Assembly: GCA_036478875.1 (NCBI GenBank)
Contig: JAZGEW010000068.1
Coordinates: forward strand, 4 to 64,003
DNA length: 64,000 bases
Source of the DNA: Promethearchaeia archaeon
GTDB taxonomy: Archaea > Asgardarchaeota > Lokiarchaeia > Sigyniarchaeales > SOKP01
Direction: 5' to 3'
The translations under genes were made by a program, and so were the position numbers. The notes beneath the pieces are model-generated. The model saw only the letters and a list, made by a program, of their open reading frames with translations. It ran no database searches and had not been told where the DNA came from. This document shows positions 1 through 64,000 of the stretch, one piece after another. The first letter of the stretch is position 1, and each line of letters starts with the position of its first letter.

Positions 1-6
1 AAGGAT

Positions 7-1407
7 TTGAGTAATTTGAGTGATTTAGAAGGATTGACCCGGAATTTAATAAAAAAGGGGTGTTCTGAACAACAGATTCTTGAAAGAATAGTACAAGAAT
101 ATCATGATTTTAAAGATATTGATAATTCATTAGCAATGAAATTTGCTAAAGCAATTTTTGAAGAATGTAGAAGAAGTGATATTAGATCTGTATCAGAGCT
201 TTTTGTAAAAGAATTACTTGATGTTAATAAGGCAAATGTCTCAATGGGAAAACAAGGTGTTGGTTGTAGAGGTGCAGGAGATTTTTTTGTCCATAAATTA
301 ATCACAGAATTAGCAGAAACGGAGTATAAAGCATTTTTATCACCAACTTCACTAGATGATGCAGGAGCAGTTCGTATGATAGATATTAAAGGTTTTAAAG
401 ATCACCCTTATGAAATTGAGGATTTAATTATTGTATCAAAAATGGAAGGCATTCACTCGCGTCTTAGCGATTTCCCATTTATATGTGGATTTCATGTAAC
501 TCGCGCTGCCTTAAGAGATTTATACGTTAAGGGTGCAAAACCTATTTCTATAATGATTGACACCCATCTAGGGGATGATGCAGATGTAGGCAAGTTATTT
601 GATTTCATAGCAGGTGTATCCGTAGTTTCTGATTTAGCTAAAGTGCCAATAACAGCGGGTTCAACTTTAAGGATTGGAGGCGATATGGTAATTGGGGAAA
701 GATTAGTAGGTGGAATAAGTGCAGTTGGAGTTTGCAATAAATTATTAGCGAGGAGAAATATTCAGAATGGAGATAAAATCTTGATGACTGAAGGTGCAGG
801 TGGTGGAACTATTACCACTACCGCTATTTATTCTGGAAGCCATGAAGTCGTCAAGGAAACGATGAATATTAAATTCTTAAAAGCTTGTGAAAAGATTTTA
901 AACTCAGATTACATTGATGAGATTAGAGCTATGTGTGATGTTACAAATGGAGGGTTAAGAGGAGATTTATATGAAATTAATTATGAAGCTAATTGTGGTG
1001 TTAATCTTTTTGAGGAAAAAGTAAGAAAACTAGTAAATCCAAATGTTTTAAACATGTTAGAAAATGTTGGAGTTGATTATTTAGGAGTTTCCTTAGATGC
1101 GCTATTAATATACTGTACTGAATCTGTATCAGAAAAAATTATTTCTGATCTTAAAAGAATTAATATAAAATGTGATGAAATAGGGTATGTAGATGATTCA
1201 AACAAAGTTTTTCTAACTTATAAAGGTCAAGAAAAAAAAGAGATACTTCCAAAATTTAGAGAATCTGCTTATACTAAGATAAAGCAAGAGGTAGGGGAAG
1301 AGACACCTGAAACTCTTGATCTAATGGAAAAAAACATAGAAAAGGCAGCTTTAGAAGCGTTAAAGAAGCGAAAGAAAATAATTAAATATATTAAAAATCA
1401 GAACTAG
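7..1407 (+). CDS. AIR synthase-related protein (PurM/ThiL/HypE superfamily), specific function unassigned
   Basis: 466-aa ORF. It has the PurM-superfamily 'LDDAGAV' motif and the Gly-rich 'TEGAGGGT' segment. TTG at 7 is the first start in frame, but the frame is open to the window edge, so the 5' end may be truncated. Confidence 0.6.
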   Translation: MSNLSDLEGLTRNLIKKGCSEQQILERIVQEYHDFKDIDNSLAMKFAKAIFEECRRSDIRSVSELFVKELLDVNKANVSMGKQGVGCRGAGDFFVHKLITELAETEYKAFLSPTSLDDAGAVRMIDIKGFKDHPYEIEDLIIVSKMEGIHSRLSDFPFICGFHVTRAALRDLYVKGAKPISIMIDTHLGDDADVGKLFDFIAGVSVVSDLAKVPITAGSTLRIGGDMVIGERLVGGISAVGVCNKLLARRNIQNGDKILMTEGAGGGTITTTAIYSGSHEVVKETMNIKFLKACEKILNSDYIDEIRAMCDVTNGGLRGDLYEINYEANCGVNLFEEKVRKLVNPNVLNMLENVGVDYLGVSLDALLIYCTESVSEKIISDLKRINIKCDEIGYVDDSNKVFLTYKGQEKKEILPKFRESAYTKIKQEVGEETPETLDLMEKNIEKAALEALKKRKKIIKYIKNQN

Positions 1408-1419
1408 AACTATTGAATA

Positions 1420-2244
1420 TTAATTAAAATCTAGAACTTCATTCATTGAGCCTGATCTGAAACCTTCAATATCAATCGTGACAAATGTAAAACCTAGTTC
1501 TTTCAATTTACTTTTAATTAATTCCATATTTTTCTCTGTTAAAATTCTAACTAAATCTTCAGACAAAAATTCGATTCGGGCAAGATTTTCTTCATGTAAT
1601 CTTACCCTTAATTGCTTTAATCCAAAGTTTTTCTTAAGAAATTTTTCAGCCTTTCTAATCATATTTAACTTTTTTTCATTTATAATTTGGCCATAGGGAA
1701 TTCGAGATGAAAAACAAGCCATTGATGGCTTAGATTGGACATCTAGTTTATAAAATTTACAAATTTCTCTTATTTCATTTTTATTTATATTGAGATCAAT
1801 ATAAGGGGTGGAAATTTTTAATTCTTTTAAAGCTTGCATTCCTGGTCTATAATCCAAAAGATCATCAGCATTTGAACCATCTAAAACAATATCAAAATTC
1901 TTAGAATTCTTAATTTCAAGAATCTCACGATATAAACCAGTCTTACAGATATAACATCGATTTTCAGGATTGCATTGAAAATCTTCATCTTTTAGAGGAT
2001 CTCTTTCAATTATCATATGAGGGATATCATTTATATTTGCAAATTTACTTGCTTCTTCAATTTCTTCCTCAGGATAAAGAATAGAACGTTCTGTTATAAG
2101 TAAAGTATCTTTTGCATATTTTCGTGAAAGGAAAGCTAAAAGGGAGCTATCTACACCTCCTGAAAAAGCAACTATTATTTTTTTATCATCCATGAATGTA
2201 ATTAAACCCTTTAATTTTTTTTCTAGAATATCAGATAAACCCAT
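1420..2244 (-). CDS. larE: LarE-like ATP-dependent sulfur transferase (PP-loop ATP pyrophosphatase)
   Basis: 274 aa. It has the PP-loop 'FSGGVDSS' and the LarE-type 'SMACFSSRIPYG' segment containing the conserved Cys. Confidence 0.7.
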   Translation of the reverse strand: MGLSDILEKKLKGLITFMDDKKIIVAFSGGVDSSLLAFLSRKYAKDTLLITERSILYPEEEIEEASKFANINDIPHMIIERDPLKDEDFQCNPENRCYICKTGLYREILEIKNSKNFDIVLDGSNADDLLDYRPGMQALKELKISTPYIDLNINKNEIREICKFYKLDVQSKPSMACFSSRIPYGQIINEKKLNMIRKAEKFLKKNFGLKQLRVRLHEENLARIEFLSEDLVRILTEKNMELIKSKLKELGFTFVTIDIEGFRSGSMNEVLDFN

Positions 2245-2366
2245 AATTATATCACATCTATTAAAAACAATATCTAATAAAATGAAATCTAAGTTTATAA
2301 CTTATTATTTTTTAATAATTAAAGAAATTTACAAATAATCTTATAAAAATAGGTTTTAAACAAAAG

Positions 2367-2377
2367 TTTTATATATA
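2367..2377 (+). promoter_or_regulatory. candidate archaeal TATA box (TTTTATATATA) for the small ORF at 2401
   Basis: The TATA-like element is centred about 29 nt upstream of the ATG at 2401 and is preceded by an A-rich BRE-like stretch. That spacing fits a leaderless or short-leader archaeal transcript. Confidence 0.3.
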
Positions 2378-2400
2378 CATAGAAGAATTGGATATCTATC

Positions 2401-2559
2401 ATGGAAAAAAATACTATAATTATAATCAGTGTTGTTGCAATGATAATATTCGTTGTGCTTTTGCTTTTTGTTATTTTACCATTAGCAGGTTTTCCCGTTA
2501 TTCCTGGTACCGAAGACCTTTATAACGGTGGCGATGGCGGTGGTGGTATTTTTGGATAA
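2401..2559 (+). CDS. small (52 aa) single-pass membrane protein with Gly-rich tail
   Basis: Manual translation gives MEKNTIIIISVVAMIIFVVLLLFVILPLAGFPVIPGTEDLYNGGDGGGGIFG. It falls below the ORF-track length cutoff. It has one clear TM helix and an upstream TATA-like box. Confidence 0.3.
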   Translation: MEKNTIIIISVVAMIIFVVLLLFVILPLAGFPVIPGTEDLYNGGDGGGGIFG

Positions 2560-2672
2560 TGAAAGGGAATCTTATTATTCATAGAACTAGGATCAAAAAT
2601 ATTCAAAATTTCAATATTTCAGTTCTGATATATCCTAATAACCTATTTATCTATTAGTAAAAATAAAAAAAA

Positions 2673-3452
2673 TTACCATTTAAAATCGGGATTGAAAAAG
2701 AGAAGTGAATTTAATTTTTGTAAAGTAATGAAAACTATTACATAATACCACGCAACAGAAGAAAACATCATAATCCATTCAAGAAACTGTCTTGTTAATG
2801 GTGCTGGAGATATTATATACAGTAAAGCAGCTGTTGATGGTCCTAAAATCATAAAATACCCAATAGTTTTAGGAAATATTCTTTTCCTTAATACTATAGC
2901 TAAACCCGTGAAAAATGCACCAATAGCAAATCCACCAAATGCTGATGTAGTGAAATAGAAATGTAAATCAAATGGAGAACGATCTAAACTAAAAACTCCA
3001 ATAAAAAACATACCTATGACCCCTACAAAAAGACTAGCTACACCAATATAACCAAATATTCTTCTAAATAGAATAATATAGTGTTCTTTCTTAGAATTAT
3101 CTAATTTATAATTTTGATGTGAACTATATAATCGACTTAAATTTAAAATTAAAGGAATTATGAAAATAGAACTTAAAATACACGTGAGATCTAAAATAAA
3201 GGGTGCAGGTGTATATCTAGTAGTGCCCAAATCACTTATAAAATTATACCAAATACTATACTCAAAGCCTCCAAATCTAATTGCTATTATTAATCCAAAG
3301 ATTAATCCAGGTAAAAAAGTAAGTAAACTAATGTAAATTGAAATTTTAACAATTTTAGGCTCTGTGAGCTTATCATAAATGTATTTACTGTTTCTTCTCA
3401 TTTTTAAAAGAATTGGATCTATAAATTCCCTATATGAACTTTTTTGGCCCAT
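2673..3452 (-). CDS. multi-pass integral membrane protein, unknown function
   Basis: 259 aa with about 6-7 hydrophobic helices. No catalytic motif was recognised. Confidence 0.5.
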   Translation of the reverse strand: MGQKSSYREFIDPILLKMRRNSKYIYDKLTEPKIVKISIYISLLTFLPGLIFGLIIAIRFGGFEYSIWYNFISDLGTTRYTPAPFILDLTCILSSIFIIPLILNLSRLYSSHQNYKLDNSKKEHYIILFRRIFGYIGVASLFVGVIGMFFIGVFSLDRSPFDLHFYFTTSAFGGFAIGAFFTGLAIVLRKRIFPKTIGYFMILGPSTAALLYIISPAPLTRQFLEWIMMFSSVAWYYVIVFITLQKLNSLLFFNPDFKW

Positions 3453-3768
3453 ATTATTTTACCCTTGTTATTAATTTATTAACATTACGTAAATATAAAA
3501 TTTATTCTACCCGGAAACTAAATTCAAATTATTCTTAACCCGTCTCCTTAAATATTAAATCAAATTACCTTTATTTAATAGTTGTGATTTCGTTAATTCT
3601 TCTATAGTTTCGTACACAAAATTTGCATATCATGTAATATTATATTTTAAATATAATTAATCTAAAATCAAATTTTTTATTATAAATCATAATAAAGCAT
3701 AATTGAGCCAAGAGATTGAAAAAAAATAACTTCATTCTTGTTAAAAAAATTGTAGACTTATCTGCTCT

Positions 3769-4128
3769 TTAGAACGATTGTAATTGCTCTTGTAAGCCGA
3801 ATAACATCATTACTTTTCCTTTTTCGACCGTTATCTGCTCGCGGCTGATTGCATGGGTAAAGTCTCCCTTGCCCTCACAGATCCTTATGATTGCATTATT
3901 ATCACCGGACATTATAATTATCGCGTTTACCAATGTTCCTTGGACGAGATTTGCTTTACGTTCTTTAATTACCACATAGAAAGGATCTTCATTATCCAAG
4001 TTAAACTGAAATGTCATTTCCCAGTCTACCGGTTTTCCCTCAATATCTGTTACGAATACTGCTTGCGCCTTCTTGAGGGTGTTCATCTTCTCAATAACTT
4101 TTCCTAAATTCTCGCTTGCAATTCCCAT
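3769..4128 (-). CDS. SCP2 (sterol-carrier-protein-2)-like lipid-binding domain protein
   Basis: 119 aa. The C-terminal pattern 'IIIMSGDNNAIIRICEGKGDFTHAISREQITVEKGKVMML' resembles the SCP2 fold signature. It lies 2 nt downstream of the DUF35 gene in the same operon. Confidence 0.5.
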   Translation of the reverse strand: MGIASENLGKVIEKMNTLKKAQAVFVTDIEGKPVDWEMTFQFNLDNEDPFYVVIKERKANLVQGTLVNAIIIMSGDNNAIIRICEGKGDFTHAISREQITVEKGKVMMLFGLQEQLQSF

Positions 4129-4130
4129 CT

Positions 4131-4625
4131 TTACACACCTCCTTCGTATTCTGGCTTGCTAATCCACCGTTCATACTCGCCTTCAGGAACAAAGAAAAAA
4201 TCAGTCATTTTTCCCTCTCTTTCCTTCTGAAATACGGCTCTAACTCGTTGACCCTTTTTGACTTTAGAGGGAACTAAATTTTCTGAAAAAATACCTTGAT
4301 TAAATGCTGTATGAGTCCCATCTAGTTTAATGAAGGCAATTCCATAAGGTACCACCTGTATAAAAGCTGAAGTGGTATACCAAACAATGGTGCTAACTTG
4401 TATCGTTCCTGTTTGCTTTATTTCAACCCAATCGGTATCTTCATAACAATCAGAGCAATTTATTCTCGGTGGCATCCAGACTTTTCCGCATTTTTTACAT
4501 TTGGTTCCTAAAATCTTTTTATTATTCATAAGTTCTATGAAAAATTTGCTTTGACCGCCCATAGTATACTTGTAATTTATTCCAATTTTATCTCTTATTT
4601 GGTGGTCTTGAAACTCTCCGCTCAT
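4131..4625 (-). CDS. DUF35 family OB-fold / zinc-ribbon protein (thiolase-associated)
   Basis: 164 aa with the rubredoxin-like knuckles 'CKKCGKVWMPPRINCSDC' followed by an OB-fold-like region. It overlaps the thiolase stop by 4 nt. Confidence 0.75.
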   Translation of the reverse strand: MSGEFQDHQIRDKIGINYKYTMGGQSKFFIELMNNKKILGTKCKKCGKVWMPPRINCSDCYEDTDWVEIKQTGTIQVSTIVWYTTSAFIQVVPYGIAFIKLDGTHTAFNQGIFSENLVPSKVKKGQRVRAVFQKEREGKMTDFFFVPEGEYERWISKPEYEGGV

Positions 4626-5845
4626 TTTTTCAACCCTTCACCGTTTGCCATTACAATAATAGCTGCATATGCAGCTCCTGGCCCTCCAATTGAATGAGCT
4701 AGGGCTCGACCATTTTCAGTCGTTTTCACTTGATGTTTTCCAGCATCCCCTCTTAATTGCAGAGCCGCTTCACCTGTCGACATAATTCCCGTAGCGCCTA
4801 CAGCGTGACCACATCCAATCAATCCTCCTGATGGATTGCAAGGTAATTCACCATCCATCATTGGACCTCCATCTTCTATCCATTTACCTCCTTCTCCAAA
4901 AGGAACAAATCCTAATTCTTCGTATGATATTACTTCTTGTCCAGAAAATGCATCGTGTAATTCTGCAAGATCTATTTGCTCTTTTATCTTATTATAATCA
5001 AGCCCTGCCATTTTATAAGCAGCTTTAGCAGCGTAAATATTAGAATATAATCTAGAAATGCTTTCCCGATTACCGATAAAGCAATCGGCATTTGCAGCAC
5101 CAATCCCTTTAATCCAAATAGGGTTTTCGATTTTTAATTCCTTAACTTTTTGTTCACTGGCTAAAATCAACGCTGCTGATGCTTCCGAATATAAACAACA
5201 ATCTAAAAGTTTAAATGGATAACAAATAATTCGCGAATTAATTACATCTTCTACTGTTATTTTCATTGGTGATTGAGCCTTTGGATTTAACATTGCATTT
5301 CCATGATTTTTTACAGATACTAAAGCCATTTGTTCTTCTGTTGGATTACCATATTCTTCGTAATGGGCATTTACCATAGTCACATAAGAACTAGCAGCCA
5401 TCATTCCCATTGGGTATTCATAGGTCATGTCAACAGAATAAGCAATTGCGTTTAAAACCGCTGGGGTTGTTGTACCGGTTAGTTCATCGTAACAATCATT
5501 ACATTTTTCTACGCCTATACAAAGGCTTAAGTCTGATAAGCCCGATGCTATTTCAGAATAGGCCATTCTAACAGTATATCCACCTGTAGCACCCCCGCTT
5601 GCTATCCTAGTCCCTGGTTTGTTATTAAGTCCGAGATAACTATTTATAAATATATCAGGCATGAATTGTCTTTCGAAAAGCTCGTTATAAATGCCATAAA
5701 CAGTTGATTCTATCTCATTATGAGTGATTCCAGCATCTTTAAGCGCTATATCTGCAGCATCGTAGGCCAATTCAAAATAAGTTTTATCTAAATACCTTGT
5801 TTTAAAGGGTGTAATTCCTACACCTATTATTGCTACTTTCCTCAA
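4622..5845 (-). CDS. thiolase (acetyl-CoA acetyltransferase / SCP-x-type thiolase family)
   Basis: 407 aa with a TTG start giving the typical N-terminus 'MRKVAIIGVG'. Thiolase-like 'GGATGG', 'CNPSGGL' and 'GHAVGATG' segments are present. Confidence 0.85.
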   Translation of the reverse strand: MRKVAIIGVGITPFKTRYLDKTYFELAYDAADIALKDAGITHNEIESTVYGIYNELFERQFMPDIFINSYLGLNNKPGTRIASGGATGGYTVRMAYSEIASGLSDLSLCIGVEKCNDCYDELTGTTTPAVLNAIAYSVDMTYEYPMGMMAASSYVTMVNAHYEEYGNPTEEQMALVSVKNHGNAMLNPKAQSPMKITVEDVINSRIICYPFKLLDCCLYSEASAALILASEQKVKELKIENPIWIKGIGAANADCFIGNRESISRLYSNIYAAKAAYKMAGLDYNKIKEQIDLAELHDAFSGQEVISYEELGFVPFGEGGKWIEDGGPMMDGELPCNPSGGLIGCGHAVGATGIMSTGEAALQLRGDAGKHQVKTTENGRALAHSIGGPGAAYAAIIVMANGEGLKK

Positions 5846-6139
5846 ATCTTTTTCACTTTATTAAAGGTTTTCTTAATTATTTTATCGATTATATATAAAA
5901 ATTAAAAATGCATTATTTTACAGACTCCTGTCTTTTTAAGAGAATCCTGGCATGTTTTTACTATTAAATTAAGAGGATCAAGAGGCTTATCCACATCTTT
6001 TCAATGTATATTTGAGCTGCTCCTATAATAACGAGAGTATTAATAACCATTTTAACCATCTTAAATATTTCTTATCTTAAAATGCTATTGGAAACTTAAA
6101 ACTAAAAATAATACTGGGCATCACAATGCAAAGACCTAA

Positions 6140-6175
6140 ATACTATGTATAATATAGTATTCATAGAATACTATA
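6140..6175 (+). promoter_or_regulatory. candidate PadR operator: three ATACTAT/ATAGTAT half-sites spaced by 7 nt, including a 10-3-10 perfect palindrome
   Basis: ATACTAT(6140-6146) N7 ATAGTAT(6154-6160) N7 ATACTAT(6168-6174). TATAGTATTC ata GAATACTATA (6153-6175) is a perfect inverted repeat about 30 nt upstream of the padR ATG. Confidence 0.35.
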
Positions 6176-6203
6176 TTTAATAAAAAATTACGAAAATGAA
6201 CTT

Positions 6204-6761
6204 ATGGAGTTAAAAAATATGATAAAACGTGTTAAAGAATTAGATCCAAATGCATTAATAGCATCAAAAGAGTTCAGAGATTATGTAGAGAAGCAAGAAA
6301 CTGAGATTAATCGGGGTATAAGTGTTCTTTGTATCTTATCAATACTTACACAAGCAGGTGAAGAAGGTTTGCATGGGTATAAAATCTTAAAAGATTTAAC
6401 AGTTCAAACAAATGAGATGTTAGTTATTGAAGAAGGCACAATTTATCCCATTTTGAGAAAATTAGAAGATGAAAATATAATAAAATCTAAAAAAGAAGAA
6501 TCAGGACGAAAGAGAAAGTTTTATAGTGTTAATGTGTATGGGAAAAAGATATTTAATCACCTTGCGGGTTATTACAGTAAACTAACGGAAGCTATTGCAC
6601 CACTATTTGACGTAAATGTTAACTTAAAATCAGAAAAATATTTATTTTGCCCAATGTGTGCTAATAAAATTGACCTTATAAATGTAGAACTTCGTTTTTG
6701 TGATGTATGCGGTCATAATATAGAAAAAGAATTAAAAGAAAGAGGTTTAAAGAATGAGTGA
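6204..6761 (+). CDS. padR: PadR-family winged-helix transcriptional regulator with C-terminal zinc ribbon
   Basis: The PadR signature is 'LHGYKILKDL...EGTIYPILRKLEDENIIKS...RKFYSVN'. The C-terminal zinc ribbon is 'CPMCANK...CDVCGHN'. Confidence 0.8.
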   Translation: MELKNMIKRVKELDPNALIASKEFRDYVEKQETEINRGISVLCILSILTQAGEEGLHGYKILKDLTVQTNEMLVIEEGTIYPILRKLEDENIIKSKKEESGRKRKFYSVNVYGKKIFNHLAGYYSKLTEAIAPLFDVNVNLKSEKYLFCPMCANKIDLINVELRFCDVCGHNIEKELKERGLKNE

Positions 6762-7809
6762 AAAAGATATGCAGAATATAATAAAGGAATACTTGAAAGA
6801 AGTAAAATCAAAATTACCTGAATGGTTGAAAGATAAAAAAGAGCATAAGGAAATCTTGGCAGAACTTGAGGAACATATTTGGAGTAAGGCAGAAGAATTA
6901 TCAGGAATGGGGCAACCAACAATACAATCTGTACAGATGGCGATTACTCATATGGGAAAACCAGGGAGTATTGCCAGAGAATACAAGCGACGAGGAACCC
7001 CAAAATTTTATATCACCAAAGAAATGTGGCCATCTTATTTAAAAGTATTAGGAATTGTATTTGCTGTGATAATCGGAATTAGCATCGTTTCACAAGTGAT
7101 AGACTTCGTTTTTGGGAATGTTAATGTAGGTGAATTCATCGGAAATATAATTACAGGTATACAGATTGGATGCCTTTCAACCTTTGCTGTAATCACTATA
7201 ATTTTTGTAGCCTTATCAATGGAGGGTTATTTTCCCGAAGATTTTAAATCTAAGAAAATACGTGAGGAGGAAAAACAGCAACTTGAGATTGCTAGAGAAA
7301 AAGGAATTCCGATTTCAGAAATAAAGAAAAAGCCATTAAAGCCATATATAAAACCAGTAGGAGAAATCATTGGTGGATTCATAGCAATTATAGGTGGGAT
7401 TTTTTTAATAATATTACCCATTCCAGCCATAACAAACTTAGTTGATCCTGAATTTCTTTTATACATTCAATTCGCTGGTGTTTTCATCTTAATTGAAGGA
7501 ATCTTAGATTTGAACCGGGGATTAATAGGAAATAGGCAGATGCTAACTCATCAGATTATTCATGGGATTACGATAGTTGTAAAATTAGCTTCAATATCAG
7601 TAGTAATCTTGATGATGAGTAGACCCGAAATATTCCCAATCTTACTCGTTAATGACCCTACAGAAGCTCTTATCAATATAGGAATTGCTCCAGAATATTA
7701 TACTCTTTTTAGAGGAATTGCGGCTTTGATAATTGCCTTAGTAGCACTTAGTACGATTGAGGACTTCTACAGAATCTATAAAGCTGAAAGATACAAATCC
7801 AAATATTAA
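6754..7809 (+). CDS. HAAS/DUF1700-type membrane protein (PadR-associated sensor-like)
   Basis: It overlaps padR by 8 nt. The N-terminal 'IKEYLKEVKSKLPEWLKDKKEHKEILAELEEHIWSKAEE' is typical of DUF1700/HAAS, and about 6 TM helices follow. Confidence 0.6.
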   Translation: MSEKDMQNIIKEYLKEVKSKLPEWLKDKKEHKEILAELEEHIWSKAEELSGMGQPTIQSVQMAITHMGKPGSIAREYKRRGTPKFYITKEMWPSYLKVLGIVFAVIIGISIVSQVIDFVFGNVNVGEFIGNIITGIQIGCLSTFAVITIIFVALSMEGYFPEDFKSKKIREEEKQQLEIAREKGIPISEIKKKPLKPYIKPVGEIIGGFIAIIGGIFLIILPIPAITNLVDPEFLLYIQFAGVFILIEGILDLNRGLIGNRQMLTHQIIHGITIVVKLASISVVILMMSRPEIFPILLVNDPTEALINIGIAPEYYTLFRGIAALIIALVALSTIEDFYRIYKAERYKSKY

Positions 7810-7913
7810 AATTAAAACTTTTTTTTTATTTATTTCTTAAGAGAATATTTTTTATTCGTGGTTGGGTGTTAAATTCAATAAATTAAAAAAAAATAGATTA
7901 GAATTAAAACAGA

Positions 7914-10160
7914 TTAATATTCTGTATGAGTACTGCTAATATTAACTAATCTTGGTAAAATTATGCACGATGGAAAATCTAAACCTGTTATTAAAGTATT
8001 ATTTGCAATATTATATTTCAAATAGGCATTTGCTAATGGTGCGCCTGTATTTGGGTTTGCAGCATATCGTGGATAATTCGAGCTTGATATTGCTACTCTA
8101 ATTTTATGACCTGGTGCAAAAACGTAGGCACTTGTCCAACAATCAACAAATAATTCATAAACATCTTTTTGACTGCCTGACATAAAATCTTCAGTAGTAT
8201 AACCATTCCTAGATCTTACGGTTAGTGATCCATCAGTTATTAGCATTGAACGCCCATCTGGGTAAACATCAGTTAATTTTATAGTAAAATCTGTATCGGT
8301 ACAGTTAGAAGTTATAAATAAATTTCCCCAAATTCTTCCTACAACTTCTATTGTTTCTGTTAATTCTGATGTTTCAAATATCAATATATCTGATCTGTCC
8401 TCTACTGGTCTCTGATCCATTGGACCATAAAGATCAAATGGTTGATTCTGTCCCCCTAAGTTTGGCACTGGATCTCTTGGATCATATAAGTAAGTAAAAT
8501 TTTTATTGATGGATGGAAGTGTGTTATTGATTAAACCTCCTGTTGAAGTAAAATACCATTTGTCATCCACATAATCAAGAGGCCAATCATACGCATATCG
8601 CCAGTAATTCCATTCATCTGAAGGGATATCAACATCTCCCATTAAATAGTAGGCAACTCTCGCCCCATCCCAATTTATTGATTTACCTAGGAGGGCTGCA
8701 TCGAAAACTTCTTGTTCCCATTTTAGAGTTAGATCAAATCCATCTGAGTTTTTTGGATATTTTAATTCTCCTTGTTTTGTTGACATATGGTTCACGTGTG
8801 TCCAGGGACCCATAATTAATTTTTGATGACCTTTTGCAAATTCAGTCCCCAAATCATCGTATCCAACATACCCATCAATTGTTCCTTGAAGAAAATGGTC
8901 ATACCATCCTCCTACATGAATTCCATATACAGAGATGTTAGAATAATGAGGTCCTATTGGTATTGATAAAGATGTCGAGTTATATAACGTCTCATTTTTA
9001 GGAAAATAGTTAAACAATGTGTTTATCTGGTATTGGTAATTTTCAGGAGCCGTACTTTCAATCCAAGTTTCTACTGAAGATTTATGAAAAGAACCTTGAT
9101 ATATTGCATGATCAAACATTTCTGGAGTGCCATACCATAACTGTTGAGCGACTAATCCTTCAGGAGCCATCCCAGCATAATAATATTGATTTAAACAGAG
9201 AGCTGATGGTCCAGCGCTAGCTATTTTACCATTACACCAACTTTGATCTAAAATCCAATTAATTGTATCCACACCATCTAGATATGATTTAGTGAATAGT
9301 AGAAATCTATTACCTCCTTCTGAATCATATGTTCCTCTTAAATCTTGTATTACAACATGATATTCTTGAGTTGAATAAAGTTGTAAAGCAAGATCATCTG
9401 CCCAACCTAATTTACCATAAGGTGTTCTTATAAGAACAACAGGTTTTGGGCTTCCAAATGAACCAGGGGCGAAATAAATATCAGTAGCCAATCTCACTTC
9501 ATCCCTCATCTCAATCATGTACGTTTTTTTATTTGGAGGGGCATAAACTGCGGATAATGATAAAATTGTAGTTGGTAATGCAATTAATAAAACCATTAAT
9601 GCAATTTTAGCCGCTTTCGGAAATTTATTAAAATACCGTTTATCATATTTATTAATCAATTTAGAGCGTGTGAGAGAAGAGGTTTTTAATCCATAATGCA
9701 TATAAGCTAATAGACTTAATCCTACTGCCGCAATTGAATAATAATCTACTTCAATAAACAGAAACCAGATAATACCTATTAATGGTGTGAGAATATTAAT
9801 GGTTTTTCCACAAAGATTTATTGGTTTTAATCGATTATTTTCTCCAATTTGTTTAATATAGTTGCTGCTGACTAAAAGTGAATAAAAACAGATAAAAATA
9901 GTAATTGGGAAAAAAATCATTCCAAAAAGTATTATTGAAACCTGTTTAATACTAAAGTAGATAATCTCATTCTTTGTAAAGAGATTTGTACCTTCTCCAA
10001 GTTCTTTATTGTAATCTTTATAATAATTGAAATAATAGGTAACAATGTATATTGCCCGGAAGATTATTAATAACAGCAAATTTGTAATAAAGATTTGTTC
10101 AAGATCCAGGTACCCTAAAGTATATAGTTGATAAAATATCATTATAATCCAATTAATCAT
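7914..10160 (-). CDS. CocE/NonD family hydrolase (S15 X-Pro dipeptidyl-peptidase-like) with N-terminal multi-TM domain
   Basis: 748 aa. The first ~200 aa are hydrophobic helices. They are followed by 'VVLIRTPYGK', typical of CocE/NonD, and a long C-terminal beta-domain. Confidence 0.7.
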   Translation of the reverse strand: MINWIIMIFYQLYTLGYLDLEQIFITNLLLLIIFRAIYIVTYYFNYYKDYNKELGEGTNLFTKNEIIYFSIKQVSIILFGMIFFPITIFICFYSLLVSSNYIKQIGENNRLKPINLCGKTINILTPLIGIIWFLFIEVDYYSIAAVGLSLLAYMHYGLKTSSLTRSKLINKYDKRYFNKFPKAAKIALMVLLIALPTTILSLSAVYAPPNKKTYMIEMRDEVRLATDIYFAPGSFGSPKPVVLIRTPYGKLGWADDLALQLYSTQEYHVVIQDLRGTYDSEGGNRFLLFTKSYLDGVDTINWILDQSWCNGKIASAGPSALCLNQYYYAGMAPEGLVAQQLWYGTPEMFDHAIYQGSFHKSSVETWIESTAPENYQYQINTLFNYFPKNETLYNSTSLSIPIGPHYSNISVYGIHVGGWYDHFLQGTIDGYVGYDDLGTEFAKGHQKLIMGPWTHVNHMSTKQGELKYPKNSDGFDLTLKWEQEVFDAALLGKSINWDGARVAYYLMGDVDIPSDEWNYWRYAYDWPLDYVDDKWYFTSTGGLINNTLPSINKNFTYLYDPRDPVPNLGGQNQPFDLYGPMDQRPVEDRSDILIFETSELTETIEVVGRIWGNLFITSNCTDTDFTIKLTDVYPDGRSMLITDGSLTVRSRNGYTTEDFMSGSQKDVYELFVDCWTSAYVFAPGHKIRVAISSSNYPRYAANPNTGAPLANAYLKYNIANNTLITGLDFPSCIILPRLVNISSTHTEY

Positions 10161-10223
10161 AAATTTATATTGAGATTAGGTTATTAATAAAATTATCTAT
10201 AAGTTGAACAGAGATAATCTCAT

Positions 10224-11672
10224 ATGGGAAATATACTACAAGACTTGGATAAGAATAAACATCGAAGAACTTTAGGAGTTCATTTGACCTCAAGAGATAT
10301 TTTTCTAAAATACATATTTCCCGAAATTAAAGATAAACTATGGGAATATACATGGATAGATTTATACGCCGGAGAAGGAAATTTAATTTTACCTATTTTA
10401 AATTCAATTTTGATTGAAAAAAGAATTCAATTTTTCATGGAGCATATTTTTTTATTTGATATTCAACCAGAAATGATACAAAAATGCATTAATAATGCTG
10501 AAAAATATGGTATCCCTCCAAAAATAGCTATTAAGAATATACAATTACGAGATAACTTAGAAACTTTTCCTAAATTTTTGATTAACACTCAATTCCCTTT
10601 ATACCATATAACTAATCCACCTTATCTCTATTTAGGATATATTAGAAAGCATAATGAGACTCAAAAATACCTAGAATTTTTCAAAGGTAAAAATGAGGGG
10701 TACCAAGATTTATACCAAATTGCTATGATAAATGATTTGAGGAATGGAATTAAGAAGTTGATTTACATAATTCCATCAAACTTCTTATATGGTGCATCTG
10801 TTTCAAATAAATTTCGCAAAGATTTTCTCAAATACTATAATATTAGTAAAATGATTATATTTGAAACAAAAATATTTGAATTCACAGGAACTAACATTTG
10901 TATTGGTTTTTTTAGTAGAAAAGAAGTACCCAAGACTGAATATATAGCATTTGAAGGAGTTAAAATAAAAAAATCTAATAGAACGATTGAAAAAAGATAT
11001 GTTCTTAAACCAGAATTTAAATACCGTGCTGGTTCTGAATTTGAGGAGTTTCTTAAAGAATACTATGCTCAAAAACCCTTAAAAGTTAATTATTATCTAT
11101 TAAAAGCAGATGTCCTAAAAAATGAAGGATATAATGAAATTAAGGTAATTGATGCTAACAATTATCAAAATAATGAATATAAGAAGTTAAACCTTCATAT
11201 TAATGATAAATTCAAAAAAAAAGTTAAATCGAACATTTTATATGTTAGAACTGTTGATACAGGTTCATACGATGGTAGGGTTGGATTAGGAATTATTAAT
11301 GAAGATTTTAAAGTTGATGGAATTTATGTCTCAGGAAACACGTATAGGACTCATCCAATTCAAATTTTTTTAGAACCGATAATTACTCAACAAGATCAAA
11401 TATTATTAAAAAACTACCTGAATTTCGTATTAGAAAGGTTTAGAGAAAAGTTAGATAGTGAATTTTTAACAACCTATAAATATTCTAATGCTGATTATAC
11501 TAGAAAATATTTAGGATTGACACAGGTAAGATCTTTAATAGAGACTCTTCCGATTATTAATATGGATTCAGAAAGTAAAATTATCTTAAATGATCTAGTA
11601 ACTAATGAGAAATTTGATGAAATACTTTTACTTTTAAAGAAATTCAAAAAAAAAGAAGATGACTATTCTTAA
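10224..11672 (+). CDS. N6-adenine-type DNA methyltransferase-like protein (orphan)
   Basis: 482 aa. It has the motif-I-like 'IDLYAGEGNL' and motif IV 'ITNPPYLY'. The large C-terminal region is unassigned, and no adjacent endonuclease-like gene is present. Confidence 0.55.
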   Translation: MGNILQDLDKNKHRRTLGVHLTSRDIFLKYIFPEIKDKLWEYTWIDLYAGEGNLILPILNSILIEKRIQFFMEHIFLFDIQPEMIQKCINNAEKYGIPPKIAIKNIQLRDNLETFPKFLINTQFPLYHITNPPYLYLGYIRKHNETQKYLEFFKGKNEGYQDLYQIAMINDLRNGIKKLIYIIPSNFLYGASVSNKFRKDFLKYYNISKMIIFETKIFEFTGTNICIGFFSRKEVPKTEYIAFEGVKIKKSNRTIEKRYVLKPEFKYRAGSEFEEFLKEYYAQKPLKVNYYLLKADVLKNEGYNEIKVIDANNYQNNEYKKLNLHINDKFKKKVKSNILYVRTVDTGSYDGRVGLGIINEDFKVDGIYVSGNTYRTHPIQIFLEPIITQQDQILLKNYLNFVLERFREKLDSEFLTTYKYSNADYTRKYLGLTQVRSLIETLPIINMDSESKIILNDLVTNEKFDEILLLLKKFKKKEDDYS

Positions 11673-11673
11673 G

Positions 11674-12546
11674 TTAAATACTTGCTAAAAGGAAAGCAAT
11701 TAATCCTAAAAAGGCACCTACTTTTAATAATAAGCTTATTTTTGAAAAATCTTTTTTATCTAAATTTTTATTAATCATTAATATTGCTGCGTAAAAAACC
11801 ACCAAAATTCCAAAAATCATTGAAATTGAAAAAGCTATCGGATTCAATAGTTCAGTGAAAGCAGCAAGTATGAAGAATAATATAGCTAAAAATGCAAAAG
11901 TCATAGAAAAGTAAGGTGTTCGTTTTAAACCGATTTTAATAGCTAATGTATTTACGCCTAGTGTTTTATCACCCTCGATATCTTCGCATCCTTTTATAAC
12001 CTCCCGAGATAACAAAAGAAAAAAGCTATTGAAAAAGAAAAAATAGATATAAATTGGAATTAATGAGCTATTAAGAATTGCTCCATATACTAAACCGATT
12101 GAAAAAGAAAAACTAACGATTAAATTACCAAAAAAACCACTTCTTTTACCCCATTTTGCATATACCCAACCCATAAAACCAAAAAAGATCGCAACAATTA
12201 CATTTAGAAAACCCAGTTCAAAAAGTAAGCTATGAATTATAGCAACAATAACGCCAAAAATCAATGTTCCGCAAAACAAATATTTTGCTTGAGATAAAGT
12301 TATTGCTCCCCTAGGAATCGGTCGCTCTGGTCTATTAATTTTATCAATCTCAATATCATAAATATCGTTAATGACCATACTTGAACCAGCAATAAAAAAA
12401 TAGGTTAAAACTCCAAGAATTATGTTAATGATGATTCTTTCAAACCCTATCCCTGTTCTAGTATTTAAGATTCCTATAATAACGGTTAAACTTCCCATAA
12501 TATCATTAATTGGGCGAAGAATCCCGATCGCATCTTTAATTTTCAT
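11674..12546 (-). CDS. digeranylgeranylglyceryl phosphate synthase (UbiA prenyltransferase family)
   Basis: 290 aa and multi-TM. It has the UbiA Asp-rich motif 'NDIYDIEIDKINRPERPIPRG' and lies in the ether-lipid cluster. Confidence 0.8.
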   Translation of the reverse strand: MKIKDAIGILRPINDIMGSLTVIIGILNTRTGIGFERIIINIILGVLTYFFIAGSSMVINDIYDIEIDKINRPERPIPRGAITLSQAKYLFCGTLIFGVIVAIIHSLLFELGFLNVIVAIFFGFMGWVYAKWGKRSGFFGNLIVSFSFSIGLVYGAILNSSLIPIYIYFFFFNSFFLLLSREVIKGCEDIEGDKTLGVNTLAIKIGLKRTPYFSMTFAFLAILFFILAAFTELLNPIAFSISMIFGILVVFYAAILMINKNLDKKDFSKISLLLKVGAFLGLIAFLLASI

Positions 12547-12559
12547 TAAAATTCACAAT

Positions 12560-13396
12560 TCATCTAATATTAAATTTTTTTTTCTGAATTTTACCAGTAT
12601 TTTTAATTTCATCAATAATTTCTTTTAAAGAGTTTCCATTATCTTTAAGGATGTGATTTTCGATGAAAGTACCCATTACAATAATATTTGCTCCAGCATC
12701 CACGAAAGCTCTCGCATCTTCTTTATTATCAACTCCCCCTCCAGTAATTATTGGAATATTTAAGATTGATGAGCAAGTTTTTATGTGTTCTGTTGGAATT
12801 TTTTCACCACCAGATCCCGCCTCTAAGTATATAATTTTGAAACCAAACATTTCTGCTGCTAGAGCATAAGCAGCTGTTAATTTAGGTTTATTTCTAGGTA
12901 GTAATTTGGCATTTCCAATCCACCCCGCACTCCCTCCAGGTTCTATTATTAAATATGCCATCGAGATATATTCTAGGTTAAATGATTTAATTGTATATGA
13001 AGCAAGTGCTTGTTGACCTACTATCGAATAAGGATCTGATGAATTTAATAAAGACATGAAAAAAATTGCATCAGCGTACTGAGAGATATTACTAATTCCT
13101 CCAGGAAAAATAATAATAGGCACTTCAACTTTACTTTGTATAGCTTGAATTGTTTTGTCAACAAAGGTTTGATCAAAAACGGTACTTCCACCGATTAGGA
13201 TGGCATCAGTCCCAGCATCTTCCGCATATTTTGCCATTTTTGCAGCTTTAATTGGCCCTTGTCTTAATGGATCAGGATCTATTAAAGAAAATTGCAGAGT
13301 ACCTTCATCATTGATTTTTTTAATTAAATACTCATAAGTACTTTTTTCAATATATTCATCAATTACAATATCGACCATATCTTTCACATCTTTCAA
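12560..13396 (-). CDS. geranylgeranylglyceryl phosphate synthase (PcrB/GGGPS family)
   Basis: 278 aa. The PcrB-type TIM-barrel motifs 'LIDPD', 'ILIGGS', 'YLEAGSGG' and 'GGGV' are present. Confidence 0.8.
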   Translation of the reverse strand: MKDVKDMVDIVIDEYIEKSTYEYLIKKINDEGTLQFSLIDPDPLRQGPIKAAKMAKYAEDAGTDAILIGGSTVFDQTFVDKTIQAIQSKVEVPIIIFPGGISNISQYADAIFFMSLLNSSDPYSIVGQQALASYTIKSFNLEYISMAYLIIEPGGSAGWIGNAKLLPRNKPKLTAAYALAAEMFGFKIIYLEAGSGGEKIPTEHIKTCSSILNIPIITGGGVDNKEDARAFVDAGANIIVMGTFIENHILKDNGNSLKEIIDEIKNTGKIQKKKFNIR

Positions 13397-13397
13397 T

Positions 13398-14792
13398 CTA
13401 TTTACTTTTTTTAGTACTTACAATCAATTTTTTAATCTGATCATAAATTTTAATAATTTTTTCTTTCCAATTGGAAAATTGATTTAAATTTTTAGGGAAA
13501 TTTTTATAAAGTTTAGATATCTCGTTCATTCTTATTCTAAGATAATTTAGATCTAATAATAAATTCGGACGCGAAATTCCCTTAAAAGCTTTAACTGCCA
13601 TATTAACTAATGATAAGTTTAATCCACCTTTAGAGGAAATTTCTAAAAGTTCTTCTCCACTTAATAAGTCACGTTCTAATCCAAAATTTAGATCTTCATT
13701 TGAAAGTGATTGAAGGACAATTCTTAATAAATCTAATGAAGCAAATTCTGCTCCAAAACTTGTCATTACATTATAATTATAATCCCATAATTCATTTATG
13801 GAATAATTATTATTTTCTATAGCATGTACCGCTGAATTTGCAGCGTGATATCCTGCCCGCATGGATGGATCTATTCCACCACCGTGAAGTGGATTAACTT
13901 GGCATGCAGCATCTCCAATTAACATAAAACCATTGTCAGCACACGACCATATTGGTCTTCTCACAGGAACTACACCACCTCCAGAGGAGAGAATATCAAA
14001 ATTAGATGTTTTAATAAATTCGTGAAAGACATGTGTTTTATAGAGATCTTTAACTTTACCTTTGTAATCCATGAATGTCCCGATTCCGATGTTAACTGAA
14101 GATTCATTTTTAGGAAAATACCAGATATAACCCCCTGGTGCTTTTTCTTGATCAAGAATAAGTGTAATATATTCAGGATCTTGGACCTCTTGATCTGTTG
14201 GTGAAAATCTCACTATTTCACGATAACATAAAATACTATCTTCTTTTAAAATATTCTTTTCAATTAAGGAACTTTTTACTTTTTTTCTTAAAGGGGAATA
14301 AAAACCACTGGCATCAATAACGATTTTCGCATTAAGACCCACCTTTTCTCCATTATTTAATTTGACTTGAACTCCATTTACAGTACCATTTTTATATAAT
14401 AAATCTAAAACCATAGTCTTATCTAAAAATTGTTTTACACCAGCATCGAGAGCTTCATTTAATAATCTCTGTCCAAATTCTAATCTATTTACAATATAAC
14501 CAGCTTGTTTTGGATCTATAAGAGTAATACATTTCTTAAGATTTGGCGAATATAATTTCGCTCCTTTTATATGGCACGATAGTTCTTCATTTTTTGGATG
14601 ATTTATCTTTAAAATATCAAAAATTTCATTTCCTACGGCATCACCACATATCTTATCTCCAATATCTCCTCTCTGTTTTCTATCAATCAAACATACATTT
14701 AAACCCTTCTTTGCTGTAAATCTTGCAGCGGTGGTTCCGCCTGTACCAGCTCCGACTATTATAACATCAAAGGATTTTTCTATGTTTTCCAT
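13398..14792 (-). CDS. geranylgeranyl reductase (digeranylgeranylglycerophospholipid reductase family flavoprotein)
   Basis: 464 aa with the FAD-binding 'FDVIIVGAGTGGTTAA' and the GGR-type 'GDAACQVNPLHGGGI'. Confidence 0.85.
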   Translation of the reverse strand: MENIEKSFDVIIVGAGTGGTTAARFTAKKGLNVCLIDRKQRGDIGDKICGDAVGNEIFDILKINHPKNEELSCHIKGAKLYSPNLKKCITLIDPKQAGYIVNRLEFGQRLLNEALDAGVKQFLDKTMVLDLLYKNGTVNGVQVKLNNGEKVGLNAKIVIDASGFYSPLRKKVKSSLIEKNILKEDSILCYREIVRFSPTDQEVQDPEYITLILDQEKAPGGYIWYFPKNESSVNIGIGTFMDYKGKVKDLYKTHVFHEFIKTSNFDILSSGGGVVPVRRPIWSCADNGFMLIGDAACQVNPLHGGGIDPSMRAGYHAANSAVHAIENNNYSINELWDYNYNVMTSFGAEFASLDLLRIVLQSLSNEDLNFGLERDLLSGEELLEISSKGGLNLSLVNMAVKAFKGISRPNLLLDLNYLRIRMNEISKLYKNFPKNLNQFSNWKEKIIKIYDQIKKLIVSTKKSK

Positions 14793-14850
14793 AATTAAGG
14801 ATTGTATATTTTTAATAAATTTTTGAGATGAAATAAAAGATTTTTTGATG

Positions 14851-15600
14851 TCAGAGTAAAGTTAAAAGGTAAATTATTATTGTACTGCCAATAGGAACAG
14901 TTAAATCATCATATGTGCTTGGAGAAACAAGTTCAATAATAGTTGCGATTGCACTGGTAATTAATGAATAAATCAAAATCGTAGTAAAAGGTAAAGGTTC
15001 TTGAAATGTTGGAATAAGAGTACCAAATAGGAAAAAGGATAGAGAACATACTATAAATGCAGTAACAAAGAATGTAAGAGAACCCGCAAGTGTCCTTTTT
15101 GAATTTGTCCAAGGTAAACTTAAGCTTATTTTTCCCCAACGTTTTCCTATTACTGAAGCTAAAGTATCAGCGACAATCATTATTAACACTCCGGCTATTG
15201 GAAAATAAAATTGGTCTGGGGCAAATATCGCAAATATAAATACTAATAATGTGATAGAAACACAATAAAAAAATGGACCTTGAAGAAAAGCCCTTTTTAA
15301 TCCTTCTTCTTGTTCCTCAGATATTGCATCATATAAATCTTTTAATTGTTTCACTTTTGATTCTTTTGAGCTTAAATAAACAAACACTGTTAAAGTGCCT
15401 GCAACAATAGTGGACCAAAATGGCCAAAAATAAAATGGTGAGCTTAAAATTGCTAATCCTGCGAACATATGAATTGCTTTTCTAGCTCCAAATTTAGAAA
15501 TTTTTTCTTTTTTATATAAGATAAGAGGGATAAAAATTGTTAAAATAACGTAAAAGAATGTAATTCCGACAATTCCAAGATCAGTGAAGATGTTACTCAT
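14851..15600 (-). CDS. polyprenol/phytol/dolichol kinase-like CTP-dependent membrane enzyme (CdsA superfamily)
   Basis: 249 aa and multi-TM. 'ARKAIHMFAG', 'ADTLASVIGKRWGK' and 'NSKRTLAGSLTFF' resemble VTE5/dolichol-kinase motifs. A divergent CDP-archaeol synthase cannot be excluded. Confidence 0.5.
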   Translation of the reverse strand: MSNIFTDLGIVGITFFYVILTIFIPLILYKKEKISKFGARKAIHMFAGLAILSSPFYFWPFWSTIVAGTLTVFVYLSSKESKVKQLKDLYDAISEEQEEGLKRAFLQGPFFYCVSITLLVFIFAIFAPDQFYFPIAGVLIMIVADTLASVIGKRWGKISLSLPWTNSKRTLAGSLTFFVTAFIVCSLSFFLFGTLIPTFQEPLPFTTILIYSLITSAIATIIELVSPSTYDDLTVPIGSTIIIYLLTLL

Positions 15601-15754
15601 TTTAGTATCAATTTGTTTAATTAATAAACCAAAAAAGTATTCTTACTTTAAAGACTTTATTACGACGTAGAATTTTATTACAAATAAGAATATGAAAGTT
15701 CTTATATTAGCGGGAATTTATTATAAAACACTAATTATGATTATCTTCTGAAAA

Positions 15755-18424
15755 ATGTCAAAAAAATCATTTGGTTCTGGTTATTTTGGTGAATGGATTG
15801 AAGATGAATTCGGATTACCTGCTTACCGTTATACTTGCGACCAAATAAATGATCCTAAAGCAATTATTCCTTTAAATGAAAAGTTGCGCTCTAATAAAGA
15901 ACACTTACACCAAATTGGAAATGATCGCTTAGTCGGAGTTGCTTCAAATTTTGGTTATGTTCAAGTTCGTCAAGACGAAGGATGTCCAAAATTCCTTAAT
16001 GATTATGATCCCGAGCAAAATCAGTTCGCAGGAGGGTTTGGATATTTAGTTGATGGAGAAAATCTATTAAGTACATTTTATTCAGGAAACGGAGACTCAT
16101 TTAATCGAATTTTTGGGATTGGTTACTTACGTAAAATTGTTAAAGGGCATGATTTATCAGTGGATCAAGTTATTTTTGCACCTTATGGAGATGATCCTTT
16201 ACTTATTTCTCAAGTTACAATTTCAAATAATACTGAACAATCGAAAAATTTACGGTGGATAGAATATTGGGGATGTAAAATGTTTCAATTTTCGGCACTT
16301 GCATATTATACAGCTTTTGGGCAAAAAGATCTTTCATTAATGAATAAAAAGCGAAGAGAATTTAGTTCAAAATTTTCACATGAATTTTCATTAATAGGTA
16401 ATTCTGGTTTATTAGAAGCTAAATATTTTCAAGGTCGGAAAGATGAAAACAAAAGAGAAATACCCAAACCTGTATATGAAAGCAAAAAGTCCCCTAAGAC
16501 ATTTCTTGTTTCATTAAATGGTCCTATTGAAGGTTTTAGTACTAATGGGTTTGATTTTTTTGGAAAAGGAGGCGTTGAGCTTCCTGATGGAGTTAAAGGA
16601 ACTCTTCCTTCTAATTTAGATACTGTAGACGATAAAAGTGCAATGATAGTAGAACAACGAGTTCATTTAAAACCAAAAGAGAGTCGAACTTTATATTTTG
16701 CATATGGTTATTTGCCTAAAGGCGTTTATCTCGATCAAGTTTTAAAAGATTATAAAAAAGAAATTGATAATCAATGGGATTATTCCTCTGAAAGTTGGAA
16801 AAGAAATATAGTTAAATTGTCTATTTCTAAAGAAGCGTGGGTAGAACGTGAAATTATATGGCATAATTATTATTTACGTAGTGCGATGACTTATGATGAT
16901 TATTTCAATGAGCACATTCTTTCTCAAGGACATGTCTATCAATATATAATGGGAGTTCAAATAGCGGCACGAGATCCACTACAGCATATATTACCTTTTA
17001 TTTTTTGCGAACCCAAAATTGTTAAAGAAATTATTAGATACATTTTAAAAACGGTTAAAGAAGATGGAGAAATTCCGTATGGGGTCATTGGTAATGGAAA
17101 GATTATACCATTGCCATTTTTTCCTAGTGATCTTGAATTATGGTTATTATGGGTTACTAGTGAATATATACTAGCTACAAGAGATAAAGAATTTTTAGAG
17201 GAAGTAATTCCGACTTATCCTCTTTATGGTAAAGAAGCTAATACATCAACAGTTTTAAAAATGCTAATATTGTGTTATAACCATTTTACAGAAATTACTG
17301 GAACTGGAAAGCATGGACTCCAAAGACTCTCAACAGGTGATTGGAATGATGGTGCTGTAATGGGACATGTTCCAGAAGAAAAACATGAGGAGGTGAGAAT
17401 TCATGGAGAAAGTATTCTTAATACTACTATGGCAATTTATGTTCTCAGTAAATTTGCGGATTTATTGAGTATTATTGAAAACTATGATATGGTTGATGAG
17501 GTCATTAAGTATGCCGAATCTTTGAAAAAAGCTGTTAAAGCTCAGTGGAATGGACAATGGTTTAAGCGAGCGTGGTTTAACGACGATCTTGGCTGGATTG
17601 GAGATGAAATATTATGGTTAGAACCTCAACCATGGGCTATTATAGGAGATGCTGTTGATAATGACTGGATTCCAATTTTAATAAATAATATTGACAAGTT
17701 GTTACGAAATTCATCAAAGATTGGAGCGAGGCTACTAAGCAAAGGCATTGATGTAATGAAAAAAGAAGTTGGTGTGCGAGCGAATGGGGGAATTTGGCCA
17801 TCCATTAATGGAACATTAATATGGGCCTTATCCTGTGTAAATAGTGAAATGGCTTGGGATGAATGGAAAAAAAATACACTTGCATTTCACGCAGAGGCTT
17901 TTCCTGATATATGGTATGGAATTTGGAGCGGACCAGATACATATAACTCTGATCTCTCAATATACCATGGACAAACTCACTTTTTTGAATATTTTATTAC
18001 AGGAGATCCAAAAGATAAAAAAATTATGTTAGAAGACCCATTCGGAGTAAACTGGACAGATTTTCCTGTTATGAATTTACATCCACATGCTTGGCCATTA
18101 TATAATATAATACATTTGATAGGAGCGAAATTCACTGAAGAAGGTATAGAATTTTCACCAATTTTACCAAAAGAAAAATATAATTTCTCTTCTCCAATAT
18201 TGGGTTTTAAAAAAACAAAAGAAGGATATTCTGGTTGGTATGCTCCTCTTGTTGAAGGAAATTGGAAAGTTACATTGAATCTAGATAAAGATGAATTAAA
18301 GCAATTTATAAGGTTAGAAATAAATGAGAAAGAAAATGAAATTAGCTTTATAGAAGATCAGATAGTTTTTTATGGTAGAAGTGAACAAAATAAACCATTA
18401 AGATGGAAAATAAAAAAGTCTTAA
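15755..18424 (+). CDS. large (alpha/alpha)6-barrel glycoside hydrolase/phosphorylase-like protein (GH94 / 'GH36-superfamily'-like)
   Basis: 889 aa. The 'LSTGDWNDG' motif is characteristic of cellobiose-phosphorylase-like catalytic domains. The exact family was not determined. Confidence 0.5.
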   Translation: MSKKSFGSGYFGEWIEDEFGLPAYRYTCDQINDPKAIIPLNEKLRSNKEHLHQIGNDRLVGVASNFGYVQVRQDEGCPKFLNDYDPEQNQFAGGFGYLVDGENLLSTFYSGNGDSFNRIFGIGYLRKIVKGHDLSVDQVIFAPYGDDPLLISQVTISNNTEQSKNLRWIEYWGCKMFQFSALAYYTAFGQKDLSLMNKKRREFSSKFSHEFSLIGNSGLLEAKYFQGRKDENKREIPKPVYESKKSPKTFLVSLNGPIEGFSTNGFDFFGKGGVELPDGVKGTLPSNLDTVDDKSAMIVEQRVHLKPKESRTLYFAYGYLPKGVYLDQVLKDYKKEIDNQWDYSSESWKRNIVKLSISKEAWVEREIIWHNYYLRSAMTYDDYFNEHILSQGHVYQYIMGVQIAARDPLQHILPFIFCEPKIVKEIIRYILKTVKEDGEIPYGVIGNGKIIPLPFFPSDLELWLLWVTSEYILATRDKEFLEEVIPTYPLYGKEANTSTVLKMLILCYNHFTEITGTGKHGLQRLSTGDWNDGAVMGHVPEEKHEEVRIHGESILNTTMAIYVLSKFADLLSIIENYDMVDEVIKYAESLKKAVKAQWNGQWFKRAWFNDDLGWIGDEILWLEPQPWAIIGDAVDNDWIPILINNIDKLLRNSSKIGARLLSKGIDVMKKEVGVRANGGIWPSINGTLIWALSCVNSEMAWDEWKKNTLAFHAEAFPDIWYGIWSGPDTYNSDLSIYHGQTHFFEYFITGDPKDKKIMLEDPFGVNWTDFPVMNLHPHAWPLYNIIHLIGAKFTEEGIEFSPILPKEKYNFSSPILGFKKTKEGYSGWYAPLVEGNWKVTLNLDKDELKQFIRLEINEKENEISFIEDQIVFYGRSEQNKPLRWKIKKS

Positions 18425-18428
18425 TCTA

Positions 18429-19652
18429 TTATCTCATACAGCAATTTTTATATTTTTTTTCACTTCCACAGGGACATGGAGAATTTCGTCCAACCTTTTT
18501 AGATTTAATTTGAACCATTGAAGTAATTTTTTGCCTACTTCTTAATTTTTCAGCAATAATTTTAAAGCTGGGTAGAGCATGTGTGTAAAATTTTTTCCAC
18601 CCCTTACATAAGACGCTCAATCCATTTGAGCTTTGAAGGTTTCCTATACGGAATTTTTGACAATCTCCATGGCACAAATTAATGAAAGGACATGAATTAC
18701 ATTTTGGATGCCAATTAGATTTTTCTTTCCCAAATTTATGATAAATTGGAGATTTTAGAATATCTTCCCATTTGTCTTCAAGTATATTCCCTAGTAATAA
18801 GTCTTCTCGAACAAAAAAATCACAAGGATAAATACTTCCATCATACTCAACTACAAAATATTGGCAACAATCTTTACCCATATGGCATACATTATAGTGT
18901 CCATATACCAAATATTCCAAGATTGAATCGAAAAGTCGAATTGAAATTTTATTTATATCTTCCTTTATCCATTGGTCAAATAGATCACAGAGAAAATCCC
19001 CCCATTCTTCTCCTGTTATTGAAAATGACTCTGGATTATTTTTTTCATTAAATTCAACACACGGGATGTATTGATGGTAATTAAAACCTTGTTCTCTTAG
19101 GTAATGATAGATTTCATTCGCTTTCCTCACATTTTCATTGTTTACAAGAATTAGAATATTGAATTCAACCTTAATCTGTCTCAAACATTCAATACCGCGC
19201 ATAACTAAGTTATGAGTTGGTTTTTTACCTATAGTTTTTCTATAATAATCATGTATATAGGCAGGTCCATCAAGGCTTACTCCAAGTAGAAATTTATATT
19301 CTCCAAAAAAGCGTGTGAAATCATCAGTTATAAGAGTACCATTGGTTTGAAGCCCATTACTTATAACAGCTTTAGGAGGAGCATAATATTTTTGAAATTC
19401 TACAGCTTTTTGAAAGAAATCTAATCCCATTATCATTGGTTCCCCTCCCTGCCACCCAAACGCATAATTATTGTTTTGATTTGTTTGCATAAAGCTTGCT
19501 ATCATTGTTTCTAATACTTTATCTGACATTCGAGGAGTACTTTTAATTTTTTCAAGGTGGTCTATATAGAAACAGTATTCACATCTTAGATTACAATCTG
19601 CCGATGCTGGTTTTATTAATAATGAAAAAGTTTTCATATTCTTACATATCAA
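18429..19652 (-). CDS. anaerobic sulfatase-maturating enzyme-like radical SAM/SPASM protein with C-terminal SEC-C zinc motif
   Basis: 'LLIKPASADCNLRCEYCFY' is the anSME-type CxxxCxxC motif. Cys-rich SPASM region follows, and the C-terminus 'SPCPCGSEKKYKNCC' is a SEC-C motif. Confidence 0.8.
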   Translation of the reverse strand: MICKNMKTFSLLIKPASADCNLRCEYCFYIDHLEKIKSTPRMSDKVLETMIASFMQTNQNNNYAFGWQGGEPMIMGLDFFQKAVEFQKYYAPPKAVISNGLQTNGTLITDDFTRFFGEYKFLLGVSLDGPAYIHDYYRKTIGKKPTHNLVMRGIECLRQIKVEFNILILVNNENVRKANEIYHYLREQGFNYHQYIPCVEFNEKNNPESFSITGEEWGDFLCDLFDQWIKEDINKISIRLFDSILEYLVYGHYNVCHMGKDCCQYFVVEYDGSIYPCDFFVREDLLLGNILEDKWEDILKSPIYHKFGKEKSNWHPKCNSCPFINLCHGDCQKFRIGNLQSSNGLSVLCKGWKKFYTHALPSFKIIAEKLRSRQKITSMVQIKSKKVGRNSPCPCGSEKKYKNCCMR

Positions 19653-19804
19653 GATTATATATTTTTTTGTCTAAAACTTTTCAAAATAGCTTTTATCTGT
19701 TATTAATTTCTAATTTTAATAATCAAAGCAAATTAAATATAATTTTTATAATTATTTTACTTGATTAAATATTAATAGATTTATTAACCAGAAGTCTCAT
19801 TATC

Positions 19805-21241
19805 ATGAAAATTTTTTTAATAATATTTGATACGTTGAGGAAAGATCACACTGGAAGGACTTATGGAAATGAATGGATAAAAACACCAAATTTTGATGAA
19901 TTTGCTAAAGATAGCATTGTATTTGATAAAACATATCCTGAATCACTGCCAACAATACCTGTACGTAGAGCTATTCATACAGGAATCCGTACTTTTCCAT
20001 TTAACCATCAGAGACCAAAGCTTCGAACTGATGATGTAGTTAAGGCTCCAGGATGGTATCCGATCCCTCCTCAACAGAAACATCTTTCTGAATACTTAAA
20101 TAGTTTTGGATATAAAACAGCATTTATAACAAGCACATATCATCAATTTAAACCTAATATGAATTTTCATCTTGGGTATGATCAATGGAATTGGATTAGA
20201 GGTCATGAAAACGATAAATTTAGAGCAATTTTGAGAGAAGGGAAATCCGAACTTGATAAAATGATGAAAGAACATATTGTTAGTGGAGACCTTGCTGGTA
20301 GATGGTATCAAAAACTTATATTAAATAGATATTTTCCAAATATTCAAAATAGAAAAACAGAGGAAGATTATTTTCCAGCTAAAACTTTCAAAAAAGCTAT
20401 TGAATTTACTAAAGACACTCAGGGAATTAGAAAGACTTTTTGCTTAATTGATGAATTTGATCCACATGAACCCTGGGATCCTCCTGAAAAATACCTTGAT
20501 CTTTATGTAGATAAGAATTACACTGGTAGAAAAGTAATTACACCTGCTTATCGTCATGATATCGATTATCTTACTGAAGGGGAATTGAAATATATGAGAG
20601 CTTGTTATGCAGGAGAAGTATCGTTATGTGATGCGTGGTTTGGATATTTTATAAATGAATTAAAAAGTATGGAATTATATGAAGATTCTTTGATAATACT
20701 TATAAGTGATCATGGACATTCCATAGGAGAGCATAACGCAACAGGAAAAATTCCTTATTATATGTATCCTGAATTGGTTGATATACCTTTTATGATTAAA
20801 CCACCTTATAGTATTAATGGTCCTAAGCGAATAAAAGAGCCATACGTTTATGATTTTGATATATTACCTACAATTTTTGGCTTCTTGAATAAAGAGAAAC
20901 CCAATGTCTTTGAGGGTATAGATCTTTCAGAATTTACAGAGGAAAATGATCAAATTATTAAAGATCGTAATTATATTACATGTGGTTTTCATGCATGTAC
21001 TTTATATAAAGATGATAATTTTGCTCTTATTACTTCTAACGACAGATCTTATCAACGACTATATGATTTATCGAAAGATCCAGAGTGGAATATAAATATA
21101 GCTGAAAGTAATCAAGATATTTGTAATAATATTTTTAATATAATTAAAAAAGATGCTAAAGGAAGGCTCCTCATAGAAGATGATACTCAATTATATAAGA
21201 TGAAAGATTGGTATGAAATGAAAGCAAAATCAAAAAAATAA
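19805..21241 (+). CDS. sulfatase-like hydrolase/transferase (alkaline phosphatase superfamily)
   Basis: 478 aa with the N-terminal metal-ligand 'IIFDTLRKDH'. The nucleophile motif reads 'LPTIPVRRAIHTG', so Thr occupies the position of the Cys/Ser in C/S-x-P-x-R. 'ISDHGHSIGEH' is also present. Confidence 0.75.
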   Translation: MKIFLIIFDTLRKDHTGRTYGNEWIKTPNFDEFAKDSIVFDKTYPESLPTIPVRRAIHTGIRTFPFNHQRPKLRTDDVVKAPGWYPIPPQQKHLSEYLNSFGYKTAFITSTYHQFKPNMNFHLGYDQWNWIRGHENDKFRAILREGKSELDKMMKEHIVSGDLAGRWYQKLILNRYFPNIQNRKTEEDYFPAKTFKKAIEFTKDTQGIRKTFCLIDEFDPHEPWDPPEKYLDLYVDKNYTGRKVITPAYRHDIDYLTEGELKYMRACYAGEVSLCDAWFGYFINELKSMELYEDSLIILISDHGHSIGEHNATGKIPYYMYPELVDIPFMIKPPYSINGPKRIKEPYVYDFDILPTIFGFLNKEKPNVFEGIDLSEFTEENDQIIKDRNYITCGFHACTLYKDDNFALITSNDRSYQRLYDLSKDPEWNINIAESNQDICNNIFNIIKKDAKGRLLIEDDTQLYKMKDWYEMKAKSKK

Positions 21242-21295
21242 TTTTTATATTTAAATTTAATAGACTTATAATTACTATTTAGCAATTTTAGAAAA

Positions 21296-22561
21296 ATGCT
21301 AAGAGTTGGAATAATAGGCTGTGGCGATATCGCCAATTTAAACGTTTTAGGTTATATTCATTCACAAGATTCAGAAATTGTTGCTGTATCTGATACAGAT
21401 ATTAAAAAAGCGGGAAATAAATTAGAACAATGGGGCTTAAGAACTCTAAAGATTTACCCAGACTATCGTGAAATGATTGATCATGAAGATTTAGATATAG
21501 TAGAAATTTTAACTCCACATCATCTTCATGGACCAATGACAGAGTATTGCGCCAAAGCGGGAATTGCAGGGATTTCAGTTCAAAAACCTATGGCTCATAC
21601 AATAACAGATTGTGAAAAAATGATAAGGGTTTGTGAAGAAGAGAAAGTGAAATTAAAAATATATGAGAATTTTCGATTCTACCCTATATACTTAAAAGCA
21701 AAAGAATTGTTGGATAATGGAATTATTGGCGAATTGTTGAATTTTAGAATTAATTCTATAATGGCTGGGGGGCCGAGTATGCTTAGAGATCTTAAATCAA
21801 CTGGATGGCGCCAAAATTTTGATATTTGCGGTGGTGGACCATGGGTTTATGATGACGGTATTCATAAATTTTCAATGGCTCTTTGGTTAATGGATCAAGA
21901 ACAAGTTGAAAAAGTATATGGTTGGATTGATTATTTTGCAGCAGTTTTTGATGGACCAAGTTATATATTTTGGAAATATCCAAGTGGAAAAGTTGATGAG
22001 CCTCCTAAATTTGGCATTATGGAGATTACTTTAGCTTCAAATCTATATTACCCTAGCAACTATTATATGTGTGATGAGTATATTGAAATATCTGGTACAA
22101 AAGGATTAATGTGGATAAATCAATGTACGTGCGGTGGCAATTTTATTTCAAAAAGTCCCCAGTTCCCTCCTATTATAATATATACTAATGGAGAAGCAAA
22201 CGCATATGGAAATGATCTCCCAAGAGATTGGAGATATTCCTTCATAAATTCAACTGAACATTTTATTGATATTATGAAGAGGGGAGGAGCCCCTATTTAT
22301 AACGGTGAACAAGGAAAAAGCCTATCTATTTTTGCTAAAATGGCACACCTCTCAGATCAGCAAAAAAGAGCTGTTAATTGGGAAGAAATTACTTCTGAAA
22401 ATGAAAAAAACCGATCCTGCTTAGTTGAGACTCCTAAAGATATTAATGGGGCAGGATTACATAAATATTTTATGAGGATAAGAAAAGATTTAAAAAAAGG
22501 TATTAATCAAGGTTTAATTCATAAGGAATTGAAATATGATAAAGATTTATTATTAGAATAA
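21296..22561 (+). CDS. Gfo/Idh/MocA family NAD(P)-dependent oxidoreductase
   Basis: 421 aa with the N-terminal Rossmann 'LRVGIIGCGDIA', then 'ILTPHHLH' and 'ISVQKPMA'. Confidence 0.8.
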   Translation: MLRVGIIGCGDIANLNVLGYIHSQDSEIVAVSDTDIKKAGNKLEQWGLRTLKIYPDYREMIDHEDLDIVEILTPHHLHGPMTEYCAKAGIAGISVQKPMAHTITDCEKMIRVCEEEKVKLKIYENFRFYPIYLKAKELLDNGIIGELLNFRINSIMAGGPSMLRDLKSTGWRQNFDICGGGPWVYDDGIHKFSMALWLMDQEQVEKVYGWIDYFAAVFDGPSYIFWKYPSGKVDEPPKFGIMEITLASNLYYPSNYYMCDEYIEISGTKGLMWINQCTCGGNFISKSPQFPPIIIYTNGEANAYGNDLPRDWRYSFINSTEHFIDIMKRGGAPIYNGEQGKSLSIFAKMAHLSDQQKRAVNWEEITSENEKNRSCLVETPKDINGAGLHKYFMRIRKDLKKGINQGLIHKELKYDKDLLLE

Positions 22562-22565
22562 TTCG

Positions 22566-23666
22566 TTAATCAAGAGATATCTCTTTTCCTTGCTCTACGG
22601 ACTTAATAGCAGCTAGATTAAATTTTAATATAGATCTTGCTTGTTCACCTGAGAGTAAAGGTTCTTTATTATCTCTTACAGCATCTATAAAATAATTAGT
22701 TGCATTAATAAAACTATATTTCCAGTCTTTTTTAAAATCCTTATAAGTTTCTACTTTCCCATCTCTAATAATTACGATTGGAGGAAAGATTTCAGAATCT
22801 GACATTTTATTTCCTATTGATGTACATTGATTTATCTTTATTATTCCACGACTAGCTATGATTTCAATAAATTCATCAACAGGATAGTATTTTGAATCTG
22901 AAAAATTCATTTCTGGCAGTAAAGCAAATTCCATATTCCCATATTGAGGAACTACATGCTCTTTACTTTGCTTATATTTAAACACCACATAAGCAGGAGC
23001 ATCGAGACCTTGAAAATCCCCTGTCCATGTAAAAACTTTTTCAATTTCTTCGTTAAAAAACCACCATGCTAAAGAAAATGCGTGCCATCCATTATCAAAA
23101 AGAATTGGAGACCCATCGCGCCCTCCACCAATTTTTTTTGGATCTTTTCTCCATTTTTCTGCGCTTTCTGGGATTTTCCAACCACCTTTAGCACCTATTG
23201 CTATCTTAATTCGAATTGATGAGGGATCACCAATGTAGTCATTGTCTAATAATTCCTTTGCTTTAATAATATGAGGAGCAAATACAAAATTCTCATAAAT
23301 AGAAAGGATTGATCCTGATTTTTTACAAGCATTAATCATATTATCAGCTTCTTCTAAAGTTAAAGCCATTGGTTTTTGAACAGAAATTCCTTTTATTCCT
23401 TTCTGAGCAGCATGAATAGTAGCATCAGCGTGAAGATGATGGGGTAAAAGTATCTCTAAAATATCTAAATCCTCCTTATCTATCATCTCTTTATAATCAG
23501 AGTATATTGGAATATTTTTATTTAAATTAAATTTTTCAATCTTTTGTTTGGGTTTATCAATGGTTCTATTACATAAGCATGTGATTTCTACATCATCTCG
23601 ATTTAAATATCCTAAAATATTCAGATCAAAAATAACACCCGTTCCAATTAACCCAACTTTTAACAT
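22566..23666 (-). CDS. Gfo/Idh/MocA family NAD(P)-dependent oxidoreductase (paralog of 21296..22561)
   Basis: 366 aa with 'LKVGLIGTGVI', 'ILLPHHLH' and 'ISVQKPMA'. It is clearly paralogous to the neighbouring gene. Confidence 0.8.
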   Translation of the reverse strand: MLKVGLIGTGVIFDLNILGYLNRDDVEITCLCNRTIDKPKQKIEKFNLNKNIPIYSDYKEMIDKEDLDILEILLPHHLHADATIHAAQKGIKGISVQKPMALTLEEADNMINACKKSGSILSIYENFVFAPHIIKAKELLDNDYIGDPSSIRIKIAIGAKGGWKIPESAEKWRKDPKKIGGGRDGSPILFDNGWHAFSLAWWFFNEEIEKVFTWTGDFQGLDAPAYVVFKYKQSKEHVVPQYGNMEFALLPEMNFSDSKYYPVDEFIEIIASRGIIKINQCTSIGNKMSDSEIFPPIVIIRDGKVETYKDFKKDWKYSFINATNYFIDAVRDNKEPLLSGEQARSILKFNLAAIKSVEQGKEISLD

Positions 23667-23759
23667 GAAATATTCAAAAGGAGAATAATTAATTAAATTT
23701 ATATAATTTCTATTGGTAAATATAGTTATCTAAAGAAGAATTTGAGGTAAATACTGCTG

Positions 23760-24659
23760 ATTTATGATTTACTTCCGTATCTTAAATCGTTTTTTGAAAG
23801 GAGTGAACTGAATCGTCTTCATGAAAATTATGGTGGATCGAGAATCTTTTCTGATCCCATAATTGGCGTTGCTCAAGGAGATGATCTAATTTTTCAGAAA
23901 TTTAAAGAGGTTGTTGGACCAGATCATTTAACTCCTCTTGAGTTATGGCTAGCAGAAGGTCAAGAAAGGATACTAGATTCAAAACTACGAGTAATTTCGA
24001 TAGTTTTTCCTTATGTTGATAAAATCCGCAATAAAAGTAAAAATATAAAAAAGATATCGGGAGTAATACTTCCTGCGGAAATTTATTCTGTAGGAAGGAA
24101 TTATGCTAATCCTTTTAAGCAAGAAGCATGTAGACAAATAATTAGTTTTTTTAATAGAAAAGGTTATAGAGCTGTAGCTGGTATGCTAAGTGAATCATTT
24201 TCCATAATGGCAAAGGGAAATTTTTACTCTACATGGTCAGAACGCCATATAGGATTTGCTGCAGGTTTAGGAACTTTTAGTTTACATGAAGGTTTGATTA
24301 CTGAGATAGGTTGTAATATTAGGTTAGCTTCAATTGTGACTGATGCCCCTCTTAAAATTACTCCAAGAAAGAGTGATAATCCTTACGGAAATTGCTTGTA
24401 TTATTCTAAAGGTACTTGTAGAAAATGCGAAGAGAGATGTCCTGGTAATGCTATTAATGAAAATGGTCATGATAAAAATAAATGTTATGAATACGGACAA
24501 AAAATAGCAAGAAAAGTAATAATTCGAGTAGGTCCAATTTTAAAACCTCATACTCGTCGTGTAAATTGGAAATTAAGACCTCCGACATATCCTGTCGGAT
24601 GTGCATTTTGTCAATTTGGAGTTCCATGTATGGATAAAAATCCAACAGCAAAAATGTAA
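23760..24659 (+). CDS. epoxyqueuosine-reductase/reductive-dehalogenase-like 4Fe-4S protein; start codon unresolved (possible frameshift)
   Basis: The reading frame is open from 23751 to 24659. The protein-like sequence 'DLLPYLKSFFE...FSDPIIGVAQGDDLIFQKFKEVVGPDHLTPLELW' precedes the first in-frame ATG (24183). A Cys-rich 'CRKCEERCPGNAI' ferredoxin motif is present. No ATG, GTG or TTG lies between 23751 and 24183. Confidence 0.55.
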   Translation: MYDLLPYLKSFFERSELNRLHENYGGSRIFSDPIIGVAQGDDLIFQKFKEVVGPDHLTPLELWLAEGQERILDSKLRVISIVFPYVDKIRNKSKNIKKISGVILPAEIYSVGRNYANPFKQEACRQIISFFNRKGYRAVAGMLSESFSIMAKGNFYSTWSERHIGFAAGLGTFSLHEGLITEIGCNIRLASIVTDAPLKITPRKSDNPYGNCLYYSKGTCRKCEERCPGNAINENGHDKNKCYEYGQKIARKVIIRVGPILKPHTRRVNWKLRPPTYPVGCAFCQFGVPCMDKNPTAKM

Positions 24660-24690
24660 ATAAGATAACTTAAATCATAATAGAGTCATC

Positions 24691-25452
24691 ATGTTTAAAC
24701 ATGCAATTGTGAGAAACTTAGCAGGAAATTTTCAAGATGGTATAACATCTTGCAATTTAGGGAAACCAGATTATAATAAGGCAGTTATTCAGTATTCGGA
24801 TTATATTAAAGCATTGAAAAAATGTGGTCTAAGAATCATTCAATTGGATGCTGATGAAAGATTTCCTGATTCTGCTTTTGTTGAAGATACTACTATTGTT
24901 AATAAAGATGTAGCAATAATCACTAATTTAGGTGTATCAAGTAGAAAAGGTGAAGAATTAACAATAAAAAAAGTTATAAAGAGATTCTACGATAATATTG
25001 AATATATCAAGAATCCTGGAACACTTGAAGGTGGAGATATCTTAAAAGTAGATAATCAATATTATATAGGACTTTCTAAGCGAACAAATAAAGATGGGGC
25101 AAAACAATTAACAGAGATCTTAGAAAAATATGACTATTCATGCTCAACTATAAAATTAGTTAACTTCCTTCATTTAAAAACTGGAGTGGCATATATTGGG
25201 GATGATAATTTAATTGTATCTGGAGAACTTATTGATAATCTCATCTTCAAGAAATATAATATAATCAGAGTTGATGTTGATGAGAGTTATGCTGCAAATT
25301 GTATAAGAGTAAATAAGTATGTCCTAATCGCAAAAGGTTTTAAGAAGCTAAAAAATTCAATATCAAATTTAGGATACAAAATTCTTGAAATCGATGTGTC
25401 AGAATTTAGAAAGATGGATGGAGGACTCTCTTGTTTATCTATTAGATTCTAA
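24691..25452 (+). CDS. dimethylarginine dimethylaminohydrolase / amidinotransferase-superfamily protein
   Basis: 253 aa. It has the DDAH-like N-terminus 'FKHAIVRNLAGNF' and the C-terminal catalytic-Cys motif 'MDGGLSCLSIRF'. Confidence 0.7.
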   Translation: MFKHAIVRNLAGNFQDGITSCNLGKPDYNKAVIQYSDYIKALKKCGLRIIQLDADERFPDSAFVEDTTIVNKDVAIITNLGVSSRKGEELTIKKVIKRFYDNIEYIKNPGTLEGGDILKVDNQYYIGLSKRTNKDGAKQLTEILEKYDYSCSTIKLVNFLHLKTGVAYIGDDNLIVSGELIDNLIFKKYNIIRVDVDESYAANCIRVNKYVLIAKGFKKLKNSISNLGYKILEIDVSEFRKMDGGLSCLSIRF

Positions 25453-25536
25453 GAGTATTTTAATAAGGAGGGATATATTCTCTCTATATTTTATCAATTA
25501 ATTTTAAATAATCTCTATATGTAAAATTAATTAATA

Positions 25537-27204
25537 ATGTCAACTAAGAAAGAAGAATTGGATCCTAGAAGAGCTTATGAAAGGGCATTATTTATAGGAT
25601 GTGGATATTCCTATGAGGATTTAGAAAAGCCAAAAATTGCTATAGTAAATTCTTGGAATTCTATTAATCCAGGTCATATACACTTGCATAGATTAGCTCA
25701 AATTGTTAAAGAGGGTGTTAGAGATGCTGGTGGCACACCTATGGAATTTAATGCAATTGCTATTTGTGACGGTATTGCTAATTCGGGAAATTCCTCTAAA
25801 TTTGTCTTACCCTCTCGAGAGATAATTGCGGCTTCTATTGAGTGCACTATAAAAGCTTACAATTTCGATGGAATGGTTATGTTATGTTCTTGTGATAAGA
25901 TAATTCCAGGGATGCTTTTAGCAGCAGCCAGATGCAACATTCCTACAATCTTTTTAACAGGTGGTATTATGCGCCCTAAGACTTTTCAAGATGGACCGTT
26001 GAAAGGAAAAACCTTTGTAACTTCAGATATTAAAGAAGCAATTGGAAAATATAATGCAGGTTTCATAACAAAAGAAATGTTGTTTCTTATTGAATCAGAA
26101 ACTTGCTGTTCTCCTGGAGCTTGTAATATGATGGGCACCGCAAATACTATGGCTTGTATTGTTGAAGCAATGGGGCTTTCTTTACCTGATTGCGCAACAA
26201 TGAGTGCTGTTAGTAAGGAAAGAGAGAAATTATGTAGGGATACGGGAAAAATAATAATGAAATTAATTGAAAAAGGTATAAAGGCTTTAGATATAATCAC
26301 TCATGATTCAATTGAAAATGCCATTAAGGTTGCATTATCATTTGGTGGATCTACTAACATGATACTACATGTATGTGCGTTATCACATGAGATAGGAGGT
26401 AATTTAAACCATTTTGATTTTGATAGAATTAGCAAATCTGTCCCTCTATTAGCCAAATTCAAACCAAGTTCGGAATATACTCTCTCAGAGTTTCATGAAG
26501 CGGGTGGTGTTAAAGTAATAATGAAAAAATTATCAAACTTATTGAATTTATCAACTAAAACCGTTTTGGACTTAAGTCTTAAAGAATCTCTTGATAATGT
26601 AGAAATTGTTGATTACCAAATAATTAGGAATTTAGAAGATCCAATTTCAAGTGAAGGAGGAATTGCTGTATTAAAAGGAAGTTTAGCTCCTGAAGGGCCA
26701 ATTATAAAACAAAGTGCTCTTGCCCCCGAAATGAGATATTTTAAGGGATCTGCTAAAGTTTTTGAATGTGAAGAAGATTTAAAAGATACTCTATTCTCAA
26801 AAAAAGTTGATAAAGGAGATATATTAGTTATTCGCTATGAAGGGCCTAAAGGTTCTCCAGGGATGAGAGAACTCTCAGTTCCTGCGGCGATTTTAGTTGG
26901 TATGGGATTAGAAAGTTCAGTAGCAATGATAACTGATGGGAGGTATTCTGGAGCCACAAGAGGGCCTTGCATTGGACATGTATGTCCTGAAGCAATTGAA
27001 GGAGGTCCTATCGCAATTGTTCAAGATGGAGATTTAATAGAAATTGATATTGATAATCGAAAAATAGACTTATTAATTCCTCAAGAAGAGATAGAGAAAC
27101 GATTAAATGATTGGAAAAGACCTAAAACAGTTATTAAAAATGGTTACTTAAATATTTATAGAAAAATCGTAAGCTCTGCGAAATATGGAGCATATTTACA
27201 ATAA
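25537..27204 (+). CDS. ilvD: dihydroxy-acid dehydratase
   Basis: 555 aa with the IlvD/Edd signatures 'CDGIANSG', 'CDKIIPGM' and '[22 protein letters not shown]'. Confidence 0.9.
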
Positions 27205-27215
27205 AATTTTGAATT

Positions 27216-28367
27216 ATGATTGATAACAACCGAATATTACAAAATCTAAAAGATTTTTCTTTTCCAAGATTATCTGGAACCGAATTTGAGAAAAAATCTT
27301 TTAATATTGCCAAAAAGAAAATAGAAGATTTAAATCTGACTCCAACAGTCCAAGAATTTTCATTTAGTACGTTTTATTCAAGAATCTATCCAAAACTGTC
27401 TTTAACCTTATTATGTTGGCTCCTAATAGTCTTATTAATAAATATCCACACTATTTTTGTCATAATTAATTTATCTCTAATATTTATTTTAATTTTAGTT
27501 CTAATTATCTTTACAAGGAATCCAGAGAAAATTAAAATAGGGCGAGAATTTCATTCTCAAAATTTATTTGTAAAAATATCATCTCAACCTAAGAATAAAA
27601 TCTCCGATAATAATATTTTTCTCTTTTCACATTTAGATTCAAAAGGACAAGTATTTTCAATAAAAATACGTATCCAATTGTATTATATATGGATATTCTC
27701 TTTTCTTTTGGGTCTTTTAATTAACATTCTCAATTCATTTTTTTTTACTGAAGCTATTTTACTATTATATGTACTAGCATTTTTGATCTTAATTATTAAT
27801 TGTATGGCAACGGTAGTAATTTGGCTGAATAACACTAATAATAAGTCAAAAGGAGCAGTAGATAACGCTTCTGGAATATCGTGTGTTTTAGAATTGCTAC
27901 ATTATTATTCAAAACCGAAGAATAAACTTCAAAATTATGATTTGTGGTTTGTATTTACAGGCGCAGAAGAATCAGGCACCATGGGAGTAAGAAATTTTTA
28001 CAAATATATAAAAGATTATGATAGAAATAAGACTTTTATAGCCAATTTTAATTCGATCGCTAATAGAATAAATTTATGGGATCATGGCCTGCTAAATAAT
28101 AAATATATACAATCTTTCAGATATATTTTAGAAAATAAAGATATAATGAGTATAGAAAAGACACGAAGAATTTCCATTGGTATATATAGTGACGGGTTAT
28201 TTCTTTCAAATAAAAAATTCCCAGGGCTAGGTAATGGAGATAAAAGCTCTTATAATTATGTACATTCTGTTAATGATGATCTGGACAAAATTAATATTAA
28301 AATATTGAAAAAACTCTGTCAATTCTATACAATTCTATTTAATGAAGTTGATATTAATTTAAAATAA
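27216..28367 (+). CDS. M28-family metallopeptidase with membrane-spanning insert
   Basis: 383 aa with 'FSFPRLSGT', 'FSHLDSK', 'VDNASG' and 'TGAEESGTMG'. Hydrophobic helices lie between the HxD and DNASG ligand motifs. Confidence 0.6.
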   Translation: MIDNNRILQNLKDFSFPRLSGTEFEKKSFNIAKKKIEDLNLTPTVQEFSFSTFYSRIYPKLSLTLLCWLLIVLLINIHTIFVIINLSLIFILILVLIIFTRNPEKIKIGREFHSQNLFVKISSQPKNKISDNNIFLFSHLDSKGQVFSIKIRIQLYYIWIFSFLLGLLINILNSFFFTEAILLLYVLAFLILIINCMATVVIWLNNTNNKSKGAVDNASGISCVLELLHYYSKPKNKLQNYDLWFVFTGAEESGTMGVRNFYKYIKDYDRNKTFIANFNSIANRINLWDHGLLNNKYIQSFRYILENKDIMSIEKTRRISIGIYSDGLFLSNKKFPGLGNGDKSSYNYVHSVNDDLDKINIKILKKLCQFYTILFNEVDINLK

Positions 28368-28377
28368 TAATATATGA

Positions 28378-29922
28378 GTGCGGATAGTAATCGAGTATAA
28401 TAGTAAGGAATTAGGAGTTGTATTAACCCCCCCTCAAACAGTTGAATATATAATATCAAGATTAGGGGAGATTAAGGATGAACAGAAAATTTTAGATCCT
28501 TGCGTTGGACCAGGAATTTTTATTAAAAAACTAATAGAATCTGGAGTTGGTAAGAATCAAATATTTGCTTATGATATTAATTCAAGTTTTCAAAAAGAAA
28601 TTGAAAAACTGGGAATTTTTTTTAAAAGGCAAGATACACTTATAGCTTTATACCCTGATTCTTATAAAGAATTCGATTATATTGTTGGAAATCCACCATA
28701 TCTAAATAAAGCAAGTGCTTATGTTCGAAAAAACAAACTAAAACTAAGAAAGATCTATGGAAATATAAATGCTCATGAAACATATGCAATGTTTATTGTA
28801 AATAGCATTTGGCGATTAAAAGAAGGAGGAAAATTAGGTTTTATAACTAGTGATTCATTTTTAACACTAAGTACTCATAAAAAACTAAGGAGATTTATCC
28901 TTAATAATTGTAAAATTAATGAAATTCTTTTAGCACCAAAAAATTTGTTTTCTAATCAAAATGTAAGTACAAGTCCAGTAATTATTATTTTGACAAAATG
29001 TTCTGGTCAGAAAAATAGAAAGTTAAGGGAAAACAATAAAATGATAATAATTCCTAGAGTAAACAGCGAGGATGATTATTATACACCTCAGATTCTCTAT
29101 GAAAATGAGCAATTAAAATATAATTCTTTACCATTTAACATATTTTTTACTGATGTAGAAGATGAAGTTATAGATTTATTTGAAAAAGCACCCAAATTAG
29201 AAGATTTCATTCAAGGATATATTGGGATGCATACTCATGATAATAGGAGGTTTATAGCTGCTATTGAAGGTACTGAACTAGCTAAGATCTTTAGAAAGAG
29301 AAATATGAAAATAATTGATTCTGATAGGAGGTATCGTATTATTGAAAGAGAAAATTTAAAATCAAATCAGTGGAAACCTTATTTAAAGCGAGGAGGCGCA
29401 GATCAGTATTATAGACCAATAATGGAAGCATTAGATTGGAATAAAGAATCATTAGATAAGTATGATATTCCGAAAAATGTGCCCTTTGAAAAGGAGGGTA
29501 TCATAATAAGTGGAGTAAGTACAAGATTAGCTGCGCGTTATATGCCAAGAGGATGCTATTGGGATTCTAATAAAGCTATTGGATTTATAATTAAGGAAAA
29601 AACTATTTCCACTCCTTATATTTTGGGTCTGCTAAATAGTTCCTTATATAACTACTTAGCAAAGGGAATTATCAATAATACTAGCAGTATACAAATTTCA
29701 GGGATCCATGCTTTGCCTTTTGTGTTACCTGATAATGAAACTAAAGAAAAAATAGAAAATCTTGTCAATACAATAGTTAACAGTAAAAGAGAAGATGAAA
29801 ATTATAATTATGTTTTAGAACAACAGGAAATTGATAAAATTATTTTTAATTTCTATGCTAATAGATTCAATTTTTCAATGAGTTTAAAAGATAGAATGGA
29901 TCAATTTTTTTCTATTTATTGA
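28378..29922 (+). CDS. N6-adenine DNA methyltransferase (Eco57I/TaqI-like gamma class), orphan
   Basis: 514 aa with a GTG start. It has 'GVVLTPPQTVEYI', motif I 'ILDPCVGPGIF' and motif IV 'VGNPPYLNKA', plus a C-terminal TaqI-like specificity-domain-like region. Confidence 0.75.
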   Translation: MRIVIEYNSKELGVVLTPPQTVEYIISRLGEIKDEQKILDPCVGPGIFIKKLIESGVGKNQIFAYDINSSFQKEIEKLGIFFKRQDTLIALYPDSYKEFDYIVGNPPYLNKASAYVRKNKLKLRKIYGNINAHETYAMFIVNSIWRLKEGGKLGFITSDSFLTLSTHKKLRRFILNNCKINEILLAPKNLFSNQNVSTSPVIIILTKCSGQKNRKLRENNKMIIIPRVNSEDDYYTPQILYENEQLKYNSLPFNIFFTDVEDEVIDLFEKAPKLEDFIQGYIGMHTHDNRRFIAAIEGTELAKIFRKRNMKIIDSDRRYRIIERENLKSNQWKPYLKRGGADQYYRPIMEALDWNKESLDKYDIPKNVPFEKEGIIISGVSTRLAARYMPRGCYWDSNKAIGFIIKEKTISTPYILGLLNSSLYNYLAKGIINNTSSIQISGIHALPFVLPDNETKEKIENLVNTIVNSKREDENYNYVLEQQEIDKIIFNFYANRFNFSMSLKDRMDQFFSIY

Positions 29923-29981
29923 TAAAATACTTCTACTGAAGTATTCAGTTCCAATTCCTTTTATCAATTTTGAATTGATCT

Positions 29982-31799
29982 TTATAGTTTTTCTCCTTTA
30001 ATTTCTTCTTCATATTTTTTTCTTCGTTCTTTTAAATAAGTTGGTATGGGAACATCCCACCAACCGAATGCTGGAGAGCCGGTAAAAGGAAAAGTCCTGT
30101 TTACTAAGATTTCTATTACTGCTGGTTTTCTTGATTCACTTGCTCTTTTCAATGCAGGAAATATATCTTCTCGTTTCGAGATTTTTTCAGCATAACATCC
30201 AAATCCCTCTGCGATTTTAGCAAAATCAGGGGAATAGGTATTTCCATCCTTATCTTCGAAAGCTGTAGCATAGCCTCGATCTTCTCCAAATGCTGCTTGC
30301 TGTAAATCTTTAATTGCAATCCATCCATGATTATTAAGTACAATAAAGAAAATGTTATCCAAACCAAGTTGAACAGCTATAGATAACTCCGATATCGTCA
30401 TCATAAAATCACCATCACCTACAAGAGCAATAACTTGACGGTTTTTCTTGCCAATATCAATTGACCCTAGTTTAGCTCCGATGGTAGCAGGAACACTGTA
30501 TCCCATTGTAGAAAACCCTCCCGCAGTTAAACAAGTTTTAGGTTCATAAAACTCTAATTCTTGAATCATCTGAGCTTGTATATTGCCAGAACTTGTTACT
30601 ATGACAGCATCTCTATCGAAAAATTTTCTTAACTCTTTTAAAACTGTAGAAATCATTACAGGAACTTTTGTATCATCTCGATGTTTTTCAAGGAGCTCAA
30701 ACCATTTTTTCTTTTCTTCTTGAATTTCTTTAAAATAATCACTACTTTTATACTCATTTGAATAGTCTCCTAATTCATCGATAATTTGTTGAAGACACGC
30801 TTTTGCATCGCCAATAATCCCAACTTCGACGGGATAATTCTTACCAATTTCATGTGGATCAATATCAATTTGGATAAGTTTTGTAGGAGGAATGGAAAAA
30901 CTTACTCCATCTTTATAAGAGCTTGCAGTTTCATCAGCAAAACGACAACCAATAGCGAAAATTACATCTGCAGTTGATGTCATCTTCAATCCTACAGTAG
31001 TACCTTTCGAGCCACTACTCCATGCAAATAAAGGATGATCGTTTGGAAATGCTGATTTAGCCATCATTGTTACTACAACTGCAGCACCAATTTTTTCTGC
31101 TAACTCTTTGACTTCTTTAAAAGCTTCAGCAGCAACAACTCCACCGCCTAAAAGTATAACAGGTCTATTTGCGTCTTTTAATAATTGAGTTGCTTTTATA
31201 ACAAAAATAGGATCTCCTAAAATTTTTCCAGTTGATCTCCTTTTCATGGGCTCAGGTATGATAATTTCGGCATCAGATGCTTGAACATCCATAGGAAGAT
31301 CGATCATAGTAGGACCTTTTCTTCCTGTCATCATTTGATTAAAAGCTCGTTGCATTATTGAGGGGAGTTGACTTACGGAATCAACATGGAAACTACGTTT
31401 AACAATTGGTTCCAAAACTCTTAGCATGTCAGAATCCCTTCTTCTCTCAATTTCCTGAAGAACTCCCTTTCCACGCATATGAGTGTGGGTTGTTCCGGTT
31501 AAACATAAAACAGGGAAACTATCCACATAAGCATCAGCCAATCCAATTGCTGTATTCATCGCTCCTGGTCCAATTGAAGTAAAAACACATAAAGGCTGCC
31601 CCGTGATCCTATAATAGCCTACAGCAAGGTGAATACCGGCATTTTCAGTTTTTGGCTGAATAATGTGTAGTTTATCTTTATCTCTGTAAAATGCGTCAGT
31701 TAATGGTAAATTTCCATGCCCGGGAATCCCTATAACATATTTTACTCCTTCTTTTATTAAATATTTGGAGATAACCTCTCCACCAGTATACTTTGGCAT
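29982..31799 (-). CDS. thiamine-diphosphate-dependent enzyme, acetolactate synthase large-subunit-like
   Basis: 605 aa with the TPP-binding motif 'GDGDFMM...NN' and an N-terminal pyrimidine-binding domain. The specific activity (ALS versus sulfoacetaldehyde acetyltransferase and similar) cannot be resolved by eye. Confidence 0.75.
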   Translation of the reverse strand: MPKYTGGEVISKYLIKEGVKYVIGIPGHGNLPLTDAFYRDKDKLHIIQPKTENAGIHLAVGYYRITGQPLCVFTSIGPGAMNTAIGLADAYVDSFPVLCLTGTTHTHMRGKGVLQEIERRRDSDMLRVLEPIVKRSFHVDSVSQLPSIMQRAFNQMMTGRKGPTMIDLPMDVQASDAEIIIPEPMKRRSTGKILGDPIFVIKATQLLKDANRPVILLGGGVVAAEAFKEVKELAEKIGAAVVVTMMAKSAFPNDHPLFAWSSGSKGTTVGLKMTSTADVIFAIGCRFADETASSYKDGVSFSIPPTKLIQIDIDPHEIGKNYPVEVGIIGDAKACLQQIIDELGDYSNEYKSSDYFKEIQEEKKKWFELLEKHRDDTKVPVMISTVLKELRKFFDRDAVIVTSSGNIQAQMIQELEFYEPKTCLTAGGFSTMGYSVPATIGAKLGSIDIGKKNRQVIALVGDGDFMMTISELSIAVQLGLDNIFFIVLNNHGWIAIKDLQQAAFGEDRGYATAFEDKDGNTYSPDFAKIAEGFGCYAEKISKREDIFPALKRASESRKPAVIEILVNRTFPFTGSPAFGWWDVPIPTYLKERRKKYEEEIKGEKL

Positions 31800-32006
31800 T
31801 TTATAATCTATTTAATTTGTAAGTTTTTATTGAATATAATGTGATATACTAAAAATAGATATAAGTTTGATATTCTATGAAACTGTTTAAGAAAAAATAA
31901 TATTTATACAAAAATTAATTTGAAAATTTAGTATCCCCCTTCTTTTTATAAGGAAAATATCAAGGATTAAACATATATAAAGTAAAAAGTTATGTTATTC
32001 TTTTAA

Positions 32007-33356
32007 TTGTTGGGTAAAGTGCCTTCTATCTTAGAAAAGATTCGAGTCTTGGGAGAAAATTCTAAATATGATATTTGTGCCAGTACTGCTTCCAGTCGTA
32101 CAGCTAAATATCCAAAACTTTTTGGAGATTCAAAAAAATGGATAGGAACTACAGCAAGTGCCGGAATTTGTCATAGTTATACCCCAGATGGTCGATGCAT
32201 GAGTCTCTTTAAAACTCTATACACTAACAAATGTATATACAGTTGCAAGTATTGCTTTTCCCATAATTGTAGGCAGAAGATGAGCTTTACACCAGAAGAA
32301 TATGCACGTACGTTTATGAAACTCTATTCGATGAATGTAGTTGAAGGGGTATTCATCTCATCCGCAATTTGCCGTAGTGCCGATGAAACAACTGAAGAAA
32401 TGTTGGAAGCAATTCGGCTTCTTCGATTTAAATATAATTTTCGCGGTTATGTACATTTTAAGTGTTTACCTGGCGTGAGCCAATATCTTCTTAAAGAAGC
32501 AATAAGTCTGTCAGATCGTATTTCCATCAATTCAGAAGCATCTACTAAAGATCATCTTGCTGAAATTGCAGAACAAAAAGATTTTATGAACGATATCATA
32601 ATGCGTCAGCGCTGGTTAAAACAAATTCGCGTCAGACATAATGATGAAACACTTAAAATATTGAAAGATTTGAAACAAGATAATCACCTAAACTATCAAG
32701 AAAAGATGATTAAAGATAGAAGAGAAGATGGGTATAAAAAATTTAGATGGGATGACGCTCCAATTCTTAATAGTGGACAAACAACCCAGTTTGTAGTGGG
32801 GGCTGCGGAAAATGAAAGCGATTACGACCTACTTAAAAGAATTGATTGGGGATATAAAGAAATTGATCTTAGGCGAGCACATTTTTCTTCTTTCATCCCA
32901 ATCGAAGGGACACCCCTAGCTGGTAAACAAGCAGCACCTTTAGCAAGAGAACATCAATTATATCAAAGTGATTGGTTATTGCGAATCTATCATTATAAAC
33001 TCAAAGATTTGAGAGAAATATTAACGGAGGAGGACAATTTACCTATAGGTGATCCAAAAATTCACTTAGCAAGACAATATTTTAAAGATCATGGACCAGT
33101 GGATCCAAATCAAGCATCTTATCATGATTTAATAAGAGTTCCGGGGATTGGTCCAATTTCAGCTAAGCGGATAATTAATTTGCGATCCAAAAAATTTGTA
33201 TTTAAACGTAGACAAGATTTAAAATCTGTTGGTGTTGTGTTGAAACGAGCTGATCCTTACCTTTTAATTGGTGGTAAAAATCAAACAACCCTTCAAAATT
33301 TCATCGATCTTAATAATATTAAAAACACACAGAGGGAAATCGTATGGGAAAGTTAG
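32007..33356 (+). CDS. 'putative DNA modification/repair' radical SAM protein (TIGR03916-like) with C-terminal helix-hairpin-helix
   Basis: 449 aa with a TTG start. It has the radical SAM cluster 'CIYSCKYC' and the C-terminal HhH 'LIRVPGIGPISAKRII'. It overlaps the downstream DUF4130-like gene by 13 nt. Confidence 0.7.
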   Translation: MLGKVPSILEKIRVLGENSKYDICASTASSRTAKYPKLFGDSKKWIGTTASAGICHSYTPDGRCMSLFKTLYTNKCIYSCKYCFSHNCRQKMSFTPEEYARTFMKLYSMNVVEGVFISSAICRSADETTEEMLEAIRLLRFKYNFRGYVHFKCLPGVSQYLLKEAISLSDRISINSEASTKDHLAEIAEQKDFMNDIIMRQRWLKQIRVRHNDETLKILKDLKQDNHLNYQEKMIKDRREDGYKKFRWDDAPILNSGQTTQFVVGAAENESDYDLLKRIDWGYKEIDLRRAHFSSFIPIEGTPLAGKQAAPLAREHQLYQSDWLLRIYHYKLKDLREILTEEDNLPIGDPKIHLARQYFKDHGPVDPNQASYHDLIRVPGIGPISAKRIINLRSKKFVFKRRQDLKSVGVVLKRADPYLLIGGKNQTTLQNFIDLNNIKNTQREIVWES

Positions 33357-34006
33357 TGGATACAAAAGATCCATTAGAAGTCGTTGGATGTGCTAAAGGC
33401 CACTCACATGAAGAAATAATAAATAATCTACCCCGACATTGTAAATTTACTCCTATTCTAATAAAACATGTTAAAAAAATACCAGAAGCAATCTTACGCA
33501 ATTCAGGCACTCCAATCGCAAAGAAAATCAATCGTATGATGAGAGAAGTGACTACTGAAGCATATCGTGCTAAACAGTTTACTCGAACTGAGATTAATAA
33601 TCGGGGTGTACTATTTGGAGTTGTTTTGCTAAAACATCGAGTAATGGATTTGGTTTTAAATTATTTTCACGAGAGATGGCCAGAGTGTATAATTTGCTTG
33701 TATAATGAGCATTCTGGTAAAACCGGGATAATTAATGAAAAAGGAAGGATTCAAGAGATTGATGCTACTCTGAAAAGTGTTGTAAAAAAAGTTAGTAAAA
33801 ATCGACCTGTCATACCATATTTCGACGACATCCAGTTTTCTGGTGGAGAAATCTTCGAGACACTTTATAAGTCACAGTTTATTTCTGAAAGAGAAAACCA
33901 AAATTACTTTAAGCGGATGATTCCTGATAAATGTTTTGAATTGCCAGGAATGAGAAGTGGTGTAGAAAAGCGTTTTCGAAATAAAAAGATCAATGATTAT
34001 ATTTAA
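33344..34006 (+). CDS. DUF4130-like 'probable DNA metabolism protein' (TIGR03915-like), partner of the radical SAM protein
   Basis: 220 aa. The 'VLLKHRVMDLVLNYFHERWPECIICLYNEH' region resembles the DUF4130 core. It appears translationally coupled to the upstream gene. Confidence 0.55.
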   Translation: MGKLVDTKDPLEVVGCAKGHSHEEIINNLPRHCKFTPILIKHVKKIPEAILRNSGTPIAKKINRMMREVTTEAYRAKQFTRTEINNRGVLFGVVLLKHRVMDLVLNYFHERWPECIICLYNEHSGKTGIINEKGRIQEIDATLKSVVKKVSKNRPVIPYFDDIQFSGGEIFETLYKSQFISERENQNYFKRMIPDKCFELPGMRSGVEKRFRNKKINDYI

Positions 34007-34008
34007 TT

Positions 34009-34788
34009 TCAAATTATTTTGGCAAATAATTCTTTACCTGTTTTATATGCTTCGCTTTCATTAGGCAGTTGTAATAAATTTTCTCCGATTATATTCATTC
34101 TACTGATTTCATCGCTGTTTACAATAAAACCGAGGAGCTTTACATACTCTTTTTTAATACTAGCTACTTCTTTTTCTAAAATATCTCTTAAGGAGTTCTC
34201 TGGAAACCTATTCCCGAGTATCCAAATATTTTCAAACCTTAAATCCACTTCTTTAGTTATTTCTAATATACGTTTCATGGTATGGATGCCCATCTTGCTT
34301 GGATCAGAGACTATTATCAAGTCAGTAACATTACGACCAGTTTTTCTGGCAAAAAATTCCAATCCCGCAGGAGCATCAATAAGTACGACGTCATAATTCT
34401 TAGATAATACATCAATGATGCGTTTCAAATAATTATTGATGCTGCAATAGCATCCCTCTCCTTCTCCTCGACCCATTTCTAGAATATCGAACATATCCAT
34501 TTCAATTAGAGCATCAAATACCTCGGATTCGACGATCTGATCCTTAGACACTTCGAGAGGTATTTGTCTTTTTTGGATTTTATGTTTCAGCTCAGCCATT
34601 TTTCCCCCAACAGTTTCCTTAAAATGGATTTCTTTCCCTATAAGATCTGCAATATTTGCATCTGGATCGGCATCAATTACGAGGATGTTAAGATCTTTAA
34701 ATTTTTCAAGGAGATACTTGAGCATTAAGACGAGGAGCGTAGATTTTCCAACCCCGCCCTTTCCAGAAAAAGAGATGATTTTTTTCAT
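34009..34788 (-). CDS. CooC/MinD-type P-loop ATPase (Ni-insertion accessory protein-like)
   Basis: 259 aa with the deviant Walker A 'GKGGVGKST' and the 'GEGCYCSIN' CxC motif typical of CooC-type maturation ATPases. Confidence 0.7.
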   Translation of the reverse strand: MKKIISFSGKGGVGKSTLLVLMLKYLLEKFKDLNILVIDADPDANIADLIGKEIHFKETVGGKMAELKHKIQKRQIPLEVSKDQIVESEVFDALIEMDMFDILEMGRGEGEGCYCSINNYLKRIIDVLSKNYDVVLIDAPAGLEFFARKTGRNVTDLIIVSDPSKMGIHTMKRILEITKEVDLRFENIWILGNRFPENSLRDILEKEVASIKKEYVKLLGFIVNSDEISRMNIIGENLLQLPNESEAYKTGKELFAKII

Positions 34789-34948
34789 GAGAATTAACTT
34801 AAAACTAGTGTTTATTCTTTATGTAAAGAAAATTGAATTAAGATTAAAAATTTATTATAAATAATTAAAAAGATTAAGTTGCGTTCTAATAAGAAAAATA
34901 AACTTGTTTAACAGAGAAATTAATAATAAATAGATAAATTTATAGAAA

Positions 34949-35803
34949 TCATCTTCTTGATTGCTGTTGTTGTCGTTGTTGTCGTGGTTGTCGTTGTTGT
35001 TCTGGACGGTAAACCGGAACTATCTTTGAGGTAAATTCTTCTAAAGTATGAGGAAACTCGTCTTCACTTGAGATTTTACCTAATTCTAACATAATTTGCC
35101 TTGCTAAGAGCCAGAATGCTAAACCTAATGCTTTTTTACCTCGATTATTGGCCGGGATCGCAAGATCTATACCTGTAAGAGTATCGTCGGTATCGAATAG
35201 AGAAACTACTGGAATTCGTGCCAATTTAGCTTCTTGTAAAATTACTTTATCAGCATGAGGATCTACAATTACTACAACGCTCGCATCTTTAATATATGTA
35301 TCAATAATAGGATTTGTAAGTGATCCTGGAATAAATCTTGTGGTTATTGCTCTGCAACCTAATACTTGACAGAATTTTTTTACTGGTTCTTTTCCATATC
35401 GACGAACAGAAGTAACAATAACTCTATCACTTCCTTCTTCAACATATTTACTTAGATATTTAGATGCGATCAGAAGTCGTTCATCTGTTTGTGTTAAATC
35501 AATAACATATAATCCATAATTAGTTTGTCTATAAATAAATCTTCGAGCATCTCCCGTCAATAATTTTGTTCCAATATGTATACCGCAGCTTAAGTAGAGT
35601 TGTTTTCTTTCCTCATCTTTATCGACCAATTCCTCTTTAACTTCGATTCCTGCTTCAATATCTTCAGTATCTAATAAGTCAAGTTCTTCTTCTAGATCTA
35701 GGTCTTCTTCAAAATCTATCTCAAAATCATCGCTAAAATCCTCATTATCATCGTTTTTTTTCTTAGTTTCGGATTCTTCAGTTTTCTTTTTCTTTCGAGC
35801 CAA
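34949..35803 (-). CDS. rps2: 30S ribosomal protein uS2 with acidic N-terminal and Gln/Arg-rich C-terminal extensions
   Basis: The core 'LSCGIHIGT...YGLYVIDL...VVIVDPHADKVILQEAKLARIPVVSLFDTD' is uS2. It carries a ~65-aa Lys/Asp/Glu-rich N-terminal tail and a 'RPEQQRQPRQQRQQQQSRR' C-terminal tail. Confidence 0.85.
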   Translation of the reverse strand: MARKKKKTEESETKKKNDDNEDFSDDFEIDFEEDLDLEEELDLLDTEDIEAGIEVKEELVDKDEERKQLYLSCGIHIGTKLLTGDARRFIYRQTNYGLYVIDLTQTDERLLIASKYLSKYVEEGSDRVIVTSVRRYGKEPVKKFCQVLGCRAITTRFIPGSLTNPIIDTYIKDASVVVIVDPHADKVILQEAKLARIPVVSLFDTDDTLTGIDLAIPANNRGKKALGLAFWLLARQIMLELGKISSEDEFPHTLEEFTSKIVPVYRPEQQRQPRQQRQQQQSRR

Positions 35804-36026
35804 AATAGTAGCCTTTTTTCTAATATTAACTAGATTATGATAATTTTGAGTTTATCAATCTAGTGAATATATTTTTGAATACATGATAACTTTAATATTT
35901 TATTGAGTAGATTTTTCTAAAACCTTGAGATCTAAAGTTTTAATATAGCATAATGATTTTAATTAGTAATATAACTTATGGAATATAATTATAATATAAA
36001 ATTTTAATTCTGTAACGGTTTGAATT

Positions 36027-36521
36027 ATGGCGTCCTATCGATTAATTATTGGTATCATTGTTGGTATCATATTTAGTTTTTTTACGGTTTTTTTCTTTAA
36101 TATGACGGTTATCATAACCCAAATTGAATTGCACGCTGGTGGTAATGTATTAAAAATAGCTGCATTATTAGTTGGGGCTAATTTTGATTTTAATATGATT
36201 TCATTTATCATAGACCCCCTTCAATCCCCTTCAATCTTAGGATTTTTTGCGCCAGAGATATTAGCATGGATTTTCATCGGTTACATCACGGGGTCAATAG
36301 CAAAAGGTTTAAGACGAGGAACAATAGCGAGTTCATTAGTAGTTATTATAGTTTTATTGTTTTGGATAATACTAAGCATTATATCCGGTGTAGATTTAAT
36401 GGCTTTATTCCAAGGAACTCAATTAACTGAAACATTAGGGGGAATAATTAGTGCATTTATAGGAGTCTTAATAGGAGGAGTAGTTGGTGGGTTAGTAAGC
36501 GGCCCTTATGAAGAATTCTAA
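36027..36521 (+). CDS. small multi-pass membrane protein, unknown function
   Basis: 164 aa with about 4-5 TM helices and a Gly-rich last helix. Confidence 0.5.
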   Translation: MASYRLIIGIIVGIIFSFFTVFFFNMTVIITQIELHAGGNVLKIAALLVGANFDFNMISFIIDPLQSPSILGFFAPEILAWIFIGYITGSIAKGLRRGTIASSLVVIIVLLFWIILSIISGVDLMALFQGTQLTETLGGIISAFIGVLIGGVVGGLVSGPYEEF

Positions 36522-36694
36522 TAAGAATCTGGTAGGATAATTTTCTTCTCATACATTTTAAGAATCATTTCCTATTCTTTAGCAATCAATTAATATCGAT
36601 ATATTAAATATTGCATATCTCTTACTTAGAACAGCGATTTACGGAAATAGATGATATCTAAAACTTAAAGATTATTAGTAAATTATAAAAAATA

Positions 36695-37231
36695 ATGGTT
36701 AAAAAAGAAGAAATTTTGCCCGATCGGGAATTTGTATTAGAATTATTAAAGACATTAAAAATCCCACTTTCAGTTCGACGCCATTCAGAAAAAGTTGCAG
36801 TTAAAGCTATGCAAATTGCAAATAAAATAAAAAAAGCTCAAGTAGATATGAATTTAGTTGAGATTGGTGCCTTGCTACACGATGTGGGGAGAACAAAAAC
36901 TCATGGCTTTAAGCATGCTTTAATTGGGGGTAAAACCCTAAGACAGAAAGGGTTTTCTGAAAAACTTGCAAGAATTTGTGAAACTCATATTCTAGGAGGA
37001 TTAGACAAAGAAGATGCTAAAAAATTTGGATTACCAGTAAAAAATTATTTACCTGCGACTTTAGAAGAAAAAATAATATGTTTAGCAGATAAGCATATGG
37101 CCGGTACCAGAGAAGTAACAATTCAGGAAAGATTTAATCGATGGTTTCATAAATATGGTAGAAGTAAGATCTTAATAAAATCAAAAAAAAGAATCGAAAA
37201 GATTCAAAAAGAAATTGAAAGGTTAATATAG
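36695..37231 (+). CDS. HD-domain phosphohydrolase (TIGR00295-like)
   Basis: 178 aa with the 'H...HDVGR' HD motif ('GALLHDVGRTKTHG') and a later 'CLADKH'. Confidence 0.75.
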   Translation: MVKKEEILPDREFVLELLKTLKIPLSVRRHSEKVAVKAMQIANKIKKAQVDMNLVEIGALLHDVGRTKTHGFKHALIGGKTLRQKGFSEKLARICETHILGGLDKEDAKKFGLPVKNYLPATLEEKIICLADKHMAGTREVTIQERFNRWFHKYGRSKILIKSKKRIEKIQKEIERLI

Positions 37232-37263
37232 TAAGTTATTCTATTGTTTTATTCTTTAATTGA

Positions 37264-38553
37264 TTAATCTATATCACATATTAATTCTTTACTTTTACAT
37301 AAAATATCATAATCTCTATCTAATGAGAGAATTACCCTTTTTATTATCAAACACGCTTCCCTTAATATTTCGGGATCTACTTTATCAGGCGTATCAACTT
37401 TATTATGAGTATATTTACCACCTGCTCTTGTAACAATATCAATAGAATCATATCCCCTTAAATGAAATGGAACAGAATCTGTATGAGCACCTGTAGATAA
37501 ATGAAATCCTTTTATATTTATATTCTCTTCTTTAGCTGCGCTATCTAAGTATTTACTTAGTAAAGGAGCAATTTTTTTCCGAGGTAATACACCATAAGAT
37601 TTTAGATACTCTACTTGATTTTTCGATTCACATATACAAGATATGATATCTAAATTAATTTGAAATACTCTACCTTTTATAAATTCCCCTTCATGATTGT
37701 TTACAAATACTCTCGAACCCATGGTTCCTAGTTCTTCAGCAGAGAATTGGCAAAACCAAATATTAAAGTTATCAAGTGCCTTTTCTTTAAAATAATCGCT
37801 TAGTTCAAAAACCACTGCCATTCCAGAAGCATTATCTAAAGCTCCCAGTGAATTATTATGAGTGTTTAAAAACATTAAAAAAATATTTGAGATTGAAATA
37901 ATTATTGTAAAGGTCCATATTCCACTCCCTACTACCAAAAGATTTATCTTTATTATTGTATATGTGCGAATAAACAAAAGTATAAAAAATATACCGAGAA
38001 AAATCCCACCATATAACCAAACTCTATAAAAAAATACTCTCCAATAAGTTTTAAAAGTTTGAGACTTAGAATCTAAATGTGCGGAAATTATTATATCTCC
38101 TGCGTGTTCTACTGATAATTTTTTTGCCGGTAATTTTACAAAAACATTAGTAGCGGAAATAGTCTTTCCATAATATTCTCCCCAAAACCCCGGATCTTCA
38201 GGATGTTTTAAACCTTTAATAATTAAGAGAATTACAAAAGCCATTATTCCCCCGATAAAAATCGTGAAATATAGGTTGATATATGTGAACATCAAGACAA
38301 ACAATGAGAAGGTTAAGTTAATTACCATCATTAATTTTATAAGTGTAGTAGAGTAAAAATCAGAAAACTCGAATAGTTCTTTCTGGATTTTTAGTTCCTC
38401 ATAACCAATATCATTAAATGTCTTTATTGTTAAGTTAACAGCTTTTTGTTCTCCAATTGTTCCAGCAAGGCGAGGAAAGCTAAATTTTTTAACATAATTA
38501 AATAGTCTATCATCATTAAATGATTGTTTTTGTTTGGAATTTTCAGTGTTCAA
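37264..38553 (-). CDS. M28-family metallopeptidase with membrane-spanning insert (paralog of 27216..28367)
   Basis: 429 aa with 'FSFPRLAGT', 'ISAHLDSK', 'LDNASG' and 'SAEELGTMGS'. About 70 hydrophobic residues separate HLDS from DNASG. Confidence 0.65.
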   Translation of the reverse strand: MNTENSKQKQSFNDDRLFNYVKKFSFPRLAGTIGEQKAVNLTIKTFNDIGYEELKIQKELFEFSDFYSTTLIKLMMVINLTFSLFVLMFTYINLYFTIFIGGIMAFVILLIIKGLKHPEDPGFWGEYYGKTISATNVFVKLPAKKLSVEHAGDIIISAHLDSKSQTFKTYWRVFFYRVWLYGGIFLGIFFILLFIRTYTIIKINLLVVGSGIWTFTIIISISNIFLMFLNTHNNSLGALDNASGMAVVFELSDYFKEKALDNFNIWFCQFSAEELGTMGSRVFVNNHEGEFIKGRVFQINLDIISCICESKNQVEYLKSYGVLPRKKIAPLLSKYLDSAAKEENINIKGFHLSTGAHTDSVPFHLRGYDSIDIVTRAGGKYTHNKVDTPDKVDPEILREACLIIKRVILSLDRDYDILCKSKELICDID

Positions 38554-38642
38554 TTTTATCTAATATAATTTGAATTTTGAATAAATTATCTCTATCTTTA
38601 TTATAGTATTAAAAATTTATGTTTTATTATTTGATTTTAAAT

Positions 38643-39248
38643 TTAGCTCAAATTCTTTAATTTATCAATGACCATTTTTTGAATATTTTCTTGTACAATC
38701 TCTATTATATCATCTGAGCTAATAATATGATAATTTTCTTCTTTAGCACGTATAAGATAAAGATTTCTTACTTTATCTAAGAAAGTACTAACTTCAAATT
38801 TTTCCAATTCTTCAGTTTCTTTTCTCGCTAACGCAATATTTGGGTCTATATCTAAAATTATTGTAATATCTGGTAACCCAACAAATTTATTTATTTCTTT
38901 AACCCAATCAACAGTAATATTATCAGATTGTACTGACTGGTATACGATTGATGATTCAATATATCTATCAGAAATAACAATATAACTCTCATCGAGTTTC
39001 TTCTTTATTTCATTTCTATAATGGAGATCTCTATCAGCAGCAAATAGTAGTGCATCTGTAGTAGGTGGAATATCCTTATTTTTCAAAAATTCTCTTATTA
39101 ATATTCCAATTTTATTACTTGATGGTTCTTGCGTTAAATAAACTTTGAATCCTTTACTCTCTAAAAAACCTTTAAGGAGGTGACTATGAGTTGTAGTTCC
39201 TGCCGCATCTCCGCCTTCCAGTGCAATAAATAAAGACTTGTCCATCAA
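38643..39248 (-). CDS. tmk: thymidylate kinase
   Basis: 201 aa with the P-loop 'IALEGGDAAGTTT', 'DRY' and a lid region typical of dTMP kinase. Confidence 0.85.
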   Translation of the reverse strand: MMDKSLFIALEGGDAAGTTTHSHLLKGFLESKGFKVYLTQEPSSNKIGILIREFLKNKDIPPTTDALLFAADRDLHYRNEIKKKLDESYIVISDRYIESSIVYQSVQSDNITVDWVKEINKFVGLPDITIILDIDPNIALARKETEELEKFEVSTFLDKVRNLYLIRAKEENYHIISSDDIIEIVQENIQKMVIDKLKNLS

Positions 39249-39439
39249 TTTAATTCTAGAAATTAATTTTTTGTTGAAGAAATTTCAAATTCGATTTAAT
39301 AAATAATTATCAATAAGGACTTATTTTTTTTATTTTTAATTAACTTAAATTATTAAAAATTTAACAAAATTAGACATATCAAAGTCATTTTTTTAAAACT
39401 CACTAGTAAAGTTAAAATGAATAAATTTTCTTATTTAAA

Positions 39440-39832
39440 ATGAGAAAAATGGGTAAAAAATGGAGATTTGCTTACTGCAGTAATTGTGAGAAAGAAATTG
39501 ACAAACCAAAAAGAAAATTATTTGATAGTATGTATTATAATGTCTGGATTCTAGTGATTATAGCTTCATTAGGGCTTGGAATTATAGCTTTTCTGGTTTA
39601 TCACTATGTAATTATAAAGAAGAATCTTTGTCCAAATTGCCAGAATCAATTAAAGTTCTATAGCTCTCGAGACGAAATTCCAGAACCAAAAGCTGAAATC
39701 ACCCGAATTCTGCAAACTATCGAACAAGAAAAACAATTAAGAACCAATAGTGGAAATTGCCCATTTTGTCAAGAAGAAATAAGTAACCAAGACCCCATTT
39801 GCCCAAAATGCGGGGCTTCTCTTAAAGAATAA
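39440..39832 (+). CDS. LITAF-like split zinc-knuckle membrane protein with C-terminal zinc ribbon (paralog 1 of 3)
   Basis: 130 aa. Architecture: CSNC, ~17 aa, ~23-aa hydrophobic helix, CPNC, linker, then 'CPFC...CPKCG'. Confidence 0.6.
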   Translation: MRKMGKKWRFAYCSNCEKEIDKPKRKLFDSMYYNVWILVIIASLGLGIIAFLVYHYVIIKKNLCPNCQNQLKFYSSRDEIPEPKAEITRILQTIEQEKQLRTNSGNCPFCQEEISNQDPICPKCGASLKE

Positions 39833-39885
39833 AAATATATATGATTATTACTATTCATTATTTTAAAATTGGAAGTGAAAAAAAA

Positions 39886-40263
39886 ATGACAACTTTAAAC
39901 CCAACTGGATGGTGTCCACGGTGCCAGCAGAATGTATTATTAAAACGTGAAGAAATTGATACTTGTCTTGCAATAATACTATTAATTTTTACTGCAGGAA
40001 TTGGTTTAATAATATATCTTGCTGTTTATTATTCTCGCCCAGAGCAGAATTGTATACACTGTGGTTATAAAATCACAGCTCTTCAAACTCAGAGTCCTTA
40101 TACATCTCAACCTCAAATTCAGCAATCTTCATATCCTACACCAGCTAATATATCTGAAGAGGTAACAGGTGTTAAGCCTAATTTTTGTGCACTATGTGGA
40201 GAAAAATTAGACATGGGAATAAAATTTTGCCCGAATTGTGGGAGCCAAATTACAGAAAATTAA
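39886..40263 (+). CDS. LITAF-like split zinc-knuckle membrane protein with C-terminal zinc ribbon (paralog 2 of 3)
   Basis: 'WCPRCQQNV...TCLAIILLIFTAGIGLIIYLAVYY...NCIHCG' followed by 'FCALCGEKL...FCPNCG'. I prefer the ATG at 39886 over the track start at 39841, because the earlier codons add only a non-conserved leader. Confidence 0.6.
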   Translation: MTTLNPTGWCPRCQQNVLLKREEIDTCLAIILLIFTAGIGLIIYLAVYYSRPEQNCIHCGYKITALQTQSPYTSQPQIQQSSYPTPANISEEVTGVKPNFCALCGEKLDMGIKFCPNCGSQITEN

Positions 40264-40398
40264 TTTCTTTTTATATTCTTTTTATATTTTAGAAACGTTT
40301 TTACTTCTTAAATTTAAAAATTGGACTCCAAATTTTTTTAATTCAATTAAGATCTCCTATAAATTAAATAATAAAAAGCAATTTGGAGTGATAGAAAA

Positions 40399-40767
40399 AT
40401 GTATTGTCCAAAATGTAATAAAAATGTATATACTAAAAAGAATGATTTTAATATTGGTCTAGCCATATTTTTAGCTATATTTACTGGTGGTATTGGCTTA
40501 TTAATTTATGTTGCTGTTTATTTAGATAGGGAACATAAACCTCGTTGTATCCATTGTGAATCAATCTGTTATAAACAAATGGAAATTAATCAACCAGTTT
40601 CAAATTATCAGGTGATTACTACCTCTAATCAAGGGCAAAGTCAAGAATTCATCTTAGAATCACATAAAAGTAAAGGAAATTCAAGGTTTTGTCATAATTG
40701 TGGATCTGAGCTAGATCTAAGTGAAAATGCTAAATTCTGTGCACTTTGTGGGAACTCAACACAATAA
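40399..40767 (+). CDS. LITAF-like split zinc-knuckle membrane protein with C-terminal zinc ribbon (paralog 3 of 3)
   Basis: 'YCPKCNKNVYTKKNDFNIGLAIFLAIFTGGIGLLIYVAVYL...RCIHC' followed by 'FCHNCGSEL...FCALCGN'. Confidence 0.6.
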   Translation: MYCPKCNKNVYTKKNDFNIGLAIFLAIFTGGIGLLIYVAVYLDREHKPRCIHCESICYKQMEINQPVSNYQVITTSNQGQSQEFILESHKSKGNSRFCHNCGSELDLSENAKFCALCGNSTQ

Positions 40768-40781
40768 ATACTTATTTTTTT

Positions 40782-41690
40782 TTATTCTTTTTTTTCTTTT
40801 AAAATCTTCATAAATTCATAAAAATATTCATAAGAATCTTTAAAATGATTATCTTCTTTAGAATATTCTAAAGCTTCAAAAAATAGTTTTTTAAAGCCCT
40901 CTAAATCTTTATTTTTAATTATACTTCTATAATCTTTAATTAAATCTTCGAAAATATCCAAAATTTCATGAAATTTATCATTTTCTATTTGAATTTCACC
41001 ACACATTTCCATCTCACTTTGAATAATACTCTCTGCAAAAACTTTTTGTAATAGAAATGTAGAACCAGTAAAACGTGTTAATTCATTTAAAGGTTCATTT
41101 ATCCTCTTGAGTAAATTTAAGAATAAGATGTTAAACATATGTGGAACGCCAAGCGTTAAAGCAATCTTTGAATCATGAATGTCAGGTGTAGTTTCTACAA
41201 TAATAAATCCATCCGATCTAAATATCTCTAGAAGTTCATTTATAATTTGATCGTATTGGTTTGTTCCACCTATTCTTATTACAATGATAATGTAGTTTTT
41301 CATATTCTTAATTCCTGGTCCAAACATCGGGTGGATTGATAAACAGTTAATAGGGTAAATCTTATGAACCTCATGTAGGATTCTTGAGGTTTCTAGTTTT
41401 AGAGAAGTTATATCAAAAATTAGCGAGTTTTCTTTCATCATAGGTGCGATTTTTTCTATCATACCTGATGTAGAATGGATTGGGATTGAAATTATTACAA
41501 TATCAGCATTTTCGACACTTTTTTTGAGATCTAACTCATATTCAACTTTAAAATTTTCAGCAATAACTTTTAATTTTTTTTCATTTCGTGCAAAAAATGT
41601 AAGTTTGAAACCATGCTGCTTGAAATATCTCCCAAAAACTTGACCCATGGCACCCGAGCCTCCAATAATAGTTATATTTTTACCTAACAT
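40782..41690 (-). CDS. tyrA: prephenate dehydrogenase
   Basis: 302 aa with the N-terminal NAD-binding 'ITIIGGSGAMGQ' and the 'HPMFGP' motif typical of prephenate/arogenate dehydrogenases. It overlaps aroE by 1 nt. Confidence 0.75.
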   Translation of the reverse strand: MLGKNITIIGGSGAMGQVFGRYFKQHGFKLTFFARNEKKLKVIAENFKVEYELDLKKSVENADIVIISIPIHSTSGMIEKIAPMMKENSLIFDITSLKLETSRILHEVHKIYPINCLSIHPMFGPGIKNMKNYIIIVIRIGGTNQYDQIINELLEIFRSDGFIIVETTPDIHDSKIALTLGVPHMFNILFLNLLKRINEPLNELTRFTGSTFLLQKVFAESIIQSEMEMCGEIQIENDKFHEILDIFEDLIKDYRSIIKNKDLEGFKKLFFEALEYSKEDNHFKDSYEYFYEFMKILKEKKE

Positions 41691-42592
41691 TATACCATCC
41701 CAAGAACTTCAATGATTTTATTTTTCATTAATTCAATATTTGGTTTTCTATTAGTCCACCATTCAAAAGCTAATGCACCTTGATTTACTAACATATCTAA
41801 TCCCCCAAGTGTGTTGCATCCTTTTTCAGTTGCCTCTTTTATCAATTTCGTCTTTATTGGATTATACACTATATCAAAAACTAACATGTCCTTATGTAAA
41901 AATTCAGCTGGAATTGGTGATTTTTCAACATTAGGGTACATTCCTAAAGGAGTAGTATTAACTAAAATATCAGCTTTCTTAGATTCTTCTTTTAAAACGC
42001 GAATACTATTATTTTTTCCTTCGATATTTATCCCAAATTTCATTTTTATTTCATTGGCAAGCTTTTCTGCTCTTTTTTCTGTTCTATTTGCTATTACTAT
42101 CTTATTTGAATCTTTAGCCATAATAAAAGCTAGCGCTCTTGCTGCTCCACCAGCTCCTAATAATAAGATATTTTTTCCAGAAACCTTATATCCTGCATTT
42201 AATAACGCCCTCTTAGCTCCTTCTGCATCTGTATTTCTACTACTTAAATATCCTCCATCATTTTTTATTGTGTTAACTGCACCGATTTCTTGTGCTAAAG
42301 GGTCGACTTCATCTAAATATTCCATAATTATTTGTTTAAATGGGATTGTTATATTTATTCCTTTAATATCAAATGTCTTAATTCCGTCTACAGCAAGCCT
42401 TAACTTTGTAGGCAAAATATTAAAAGCTAAATAAATATAACTAAGGTTTAATTCACGGATCGCAGCATTATGCATTATTGGACTCATAGAATGCTCAATT
42501 GGATACCCAATCACGCAAAGAACTTTTGTATGGGGAGAAATGTAATCTTTCTCTGACATATCAAATAATTTTCCACTTAATTTTCTATTCAA
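41690..42592 (-). CDS. aroE: shikimate dehydrogenase
   Basis: 300 aa with 'GVIGYPIEHSMSPIMHNAA', 'NITIPFK', 'NTD' and 'LLGAGGAARA'. Confidence 0.85.
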   Translation of the reverse strand: MNRKLSGKLFDMSEKDYISPHTKVLCVIGYPIEHSMSPIMHNAAIRELNLSYIYLAFNILPTKLRLAVDGIKTFDIKGINITIPFKQIIMEYLDEVDPLAQEIGAVNTIKNDGGYLSSRNTDAEGAKRALLNAGYKVSGKNILLLGAGGAARALAFIMAKDSNKIVIANRTEKRAEKLANEIKMKFGINIEGKNNSIRVLKEESKKADILVNTTPLGMYPNVEKSPIPAEFLHKDMLVFDIVYNPIKTKLIKEATEKGCNTLGGLDMLVNQGALAFEWWTNRKPNIELMKNKIIEVLGMV

Positions 42593-42737
42593 AAATATTG
42601 ATTATATATGAATTGATAATAATTTTACTAGTTTTATTTGAAAAAGTGAGATTATTTAATTTAAAACTATTTAATATGCTTAAGATTAATAGCAATTTTA
42701 AGATATATTATTAAAATATAAAAAATACGACTGAAAA

Positions 42738-43292
42738 ATGAAAAAAGCATCTTTAAATCCAAAAATCTCTACTTTTCCAATGCCTGTAGCAGTAATTTCG
42801 GTAGGCACAGGAGAAGAAGCAAATTTAATCACATTAGCCTATGTAGGAAAAGTTTGCGCTGATCCCCCCATTGTTGTTGTTTCTATTCGACCTACACGAC
42901 ATTCATATCAATTGATTGAAAAACATAGCGAGTTTGTAATTAATTATCCAACAATAGAGCAATTAAAAGAAGCAGATTATTGTGGTACGCGTTCTGGAAG
43001 GGATGTTAATAAATGGAAGGAGTTAAACTTAACAAGAGAAGAAGCTACAGTAGTAAAAGTTCCTATGATAAAAGAGTTTCCGTGGAATATGGAATGCAAA
43101 GTAATAAATAAAATAGAATTAGGAACACATGTCTGTTATTTTGGTAAGGTTGTTGTAACACACTCAGATCCTAAGTATCTTAAAGAAGATTCTTTAGATC
43201 CAGAAAAATTTAATTTTCCCGCATATATTGCAGGTAATTACATCGAACTTAATAAAGGAATTTTAGAACAACAGGGATTTTCGGTAGAATAA
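42738..43292 (+). CDS. flavin reductase-like FMN-binding split-barrel protein
   Basis: 184 aa. 'FPMPVAVISV...NLITLAYVG...PPIVVVSIRPTRHSYQLI' is typical of the flavin reductase domain. Confidence 0.7.
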   Translation: MKKASLNPKISTFPMPVAVISVGTGEEANLITLAYVGKVCADPPIVVVSIRPTRHSYQLIEKHSEFVINYPTIEQLKEADYCGTRSGRDVNKWKELNLTREEATVVKVPMIKEFPWNMECKVINKIELGTHVCYFGKVVVTHSDPKYLKEDSLDPEKFNFPAYIAGNYIELNKGILEQQGFSVE

Positions 43293-43359
43293 ATATTTAT
43301 TTTATTTTTTTGCTATTAATTACTTTTGGTAAGTAATAAGATATAGAAATCAATTTAAC

Positions 43360-43890
43360 ATGTCTAAAAATTCCATTGCTCTTATTGGTTTTATGGCGAC
43401 TGGAAAAACAACCGTAGGTAGAGCGTTAGCTAAATATATTGGTGATGATTATCAATTTATTGAAACTGATCAATTAATAATTCAAGAAACTGGTAAAGCA
43501 ATTCCGAGTATTTTCACTGAAGAAGGAGAAGATAAATTCAGAGAATATGAAAGTGATGTATGTGAAAAAGTCTCGAAATTAAATAAAGTGGTTATTTCTT
43601 GTGGAGGAGGAATAGTCTTAAATAAGAAAAATGTTGAAAGTATAAAGAAAAATTGTCACATTGTCTTACTAAGGGCATCTCCGAAGGAAATTTATGAACG
43701 AATAAAAAAAAATGGAAAAACATCAAGACCTGTCATTAATATAAAAGATTCTAAAAGAGATATTAAAGAAATTCTGAAATTTCGAAAACCTTATTACAAA
43801 GAAGCAGCGGAAATTATTATTGATACATACAAAAAAAATATTGAGAATATTGTGAGAGAGATTGCTATAAAAACTCTACTAAAAACCTAA
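43360..43890 (+). CDS. aroK: shikimate kinase, P-loop AroK/AroL type
   Basis: 176 aa with 'IALIGFMATGKTTVGRALA', 'DTD', 'FREYE' and 'ISCGGGIV'. Confidence 0.85.
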   Translation: MSKNSIALIGFMATGKTTVGRALAKYIGDDYQFIETDQLIIQETGKAIPSIFTEEGEDKFREYESDVCEKVSKLNKVVISCGGGIVLNKKNVESIKKNCHIVLLRASPKEIYERIKKNGKTSRPVINIKDSKRDIKEILKFRKPYYKEAAEIIIDTYKKNIENIVREIAIKTLLKT

Positions 43891-43949
43891 ATTTAAATTT
43901 ATCAATTTTACTAAATATTTAATTTATTATATATGATAATTTGGTTAAC

Positions 43950-44149
43950 ATGACGGAATTTAAAAGAGTTAAATGTCCCCAATGTGGCAATGAGAATCCA
44001 CGTAAGCTTTATGAAGAGCCGGACAGGAATAACGTGCTTTACTACAGTATAGGCAAAGCTATTTCAGCTAACCGCTGAAGCAGGGCACTCCCGTTTATGC
44101 GAAAACTATGAAGTGTGGAAATTGCGGAAATCTTTTTAAAAAGAGTTAA
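43950..44149 (+). pseudogene. disrupted small zinc-ribbon gene (two CxxC halves in different frames)
   Basis: Frame A reads MTEFKRVKCPQCGNENPRKLYEEPDRNNVLYYS... and stops at 44076-44078. A second frame continues ...QGTPVYAKTMKCGNCGNLFKKS to a stop at 44147-44149. Together they would form a four-Cys zinc ribbon. Confidence 0.3.
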
Positions 44150-44188
44150 TTTATTAAAAAAAAAGTTTTTTTATTTATTTTTTTATTT

Positions 44189-44809
44189 TCACATCAAGGA
44201 TAACACTATTTTATTTTGAGCTTTTAACATGTCTTCCATAATAAGCTCCATAGCATCTTTAATATCCGGGTTATTATCAGGAATACTACGTTTAGCGTTC
44301 ACACTTGCCATTAAAACTTCATTCAATCCACGTAAGATCATATCAGGACTGTACCAAGGGCGTTTCGAAGCCCACCATTGCTGACAGCTGTGAATTCCCC
44401 GATCTAACAGATTTCTTGCGTTATCAAATATCCTTTTCTTCTCATCATCCATTCCATCCCGATATTTATCAGAGAGATGGATTAACGTAAGGGCGTACAT
44501 GAAAAACCGGTGTTGTTCAAGGTGAATTTCATTGTTAGGGTCGAGCCAGAGAGGAAATGGCACATCTGAAGCAATATCGTAGGGCATTGTCGACCAACTG
44601 GAATCTCGTGGGACTTGATTAAAGCCTTTAGGAAATTTATCAACTATTTCCGAGACAGTACATAATTTCACGTCGTCTCTATGTGGCAACGCACCAAATA
44701 GGGGTATGAGGAAATCCTTTATAGCGTGTTTTTTGGAAGTTTTTCGAATCTTTTCCCACTTTCGTATAATATTACAAAGATACAAAGGGGTTTTCGTGAT
44801 ACGGTACAT
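44189..44809 (-). CDS. hypothetical protein, possibly a C-terminal fragment of a larger (GH57-like?) enzyme
   Basis: 206 aa with clearly higher GC than its surroundings. 'DSSWSTMPYD...FPLWLDPNNE...IHSCQQWWASKRPWYSPDMI' loosely recalls GH57 C-terminal regions. No credible N-terminal catalytic part lies upstream. Confidence 0.3.
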   Translation of the reverse strand: MYRITKTPLYLCNIIRKWEKIRKTSKKHAIKDFLIPLFGALPHRDDVKLCTVSEIVDKFPKGFNQVPRDSSWSTMPYDIASDVPFPLWLDPNNEIHLEQHRFFMYALTLIHLSDKYRDGMDDEKKRIFDNARNLLDRGIHSCQQWWASKRPWYSPDMILRGLNEVLMASVNAKRSIPDNNPDIKDAMELIMEDMLKAQNKIVLSLM

Positions 44810-44928
44810 ATATTTCGTGATACGCTATTTTGGGGGAATTTAGATTAATTGAGAATTTTAAAAGTGTGGTTTTTAAGATAGTTTTATAGGATTTTTTTTG
44901 AGGAATCGCTAGTTGGAGACGTAAGTTC

Positions 44929-45174
44929 ATGGGGAGGAAGAGGAAATTCGGGGAAGAGTCGGATTTTGTAAGCGTTCGTGTTCCAAAGAGCAAGAGAAAG
45001 GAGTACAGAAATGCAATTCGAGATTTTGTAGAAAAGAAGTTTGCGAGTGATTCTACTGCTGATAGTGAAGTTTCCAAAGTCAAGATTAATAAAAAGGATT
45101 TAAACGGATTTCGGAAATTTGAGAAGTTTTTAAAGGATGTTAAGAGGCAGGATGACAGGGAAGAACAGGAATAA
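44929..45174 (+). CDS. small basic protein, possible ribbon-helix-helix-like DNA binder
   Basis: 81 aa. 'FVSVRVPKSKRKEYRNAIRDFVEKK' has a beta-strand-then-helix pattern like CopG/RHH proteins. Its stop overlaps the next ATG (TAATG). Confidence 0.35.
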   Translation: MGRKRKFGEESDFVSVRVPKSKRKEYRNAIRDFVEKKFASDSTADSEVSKVKINKKDLNGFRKFEKFLKDVKRQDDREEQE

Positions 45175-45416
45175 TGGGTTGTAATAAGCTAAATTATTTA
45201 TATTCGAACCTCTTAGTATTTTTTATGGGAAAGTGTCCATATTGCAGTAAAGAACTTCATATAGAGGATTTCTATGAATCTATTACAAAAGAGACGAAAA
45301 AAGGAGAGGTTAAAACAAGATTAGGACCGTTTATAGGGGAGACAACACCTGGAGGATTTGCTTATATGTGGGTTTGTCCATCCTGTGATACCATTTTGGG
45401 ATTTACAGGACATTAA
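45174..45416 (+). CDS. small zinc-ribbon protein
   Basis: 80 aa, or 63 aa from the internal 'MGKCPYC' at 45225. It has CPYC ... CPSC knuckles and is coupled to the upstream ORF by an overlapping stop/start. Confidence 0.4.
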   Translation: MGCNKLNYLYSNLLVFFMGKCPYCSKELHIEDFYESITKETKKGEVKTRLGPFIGETTPGGFAYMWVCPSCDTILGFTGH

Positions 45417-45530
45417 TGGTATTAGCTATGTACTTAAAGTATCTTTACTCATAAGGGAATTAAGGAGAAATGCAAGGAAAAGAGGAAGAGAAGGAGTAGT
45501 GGATAGTAGGTTAGTTTATATTTATTTTGC

Positions 45531-45553
45531 GAAACCACCCCTTCGGTGGTTTC
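45531..45553 (+). other. perfect 9-bp stem / 5-nt loop hairpin (GAAACCACC-CCTTC-GGTGGTTTC)
   Basis: Read directly from the sequence. It is GC-rich relative to the genome and sits in a ~400-nt region without a convincing ORF. It could be a terminator or part of an ncRNA. Confidence 0.3.
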
Positions 45554-45819
45554 TGCTGCTTCCGACTGCTCATTTTCAAAGGGTACTCGGTTCTTTTGCT
45601 CATTTCATATCGCTTCAGAACCGTCGCTCCTTTAAAAATTCGATTGTGTGTAAGAAAAGCGCCTTATTTCTAGACCTGTATAGGAGATTGGGTAACTGGT
45701 TTTTTGCATAAATGTAAAATATTTATAAATCCATTAATTTTCTAATTTAAAGAGGTAGAAAGTACAATAAATTAATATTTAAAGAAAGGTAACTGTACCT
45801 GTACTTAAAAACCATTATT

Positions 45820-46827
45820 ATGTCAGAGAAAAAGGATATGAAAAAACGAGTTAAAGAATTTTTAAATGGTAATGAAAATGATTTTTATTCCCAAATTAAA
45901 GATAAGTCATATTTAGAATATCACTTCGGAGATATTGAAGAACAAGCAGACTTATTAAAGGACATAAATAAGTTACGAGAAATTGTTCATTTGTTTACTG
46001 ATAATTTTGATAAATTAGCAATTGGTACAGGAATGATTGATAAGGATTTATATCAACAAATAAACAACATTATAAAAGTTTCCTTTGAATTCAATACTAA
46101 AAAATTCTATATATTAGTGGGATTGTTTTTATCTCACATCGAAACAAAATACCCGTTCCATAAGTTAACGTACAATCTACTATTCATCCGAGAAAATTAT
46201 CCAGAATTTTACAAATTATTTAAAGAAACACCATTATCTGGACTACAAAACCAAATTGTCTCTACGCTATATAAATTGATTGAAGAAAAGCAAGAAGATC
46301 AATTTTATGACTATTTTTTTGATTGGGTACTTAAATTTGGTTACTTAATCGAAGCCTATGTGAAGGAAATTTTGATATTTCATCAAGGATTGGATTATCT
46401 TCTAAAAAATAAGAATTTTAATGAAATTAAAAAAAAGGATTTAACTGTAGGAAATCTAGTTAGGAATTTAAAGGCTGATAAGACAATCGCATTATATCGG
46501 AATTCAATATTCCATACAAGCTTTCTCCTACATTATAATATTAATCTTGAAGAGAAAAAGATTACTTTTCTAGATTTATATGGTAAATCTAAAATTATTA
46601 CCATAGAAGAGTTTATTGCAGGTTATTTTAAATTACTCAAGGTTGTATTTACTTACATCTGTGCAATAATATTCCATCCTTTTATCGTTTATAAAGAAAC
46701 AATCAAAACTTATTTAAAAAAGAAAATCGATCCTTTTCTCCGAGAATTAACTAAAATTGACAAGGATGATTTTATTAAGAAAATGAAAGAAATCCAAGAA
46801 GATCTCGATAAAAGATTTAACAAATAG
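45820..46827 (+). CDS. hypothetical protein with HEPN-like R-N-x3-H motif
   Basis: 335 aa, predicted all-helical. 'ALYRNSIFH' (46498-46515) matches the Rx4-6H HEPN RNase motif. Confidence 0.45.
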   Translation: MSEKKDMKKRVKEFLNGNENDFYSQIKDKSYLEYHFGDIEEQADLLKDINKLREIVHLFTDNFDKLAIGTGMIDKDLYQQINNIIKVSFEFNTKKFYILVGLFLSHIETKYPFHKLTYNLLFIRENYPEFYKLFKETPLSGLQNQIVSTLYKLIEEKQEDQFYDYFFDWVLKFGYLIEAYVKEILIFHQGLDYLLKNKNFNEIKKKDLTVGNLVRNLKADKTIALYRNSIFHTSFLLHYNINLEEKKITFLDLYGKSKIITIEEFIAGYFKLLKVVFTYICAIIFHPFIVYKETIKTYLKKKIDPFLRELTKIDKDDFIKKMKEIQEDLDKRFNK

Positions 46828-47093
46828 ACGATGTTATACTATAATCTATTTCTTTAAATTAGATCTCAGAATCGAAGGAAAGTCTACAACATTAAAGAAA
46901 TATTTGGATAATTTGTCAGCATCTGATATATTTGAGGAAAGGGAGGGGACAAGGCTTAAGGTTCGAAAAATTTTGTAGTTTCGCTTATTATAAATATAAT
47001 AGATATTGGTATTGATGAGCATGAAGTTTGTGGTTAATTGTGCTTGACGCTGAAAGTCTTTAATCTAATTAGGTTTTTGCTTCGCGACTGTAC

Positions 47094-47108
47094 GGGGGAC
47101 AAGCCCCC
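47094..47108. terminator. GC hairpin GGGGG-ACAAG-CCCCC between convergent genes
   Basis: It lies 20 nt downstream of the stop of the minus-strand gene 47128..48141 and downstream of the plus-strand gene ending at 46827. The stem is unusually GC-rich for this genome. Confidence 0.35.
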
Positions 47109-47127
47109 GCTATCTATAATTTAATGA

Positions 47128-48141
47128 CTACTCTAAAAATAATTTCTTAAGATCTTCTTGATCAGAATCTTCATTTAACACAAGTTCTAAAAAAGATAAC
47201 ATGAATTCAGACATTTCACTTTCTTTAGGGGAATACTCTTTCATACGTTCAGTCCGATATTTTATAATTTCTTTATCCCTCTTAGATTTAAAGATTGGTT
47301 TTAGTTTATCTTGAAAATTTTTAAGAAATTCAAATAACCCTATCATGAATATATTAGCTATATTTTGCTCGTTTAATTCCTCACCAATTTCAAGGTTGAG
47401 TTGTTCATGCTTTATTGGAAAATTATCTAAAAGCATATTAATAAAAAAATCCTTTAATTCAGGAGTCACATTTTGAAGTTTGTTAATTTTTTCAAGTGAA
47501 TCTTCGTCGAAAGCTTCCATACATTCTACTAAGCCTGATAGAGTCTTAATTAAGATTTCGAAATTTTCAGAATCTATTTGTTCGGGTTCGCCAAATTTCT
47601 TATAGACGTCTCTCTCAACTTGGAGATATGGAATTGCTTTTTCTAATTTAATTTTAAGACTTTCAGCATGTCTTTTAGTAATATGAGTAGGGCTTAAAAA
47701 GTTAGTCTTGGCGTTATTTAGAGACACATAGATACCATGAATCCGTAAATACCATAGATTTTCTGCTTTTTGTATTTCTTCTGAGAACTTATGTACTTCT
47801 GTTTTGTTTATCTTATTCTTACTTTGGAGTAATAGTTCATATAATTTGCTTAGATACCCGAATGGCTCTTGAGTTGTAAATAAACTTATTATATTTGGAA
47901 TAACAAGCTTTTTTCTATGATTAAGGAATTTTTCAAGCTTTTGTGGTTTGGGTGTATCATAATTCTTTAAAATAAAATATGCTACACCCATTTCTTCAAA
48001 GGCAGTTATAAAAGAAAAACAAGCATGCCCGTATGAGCCGTTTTCCATTAATAATTTTCCATCCTCATATAATTGAATAACATTTCCAATAGAAATATCG
48101 ATTCCCTTTTGCCACGTTTCTACATTCAAAAACTCACACAC
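47128..48141 (-). CDS. AbiV-like (HEPN-superfamily) abortive-infection-type protein
   Basis: 337 aa. The N-terminal 'NVIQLYEDGKLLMENGSYGHACFSFITAFEEMGVAYFILK...FLNHRKKL' resembles the AbiV-family helical domain. Confidence 0.4.
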   Translation of the reverse strand: MCEFLNVETWQKGIDISIGNVIQLYEDGKLLMENGSYGHACFSFITAFEEMGVAYFILKNYDTPKPQKLEKFLNHRKKLVIPNIISLFTTQEPFGYLSKLYELLLQSKNKINKTEVHKFSEEIQKAENLWYLRIHGIYVSLNNAKTNFLSPTHITKRHAESLKIKLEKAIPYLQVERDVYKKFGEPEQIDSENFEILIKTLSGLVECMEAFDEDSLEKINKLQNVTPELKDFFINMLLDNFPIKHEQLNLEIGEELNEQNIANIFMIGLFEFLKNFQDKLKPIFKSKRDKEIIKYRTERMKEYSPKESEMSEFMLSFLELVLNEDSDQEDLKKLFLE

Positions 48142-48300
48142 CTCAAACTTAATTTAATTATAAATCTGAAATTTTGCCTACTTAATATGATCATAAAAAT
48201 ATCAAGATATAAATAATACTGTCAACCTTAAAATTGAAATTAAAACTGGAAGATGAAGGATGGCTTAGTATGAATACCTTTAGTCCTTTTTAATTTTTGA

Positions 48301-48447
48301 TTATGAAATGGTGAAAATCTGGAGTTCATAATCTTTATCTGGGTTTATTTTACCTGAGCGAATATATTCAATGGGGATATTGAAATAATAGTTCTTTCCT
48401 TTCTTTGTGGGTTTTTTTATGAGCGTGGTAACTAATCTTGATTCCAT
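48301..48447 (-). CDS. small (48 aa) AbrB/SpoVT-like DNA-binding protein candidate
   Basis: Manual translation gives MESRLVTTLIKKPTKKGKNYYFNIPIEYIRSGKINPDKDYELQIFTIS. The 'yyfnIPieyir...i...d.eL.i' pattern resembles swapped-hairpin AbrB domains. It is divergent from the 48587 operon and below the ORF-track cutoff. Confidence 0.3.
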   Translation of the reverse strand: MESRLVTTLIKKPTKKGKNYYFNIPIEYIRSGKINPDKDYELQIFTIS

Positions 48448-48471
48448 AGTATACTATTAAGTAATATACTA
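48447..48471. promoter_or_regulatory. imperfect inverted repeat TAGTATACTA-ttaag-TAATATACTA at the divergent promoter region
   Basis: The 10-nt arms carry one mismatch. The repeat overlaps the start codon of the small minus-strand ORF and is followed by the TATA-like ACTATATATAT. Confidence 0.25.
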
Positions 48472-48586
48472 TATATATGTTTTGATATAATACACAAAAT
48501 CAACTGGGTCTAAGGAGATATAAGGGCAATAAATATTATTCTAAGTATAACACTTGATCTAACACTAATAAAAGATGTGAATCAAA

Positions 48587-48901
48587 ATGAGCATAATAGT
48601 TGGCAGAAAGCACGGGAATGGGTATCATGATAGTGTTTACTGCAGAATAAACGTTGAATATTCTGAGAAATTTAAGGATCTGCTAGACTATGAACAGCGT
48701 CAACTAAAAGAGCATTCGGGAGTCATTTATGAACGGGAATTTATAGCTTCGTGGATTAAAAGAATTTGTATTAAATGTCCTTTAACGTATCCTAGGAAAT
48801 ATTTGGAAAAACAAGGTAATATTTTTGTATGTCCAGAGTGCGGATTGAAAAAAATACCTAAAGGGGTAGCATATAGAGAGGGGAAGAAAGCAAATGGTTA
48901 A
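48587..48901 (+). CDS. zinc-ribbon protein, first gene of the island module
   Basis: 104 aa with 'CIKCPLTY...VCPECG'. It overlaps the next ORF by 8 nt. Confidence 0.45.
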   Translation: MSIIVGRKHGNGYHDSVYCRINVEYSEKFKDLLDYEQRQLKEHSGVIYEREFIASWIKRICIKCPLTYPRKYLEKQGNIFVCPECGLKKIPKGVAYREGKKANG

Positions 48902-49097
48902 AGTTACAATTCTGGAACGGAATAAGGACTTTCTTATAAAGGAAATAAGGTATAAAAAAGCCCGTTTTAATAGAAAATTCAGAGATAAAACAGTAATTTT
49001 AGCATATGTTAATGAGAACCTTAACAACATATTAAATAATAGAAATCTGAAAGAAATTGAGAATACCGATAAATTAACTAACTCCTTTTTTTTATAA
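48894..49097 (+). CDS. small basic hypothetical protein
   Basis: 67 aa and Lys/Arg/Asn-rich. It overlaps the upstream ORF, and its coding status is uncertain. Confidence 0.3.
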   Translation: MVKVTILERNKDFLIKEIRYKKARFNRKFRDKTVILAYVNENLNNILNNRNLKEIENTDKLTNSFFL

Positions 49098-49143
49098 CTT
49101 TTAATAAATTAATGAACAATGAAAATAAGAATTAAAAAAAGTC

Positions 49144-51483
49144 GTGATCAAAATTATGGATGTTTCAGTAAAAAATCAATGTAAGTATAAGCAGTGGTTA
49201 TTAAAAAAACCATTTCAAAAAGACTATGAAGATAAGCTATTGAACTTTTTAGACGATTATATTAAAAAGCTTACCCTTCCAGCGACTTACAAGAGATTAT
49301 CATTTACTATTTATAGAGATATTTTACATTCAATTGAGAGTACTCCTGAAGAGTCTAAATTTAATGTATTTTATGAAAATCTTGATATAATTAAAGGAGC
49401 TAGATATATATCAGCTTCCTTATTATTGCTTGCCCTTTTAAAAAATGAAATAACCATTAAACAGCAAGATTTAGCTCTATTGTTAAATTTAAATAATCAA
49501 TTTAATATTAGCAGAACTTTCAATAGTTTAATCACCTACTTAAAGCGACTCCCAAGCTATTCATACATTTATAGGTTTATTTCTGTTAGAAATCTATCGA
49601 AGCAGGAATATAAAAATGCATGTTTAGAAAATATTAATTATTTTTCTAATCTTTTAATTAGGCAAAATCTAATTAATGAAAATGAGGTTGATGCCATTGT
49701 ATTGTTGTTTACCACGCTTTATGATAAAATTATTGAAGAATTAAATAGTGTAATGCTAAAGCATCCTAAATATATAGCTTCTACAATTTGCTGGATTTAT
49801 TTAACCTATTATAAGGATTTTGATATCACAGGCACTCAATTTGTAAGCATAATTCATTTGAGAAAAGATACCAGATTTAAAGGAAACAACAAATTGACTG
49901 AAGATATACTTATAACCGATCCCCGATTATTATCAAAAATTAAGAACGATTTTATTCGAAAAATTTTCGAGTTAGATTTGAATTTATATAAATCTAAAGT
50001 AAAAACCTGCTTAGATGATTATATATTTAAAATAAAGCTTTGGTTTATTCACTCTTTTCCAAATAAAGTTCAACTCAAACATATTTTAAACCTGTTAGGT
50101 CAAAAGTTCTTGACAGAGAGTTTTGAATTATTTGACAGAGCAATTGAAAATGGGTTTCAAATAAATTATTTTGCTAAAACGAATAAGCATTATTACTATT
50201 TTCCGCAAACGATGGCACTTTCTTTAATTTTTTATACTTCAAGAAGCGATAAAGCCCTTCAAGAAATATTAAATGTCAAATTTTTCGAAGCGGTATTTAA
50301 ATCAGATCCGAGTCTGCTTTATTTTAAAAGATCTTTTAGGTATATTACTGAAAAGGAGAATCGCTTATATTCGTTCATTAAAGAGGAGATCGGACGATAT
50401 AAAGGACAAGTCTATTCAAAAGACTCATTTAAGAAAAAATTAACTCATGAGTTAAAACGATTTTATCATTTAGAAACTGATTTCTTGCTTAAACTATACA
50501 ATAAGACTAATCTTTCCCCTTTTGAATTCGGAAAAAAATTAAATATTCACAGCGGACGTGGGGTTACGAGTATTTTACAAGTGGTAGAGAACAAATCTAA
50601 ATTCACAGAACCAAAAACCTTTTTGAACATTAGGAAATTCATCATAAAGTATCTTGAACCTAAAGAACAAAAAAAAGCATTAATATGGCTGAAGAATATT
50701 AGAAATTTACGTTATAATGACTTTCGGCATGGAAGTATCACGTATTCTTTTAAATGGATTAGAACGAGATTTACCAAATTTTTAAATAATTCCCTCTATC
50801 GATACCTTTTTAAACTTTGGAAAGGGAATTATCCAAGGCATATTTTTGTAGATCCTAACAACACCCGTGCTTCAAATCTAAAATTTCACGGAACAAAAGA
50901 AGAACACGTTAAGACTGACATAATAGAGCAGTATTTTTATAATTTTCTTGAAATTTATGATTCTAATTATTATTTATGTCGTCATGCTAGAAGTGTATTT
51001 AGCCATTACAGAATCAATAAGATAGGTAAACAGCCAGATCATCCCCCTATTTTAAATTATATTCTATCCGAAGAAAAGAAAGCTTTAGCTATAGAGATTC
51101 CCGTATGGAAAGAAAGTAATAATCTTGGAAATACTGAATATTTTATTGGTCATATTGATTTGTTGTTAGTAGAGGGTGATACTTTAGTAATTGCTGATTA
51201 TAAGCCAAAATTACGGGAAATTTATAAATCCTTACTGCAAATTACCGCATATGCCATCTTCTTAAGAGATAGATTAGAAAATTACAGTGAAAATGCGAAT
51301 ATTAAGATAAAGTGTGTTGGTTTCACAAAAGATCAGGCAATCGAATGGAATCCAGAGACAATATTTCCTAAAATAATAGAATATGTTGAAAAAGAAAATG
51401 AAAACCGAAAAAATATTCTGTTAACCGCTAGTAGAAAAATTAAAAAAGATTTATTAAATGAATTAAGAAAAATAAAACAATAA
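49144..51483 (+). CDS. large helical-repeat protein with C-terminal RecB-family PD-(D/E)xK nuclease domain
   Basis: 779 aa, starting at GTG 49144 or ATG 49156. The C-terminal motifs are 'AIEIPV', 'GHIDLLLVEGDTLVIADYKPK' (51148-51210; D672 with D685-x-K687) and 'LLQITAYAIFL' (the QxxxY motif of RecB/Cas4-like nucleases). Confidence 0.6.
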   Translation: MIKIMDVSVKNQCKYKQWLLKKPFQKDYEDKLLNFLDDYIKKLTLPATYKRLSFTIYRDILHSIESTPEESKFNVFYENLDIIKGARYISASLLLLALLKNEITIKQQDLALLLNLNNQFNISRTFNSLITYLKRLPSYSYIYRFISVRNLSKQEYKNACLENINYFSNLLIRQNLINENEVDAIVLLFTTLYDKIIEELNSVMLKHPKYIASTICWIYLTYYKDFDITGTQFVSIIHLRKDTRFKGNNKLTEDILITDPRLLSKIKNDFIRKIFELDLNLYKSKVKTCLDDYIFKIKLWFIHSFPNKVQLKHILNLLGQKFLTESFELFDRAIENGFQINYFAKTNKHYYYFPQTMALSLIFYTSRSDKALQEILNVKFFEAVFKSDPSLLYFKRSFRYITEKENRLYSFIKEEIGRYKGQVYSKDSFKKKLTHELKRFYHLETDFLLKLYNKTNLSPFEFGKKLNIHSGRGVTSILQVVENKSKFTEPKTFLNIRKFIIKYLEPKEQKKALIWLKNIRNLRYNDFRHGSITYSFKWIRTRFTKFLNNSLYRYLFKLWKGNYPRHIFVDPNNTRASNLKFHGTKEEHVKTDIIEQYFYNFLEIYDSNYYLCRHARSVFSHYRINKIGKQPDHPPILNYILSEEKKALAIEIPVWKESNNLGNTEYFIGHIDLLLVEGDTLVIADYKPKLREIYKSLLQITAYAIFLRDRLENYSENANIKIKCVGFTKDQAIEWNPETIFPKIIEYVEKENENRKNILLTASRKIKKDLLNELRKIKQ

Positions 51484-51590
51484 TCCTCCACTAAATATTT
51501 AAGATAGTAAGGGGATTAAAATCGCAGAATAATAAATTAATTTAAAAATTTCTAATCTTTTTCAATATATAAGAATTAATTTTTAAAAAA

Positions 51591-52445
51591 GTGGTGAAAT
51601 TAGGAATGCCAAATGCAATATTTTTAGAAGAATACTCATTATATAGAAAATTTGACTATAATCTCCCTCCTATTGTAAGTTTTCCTAAGTTAAGTATTAA
51701 TATGAAATGTCATAATTGCAATGATAAAAGGACATTTATTGGTATGAATGCTTTTTACATAGAGCAAAGTGAAAATATTGATTGTGATCGGTATAGGGAA
51801 ACTAATAGGATGCCGAAAGAAAATAGTCATTATATTTTAAGATATGTTTGCGCTTCTTGTAAAAAGTTCGAACGTTTTTTCATATTAAGAGTTGGTAAAA
51901 ATTTAAAACAAATTTTGAAGATTGGTCAATATCCTCCAAGGGATATTACAATATCTAAAGATCTAGAAAAGATCATGGGTGTTTTTTCTGAGTATTATAA
52001 AAAAGGTTTAATTTGTGAATTTCAAGGTTATGGGATTGGTGCTAATGCTTATTTTAGAAGAATAGTTGAAGGAATTATTGATGATTTATTGGTACAAATC
52101 CCTGATCTAATGAGTGGTGAAGAAAGAGCCCTATATGAAAATGCTTTAGAAGAATCGAGAAAAGCAAAAAACACTCAGGAAAAAATTGCCTTAGTAAAAG
52201 ATTTACTCCCTCCTATTTTAATGCCAGAAAGATATAATCCTTTAAAGACGTTACATGAGGTATTAAGTAAGGGTATACATAACCTTACAGATGAAGAATG
52301 TTTGGAGAACGCTCAAATTATAAAAGACACGTTGATTTTCCTTATAAATAGCATTTTAAAAAGAAAGAAAGAGCAACAAGAATTTTCAGAAGGAATGAAA
52401 AAACTTTTAGAGAAGAAGAAAAAAACAACAGAAATTAAAAAATAA
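51591..52445 (+). CDS. zinc-finger protein with DUF4145-like (HEPN-related) C-terminal helical domain
   Basis: 284 aa, starting at GTG 51591 or ATG 51606. It has 'CHNC ... CASC' knuckles. 'GANAYFRRIVEGIIDDLL ... LHEVLSKGIHNLTDEE' resembles DUF4145. Confidence 0.45.
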   Translation: MVKLGMPNAIFLEEYSLYRKFDYNLPPIVSFPKLSINMKCHNCNDKRTFIGMNAFYIEQSENIDCDRYRETNRMPKENSHYILRYVCASCKKFERFFILRVGKNLKQILKIGQYPPRDITISKDLEKIMGVFSEYYKKGLICEFQGYGIGANAYFRRIVEGIIDDLLVQIPDLMSGEERALYENALEESRKAKNTQEKIALVKDLLPPILMPERYNPLKTLHEVLSKGIHNLTDEECLENAQIIKDTLIFLINSILKRKKEQQEFSEGMKKLLEKKKKTTEIKK

Positions 52446-52490
52446 AATAAGATATTAAAGAAACCTAAAACTAAACTTTAAAAAAATTCA

Positions 52491-53660
52491 ATGAAAATCT
52501 TAGTTCCTGATACAAATCTTTTACTTCATGGAAAATTCATTTCTGAGATTAAATGGAGATCTATCCTTAGAGAGAAAAAGATATGTATATTAATACCACA
52601 TATGATTTTAAAAGAATTAGATAAAGCTAAATATTCAAGCAATACAAATCGTAAAAAAAGAGCAAGGAAATTGATATCTTTTTTCAAGAAATATGAAAAT
52701 AATGAGGAACTTCAGAGGGAAATACCTTTATTCTTTTCTTCTAAAAAGATTAATTGGAGTGATCTCCCCTTGAATTATGATTATTTGCTAGATGAAAATG
52801 AAGCAGATCACCATATACTTGCTGAAATTATACAATATTTCCTTGATCGCTTAGATGATGTATATTTAATTACTGGAGATTTTACACTTTCCAAATTTAC
52901 TTTAGAATTAGGAATAAAGGTAATAGATTGGCTAGAGGATGAAAAATATAAAGATATATTTACACTAGGGGACGAAAAAAAAGAAAAAATGCCTAAACTT
53001 CCTGATTTAGGTTTGTTTTTTGATGAACAATCAGCCAAAGAGTTAACTCTTAAAGAAAAAGATAAAAAACCGAAATTATTGAGTCGTGATGAATTAACTG
53101 AACCTAATGTCCAATATGATATTAAATGGGAACTTGAACATCCAGGAGTTATTAACAATCTGATAAAGTGTTATAATGAGCAATTACTCTTAATCAATAA
53201 ACATCAAGAAATCAATTTATTTGTATTCAACCATTGTGATCACCCATATAATGATATTGACATTTATATTACAGCAACTTTAGAAAAAAATTTCGTATTT
53301 ACTGTGCAACAATTAATAAAATTGCCCCGTAAACCCATAATACCCGAATTAAATGTTAGTTATGTAGGTGATATTCCCTTAAGCCCTCAAGAAGGAATTT
53401 ACAACACTGGAAGTAGTAAAAGGACTATACTAAATAATCTCGGTATGAGAATAGAGTCAGAAGAGAAAGAAAAGCATACTATTTGGAAAGTTATTTATCA
53501 TATGGATCGAATTAAACATAATACATCTATGGAACTCCATCCCCTATTACTATTTATTCCCGATTCATATAAAACCAAAAAAATTCAAATTAAGATTGCT
53601 TATACTCACGAGGAGATAGGTACAATTAAAGCACAGATAAGAACCATTACTCTAGCTTAA
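52491..53660 (+). CDS. PIN-domain nuclease (YlaK/PhoH-associated PIN type) fused to an unknown ~230-aa C-terminal domain
   Basis: 389 aa. The acidic residues fall in the canonical PIN pattern: 'ILVPDTNLLLHG', 'LIPHMILKELDKAK', 'ENEADHHILAEI' and 'YLITGDFTLSKFTLELGIKV'. Confidence 0.6.
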   Translation: MKILVPDTNLLLHGKFISEIKWRSILREKKICILIPHMILKELDKAKYSSNTNRKKRARKLISFFKKYENNEELQREIPLFFSSKKINWSDLPLNYDYLLDENEADHHILAEIIQYFLDRLDDVYLITGDFTLSKFTLELGIKVIDWLEDEKYKDIFTLGDEKKEKMPKLPDLGLFFDEQSAKELTLKEKDKKPKLLSRDELTEPNVQYDIKWELEHPGVINNLIKCYNEQLLLINKHQEINLFVFNHCDHPYNDIDIYITATLEKNFVFTVQQLIKLPRKPIIPELNVSYVGDIPLSPQEGIYNTGSSKRTILNNLGMRIESEEKEKHTIWKVIYHMDRIKHNTSMELHPLLLFIPDSYKTKKIQIKIAYTHEEIGTIKAQIRTITLA

Positions 53661-54034
53661 ATTAAATATATTCAATTGTATAACAGCAATAATAAAGAAA
53701 ATTAAATTTAAAAAATGATTATAAATGGATTTAAATATATGGCGGAAGGGATTAAAATTATCTAATGAAAATATTACACGCTTAAGAGATAATGGATTAA
53801 TTCTAATGGAAAATCATTTATGATTGTATATTATGCTTGTAAAAAATTTTATCTTTGTATAATATTATACAAGCTAAAAGGGTGTTTAAAATAAAATCCT
53901 CTTTTATTATAAAAAAATTAAAAGAAAAGTGATAAAATGAACGATTTAAAAAAACAAAATATACTACCATATAATAAACTAAAAATCCTACTTTTTTTAA
54001 TCTTTATAGTTCTAATTTTAGAAATTAGAAAATT

Positions 54035-54787
54035 TTAAAGAAAATTAGGAAATAAATGGTATATCTCTCTCATTTCATCAATATTTATTTGCCCAGGGGC
54101 AGTTTTTTCTTCTAGGGAAGCGTATGTTAAAAATGAACCAATAGTGACACACATAATCCGAGAGAAAATCCCTAGTGTCCCCATACAGAATGAAATTAGT
54201 TTTTGTGCTGAATTAGAGAATTCTTTACATAATCTTAATGGTATTATGTTATCTTCAAAGGTTTGAGCAGTAAAAACAACTTTATAAATATTATTTTGAT
54301 ATATTTTAGGGTTTAGAGATGACTCTTGATTTAATTTATTACTGAAATTTTGAATAAGCTTGATTGTTTCATCAAATTCTATTGTTTTTTCAAAATTATG
54401 GTATGAATAAATTATTTTTACTTCTTTTTCAGAAGCTAAATTAATGATTTCCCATAAGATGTTTTTATTAGTATTCATCTCAAAGTCAATATAATCAGGT
54501 TTAGCCTCTATAAACATTTTCAGGATTTTATAGCGTTCTTTTTGATTTATTTTGATTTGTCCACCTTCAGATGAGTCTCTGAAAGTAAATATCACAGGAA
54601 TATTAGAGGTAATAATAACCATTAATTCCTTTATAAAATCTAACGAAAGTGTTTGAGCATTATTTATATAATCAAATCGTAATTCAATCAGATTAGGATT
54701 TTTTTTTATTGTTTTATCCAAAATCGGTTTTATTTCACTTATATTCGCGGATTTAATTGGAATTGGAATGCAAATATTATATTTCAT
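54035..54787 (-). CDS. aroD: 3-dehydroquinate dehydratase, type I
   Basis: 250 aa with 'NLIELRFDY', 'PVIFTFR' and a later 'FCMG' region consistent with type I DHQase. Confidence 0.7.
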   Translation of the reverse strand: MKYNICIPIPIKSANISEIKPILDKTIKKNPNLIELRFDYINNAQTLSLDFIKELMVIITSNIPVIFTFRDSSEGGQIKINQKERYKILKMFIEAKPDYIDFEMNTNKNILWEIINLASEKEVKIIYSYHNFEKTIEFDETIKLIQNFSNKLNQESSLNPKIYQNNIYKVVFTAQTFEDNIIPLRLCKEFSNSAQKLISFCMGTLGIFSRIMCVTIGSFLTYASLEEKTAPGQINIDEMREIYHLFPNFL

Positions 54788-54823
54788 AATTACAAAATCA
54801 AAAGGGTTATAAAAAAGAAATTT

Positions 54824-55462
54824 CTATATTTCTACTATATTTTTAATATCATCATTAGTATATTTTAATGTGTCTGTGGCATCAACTTTTTTTAGTTTTC
54901 CTCTTTTCTTATAATATTTAATTATAGGTTTCGCATTTTTCTCGTATGCATCTAATCTATTTTTTAATGTTTCTTCATTATCATCACTTCTTTGTTCGAA
55001 TTTAATTTCAGCGCCACATTTATCACATTTTCCTTCCACTTTTGAAGGAAGAGTGTATTTATTGTATATTTCTCCACAGTTTTTACAGCCATATCTGCCC
55101 AATATTCTTTTAAATATAATATCTCTGGAAACTTGTAGTAACAAAAGTAGATCTATTTCAGTTATGTTCTCTAAGAACTCAACTTGATTCATATTTCTTG
55201 GGAACCCATCCAAAATCCATGATTTATCTTTGATCTGTTCTAATCTATCCTTAATTATTTCATTGGTTAGACTATCAGGAACTAATTCTCCCTTATCCAT
55301 ATATTCTTTAGCTTTTAATCCTAATGGAGTTTCATTTTTTAGGTTTTCTCGAAAAATATCTCCTGTACTTATGTGAGTGATATCTGGTAATATTTTTTTT
55401 ATTTGACCAGAAAAAGTTCCTTTACCAGCTCCAGGTGGTCCAAATAATATTATTTTCTTCAT
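54824..55462 (-). CDS. adk: adenylate kinase (long, Zn-lid bacterial/eukaryal type)
   Basis: 212 aa with 'LFGPPGAGKGT', 'ISTGDIFR' and the lid 'CKNCGEIY...CDKCG'. Confidence 0.9.
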   Translation of the reverse strand: MKKIILFGPPGAGKGTFSGQIKKILPDITHISTGDIFRENLKNETPLGLKAKEYMDKGELVPDSLTNEIIKDRLEQIKDKSWILDGFPRNMNQVEFLENITEIDLLLLLQVSRDIIFKRILGRYGCKNCGEIYNKYTLPSKVEGKCDKCGAEIKFEQRSDDNEETLKNRLDAYEKNAKPIIKYYKKRGKLKKVDATDTLKYTNDDIKNIVEI

Positions 55463-55550
55463 GAATTATCACAATATTTTATTTTTAATTTGTAGATAAT
55501 TTAATTAGACATTAATTAAAATTGTTTTGCCAAATTGGATTTACTAAGTT

Positions 55551-56138
55551 TTATCCTGTAAAATATGAATATTCTATTTTTCCTGCTAAATATTCAACAA
55601 TTCGTTTTTCTCTTCGGCTAAATAGGGTTATAAAATCACTCTTTATTGAAGATCCATAATATGAATTCCCAAAAAAAGTATTTGATTTTTTTATTGATTC
55701 AATTAATAATTTTTTATTTCCAATGTGAAGATAAATTGATATGTCATTGATAATTAATATTTTTGTTGGATTCTCGTTGAATAAATTTAATATTGAATAA
55801 GTTTTTTTAAAATTTTTACAAGCGTTATTATAAAGCTCTTTAATATTTTTAGCTTTAAGGCGGGGTGGGATAATTTCTCCTTCAAAGGAAAAGTTATTAC
55901 ATTTAATACAATTTTTATAGAAGTCTTTGATTTTTCCACCAATTTTGATATTATTAATATTACTTTGTGGCGGAGCAAAATCCAAGATACTAATTTCTTT
56001 TGGATCTAAATGCCTTGATTCTAAGAGGAATTGAATAAATTTTGCTGTGTAATAGGTCTTTTTAGTGTTAATTTCTCCGTAAAGAAAAGTCTGATGTCCA
56101 ATAAATTCCTCATAACGTAAAGATGAATTAAATTTCAT
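55551..56138 (-). CDS. hypothetical protein with degenerate P-loop-like N-terminus
   Basis: 195 aa. 'LYGEINTKKTYY' resembles a Walker A motif lacking the second Gly. No other motif was recognised. Confidence 0.4.
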   Translation of the reverse strand: MKFNSSLRYEEFIGHQTFLYGEINTKKTYYTAKFIQFLLESRHLDPKEISILDFAPPQSNINNIKIGGKIKDFYKNCIKCNNFSFEGEIIPPRLKAKNIKELYNNACKNFKKTYSILNLFNENPTKILIINDISIYLHIGNKKLLIESIKKSNTFFGNSYYGSSIKSDFITLFSRREKRIVEYLAGKIEYSYFTG

Positions 56139-56164
56139 AAAACTGAGCAGTTAAGTGTTAATTT

Positions 56165-56746
56165 TTAGAAAAAATCCTCCCATGTTATTCTTGCTTGTTT
56201 TAAAACCATTAGAATTATGAACCCAATAATACATCCCGGAATACAACTTAATGCAAATAATCCCCAATATGTATAAAGGCTCTCAATCGCAAAAATGCTA
56301 CCAATAGGAGCAATTAAATGCCCAATAGTTCCTCCTAAAAAAATTGTTCCCAATGGTTCTGTAAAAGCAGCGAATTCAACATATTTAGGAAATTTTTTAC
56401 GTAAAAAGTGAGATACAATTCCAACTACAAAAGCCCCGGTAATACCTCCATGAAACGCATGAATTGTCCCAATTGCGAATGAAAATCGAAGTATCGCAAT
56501 ACCTAATGCTGTTATACACGAAAAAATTAAACCAAGCAAAACACCAGTTATCGCGTTGATGAAGTGAGCAAAAGGGTTAATTTTTGTCCCGAATATTGTA
56601 AAATATCCAAATGGATTAAGATAACTTAAAACTAATCCAACTGCTATAAAAATTCCTGAAGTAGCTGTTTTTTTATTTATAGAACTTTTTAATGATTTTT
56701 TCTCTTTCTTATCATTGTAAGGTTTCTGTTCATTCATCGTTCTCAC
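56165..56746 (-). CDS. ThiW-like ECF-transporter S-component membrane protein
   Basis: 193 aa with ~5-6 TM helices. 'INPFAHFINAITGVLLG' and 'IHAFHGGITGAFVVG' resemble the ThiW family. Confidence 0.45.
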   Translation of the reverse strand: MRTMNEQKPYNDKKEKKSLKSSINKKTATSGIFIAVGLVLSYLNPFGYFTIFGTKINPFAHFINAITGVLLGLIFSCITALGIAILRFSFAIGTIHAFHGGITGAFVVGIVSHFLRKKFPKYVEFAAFTEPLGTIFLGGTIGHLIAPIGSIFAIESLYTYWGLFALSCIPGCIIGFIILMVLKQARITWEDFF

Positions 56747-56937
56747 TTGTTTTTATCAATTTTTCTTATGTTATTAATTTTGTTTACTTTAGTATTTTTC
56801 AATTAGTTAATAGTTAAATTTCATTAAAGAGATACGAAAGATCCAAGAAATTAAAGAGTTTTAATCTATTGAAGTATTTAAAATCATAAATAATTATTGA
56901 GAGTTTTTCGATTTTTTCAAAAAGCTGTGAATAAATA

Positions 56938-57612
56938 ATGAAAATAGGAACAGAAACAATAAATCCGACAAAGATTATCTGCATTGGCACAAATTACATG
57001 GATCATATAGAAGAAACCGGTTTGAACGTTCCGAAAGAACCAATTCTTTTTCCGAAAACATTAAATTGCTTAATTTCAAATAATGATCCTATAATTTATC
57101 CCAAATTTTTGTATACTCAACGTAAATATAATAGAGTTGATTACGAGGTAGAATTGGCATTTATCATAAAAGATAAATGTAAATACGTTCCAATAAATGA
57201 AGCATACAATCATATACTTGGATATACAGTATTTAATGATGTAACAGCAAGAAAAATGCAAGCTAAAGATATTGTATCAAAATTACCATGGTTTCGATCA
57301 AAATCTTTTGATACTTTTGGTCCAATTGGTCCTAAGATTGTTAATACGGGTGAAATCAAAGATCCACATAATTTGAAAATTGATTTAAAATTAAATGGAG
57401 AAATTAAACAATCATCTAACACTAAACATTTATTATTTAAAATTCCTAAACTCGTAGAGTACATTTCCACTTTTTTCACTCTTGAAGCAGGGGATATTGT
57501 AGCTACAGGGACACCCAGTGGAATTGGACCAATACAACCAGGTGATATCATTGAAGCAACAATAGAAAAAATTGGAACTCTTACAAATAGAGTTGTTTTG
57601 GAAGGTGAATAA
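56938..57612 (+). CDS. fumarylacetoacetate hydrolase (FAH) family protein
   Basis: 224 aa with 'IICIGTNYMDH', 'DYEVELAFII' and 'GDIVATGTPSGIGPIQPGD'. Confidence 0.85.
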   Translation: MKIGTETINPTKIICIGTNYMDHIEETGLNVPKEPILFPKTLNCLISNNDPIIYPKFLYTQRKYNRVDYEVELAFIIKDKCKYVPINEAYNHILGYTVFNDVTARKMQAKDIVSKLPWFRSKSFDTFGPIGPKIVNTGEIKDPHNLKIDLKLNGEIKQSSNTKHLLFKIPKLVEYISTFFTLEAGDIVATGTPSGIGPIQPGDIIEATIEKIGTLTNRVVLEGE

Positions 57613-57621
57613 AGAATTAAT

Positions 57622-58293
57622 ATTAAGATTGGAAATAAAACAATAGAACCAACGAAAATTATTTGTTTGGGGCGAAATTATATAGATCATGCAAAGGAGA
57701 TGAAAGCCCAAATACCAAAAAGTCCAGTTTTTTTCGTAAAAACTGTAAATACTTTGGTGACTGATGGAAATCCAATAATATATCCGAAGTTATTATATAA
57801 TGATACAGAATATAATCGAGTAGATCATGAAGTAGAATTAGCATTTGTAATTTCTAAGACTTGTAAAAATATTCAAGTTGAACATGGGTATGAATTTATT
57901 GAAGGATACTCTGTTTTTCTTGATATAACTGCAAGGAAAATGCAGATTAGTGATAGAAATATCAATTTACCATGGTATAGAAGCAAAAATTTTGATTCCT
58001 TTGGCCCTATTGGTCCGAGAATAGTACCTTTCGATGAGATAAAAGATCCTCATAATTTAAACATTCAGTTAAAAGTTAATGGGGAAACTCGTCAGGAATC
58101 AAATACGAAACATATGATTTTTAAAATTCCAGAAATGTTAGCTTATCTTTCCAAATTTATCACATTAGCCCCCGGAGATATTGTAGCAACAGGTACACCT
58201 AGTGGGGTAGGTCCAATTCAACCAGGAGATAATATTGAAGCTTCAATAGATCAAATTGGAACGATCATCCATAAGGTTATTTTGGAAGAATAA
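57622..58293 (+). CDS. FAH family protein, tandem paralog; conserved N-terminus begins at an ATT codon (first canonical start is TTG 57667)
   Basis: It aligns codon-for-codon with the upstream paralog from ATT AAG ATT GGA (compare ATG AAA ATA GGA). 'IICLGRNYIDH', 'DHEVELAFVI' and 'GDIVATGTPSGVGPIQPGD' are present. Confidence 0.75.
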   Translation: MKIGNKTIEPTKIICLGRNYIDHAKEMKAQIPKSPVFFVKTVNTLVTDGNPIIYPKLLYNDTEYNRVDHEVELAFVISKTCKNIQVEHGYEFIEGYSVFLDITARKMQISDRNINLPWYRSKNFDSFGPIGPRIVPFDEIKDPHNLNIQLKVNGETRQESNTKHMIFKIPEMLAYLSKFITLAPGDIVATGTPSGVGPIQPGDNIEASIDQIGTIIHKVILEE

Positions 58294-58403
58294 AAATAAG
58301 AGGCCTTTATTCAAGTTAACAAAAATTAAGATTTATTTTTATTATCAGAATTTATTTAAACGAGTATTTTCATTATTTTCAGTAGTAGAATATGAGATAA
58401 AAA

Positions 58404-59546
58404 ATGCCGAAAAAAGTATTAATAGCTTCTGAATCAGCTTATCGTAGGAATTTATTATCTGAAATGCTTTCTTCATATATTGATATAACAATAGCGGATA
58501 TTGCGCGAAATGGACAAGAAACAATCAAGATCATAGAAACAAAAGAACTTGATGTGTTAATTCTCGATATTGAGTACAAAAACAAAGAATGGTTAAAACC
58601 ATTTAATCTTTTTATAAAACATTTTAATATTCCAACTATTGTATTAACGGACATAAATCCGAAAGAGGTAAATTCTTTTGAAATACCTCTGATCTCAGAA
58701 TCTTATGATTATATCGTTAAACCTACTGGGGTATGGAAGGATGTACTCCCCGAAATCAAAGAAAAATTAATCTCTAAAGTGCGAACGATAGATATCTCTA
58801 AAATACAGAAAATTGACAGTAAATCAAGGTTATTAACCAAAAATACTTTTATTCAACAAAGTCAGAAAAAGAGAATGAAACCGGATGTTCAAATAAAAGA
58901 AAATCTTGAATCATCAATAGAACATAGAGCTGAAGAGTTTTTTTTAGAGATGACACCAACTACGATAACAAAATTACCTACGAGAGTCGTTGTTATTGGT
59001 GCTAGTGTAGGAGGGCCTAGAACCTTAAGGTCAATTTTAAGTGATATTCCTCGAAATTTTCCTGCCCCAATTTTAGTTGTTCAACATTTAAATCATCTTT
59101 TTATGCGTCAATTTGTGATGTCATTAAAAGATGTATGTAAAATCAATGTAAAAATCGGAATAAATTACGAAGTAATTAATCCTGGCACTATTTATTTTTC
59201 CCCAGGAGATAAACATATGCAAGTTAGTGTAAAAAACAACAAACCCTGCATTCGAACTTTTGAAGGAGAACCTGTCAATTTTTGTAGGCCTTCTGTTGAT
59301 GTATTGTTTCATTCAACAGCACGAGTATATAGGGATAAAACTCTTGGTATTCTATTAACTGGTATGGGATCTGATGGTGCTTCAGGATTGATGGCAATCA
59401 GACAAGGAGGAGGTAAGACAATCGCTGAATCTGAGGAAACGAGTATACTATACGGAATGCCTAAAGTTGCTGCTGAAACTGGTGCAGCAAACCTAATAAT
59501 ACCTAATTATAAAATTGTAGAAGAAATAATTAGATTTGTAAGTTAA
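58404..59546 (+). CDS. cheB: CheB-type protein-glutamate methylesterase with N-terminal receiver-like domain
   Basis: 380 aa. The esterase triad motifs 'IGASVGGP', 'VVQHL' and 'GMGSDGA' are present. The receiver retains 'LILDIEY' and 'VKP', but its first acidic pair reads 'SE'. Confidence 0.8.
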   Translation: MPKKVLIASESAYRRNLLSEMLSSYIDITIADIARNGQETIKIIETKELDVLILDIEYKNKEWLKPFNLFIKHFNIPTIVLTDINPKEVNSFEIPLISESYDYIVKPTGVWKDVLPEIKEKLISKVRTIDISKIQKIDSKSRLLTKNTFIQQSQKKRMKPDVQIKENLESSIEHRAEEFFLEMTPTTITKLPTRVVVIGASVGGPRTLRSILSDIPRNFPAPILVVQHLNHLFMRQFVMSLKDVCKINVKIGINYEVINPGTIYFSPGDKHMQVSVKNNKPCIRTFEGEPVNFCRPSVDVLFHSTARVYRDKTLGILLTGMGSDGASGLMAIRQGGGKTIAESEETSILYGMPKVAAETGAANLIIPNYKIVEEIIRFVS

Positions 59547-59578
59547 ATTTTATTAATGAATACAAATATTTTACCATA

Positions 59579-59764
59579 ATGACCTTAGAAGTTAGTGAAG
59601 AAGTTAAGAAAGAAATATTTCAATTAATAGCAACTCCTGGAATTGAAATTGAGGATATTAGTAAAAAGACCAATTTAGATCATGACACAATCTTAAAGAT
59701 ATTATCTGAAGAATATTTTAAATGTAATTTAGATCATGGTCGAAGATTATGTTGTAGATTTTAA
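59579..59764 (+). CDS. small hypothetical protein, possible winged-helix
   Basis: 61 aa. 'IEDISKKTNLDHDTILKILSE' is HTH-like. Coding status is moderately uncertain. Confidence 0.3.
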   Translation: MTLEVSEEVKKEIFQLIATPGIEIEDISKKTNLDHDTILKILSEEYFKCNLDHGRRLCCRF

Positions 59765-59980
59765 TCTATTCATATTTTAACAAAATTTTTTAACCTTCTT
59801 TCATTCATACAACTACTAAGTTCAAATAATTTTTAAAGGACTTAGGACGTAATAATAAAACGGTTTCAATATAATACAAGATATTGAAATAATTTAAAAA
59901 GATGATAGTGTTTATTTTTATGCTCCTTATCCTTTATAAATCAGAATTGAATTTAAGGATAATTTGAAGACTGAAATAAA

Positions 59981-60475
59981 ATGAGTGAAAAGGGAAAAAT
60001 TATTGTAAAAGCCTTAGTAACAGGAGGAAGTGCTAGTGGTGGACCTCCAATTGGTCCTGCCGTAGGACCTACAGGTATAAATATAAAAGATGTAGTCGAT
60101 GAAATTAACAAACAAACAACAGTATTCAAGGGTTTAACAGTTCCAGTTAGAATTGAATGCGATCCAGAGACAAAGCAATTTGAAATATTTATTGAAACAC
60201 CCTCCACAGCATCACTATTACTTAAAGAATTAGGTGTTGAAAAAGGAAGTTCTACTTGTTCTGAAGAAAAAATCGGTAATTTAACACTTGAACAAGTCCA
60301 GAATGTAGTTGATGCAAAAAAGGATAAATTCTTAGATAAAACATATAAAGCGGCGATAAAAACAGTTTTGGGTACTGCTTTATCAATAGGTTTGACAATT
60401 GAAGGAGAAGATCCAAGAGTTATTCAAAGTAAAATTGTTAATGGAGAATATGATGATAAAATAAGGGGTGAATAG
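59981..60475 (+). CDS. rpl11: 50S ribosomal protein uL11
   Basis: 164 aa. 'GGSASGGPPIGPAVGPTGINIKDVVDEINK' is the canonical uL11 N-terminal domain. Confidence 0.9.
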   Translation: MSEKGKIIVKALVTGGSASGGPPIGPAVGPTGINIKDVVDEINKQTTVFKGLTVPVRIECDPETKQFEIFIETPSTASLLLKELGVEKGSSTCSEEKIGNLTLEQVQNVVDAKKDKFLDKTYKAAIKTVLGTALSIGLTIEGEDPRVIQSKIVNGEYDDKIRGE

Positions 60476-60481
60476 TAAAGC

Positions 60482-61210
60482 TTGAAAGTAGATGATAAAT
60501 TATTAAAAAGATCATTAAATGCTGTTATTGATTTATCTGTAATGAAAAAAGAAGGGTTTAAAGATAAATTGAGAAAATTTGACGAATCAATTGATCTTAT
60601 TATAAATATTAAAGATATAAATCTAAATGATCCAAAAAACAGAATAGATAAAGAAATTATCTTATCGAATGAAGTAATTACAGGGGATAATCCTAATATT
60701 TGTGTAATCGCCTCAGATGAAATCTTGCTCGAAGCGAAAAAACTAGGTGTAGACACACTAGATTCAAATGGTTTGGTAAATTTAAATAATGAGGAGAAGA
60801 AATTCAAGAAAAAATTTGCTAAAAAATATGATTATTTTGTTGTTGAAGATAAAATGATGAGGGATGTTGCCCGATATTTAGCAAGATTTCTCGGACCTGT
60901 TGGTAAAATGCCAAAACCTTTCCCTACAGGATATGGAATTATTTCTAGTCCAGATGATTTAAAGGTGGCTCATGAACGTTATAAAAAGACAATTCGAGTT
61001 CAGATGAAGAAGCAACCTATTATTTTTGTTAAGATTGGTAAAAAATCTATGGACCAGGAAAAATTATATGAAAATATGAAAACAGTTATAAATTTTATCG
61101 CTGATAAAATGCCTCATAAATTCAACAATTTTAAATCTATGTATCTTAAAACAACCATGGGAAAACCTGTAAAAGTAACAGACCAATTCCTAAAAACTAT
61201 TGAGGTGTGA
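60482..61210 (+). CDS. rpl1: 50S ribosomal protein uL1
   Basis: 242 aa with a TTG start. It has 'FDESIDLIINIK' and 'LARFLGPVGKMPKP', and it occupies the operon position after uL11. Confidence 0.85.
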   Translation: MKVDDKLLKRSLNAVIDLSVMKKEGFKDKLRKFDESIDLIINIKDINLNDPKNRIDKEIILSNEVITGDNPNICVIASDEILLEAKKLGVDTLDSNGLVNLNNEEKKFKKKFAKKYDYFVVEDKMMRDVARYLARFLGPVGKMPKPFPTGYGIISSPDDLKVAHERYKKTIRVQMKKQPIIFVKIGKKSMDQEKLYENMKTVINFIADKMPHKFNNFKSMYLKTTMGKPVKVTDQFLKTIEV

Positions 61211-61214
61211 AATC

Positions 61215-62111
61215 ATGACTGAAAACAAACATATTCCACAATGGAAAATTGATGAGATCATTCATTTAATTGATTTATTTAAGACTTATAAAAATGTGGC
61301 GGTAATTGAAGTCGCTCATATAAATGATAAGCAAATTCAGACTATAAGGAGGCTTTTAAGAGATAAAGCAGTATTTCGAATGTCTAAAAAATCGCTACAA
61401 TTACGAGCAATAGAACAATTTAAAAATGAGTCAAAAAAGGAAAACCTTGATGAATTTGCTAACAATATTCCAGGTCAGTCTAGTTTAGTATTTACAAATA
61501 TTGATTTATTTGAATTAAAAAAGATTTTTCATGAAAATGAGTGGATGGTTCCAGCAAAACCAAATGAAATTACTCCAGTAGATATATGGGTTCCAGCAGG
61601 TGATACTGGATTACCTACAGGACAAGTTATTAGTGAATTGAATATGACTTTACGCTTGCCAACAAGAATTATGAATGACACGATACATATTCGAGAAGAT
61701 ACAAGAACCCATAAGGTAGGTGATTTAGTGGATGTTAAACAAGCAGCAGTTTTAAAAAAATTAGGAATTACTCCAATAGAATCATTAATAAAGATTTATT
61801 TTGCGTGGAGTGATGGAGAAATTATCCCCGAAGAAATCTTATATATGGATATGGAACAATTCAAACAAGATGTCGTTACAGCCTATAGACAAGCACTAGG
61901 AATTCTATTCGAAATGCCTAATTTCTTTGAAGATATGACGGAAGATTATATTCGAAAAGCAGCTTCTGAAGCCAATATTTTAAATACTATCATTTTCGGA
62001 GAAGGAATCATAGTTCCAACACAAGAGGAAGAGCCTCAAGTTGAAGAAAAAGAGCCAGAAGTGGAAAAAGAAGAGAAAGAATCTGTTGGTATTGGAGGTT
62101 TATTTGGATAA
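61215..62111 (+). CDS. rplP0: 50S ribosomal stalk protein uL10 (P0)
   Basis: I prefer the ATG at 61215 to the TTG at 61200. 'IPQWKIDEI' is present, along with the acidic/Glu-rich C-terminal tail ending 'GIGGLFG', which is typical of archaeal P0. Confidence 0.85.
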   Translation: MTENKHIPQWKIDEIIHLIDLFKTYKNVAVIEVAHINDKQIQTIRRLLRDKAVFRMSKKSLQLRAIEQFKNESKKENLDEFANNIPGQSSLVFTNIDLFELKKIFHENEWMVPAKPNEITPVDIWVPAGDTGLPTGQVISELNMTLRLPTRIMNDTIHIREDTRTHKVGDLVDVKQAAVLKKLGITPIESLIKIYFAWSDGEIIPEEILYMDMEQFKQDVVTAYRQALGILFEMPNFFEDMTEDYIRKAASEANILNTIIFGEGIIVPTQEEEPQVEEKEPEVEKEEKESVGIGGLFG

Positions 62112-62184
62112 AAATTAAGATTTTTTAAATTTCAATTAAATTAACAAATATAATGAGAAAAAAATATAAAAGAGGTTAGAAAAT

Positions 62185-62472
62185 ATGGAAAGTATTTATG
62201 CAGCTTTATTACTCCATAAAGTTGGAGGTAAAATTACCGAAACAAGCGTAGAAAAGGTATTAACTGCCGCAGGTGCAAAAGTTGATAAAGCAGAAATCAC
62301 CAAGCTGATCGGTGGATTAAAAGGAACAAAGATTGAGGATATTATAAAATCTGCTAGTGTTGTACCCGTAGCTGCTGCCCCAGTAGGAGGAGTTGTAGAG
62401 AAGAAAAAAGAAAAGAAGAAAAAAGAGGAACCAGTAGAAGAAGAACCTACGGGTATTGGAAGTCTTTTTTAG
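62185..62472 (+). CDS. rpl12: 50S ribosomal stalk protein P1 (aL12)
   Basis: 95 aa with 'MESIYAALLLH', an Ala/Pro/Val hinge, a Lys/Glu-rich region and a C-terminal 'GIGSLF'. Confidence 0.85.
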   Translation: MESIYAALLLHKVGGKITETSVEKVLTAAGAKVDKAEITKLIGGLKGTKIEDIIKSASVVPVAAAPVGGVVEKKKEKKKKEEPVEEEPTGIGSLF

Positions 62473-62473
62473 G

Positions 62474-62485
62474 TTTTTTTTTTTT
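62474..62485 (+). terminator. oligo-T (T12) archaeal-type terminator after the stalk operon
   Basis: A run of 12 T begins 2 nt after the P1 stop codon. Confidence 0.5.
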
Positions 62486-62806
62486 CAAATTGAATAATTT
62501 AGAAGAATAATGTAAAAAAGAAGGAAGTGCAATACAACCGATTTTAATATTAAAGTAAATCTTTAGAATTTTAATTAATTTTGATTTTATTCTAACAGAT
62601 AGAGAATTTTTTTTTATTTTCTTTTTTTTCAATGGATAATTCTATTATAAATATTTAAATCATTATCATATCATATGTCTTGTTAAAGCGCAAACTTTTT
62701 TTTAAATTCCATTTTTTTTATATTACATTTAAAATTTAAGAAGTTGATATTATCAACTTTATAAAATTATCATAAAATATTTAAAAACTCACACTGTTGA
62801 TGAAAT

Positions 62807-64000
62807 ATGACTGGAAAGTTCCTTCGATTCTTCTCACCTTTCGTAAGAGCAATGCCAGAAATCAAACGGCCACAGCGTGAGGTTTCTTTTAAAGAGAAGT
62901 TTATTTGGACAGCTGTAGTTCTTATTATTTATTTGGTATTAAGTAATATTCCTTTATATGGAGTAAACCTTGAAGAATCAACAGACTATTTTTATTGGCT
63001 ACGAGTTATTCTAGCAAGTCAGAGGGGTACTTTAACAGAATTAGGTATTGGTCCTATAGTCACATCTGGTCTTATCATGCAATTGCTTTTAGGTTCAAAA
63101 ATAATTAATGTAAACATGTCTGATCCATACGATAGAGCTATGTTTAGTGGAGCTCAAAAAGTGCTTTCTGTGTTTTTGACAATCTTTAATTCTCTTGCCT
63201 ATATTATGGGAGGTGCTTTTGGTTCATTATCAGAAATCGGGATAGATGGAGTATTTCTTATTTTTTTCCAATTATTATTTTCAGGAATAATAATTATTCT
63301 ATTAGATGAAATTCTTCAAAAAGGATGGGGTTTGGGTAGTGGAGTTTCCCTATTTATTGCTGCTGGTGTTGCTGGGCAAATATTTTGGAATAGTTTTAGT
63401 TTCATTGGATTTGGTGGTGAAGAAGGAGCAAGAGGAATTGTGATAGCGTTTTTTGAATCATTTTTTAATGACAATATAAATCTTGTTACTCTTTTTACCA
63501 GGGGAAATCTTCCGTCACTATTGGGTATAATTACAACAGTTCTCATATTCTTCATTGTGATTTGGTTCGAATCTACACGTGTTGAAATCCCACTTGCATA
63601 TCGAGGCTATCGAGGTTTTAAAGGGAAATATCCAATGAAACTACTTTATGTTTCAAATATTCCGGTTATTTTAGTCAATGCATTATATGCTAATGTTCTA
63701 TTTTTTGGGCAATTAATAGCCGGTCCTAATTCAGCATTGCGAGGGCCTGATTCTGATTTTTGGATTGATTTTATAGGGTCATTTGATGTTGTAGAGGGCG
63801 CAGGTGGTGCTATTGGAAATCAACTCATACCAAAAGGGGGCTTGATTTACTATCTTACTCCACCATTGGGCCTCGATCAGGTGGCAGCAGATCCATTTAG
63901 AGCAATCTTGTATCTGTTTATATTTATTTTTCTTTGTATAATGCTCGGTCGCGTGTGGGTCGAAGTGAGTGGTCTAGCGCCACGAGATATAGCTCAACAA
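62807..64000 (+). CDS. secY: preprotein translocase SecY / Sec61-alpha (3' end beyond window)
   Basis: The frame is open from the ATG at 62807 to the window end, so it is absent from the ORF track because it has no stop. 'FKEKFIWTAVVLIIYLVLSNIPLYG', 'RGTLTELGIGPIVTSGLIMQLL' and 'LLDEILQKGWGLGSG' are present. Confidence 0.9.
   Translation, partial: MTGKFLRFFSPFVRAMPEIKRPQREVSFKEKFIWTAVVLIIYLVLSNIPLYGVNLEESTDYFYWLRVILASQRGTLTELGIGPIVTSGLIMQLLLGSKIINVNMSDPYDRAMFSGAQKVLSVFLTIFNSLAYIMGGAFGSLSEIGIDGVFLIFFQLLFSGIIIILLDEILQKGWGLGSGVSLFIAAGVAGQIFWNSFSFIGFGGEEGARGIVIAFFESFFNDNINLVTLFTRGNLPSLLGIITTVLIFFIVIWFESTRVEIPLAYRGYRGFKGKYPMKLLYVSNIPVILVNALYANVLFFGQLIAGPNSALRGPDSDFWIDFIGSFDVVEGAGGAIGNQLIPKGGLIYYLTPPLGLDQVAADPFRAILYLFIFIFLCIMLGRVWVEVSGLAPRDIAQQ

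Follow-up and report, generated by a model that had tools for sequence, protein, structure and literature searches.

A genuine open reading frame of 779 amino acids is located on the forward strand of the window, by which I mean the whole 64,000-nucleotide stretch of a Promethearchaeia archaeon analysed here (Table 1). It opens with a GTG, and since the homologs P0001-P0003 begin with 'MDV...', translation probably starts from the ATG at 49156 instead, which would give a protein of 775 amino acids. An A/T-rich, TATA-like stretch about 45 bp 5' of this ATG is a candidate for the gene's own promoter. The gene as a whole is under purifying selection (dN/dS = 0.22-0.30), and its product carries no annotation: no Pfam family passes the threshold on the full-length protein, an NCBIfam search with the protein returned no family, and neither a PADLOC nor a Pfam defence family covers it, its PADLOC matches to Cas4 being weak (E ~2e-3). 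The full-length AF2 model is of moderate confidence (pLDDT 63). The polypeptide is made up of five parts, namely three cyclin-fold repeats, a helical HTH-like domain and a PD-(D/E)xK nuclease.

Table 1. Position of the gene, of the parts of its product and of neighbouring features in the window
Feature	Position	Strand	Residues	Remarks
Neighbour, HEPN_AbiV protein	47128..48141	-		Pfam E = 6.4e-15; PADLOC AbiV E = 1e-8
C4 zinc-ribbon ORF 'CIKC...VCPECGL'	48587..48901	+	104 aa	5' of the nuclease gene; candidate partner
A/T-rich TATA-like stretch	49090..49115	+		candidate promoter
Whole ORF	49144..51483	+	779 aa	from GTG at 49144
Cyclin/TFIIB-like repeat 1 (N1)	49201..49563	+	20-140	model pLDDT 76-94; Foldseek match to TFIIB
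Cyclin/TFIIB-like repeat 2 (N2)	49564..49878	+	141-245	profile cross-match to repeat 1
Cyclin/TFIIB-like repeat 3 (M1)	49921..50343	+	260-400	hhalign against repeats 1 and 2
Helical HTH-like domain (M2)	50344..50703	+	401-520	invariant columns
Cas4/RecB-type PD-(D/E)xK nuclease module without Fe-S	50704..51423	+	~521-760	AF2, Foldseek, Pfam PDDEXK_1
Motif I 'IEIPVWK'	51094..51096	+	E651	invariant in 40 sequences
Motif II 'GHIDLL'	51157..51159	+	D672	homolog conservation
Motif III 'ADYKP'	51196..51204	+	D685-Y-K687	homolog conservation
Motif IV of the RecB/Cas4 clade	51238..51252	+	Q699-x3-Y703	homolog conservation
Neighbour, PIN_4-domain protein	52491..53660	+		Pfam E = 2.3e-11

The nuclease module

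The original prediction placed a PD-(D/E)xK signature followed by QxxxY at the C-terminus, and translation, fold and homolog conservation all bear this out. Positions 51094-51255 translate to EIPVWKESNNLGNTEYFIGHIDLLLVEGDTLVIADYKPKLREIYKSLLQITAYA, which contains the nuclease motifs. In seven close homologs E651, D672, D685, K687, Q699 and Y703 are all invariant, and the catalytic residues are also kept in 40 diverse homologs that share just 25-87% identity with the window protein: E651, K687, Q699 and Y703 are invariant among these too, and for D672 and D685 conservation is 90% or more. The module had been thought to start near residue 640, but stand-alone homologs of 235-290 amino acids begin exactly at about residue 523, so that its actual start lies there and its size, about 240 amino acids, is larger than was supposed.

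The AF2 model of the module is of high confidence (pLDDT 92, pTM 0.85), and Foldseek matches its fold, with probabilities up to 1.00, to the Cas4 proteins SSO0001 and Pcal_0546, RecB, AddA, AdnA, MGME1, RecE, Exo5, the DinG-nuclease and ACE1 (PDB 9iac, the Argonaute-associated enzyme of the Cas4 family). By sequence, the sole Pfam family matched is PDDEXK_1 (PF12705), which is found in 20 of 35 members at E <= 0.01 (best 3e-5); the full-length protein scores 20.6 bits and the fragment 400-779 scores 22.2 bits, the Pfam gathering threshold being 22 bits. A sequence-only search of the PDB gave no match. A primase or replicase, the alternative identity considered at the outset, turned up in none of the Pfam, PDB or fold searches.

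Like Cas4 (SSO0001, PDB 4ic1, and Pcal_0546, PDB 4r5q) and like RecB, AddA, AddB, Exo5 and MGME1, the module has this fold together with the motifs E, hhD, D/ExK and QxxxY. Unlike Cas4, it has no four-cysteine [4Fe-4S] or [2Fe-2S] cluster, as had been read from the sequence: residues 523-779 hold two cysteines only (C612 and C724), and the cluster is therefore absent. C724 is the only cysteine conserved across the family. An N-terminal beta-hairpin 'FxHxxxxYxFxW' and a 'KPxHxPIL' helix further set the module apart from Cas4, and so does its context, with no cas1 or cas2 among the ORFs scanned and no tandem (CRISPR) array in the window. No Cas family is found among the 25 listed of the 43 PADLOC families matched by window ORFs of at least 200 amino acids; the neighbours scanned in related loci included neither cas1/cas2 nor any other cas gene, and at no locus was an Argonaute gene present among those scanned.

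The helical repeats

A recurring pattern had been noticed in the N-terminal part of the protein. It is well beyond chance, and its three segments align in register (ARYISASLLLLAL / PKYIASTICWIYL / PQTMALSLIFYTS). With hhalign, repeats 1 and 2 match each other at a probability of 99% (E = 7e-17), repeats 1 and 3 at 95.6% (E = 4e-9) and repeats 2 and 3 at 81% (E = 1.4e-6), and the profiles of repeats 1 and 2 match one another's region in many homologs. In the AF2 model, the secondary structure of repeat 3 includes a beta-hairpin inserted ahead of the 'YYFPQTMALSL' helix. The repeats, which were originally taken to extend over some 640 amino acids, are indeed homologous and three in number, but they end around residue 400 and are followed by a distinct HTH-like domain. 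This domain, M2 (FYHLETDFLLKLY...LSPFEFG..LNIHSGRGVTSIL), is strongly conserved, with invariant columns, a model pLDDT of about 90 and a dN of 0.10, and resembles no known family. I also considered M2 as a fourth cyclin repeat, which found no support (hhalign probability at most 9%, no significant similarity to the repeats).

The guess that these modules are of the TFIIB/cyclin type is supported by the model and by Foldseek, and more weakly by sequence. In both the PDB and BFVD the matches of the model are almost exclusively TFIIB/TFB, Brf and cyclins, with TFB/TFIIB as the best. Against the PDB, all 50 of the top 50 places are taken by TFIIB/TFB, Brf2/TFIIIB and the cyclins K, C, H and T, with probabilities of up to 1.00, but with E-values of only 8e-3 to 0.2; TM-scores are 0.3-0.44 (TMt up to 0.44), and the rmsd is 7.6-8.6 Å for TFB/TFIIB versus 16-18 Å for cyclins. 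Against BFVD, the best match is a giant-virus TFIIB (E = 3.2e-5 over 425 columns), and Brf1/TFIIB is also among the top (E = 2.4e-4). In profile comparisons, repeat 1 matches TFB/TFIIB weakly, though in the correct register (probability 67%, E = 5e-5), and repeats 2 and 3 do not match this same TFB/TFIIB profile, a small alignment of 12 sequences. It includes six haloarchaeal plasmid TFBs from PLSDB, used because a human TFIIB query gave only metazoan TFIIBs of at least 64% identity. When the N-terminal profile was run against 177,635 PDB sequences, the top five were all TFB/TFIIB, but at an E-value of about 1; the sequence-only PDB searches with the protein and three profiles returned nothing significant, this ranking alone being suggestive.

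The likeness to the TFB/TFIIB core (PF00382) consists of tandem five-helix cyclin-type repeats, with helix 3 ('PkY.AasLlY') and the HTH-like segment H4-H5 in register with TFB. The differences are several. The TFB/TFIIB core has two repeats and the window protein three, and unlike in TFB each of these carries an insertion of about 15 residues ('KFxxFY') between helices 2 and 3. Also unlike TFB/TFIIB, the protein has no B-ribbon, the part that contacts RNA polymerase, and no B-reader or B-linker, and residues 1-20 hold no Cys/His ribbon. Finally, TFB has no C-terminal nuclease attached and is a core transcription gene, unlike the gene described here, which is encoded in variable islands. In Pfam, the window protein matches neither PF08271 nor, at E <= 1, PF00382, and it has no match to Cyclin_N or Cyclin_C. 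The protein resembles TFIIB in fold but falls outside the TFIIB family, and I infer that it belongs with neither the TFBs nor the Cas4 proteins.

Distribution and evolution

About 280 cluster representatives define a previously unannotated family, every named member of which belongs to the Promethearchaeota, Lokiarchaeota and Thorarchaeota included. Two patterns drawn from close relatives matched 4 of 185,579 species genomes, and such patterns would miss diverged members; a renewed homology search with the 40-sequence alignment gave seven hits, its candidates being swamped by low-complexity A/T-rich words. No relative of the gene was found in IMG/VR contigs. Across the family the number of repeats ranges from one to four. 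The nuclease module is also found on its own, at times as tandem paralog pairs, and represents a Cas4-like subfamily without Fe-S cluster that is able to stand alone. Repeat arrays without a detected nuclease exist as well, many of these sequences being metagenomic fragments.

The repeats evolve three to five times faster than the nuclease. Between the window and its relative L003, dN is 0.27-0.38 for the repeats and 0.06 for the nuclease. Every domain is under purifying selection (dN/dS 0.14-0.41), the nuclease being the most constrained (0.14-0.16). Since synonymous divergence from L003 differs between the N-terminal half (1.1-1.2) and the C-terminal half (0.33-0.38), the gene is a recombinant mosaic. 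Fast-evolving, recombinant repeats next to a constrained nuclease form a pattern typical of immune specificity domains.

Genomic setting

In the loci compared, the gene is always located in variable islands between housekeeping genes. In addition to the HEPN_AbiV and PIN_4 neighbours in the window, island neighbours in related loci include AbiJ_NTD4, Hypoth_Ymh, DUF4145, DUF87, a kinase-HD protein, a subtilase, a TPR-phosphoesterase, an Eco57I/TaqI_C restriction-modification enzyme and an N6_N4 methylase. Several contigs carry ordinary metabolic neighbours (thioesterase, TruD, GH1), and no partner gene conserved across clades was found. The window contains no tRNA, and the island has no Rfam match.

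Only in the nearest relatives, L003 and L014, is the zinc-ribbon ORF again found upstream of the gene, at 83% identity; it is missing from L001, from L005-7 and from most loci. It resembles the TFIIB ribbon weakly and not significantly (Zn_Ribbon_TF E = 0.21, tblastn E = 1.7-3.9). In the distant members P0013, P0139 and P0020, a zinc ribbon is fused N-terminally, directly before repeat 1. I considered a split TFB, in which the 104-aa ORF would supply the missing B-ribbon, and retain it as no more than speculation, given the conservation of the ORF in the closest relatives only and the non-significant ribbon similarity.

Discussion

As the protein lies in variable islands of defence genes, I propose that it is an immune nuclease: the gene may encode a nuclease that acts on its own in conflict or defence, is confined to the Asgard archaea (Promethearchaeota) and uses a TFB-like array for sensing or targeting. 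I put the probability of this at roughly 45%. The defence role is inferred from guilt by association over about 12 informative loci. In its variable islands, variable N-terminal part and conserved nuclease, the protein is like the single-polypeptide defence proteins that join a sensor to a nuclease effector. The fast-evolving, recombining repeat array would then be the specificity or sensor part, and could bind either a foreign protein or DNA resembling a promoter, perhaps in complex with TBP, like TFB; cyclin folds bind proteins as frequently as DNA. The repeats would position or release the C-terminal nuclease, which by analogy with Cas4, RecB, AddA, MGME1 and Exo5 may cut single-stranded DNA or DNA ends.

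The literature searched, which lay outside subscription journals, yielded no account of a TFIIB- or cyclin-fold array fused to a Cas4 or RecB nuclease, and as far as I know no defence nuclease with such an array as its sensor has been described. Archaeal immunity beyond CRISPR and restriction-modification is still little charted, and if the protein does serve in defence, a transcription-factor fold would join the known sensor or targeting modules. The occurrence of cyclin-fold proteins outside TFB in Asgard archaea is also relevant to how the eukaryotic superfamily of cyclin, Rb and TFIIB arose.

A more specific version of the defence reading, which I consider unlikely, is that the TFB-like core docks on TBP-TATA/BRE, so that a single-strand-specific nuclease would reach the melted promoters of invaders, resulting in transcription-coupled immunity or silencing. 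In structure, the closest matches are cores of TFIIB/TFB in complex with TBP and DNA (1ais, 1vol, 1c9b and PIC structures), with a lower rmsd than cyclins, and H4-H5 of each repeat aligns with the HTH-like segment of TFB, with a further HTH-like domain after the repeats. Nuclease chemistry fits as well, as Cas4/RecB-type nucleases require single-stranded DNA and an open complex offers it. The TFIIB-ribbon-like ORF that immediately precedes the gene in its nearest relatives and the fused ribbon of the distant members point in the same direction, but the ORF is missing in most loci, PF00382 is not matched, the repeats are three rather than two, each with its 15-residue insertion, and host promoters would be targets just as much.

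Somewhat more doubtful still is a TFB-derived device, in which a duplicated TFIIB-type core would read TBP/promoter complexes or open promoter DNA and feed a Cas4-type nuclease; the ancestral zinc ribbon would still be fused in some members and would have split off as the 104-aa ORF here. If this were true, Asgard immunity or silencing would read the transcription-initiation apparatus, and the genomes of these archaea would contain a stock of cyclin-fold repeat proteins that have diverged, evolve fast and stand apart from basal transcription, which would shed light on the pre-eukaryotic diversification of the cyclin, Rb and TFIIB folds.

Alternatively, the protein could be a housekeeping nuclease of DNA repair or recombination in some Asgard lineages, acting in end resection or flap processing, with the repeats as a scaffold for partners. 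The gene is carried on the chromosome, where purifying selection acts on it, and the structural relatives of its nuclease include the repair nucleases RecB, AddA, AdnA, MGME1, Exo5 and the DinG-nuclease. However, I hold this to be improbable, as the gene is patchily distributed by the two close-relative patterns (diverged members being uncounted), lies in variable, non-syntenic cassettes and not beside repair genes, and has a recombinant, fast-evolving N-terminus with a varying number of repeats.

The islands themselves suggest another role, that of a site-directed, homing-like nuclease or recombination factor promoting the insertion of cassettes beside a target gene. In every clade the segment is bounded by a host gene and partial duplicates of that gene, such as the GH57 fragments at 44189-44809 of the window, 2682-3149 of L001 and 590-1186 of L003, or the Fer4 fragments at 2714-3244 and 14747-15115 of L007. 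The variable cassettes are set off from one another by short stretches of conserved intergenic DNA, and the island ORFs scanned showed no sign of an integrase or a transposase. However, no convincing terminal repeats surround the island to define an element, the duplicated host gene differs by clade and some loci are without duplications, IMG/VR contigs do not carry the gene, and I know of no Cas4/RecB-type enzyme that is a sequence-specific recombinase, all of which makes this role quite unlikely.

Least probable is that the protein regulates transcription or is a paralog of TFB, its nuclease-like domain serving for DNA binding or oligomerisation only; the TFB-like N-terminal fold followed by an HTH-like domain would suit this, but the protein has no B-ribbon or B-reader for contact with RNA polymerase, and its nuclease module is the most constrained part, with all catalytic and metal-binding residues conserved over deep divergence.

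Domain architecture

The open reading frame on the forward strand (Table) is present as originally predicted, with 779 aa when counted from GTG. Translation more probably starts at ATG 49156: the methionine in position 5 ('MDV...') is where the three closest homologs start. Some 45 bp upstream of this ATG is an A/T-rich, TATA-like stretch; the window as a whole has about 30% G+C. When the family was cut into segment profiles and these were compared pairwise by hhalign, residues 20-140 matched residues 141-245 (probability 99%, E = 7e-17) and 260-400 (95.6%, E = 4e-9), and the latter two matched each other (81%, E = 1.4e-6). The three segments in which a recurring pattern had been noticed, ARYISASLLLLAL, PKYIASTICWIYL and PQTMALSLIFYTS, are equivalent helices of these repeats 1-3. 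Residues 401-520 (M2; FYHLETDFLLKLY...LSPFEFG..LNIHSGRGVTSIL) were tried as a further repeat and rejected; they show the highest conservation in the protein outside the catalytic parts, and resemble a helical domain that contains an HTH. Among 156 family sequences, one to four repeats precede the nuclease and 43 are stand-alone nuclease modules with both halves; repeat arrays without a detected nuclease exist, but many sequences are metagenomic fragments. In one member, P0030, repeat 3 and M2 are replaced by a second pair of repeats.

An AF2 model built on a 7-sequence alignment is confident at residues 20-240 and 280-520 (pLDDT 70-94); its nuclease part is poor. All of the top 50 Foldseek matches in the PDB are TFIIB/TFB cores, Brf2/TFIIIB, or cyclins K, C, H and T (probabilities up to 1.00, E = 8e-3 to 0.2, about 250-280 aligned columns), with an rmsd of 7.6-8.6 Å and TM up to 0.44 for TFB/TFIIB, and 16-18 Å for cyclins. 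In BFVD, TFIIBs are again on top, with a choanoflagellate-virus 'TFIIB repeat' protein (E = 3.2e-5, 425 columns), a Tetraselmis-virus Brf1/TFIIB (E = 2.4e-4) and a Saccharolobus rod-shaped virus TFB among the matches. The sequence evidence points in the same direction, though more weakly. Against 177,635 PDB sequences the N-terminal profile ranks TFB/TFIIB first to fifth, but at E ~1; against a profile of 12 sequences (six haloarchaeal plasmid TFBs and six eukaryotic TFIIBs), repeat 1 matches TFIIB repeat 1 with 67% probability (E = 5e-5) and TFIIB repeat 2 with 38% (E = 3e-4), in the correct register, with a 'KFxxFY' insertion of about 15 residues separating helices 2 and 3. The human TFIIB query sequence agrees with the PDB alignments, and a search with its core found a TFIIB cluster of 100% identity. 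The repeats are thus of the cyclin/TFIIB-type fold, as had been suspected by eye, and TFB, the archaeal counterpart of TFIIB, is their closest relative. However, the protein is no TFB itself, having no B-ribbon, no match to PF00382 and three repeats.

The nuclease module comprises about 240 aa, since stand-alone homologs (235-290 aa) start at the position of residue ~523; the 130 aa of the original prediction were too few. With a 35-sequence alignment, residues 400-779 are modelled at pLDDT 92 and pTM 0.85, and Foldseek retrieves from the PDB the Cas4 proteins SSO0001 (E = 1.3e-3, probability 1.00) and Pcal_0546, DinG-nuclease, MGME1, the nuclease domains of RecB, AddA and AdnA, RecE, Exo5 and the Argonaute-associated Cas4-family enzyme ACE1. 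PDDEXK_1, the sole Pfam family match, is found in 20 of 35 members. Translation confirms the predicted motifs and their coordinates. Across 40 sequences whose identity to the window protein is only 25-87%, S577, E651, W655, G669, K687, Q699, Y703 and C724 are invariant, with at least 90% conservation at H670, D672 and D685; the Cas4/RecB-type active site is intact. The module has two cysteines, of which C724 alone is conserved, which excludes a Cas4-type Fe-S cluster and bears out the absence of the Cas4 Cys cluster noted at the outset.

Distribution and genomic context

A word-indexed search of 5.8 billion proteins returned no more than six full-length relatives, at 87-36% identity; none is annotated, and one is named Thorarchaeota. 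Of 1.84 billion cluster representatives searched exhaustively with a profile, 280 are relatives at E <= 1e-3, 61 of them at E <= 1e-30. The family is restricted to Asgard archaea: source names, where given, are always Promethearchaeota, Lokiarchaeota or Thorarchaeota, all four genome loci with the gene are Promethearchaeota MAGs, and a search of IMG/VR viral contigs gave no relative. Pfam, NCBIfam and PADLOC hold no family for the protein, except borderline PDDEXK_1 and weak Cas4 matches.

The gene sits in an island of about 10 kb (about 44.0-54.0 kb) that breaks up a shikimate-pathway neighbourhood and also carries HEPN_AbiV and PIN_4 genes, small zinc-ribbon ORFs and unknowns. Related loci have equivalent islands of different content. 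One set of neighbours comprises AbiJ_NTD4, Hypoth_Ymh, DUF4145 (twice), HI_0787_N and DUF87; another has a kinase-HD protein and a subtilase together with a TPR-phosphoesterase and a protein with multiple wHTH domains; a third has an Eco57I/TaqI_C type IIG R-M enzyme and an N6_N4 methylase directly downstream. Some short contigs show ordinary neighbours only. No neighbour is conserved across clades among the loci compared. The 104-aa zinc-ribbon ORF directly upstream is common to the nearest relatives only (L003, L014). Neither tRNAs nor CRISPR-like arrays were found in the window.

Selection and recombination

With dN/dS (NG86) of 0.14-0.41 in every domain, purifying selection acts on the whole protein. 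Between the window gene (49156-51483) and that of the related locus L003 (5929-8256), dN is 0.27-0.38 for the repeats and 0.06 for the nuclease, and synonymous divergence is 1.1-1.2 in the 5' half (repeats) vs. 0.33-0.38 in the 3' half (M2 and nuclease), about three times greater in the N-terminal half. The gene is thus a mosaic produced by recombination, and a breakpoint near codon 400 is indicated. Fast change at the N-terminus next to a conserved effector would fit a specificity module in a conflict gene.

Possible function

The protein combines an intact Cas4/RecB-type active site with three TFB-like cyclin folds and an HTH-like domain; its N-terminus evolves fast, and its gene lies in islands of variable content with many defence-type genes. 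I consider it, with a probability of roughly 0.45, a single-protein defence or conflict nuclease, in which the repeat array would recognise the trigger or target and the nuclease, by analogy with its structural relatives, would cut ssDNA or DNA ends. A specific version, in which the TFB-like core docks on TBP/promoter complexes and the nuclease receives melted DNA, is attractive, though unlikely in this precise form; a repair nuclease is just as unlikely. Island-building or homing machinery is quite improbable, and a non-catalytic regulator, in a protein with this active site, most improbable of all. The nuclease is of a known kind; in the literature searched, a fusion of TFB-like repeats with a Cas4/RecB nuclease is not described. 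New are the TFB-like repeat array as nuclease partner, the Fe-S-less subfamily and the restriction to Asgard.

Further observations

The islands are flanked by partial, diverged duplicates of a neighbouring host gene: in the Thor-like clade the inverted C-terminal 180 aa of a GH57 glycosidase with a dehydroquinase fragment, in a second clade a 4Fe-4S ferredoxin-domain gene. The pattern resembles a scar left by repeated insertions or inversions at a hot spot. Intergenic blocks of 60-285 bp, which share 73-93% identity with blocks in L001 or L003, separate non-homologous cassettes. For example, the block downstream of the nuclease gene in L001 comes, in the window, after two additional genes, those of the 284-aa ORF and of the PIN protein. 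None matches Rfam; they might serve as recombination sites or as common promoters or terminators.

The second knuckle of the 104-aa ORF, 'VCPECGL', corresponds to 'ICPECGL' of the TFIIB B-ribbon, a similarity that is not significant, and in some distant members (P0013, P0139, P0020) a zinc ribbon is fused ahead of repeat 1. The 284-aa ORF, with two CxxC pairs close to its N-terminus, and the 335-aa ORF have no Pfam, NCBIfam or PADLOC family and are candidates for further defence genes. By BLAST, the 802-aa L005 protein (HTH_24, DeoR and MarR-like winged helices) is unrelated to the protein studied. Among 34 window ORFs of at least 200 aa, PADLOC finds one strong type II/type IIG (PglX-like) methyltransferase at E = 1.7e-75 and, at E = 3e-12, a viperin-like radical-SAM match, both probably outside the island.

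Stand-alone nuclease modules also occur as tandem pairs of diverged paralogs (~270 and 285 aa); both copies, in which a long insertion precedes the GHIDLL strand, retain E, D, DxK and QxxxY, and the two could function as a heterodimer.

Table. Positions of features in the window and in related loci (L numbers)
Feature	Position	Strand	Remark
ORF studied	49144-51483	+	779 aa
E651	51094	+	translation
D672	51157	+	translation
D685-Y-K687	51196-51204	+	translation
Q699...Y703	51238-51252	+	translation
Shikimate kinase	43360-43890		flanks island
GH57 duplicate fragment	44189-44809	-	window without full GH57 copy
81-aa basic ORF	44929-45174	+	adjoins GH57 fragment; kept in window, L001, L003 (71-75% identity)
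80-aa C4 zinc-ribbon ORF	45174-45416	+	follows 81-aa ORF
Intergenic block	45524-45645
335-aa ORF	45820-46827	+
Intergenic block	46843-47127
HEPN_AbiV	47128-48141	-	island gene
Intergenic block	48305-48555
104-aa ORF	48587-48901	+	C-x2-C-x17-C-x2-C ribbon
284-aa ORF	51591-52445	+
PIN_4 protein	52491-53660	+	island gene
Intergenic block	53839-53962
Intergenic block	53964-54024
Dehydroquinase	54035-54787		flanks island, then adenylate kinase
Duplicate fragment	L003 590-1186 vs 10897-12105	- vs +
Duplicate fragments	L001 2682-3149, 17738-17941 vs 14419-15627	-, - vs +
Duplicate fragment	L001 18031-18216 vs 20202-20954	- vs -
Duplicate fragments	L007 2714-3244, 14747-15115 vs 10339-11415	+, + vs +
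802-aa winged-helix protein	L005 11422-13830	-	adjoins ferredoxin-domain gene, downstream of family member
Tandem nuclease pair	L025 151-960, 933-1796
Tandem nuclease pair	L026 302-1156, 1336-2163
Tandem nuclease pair	L027 1140-1943, 2014-2883
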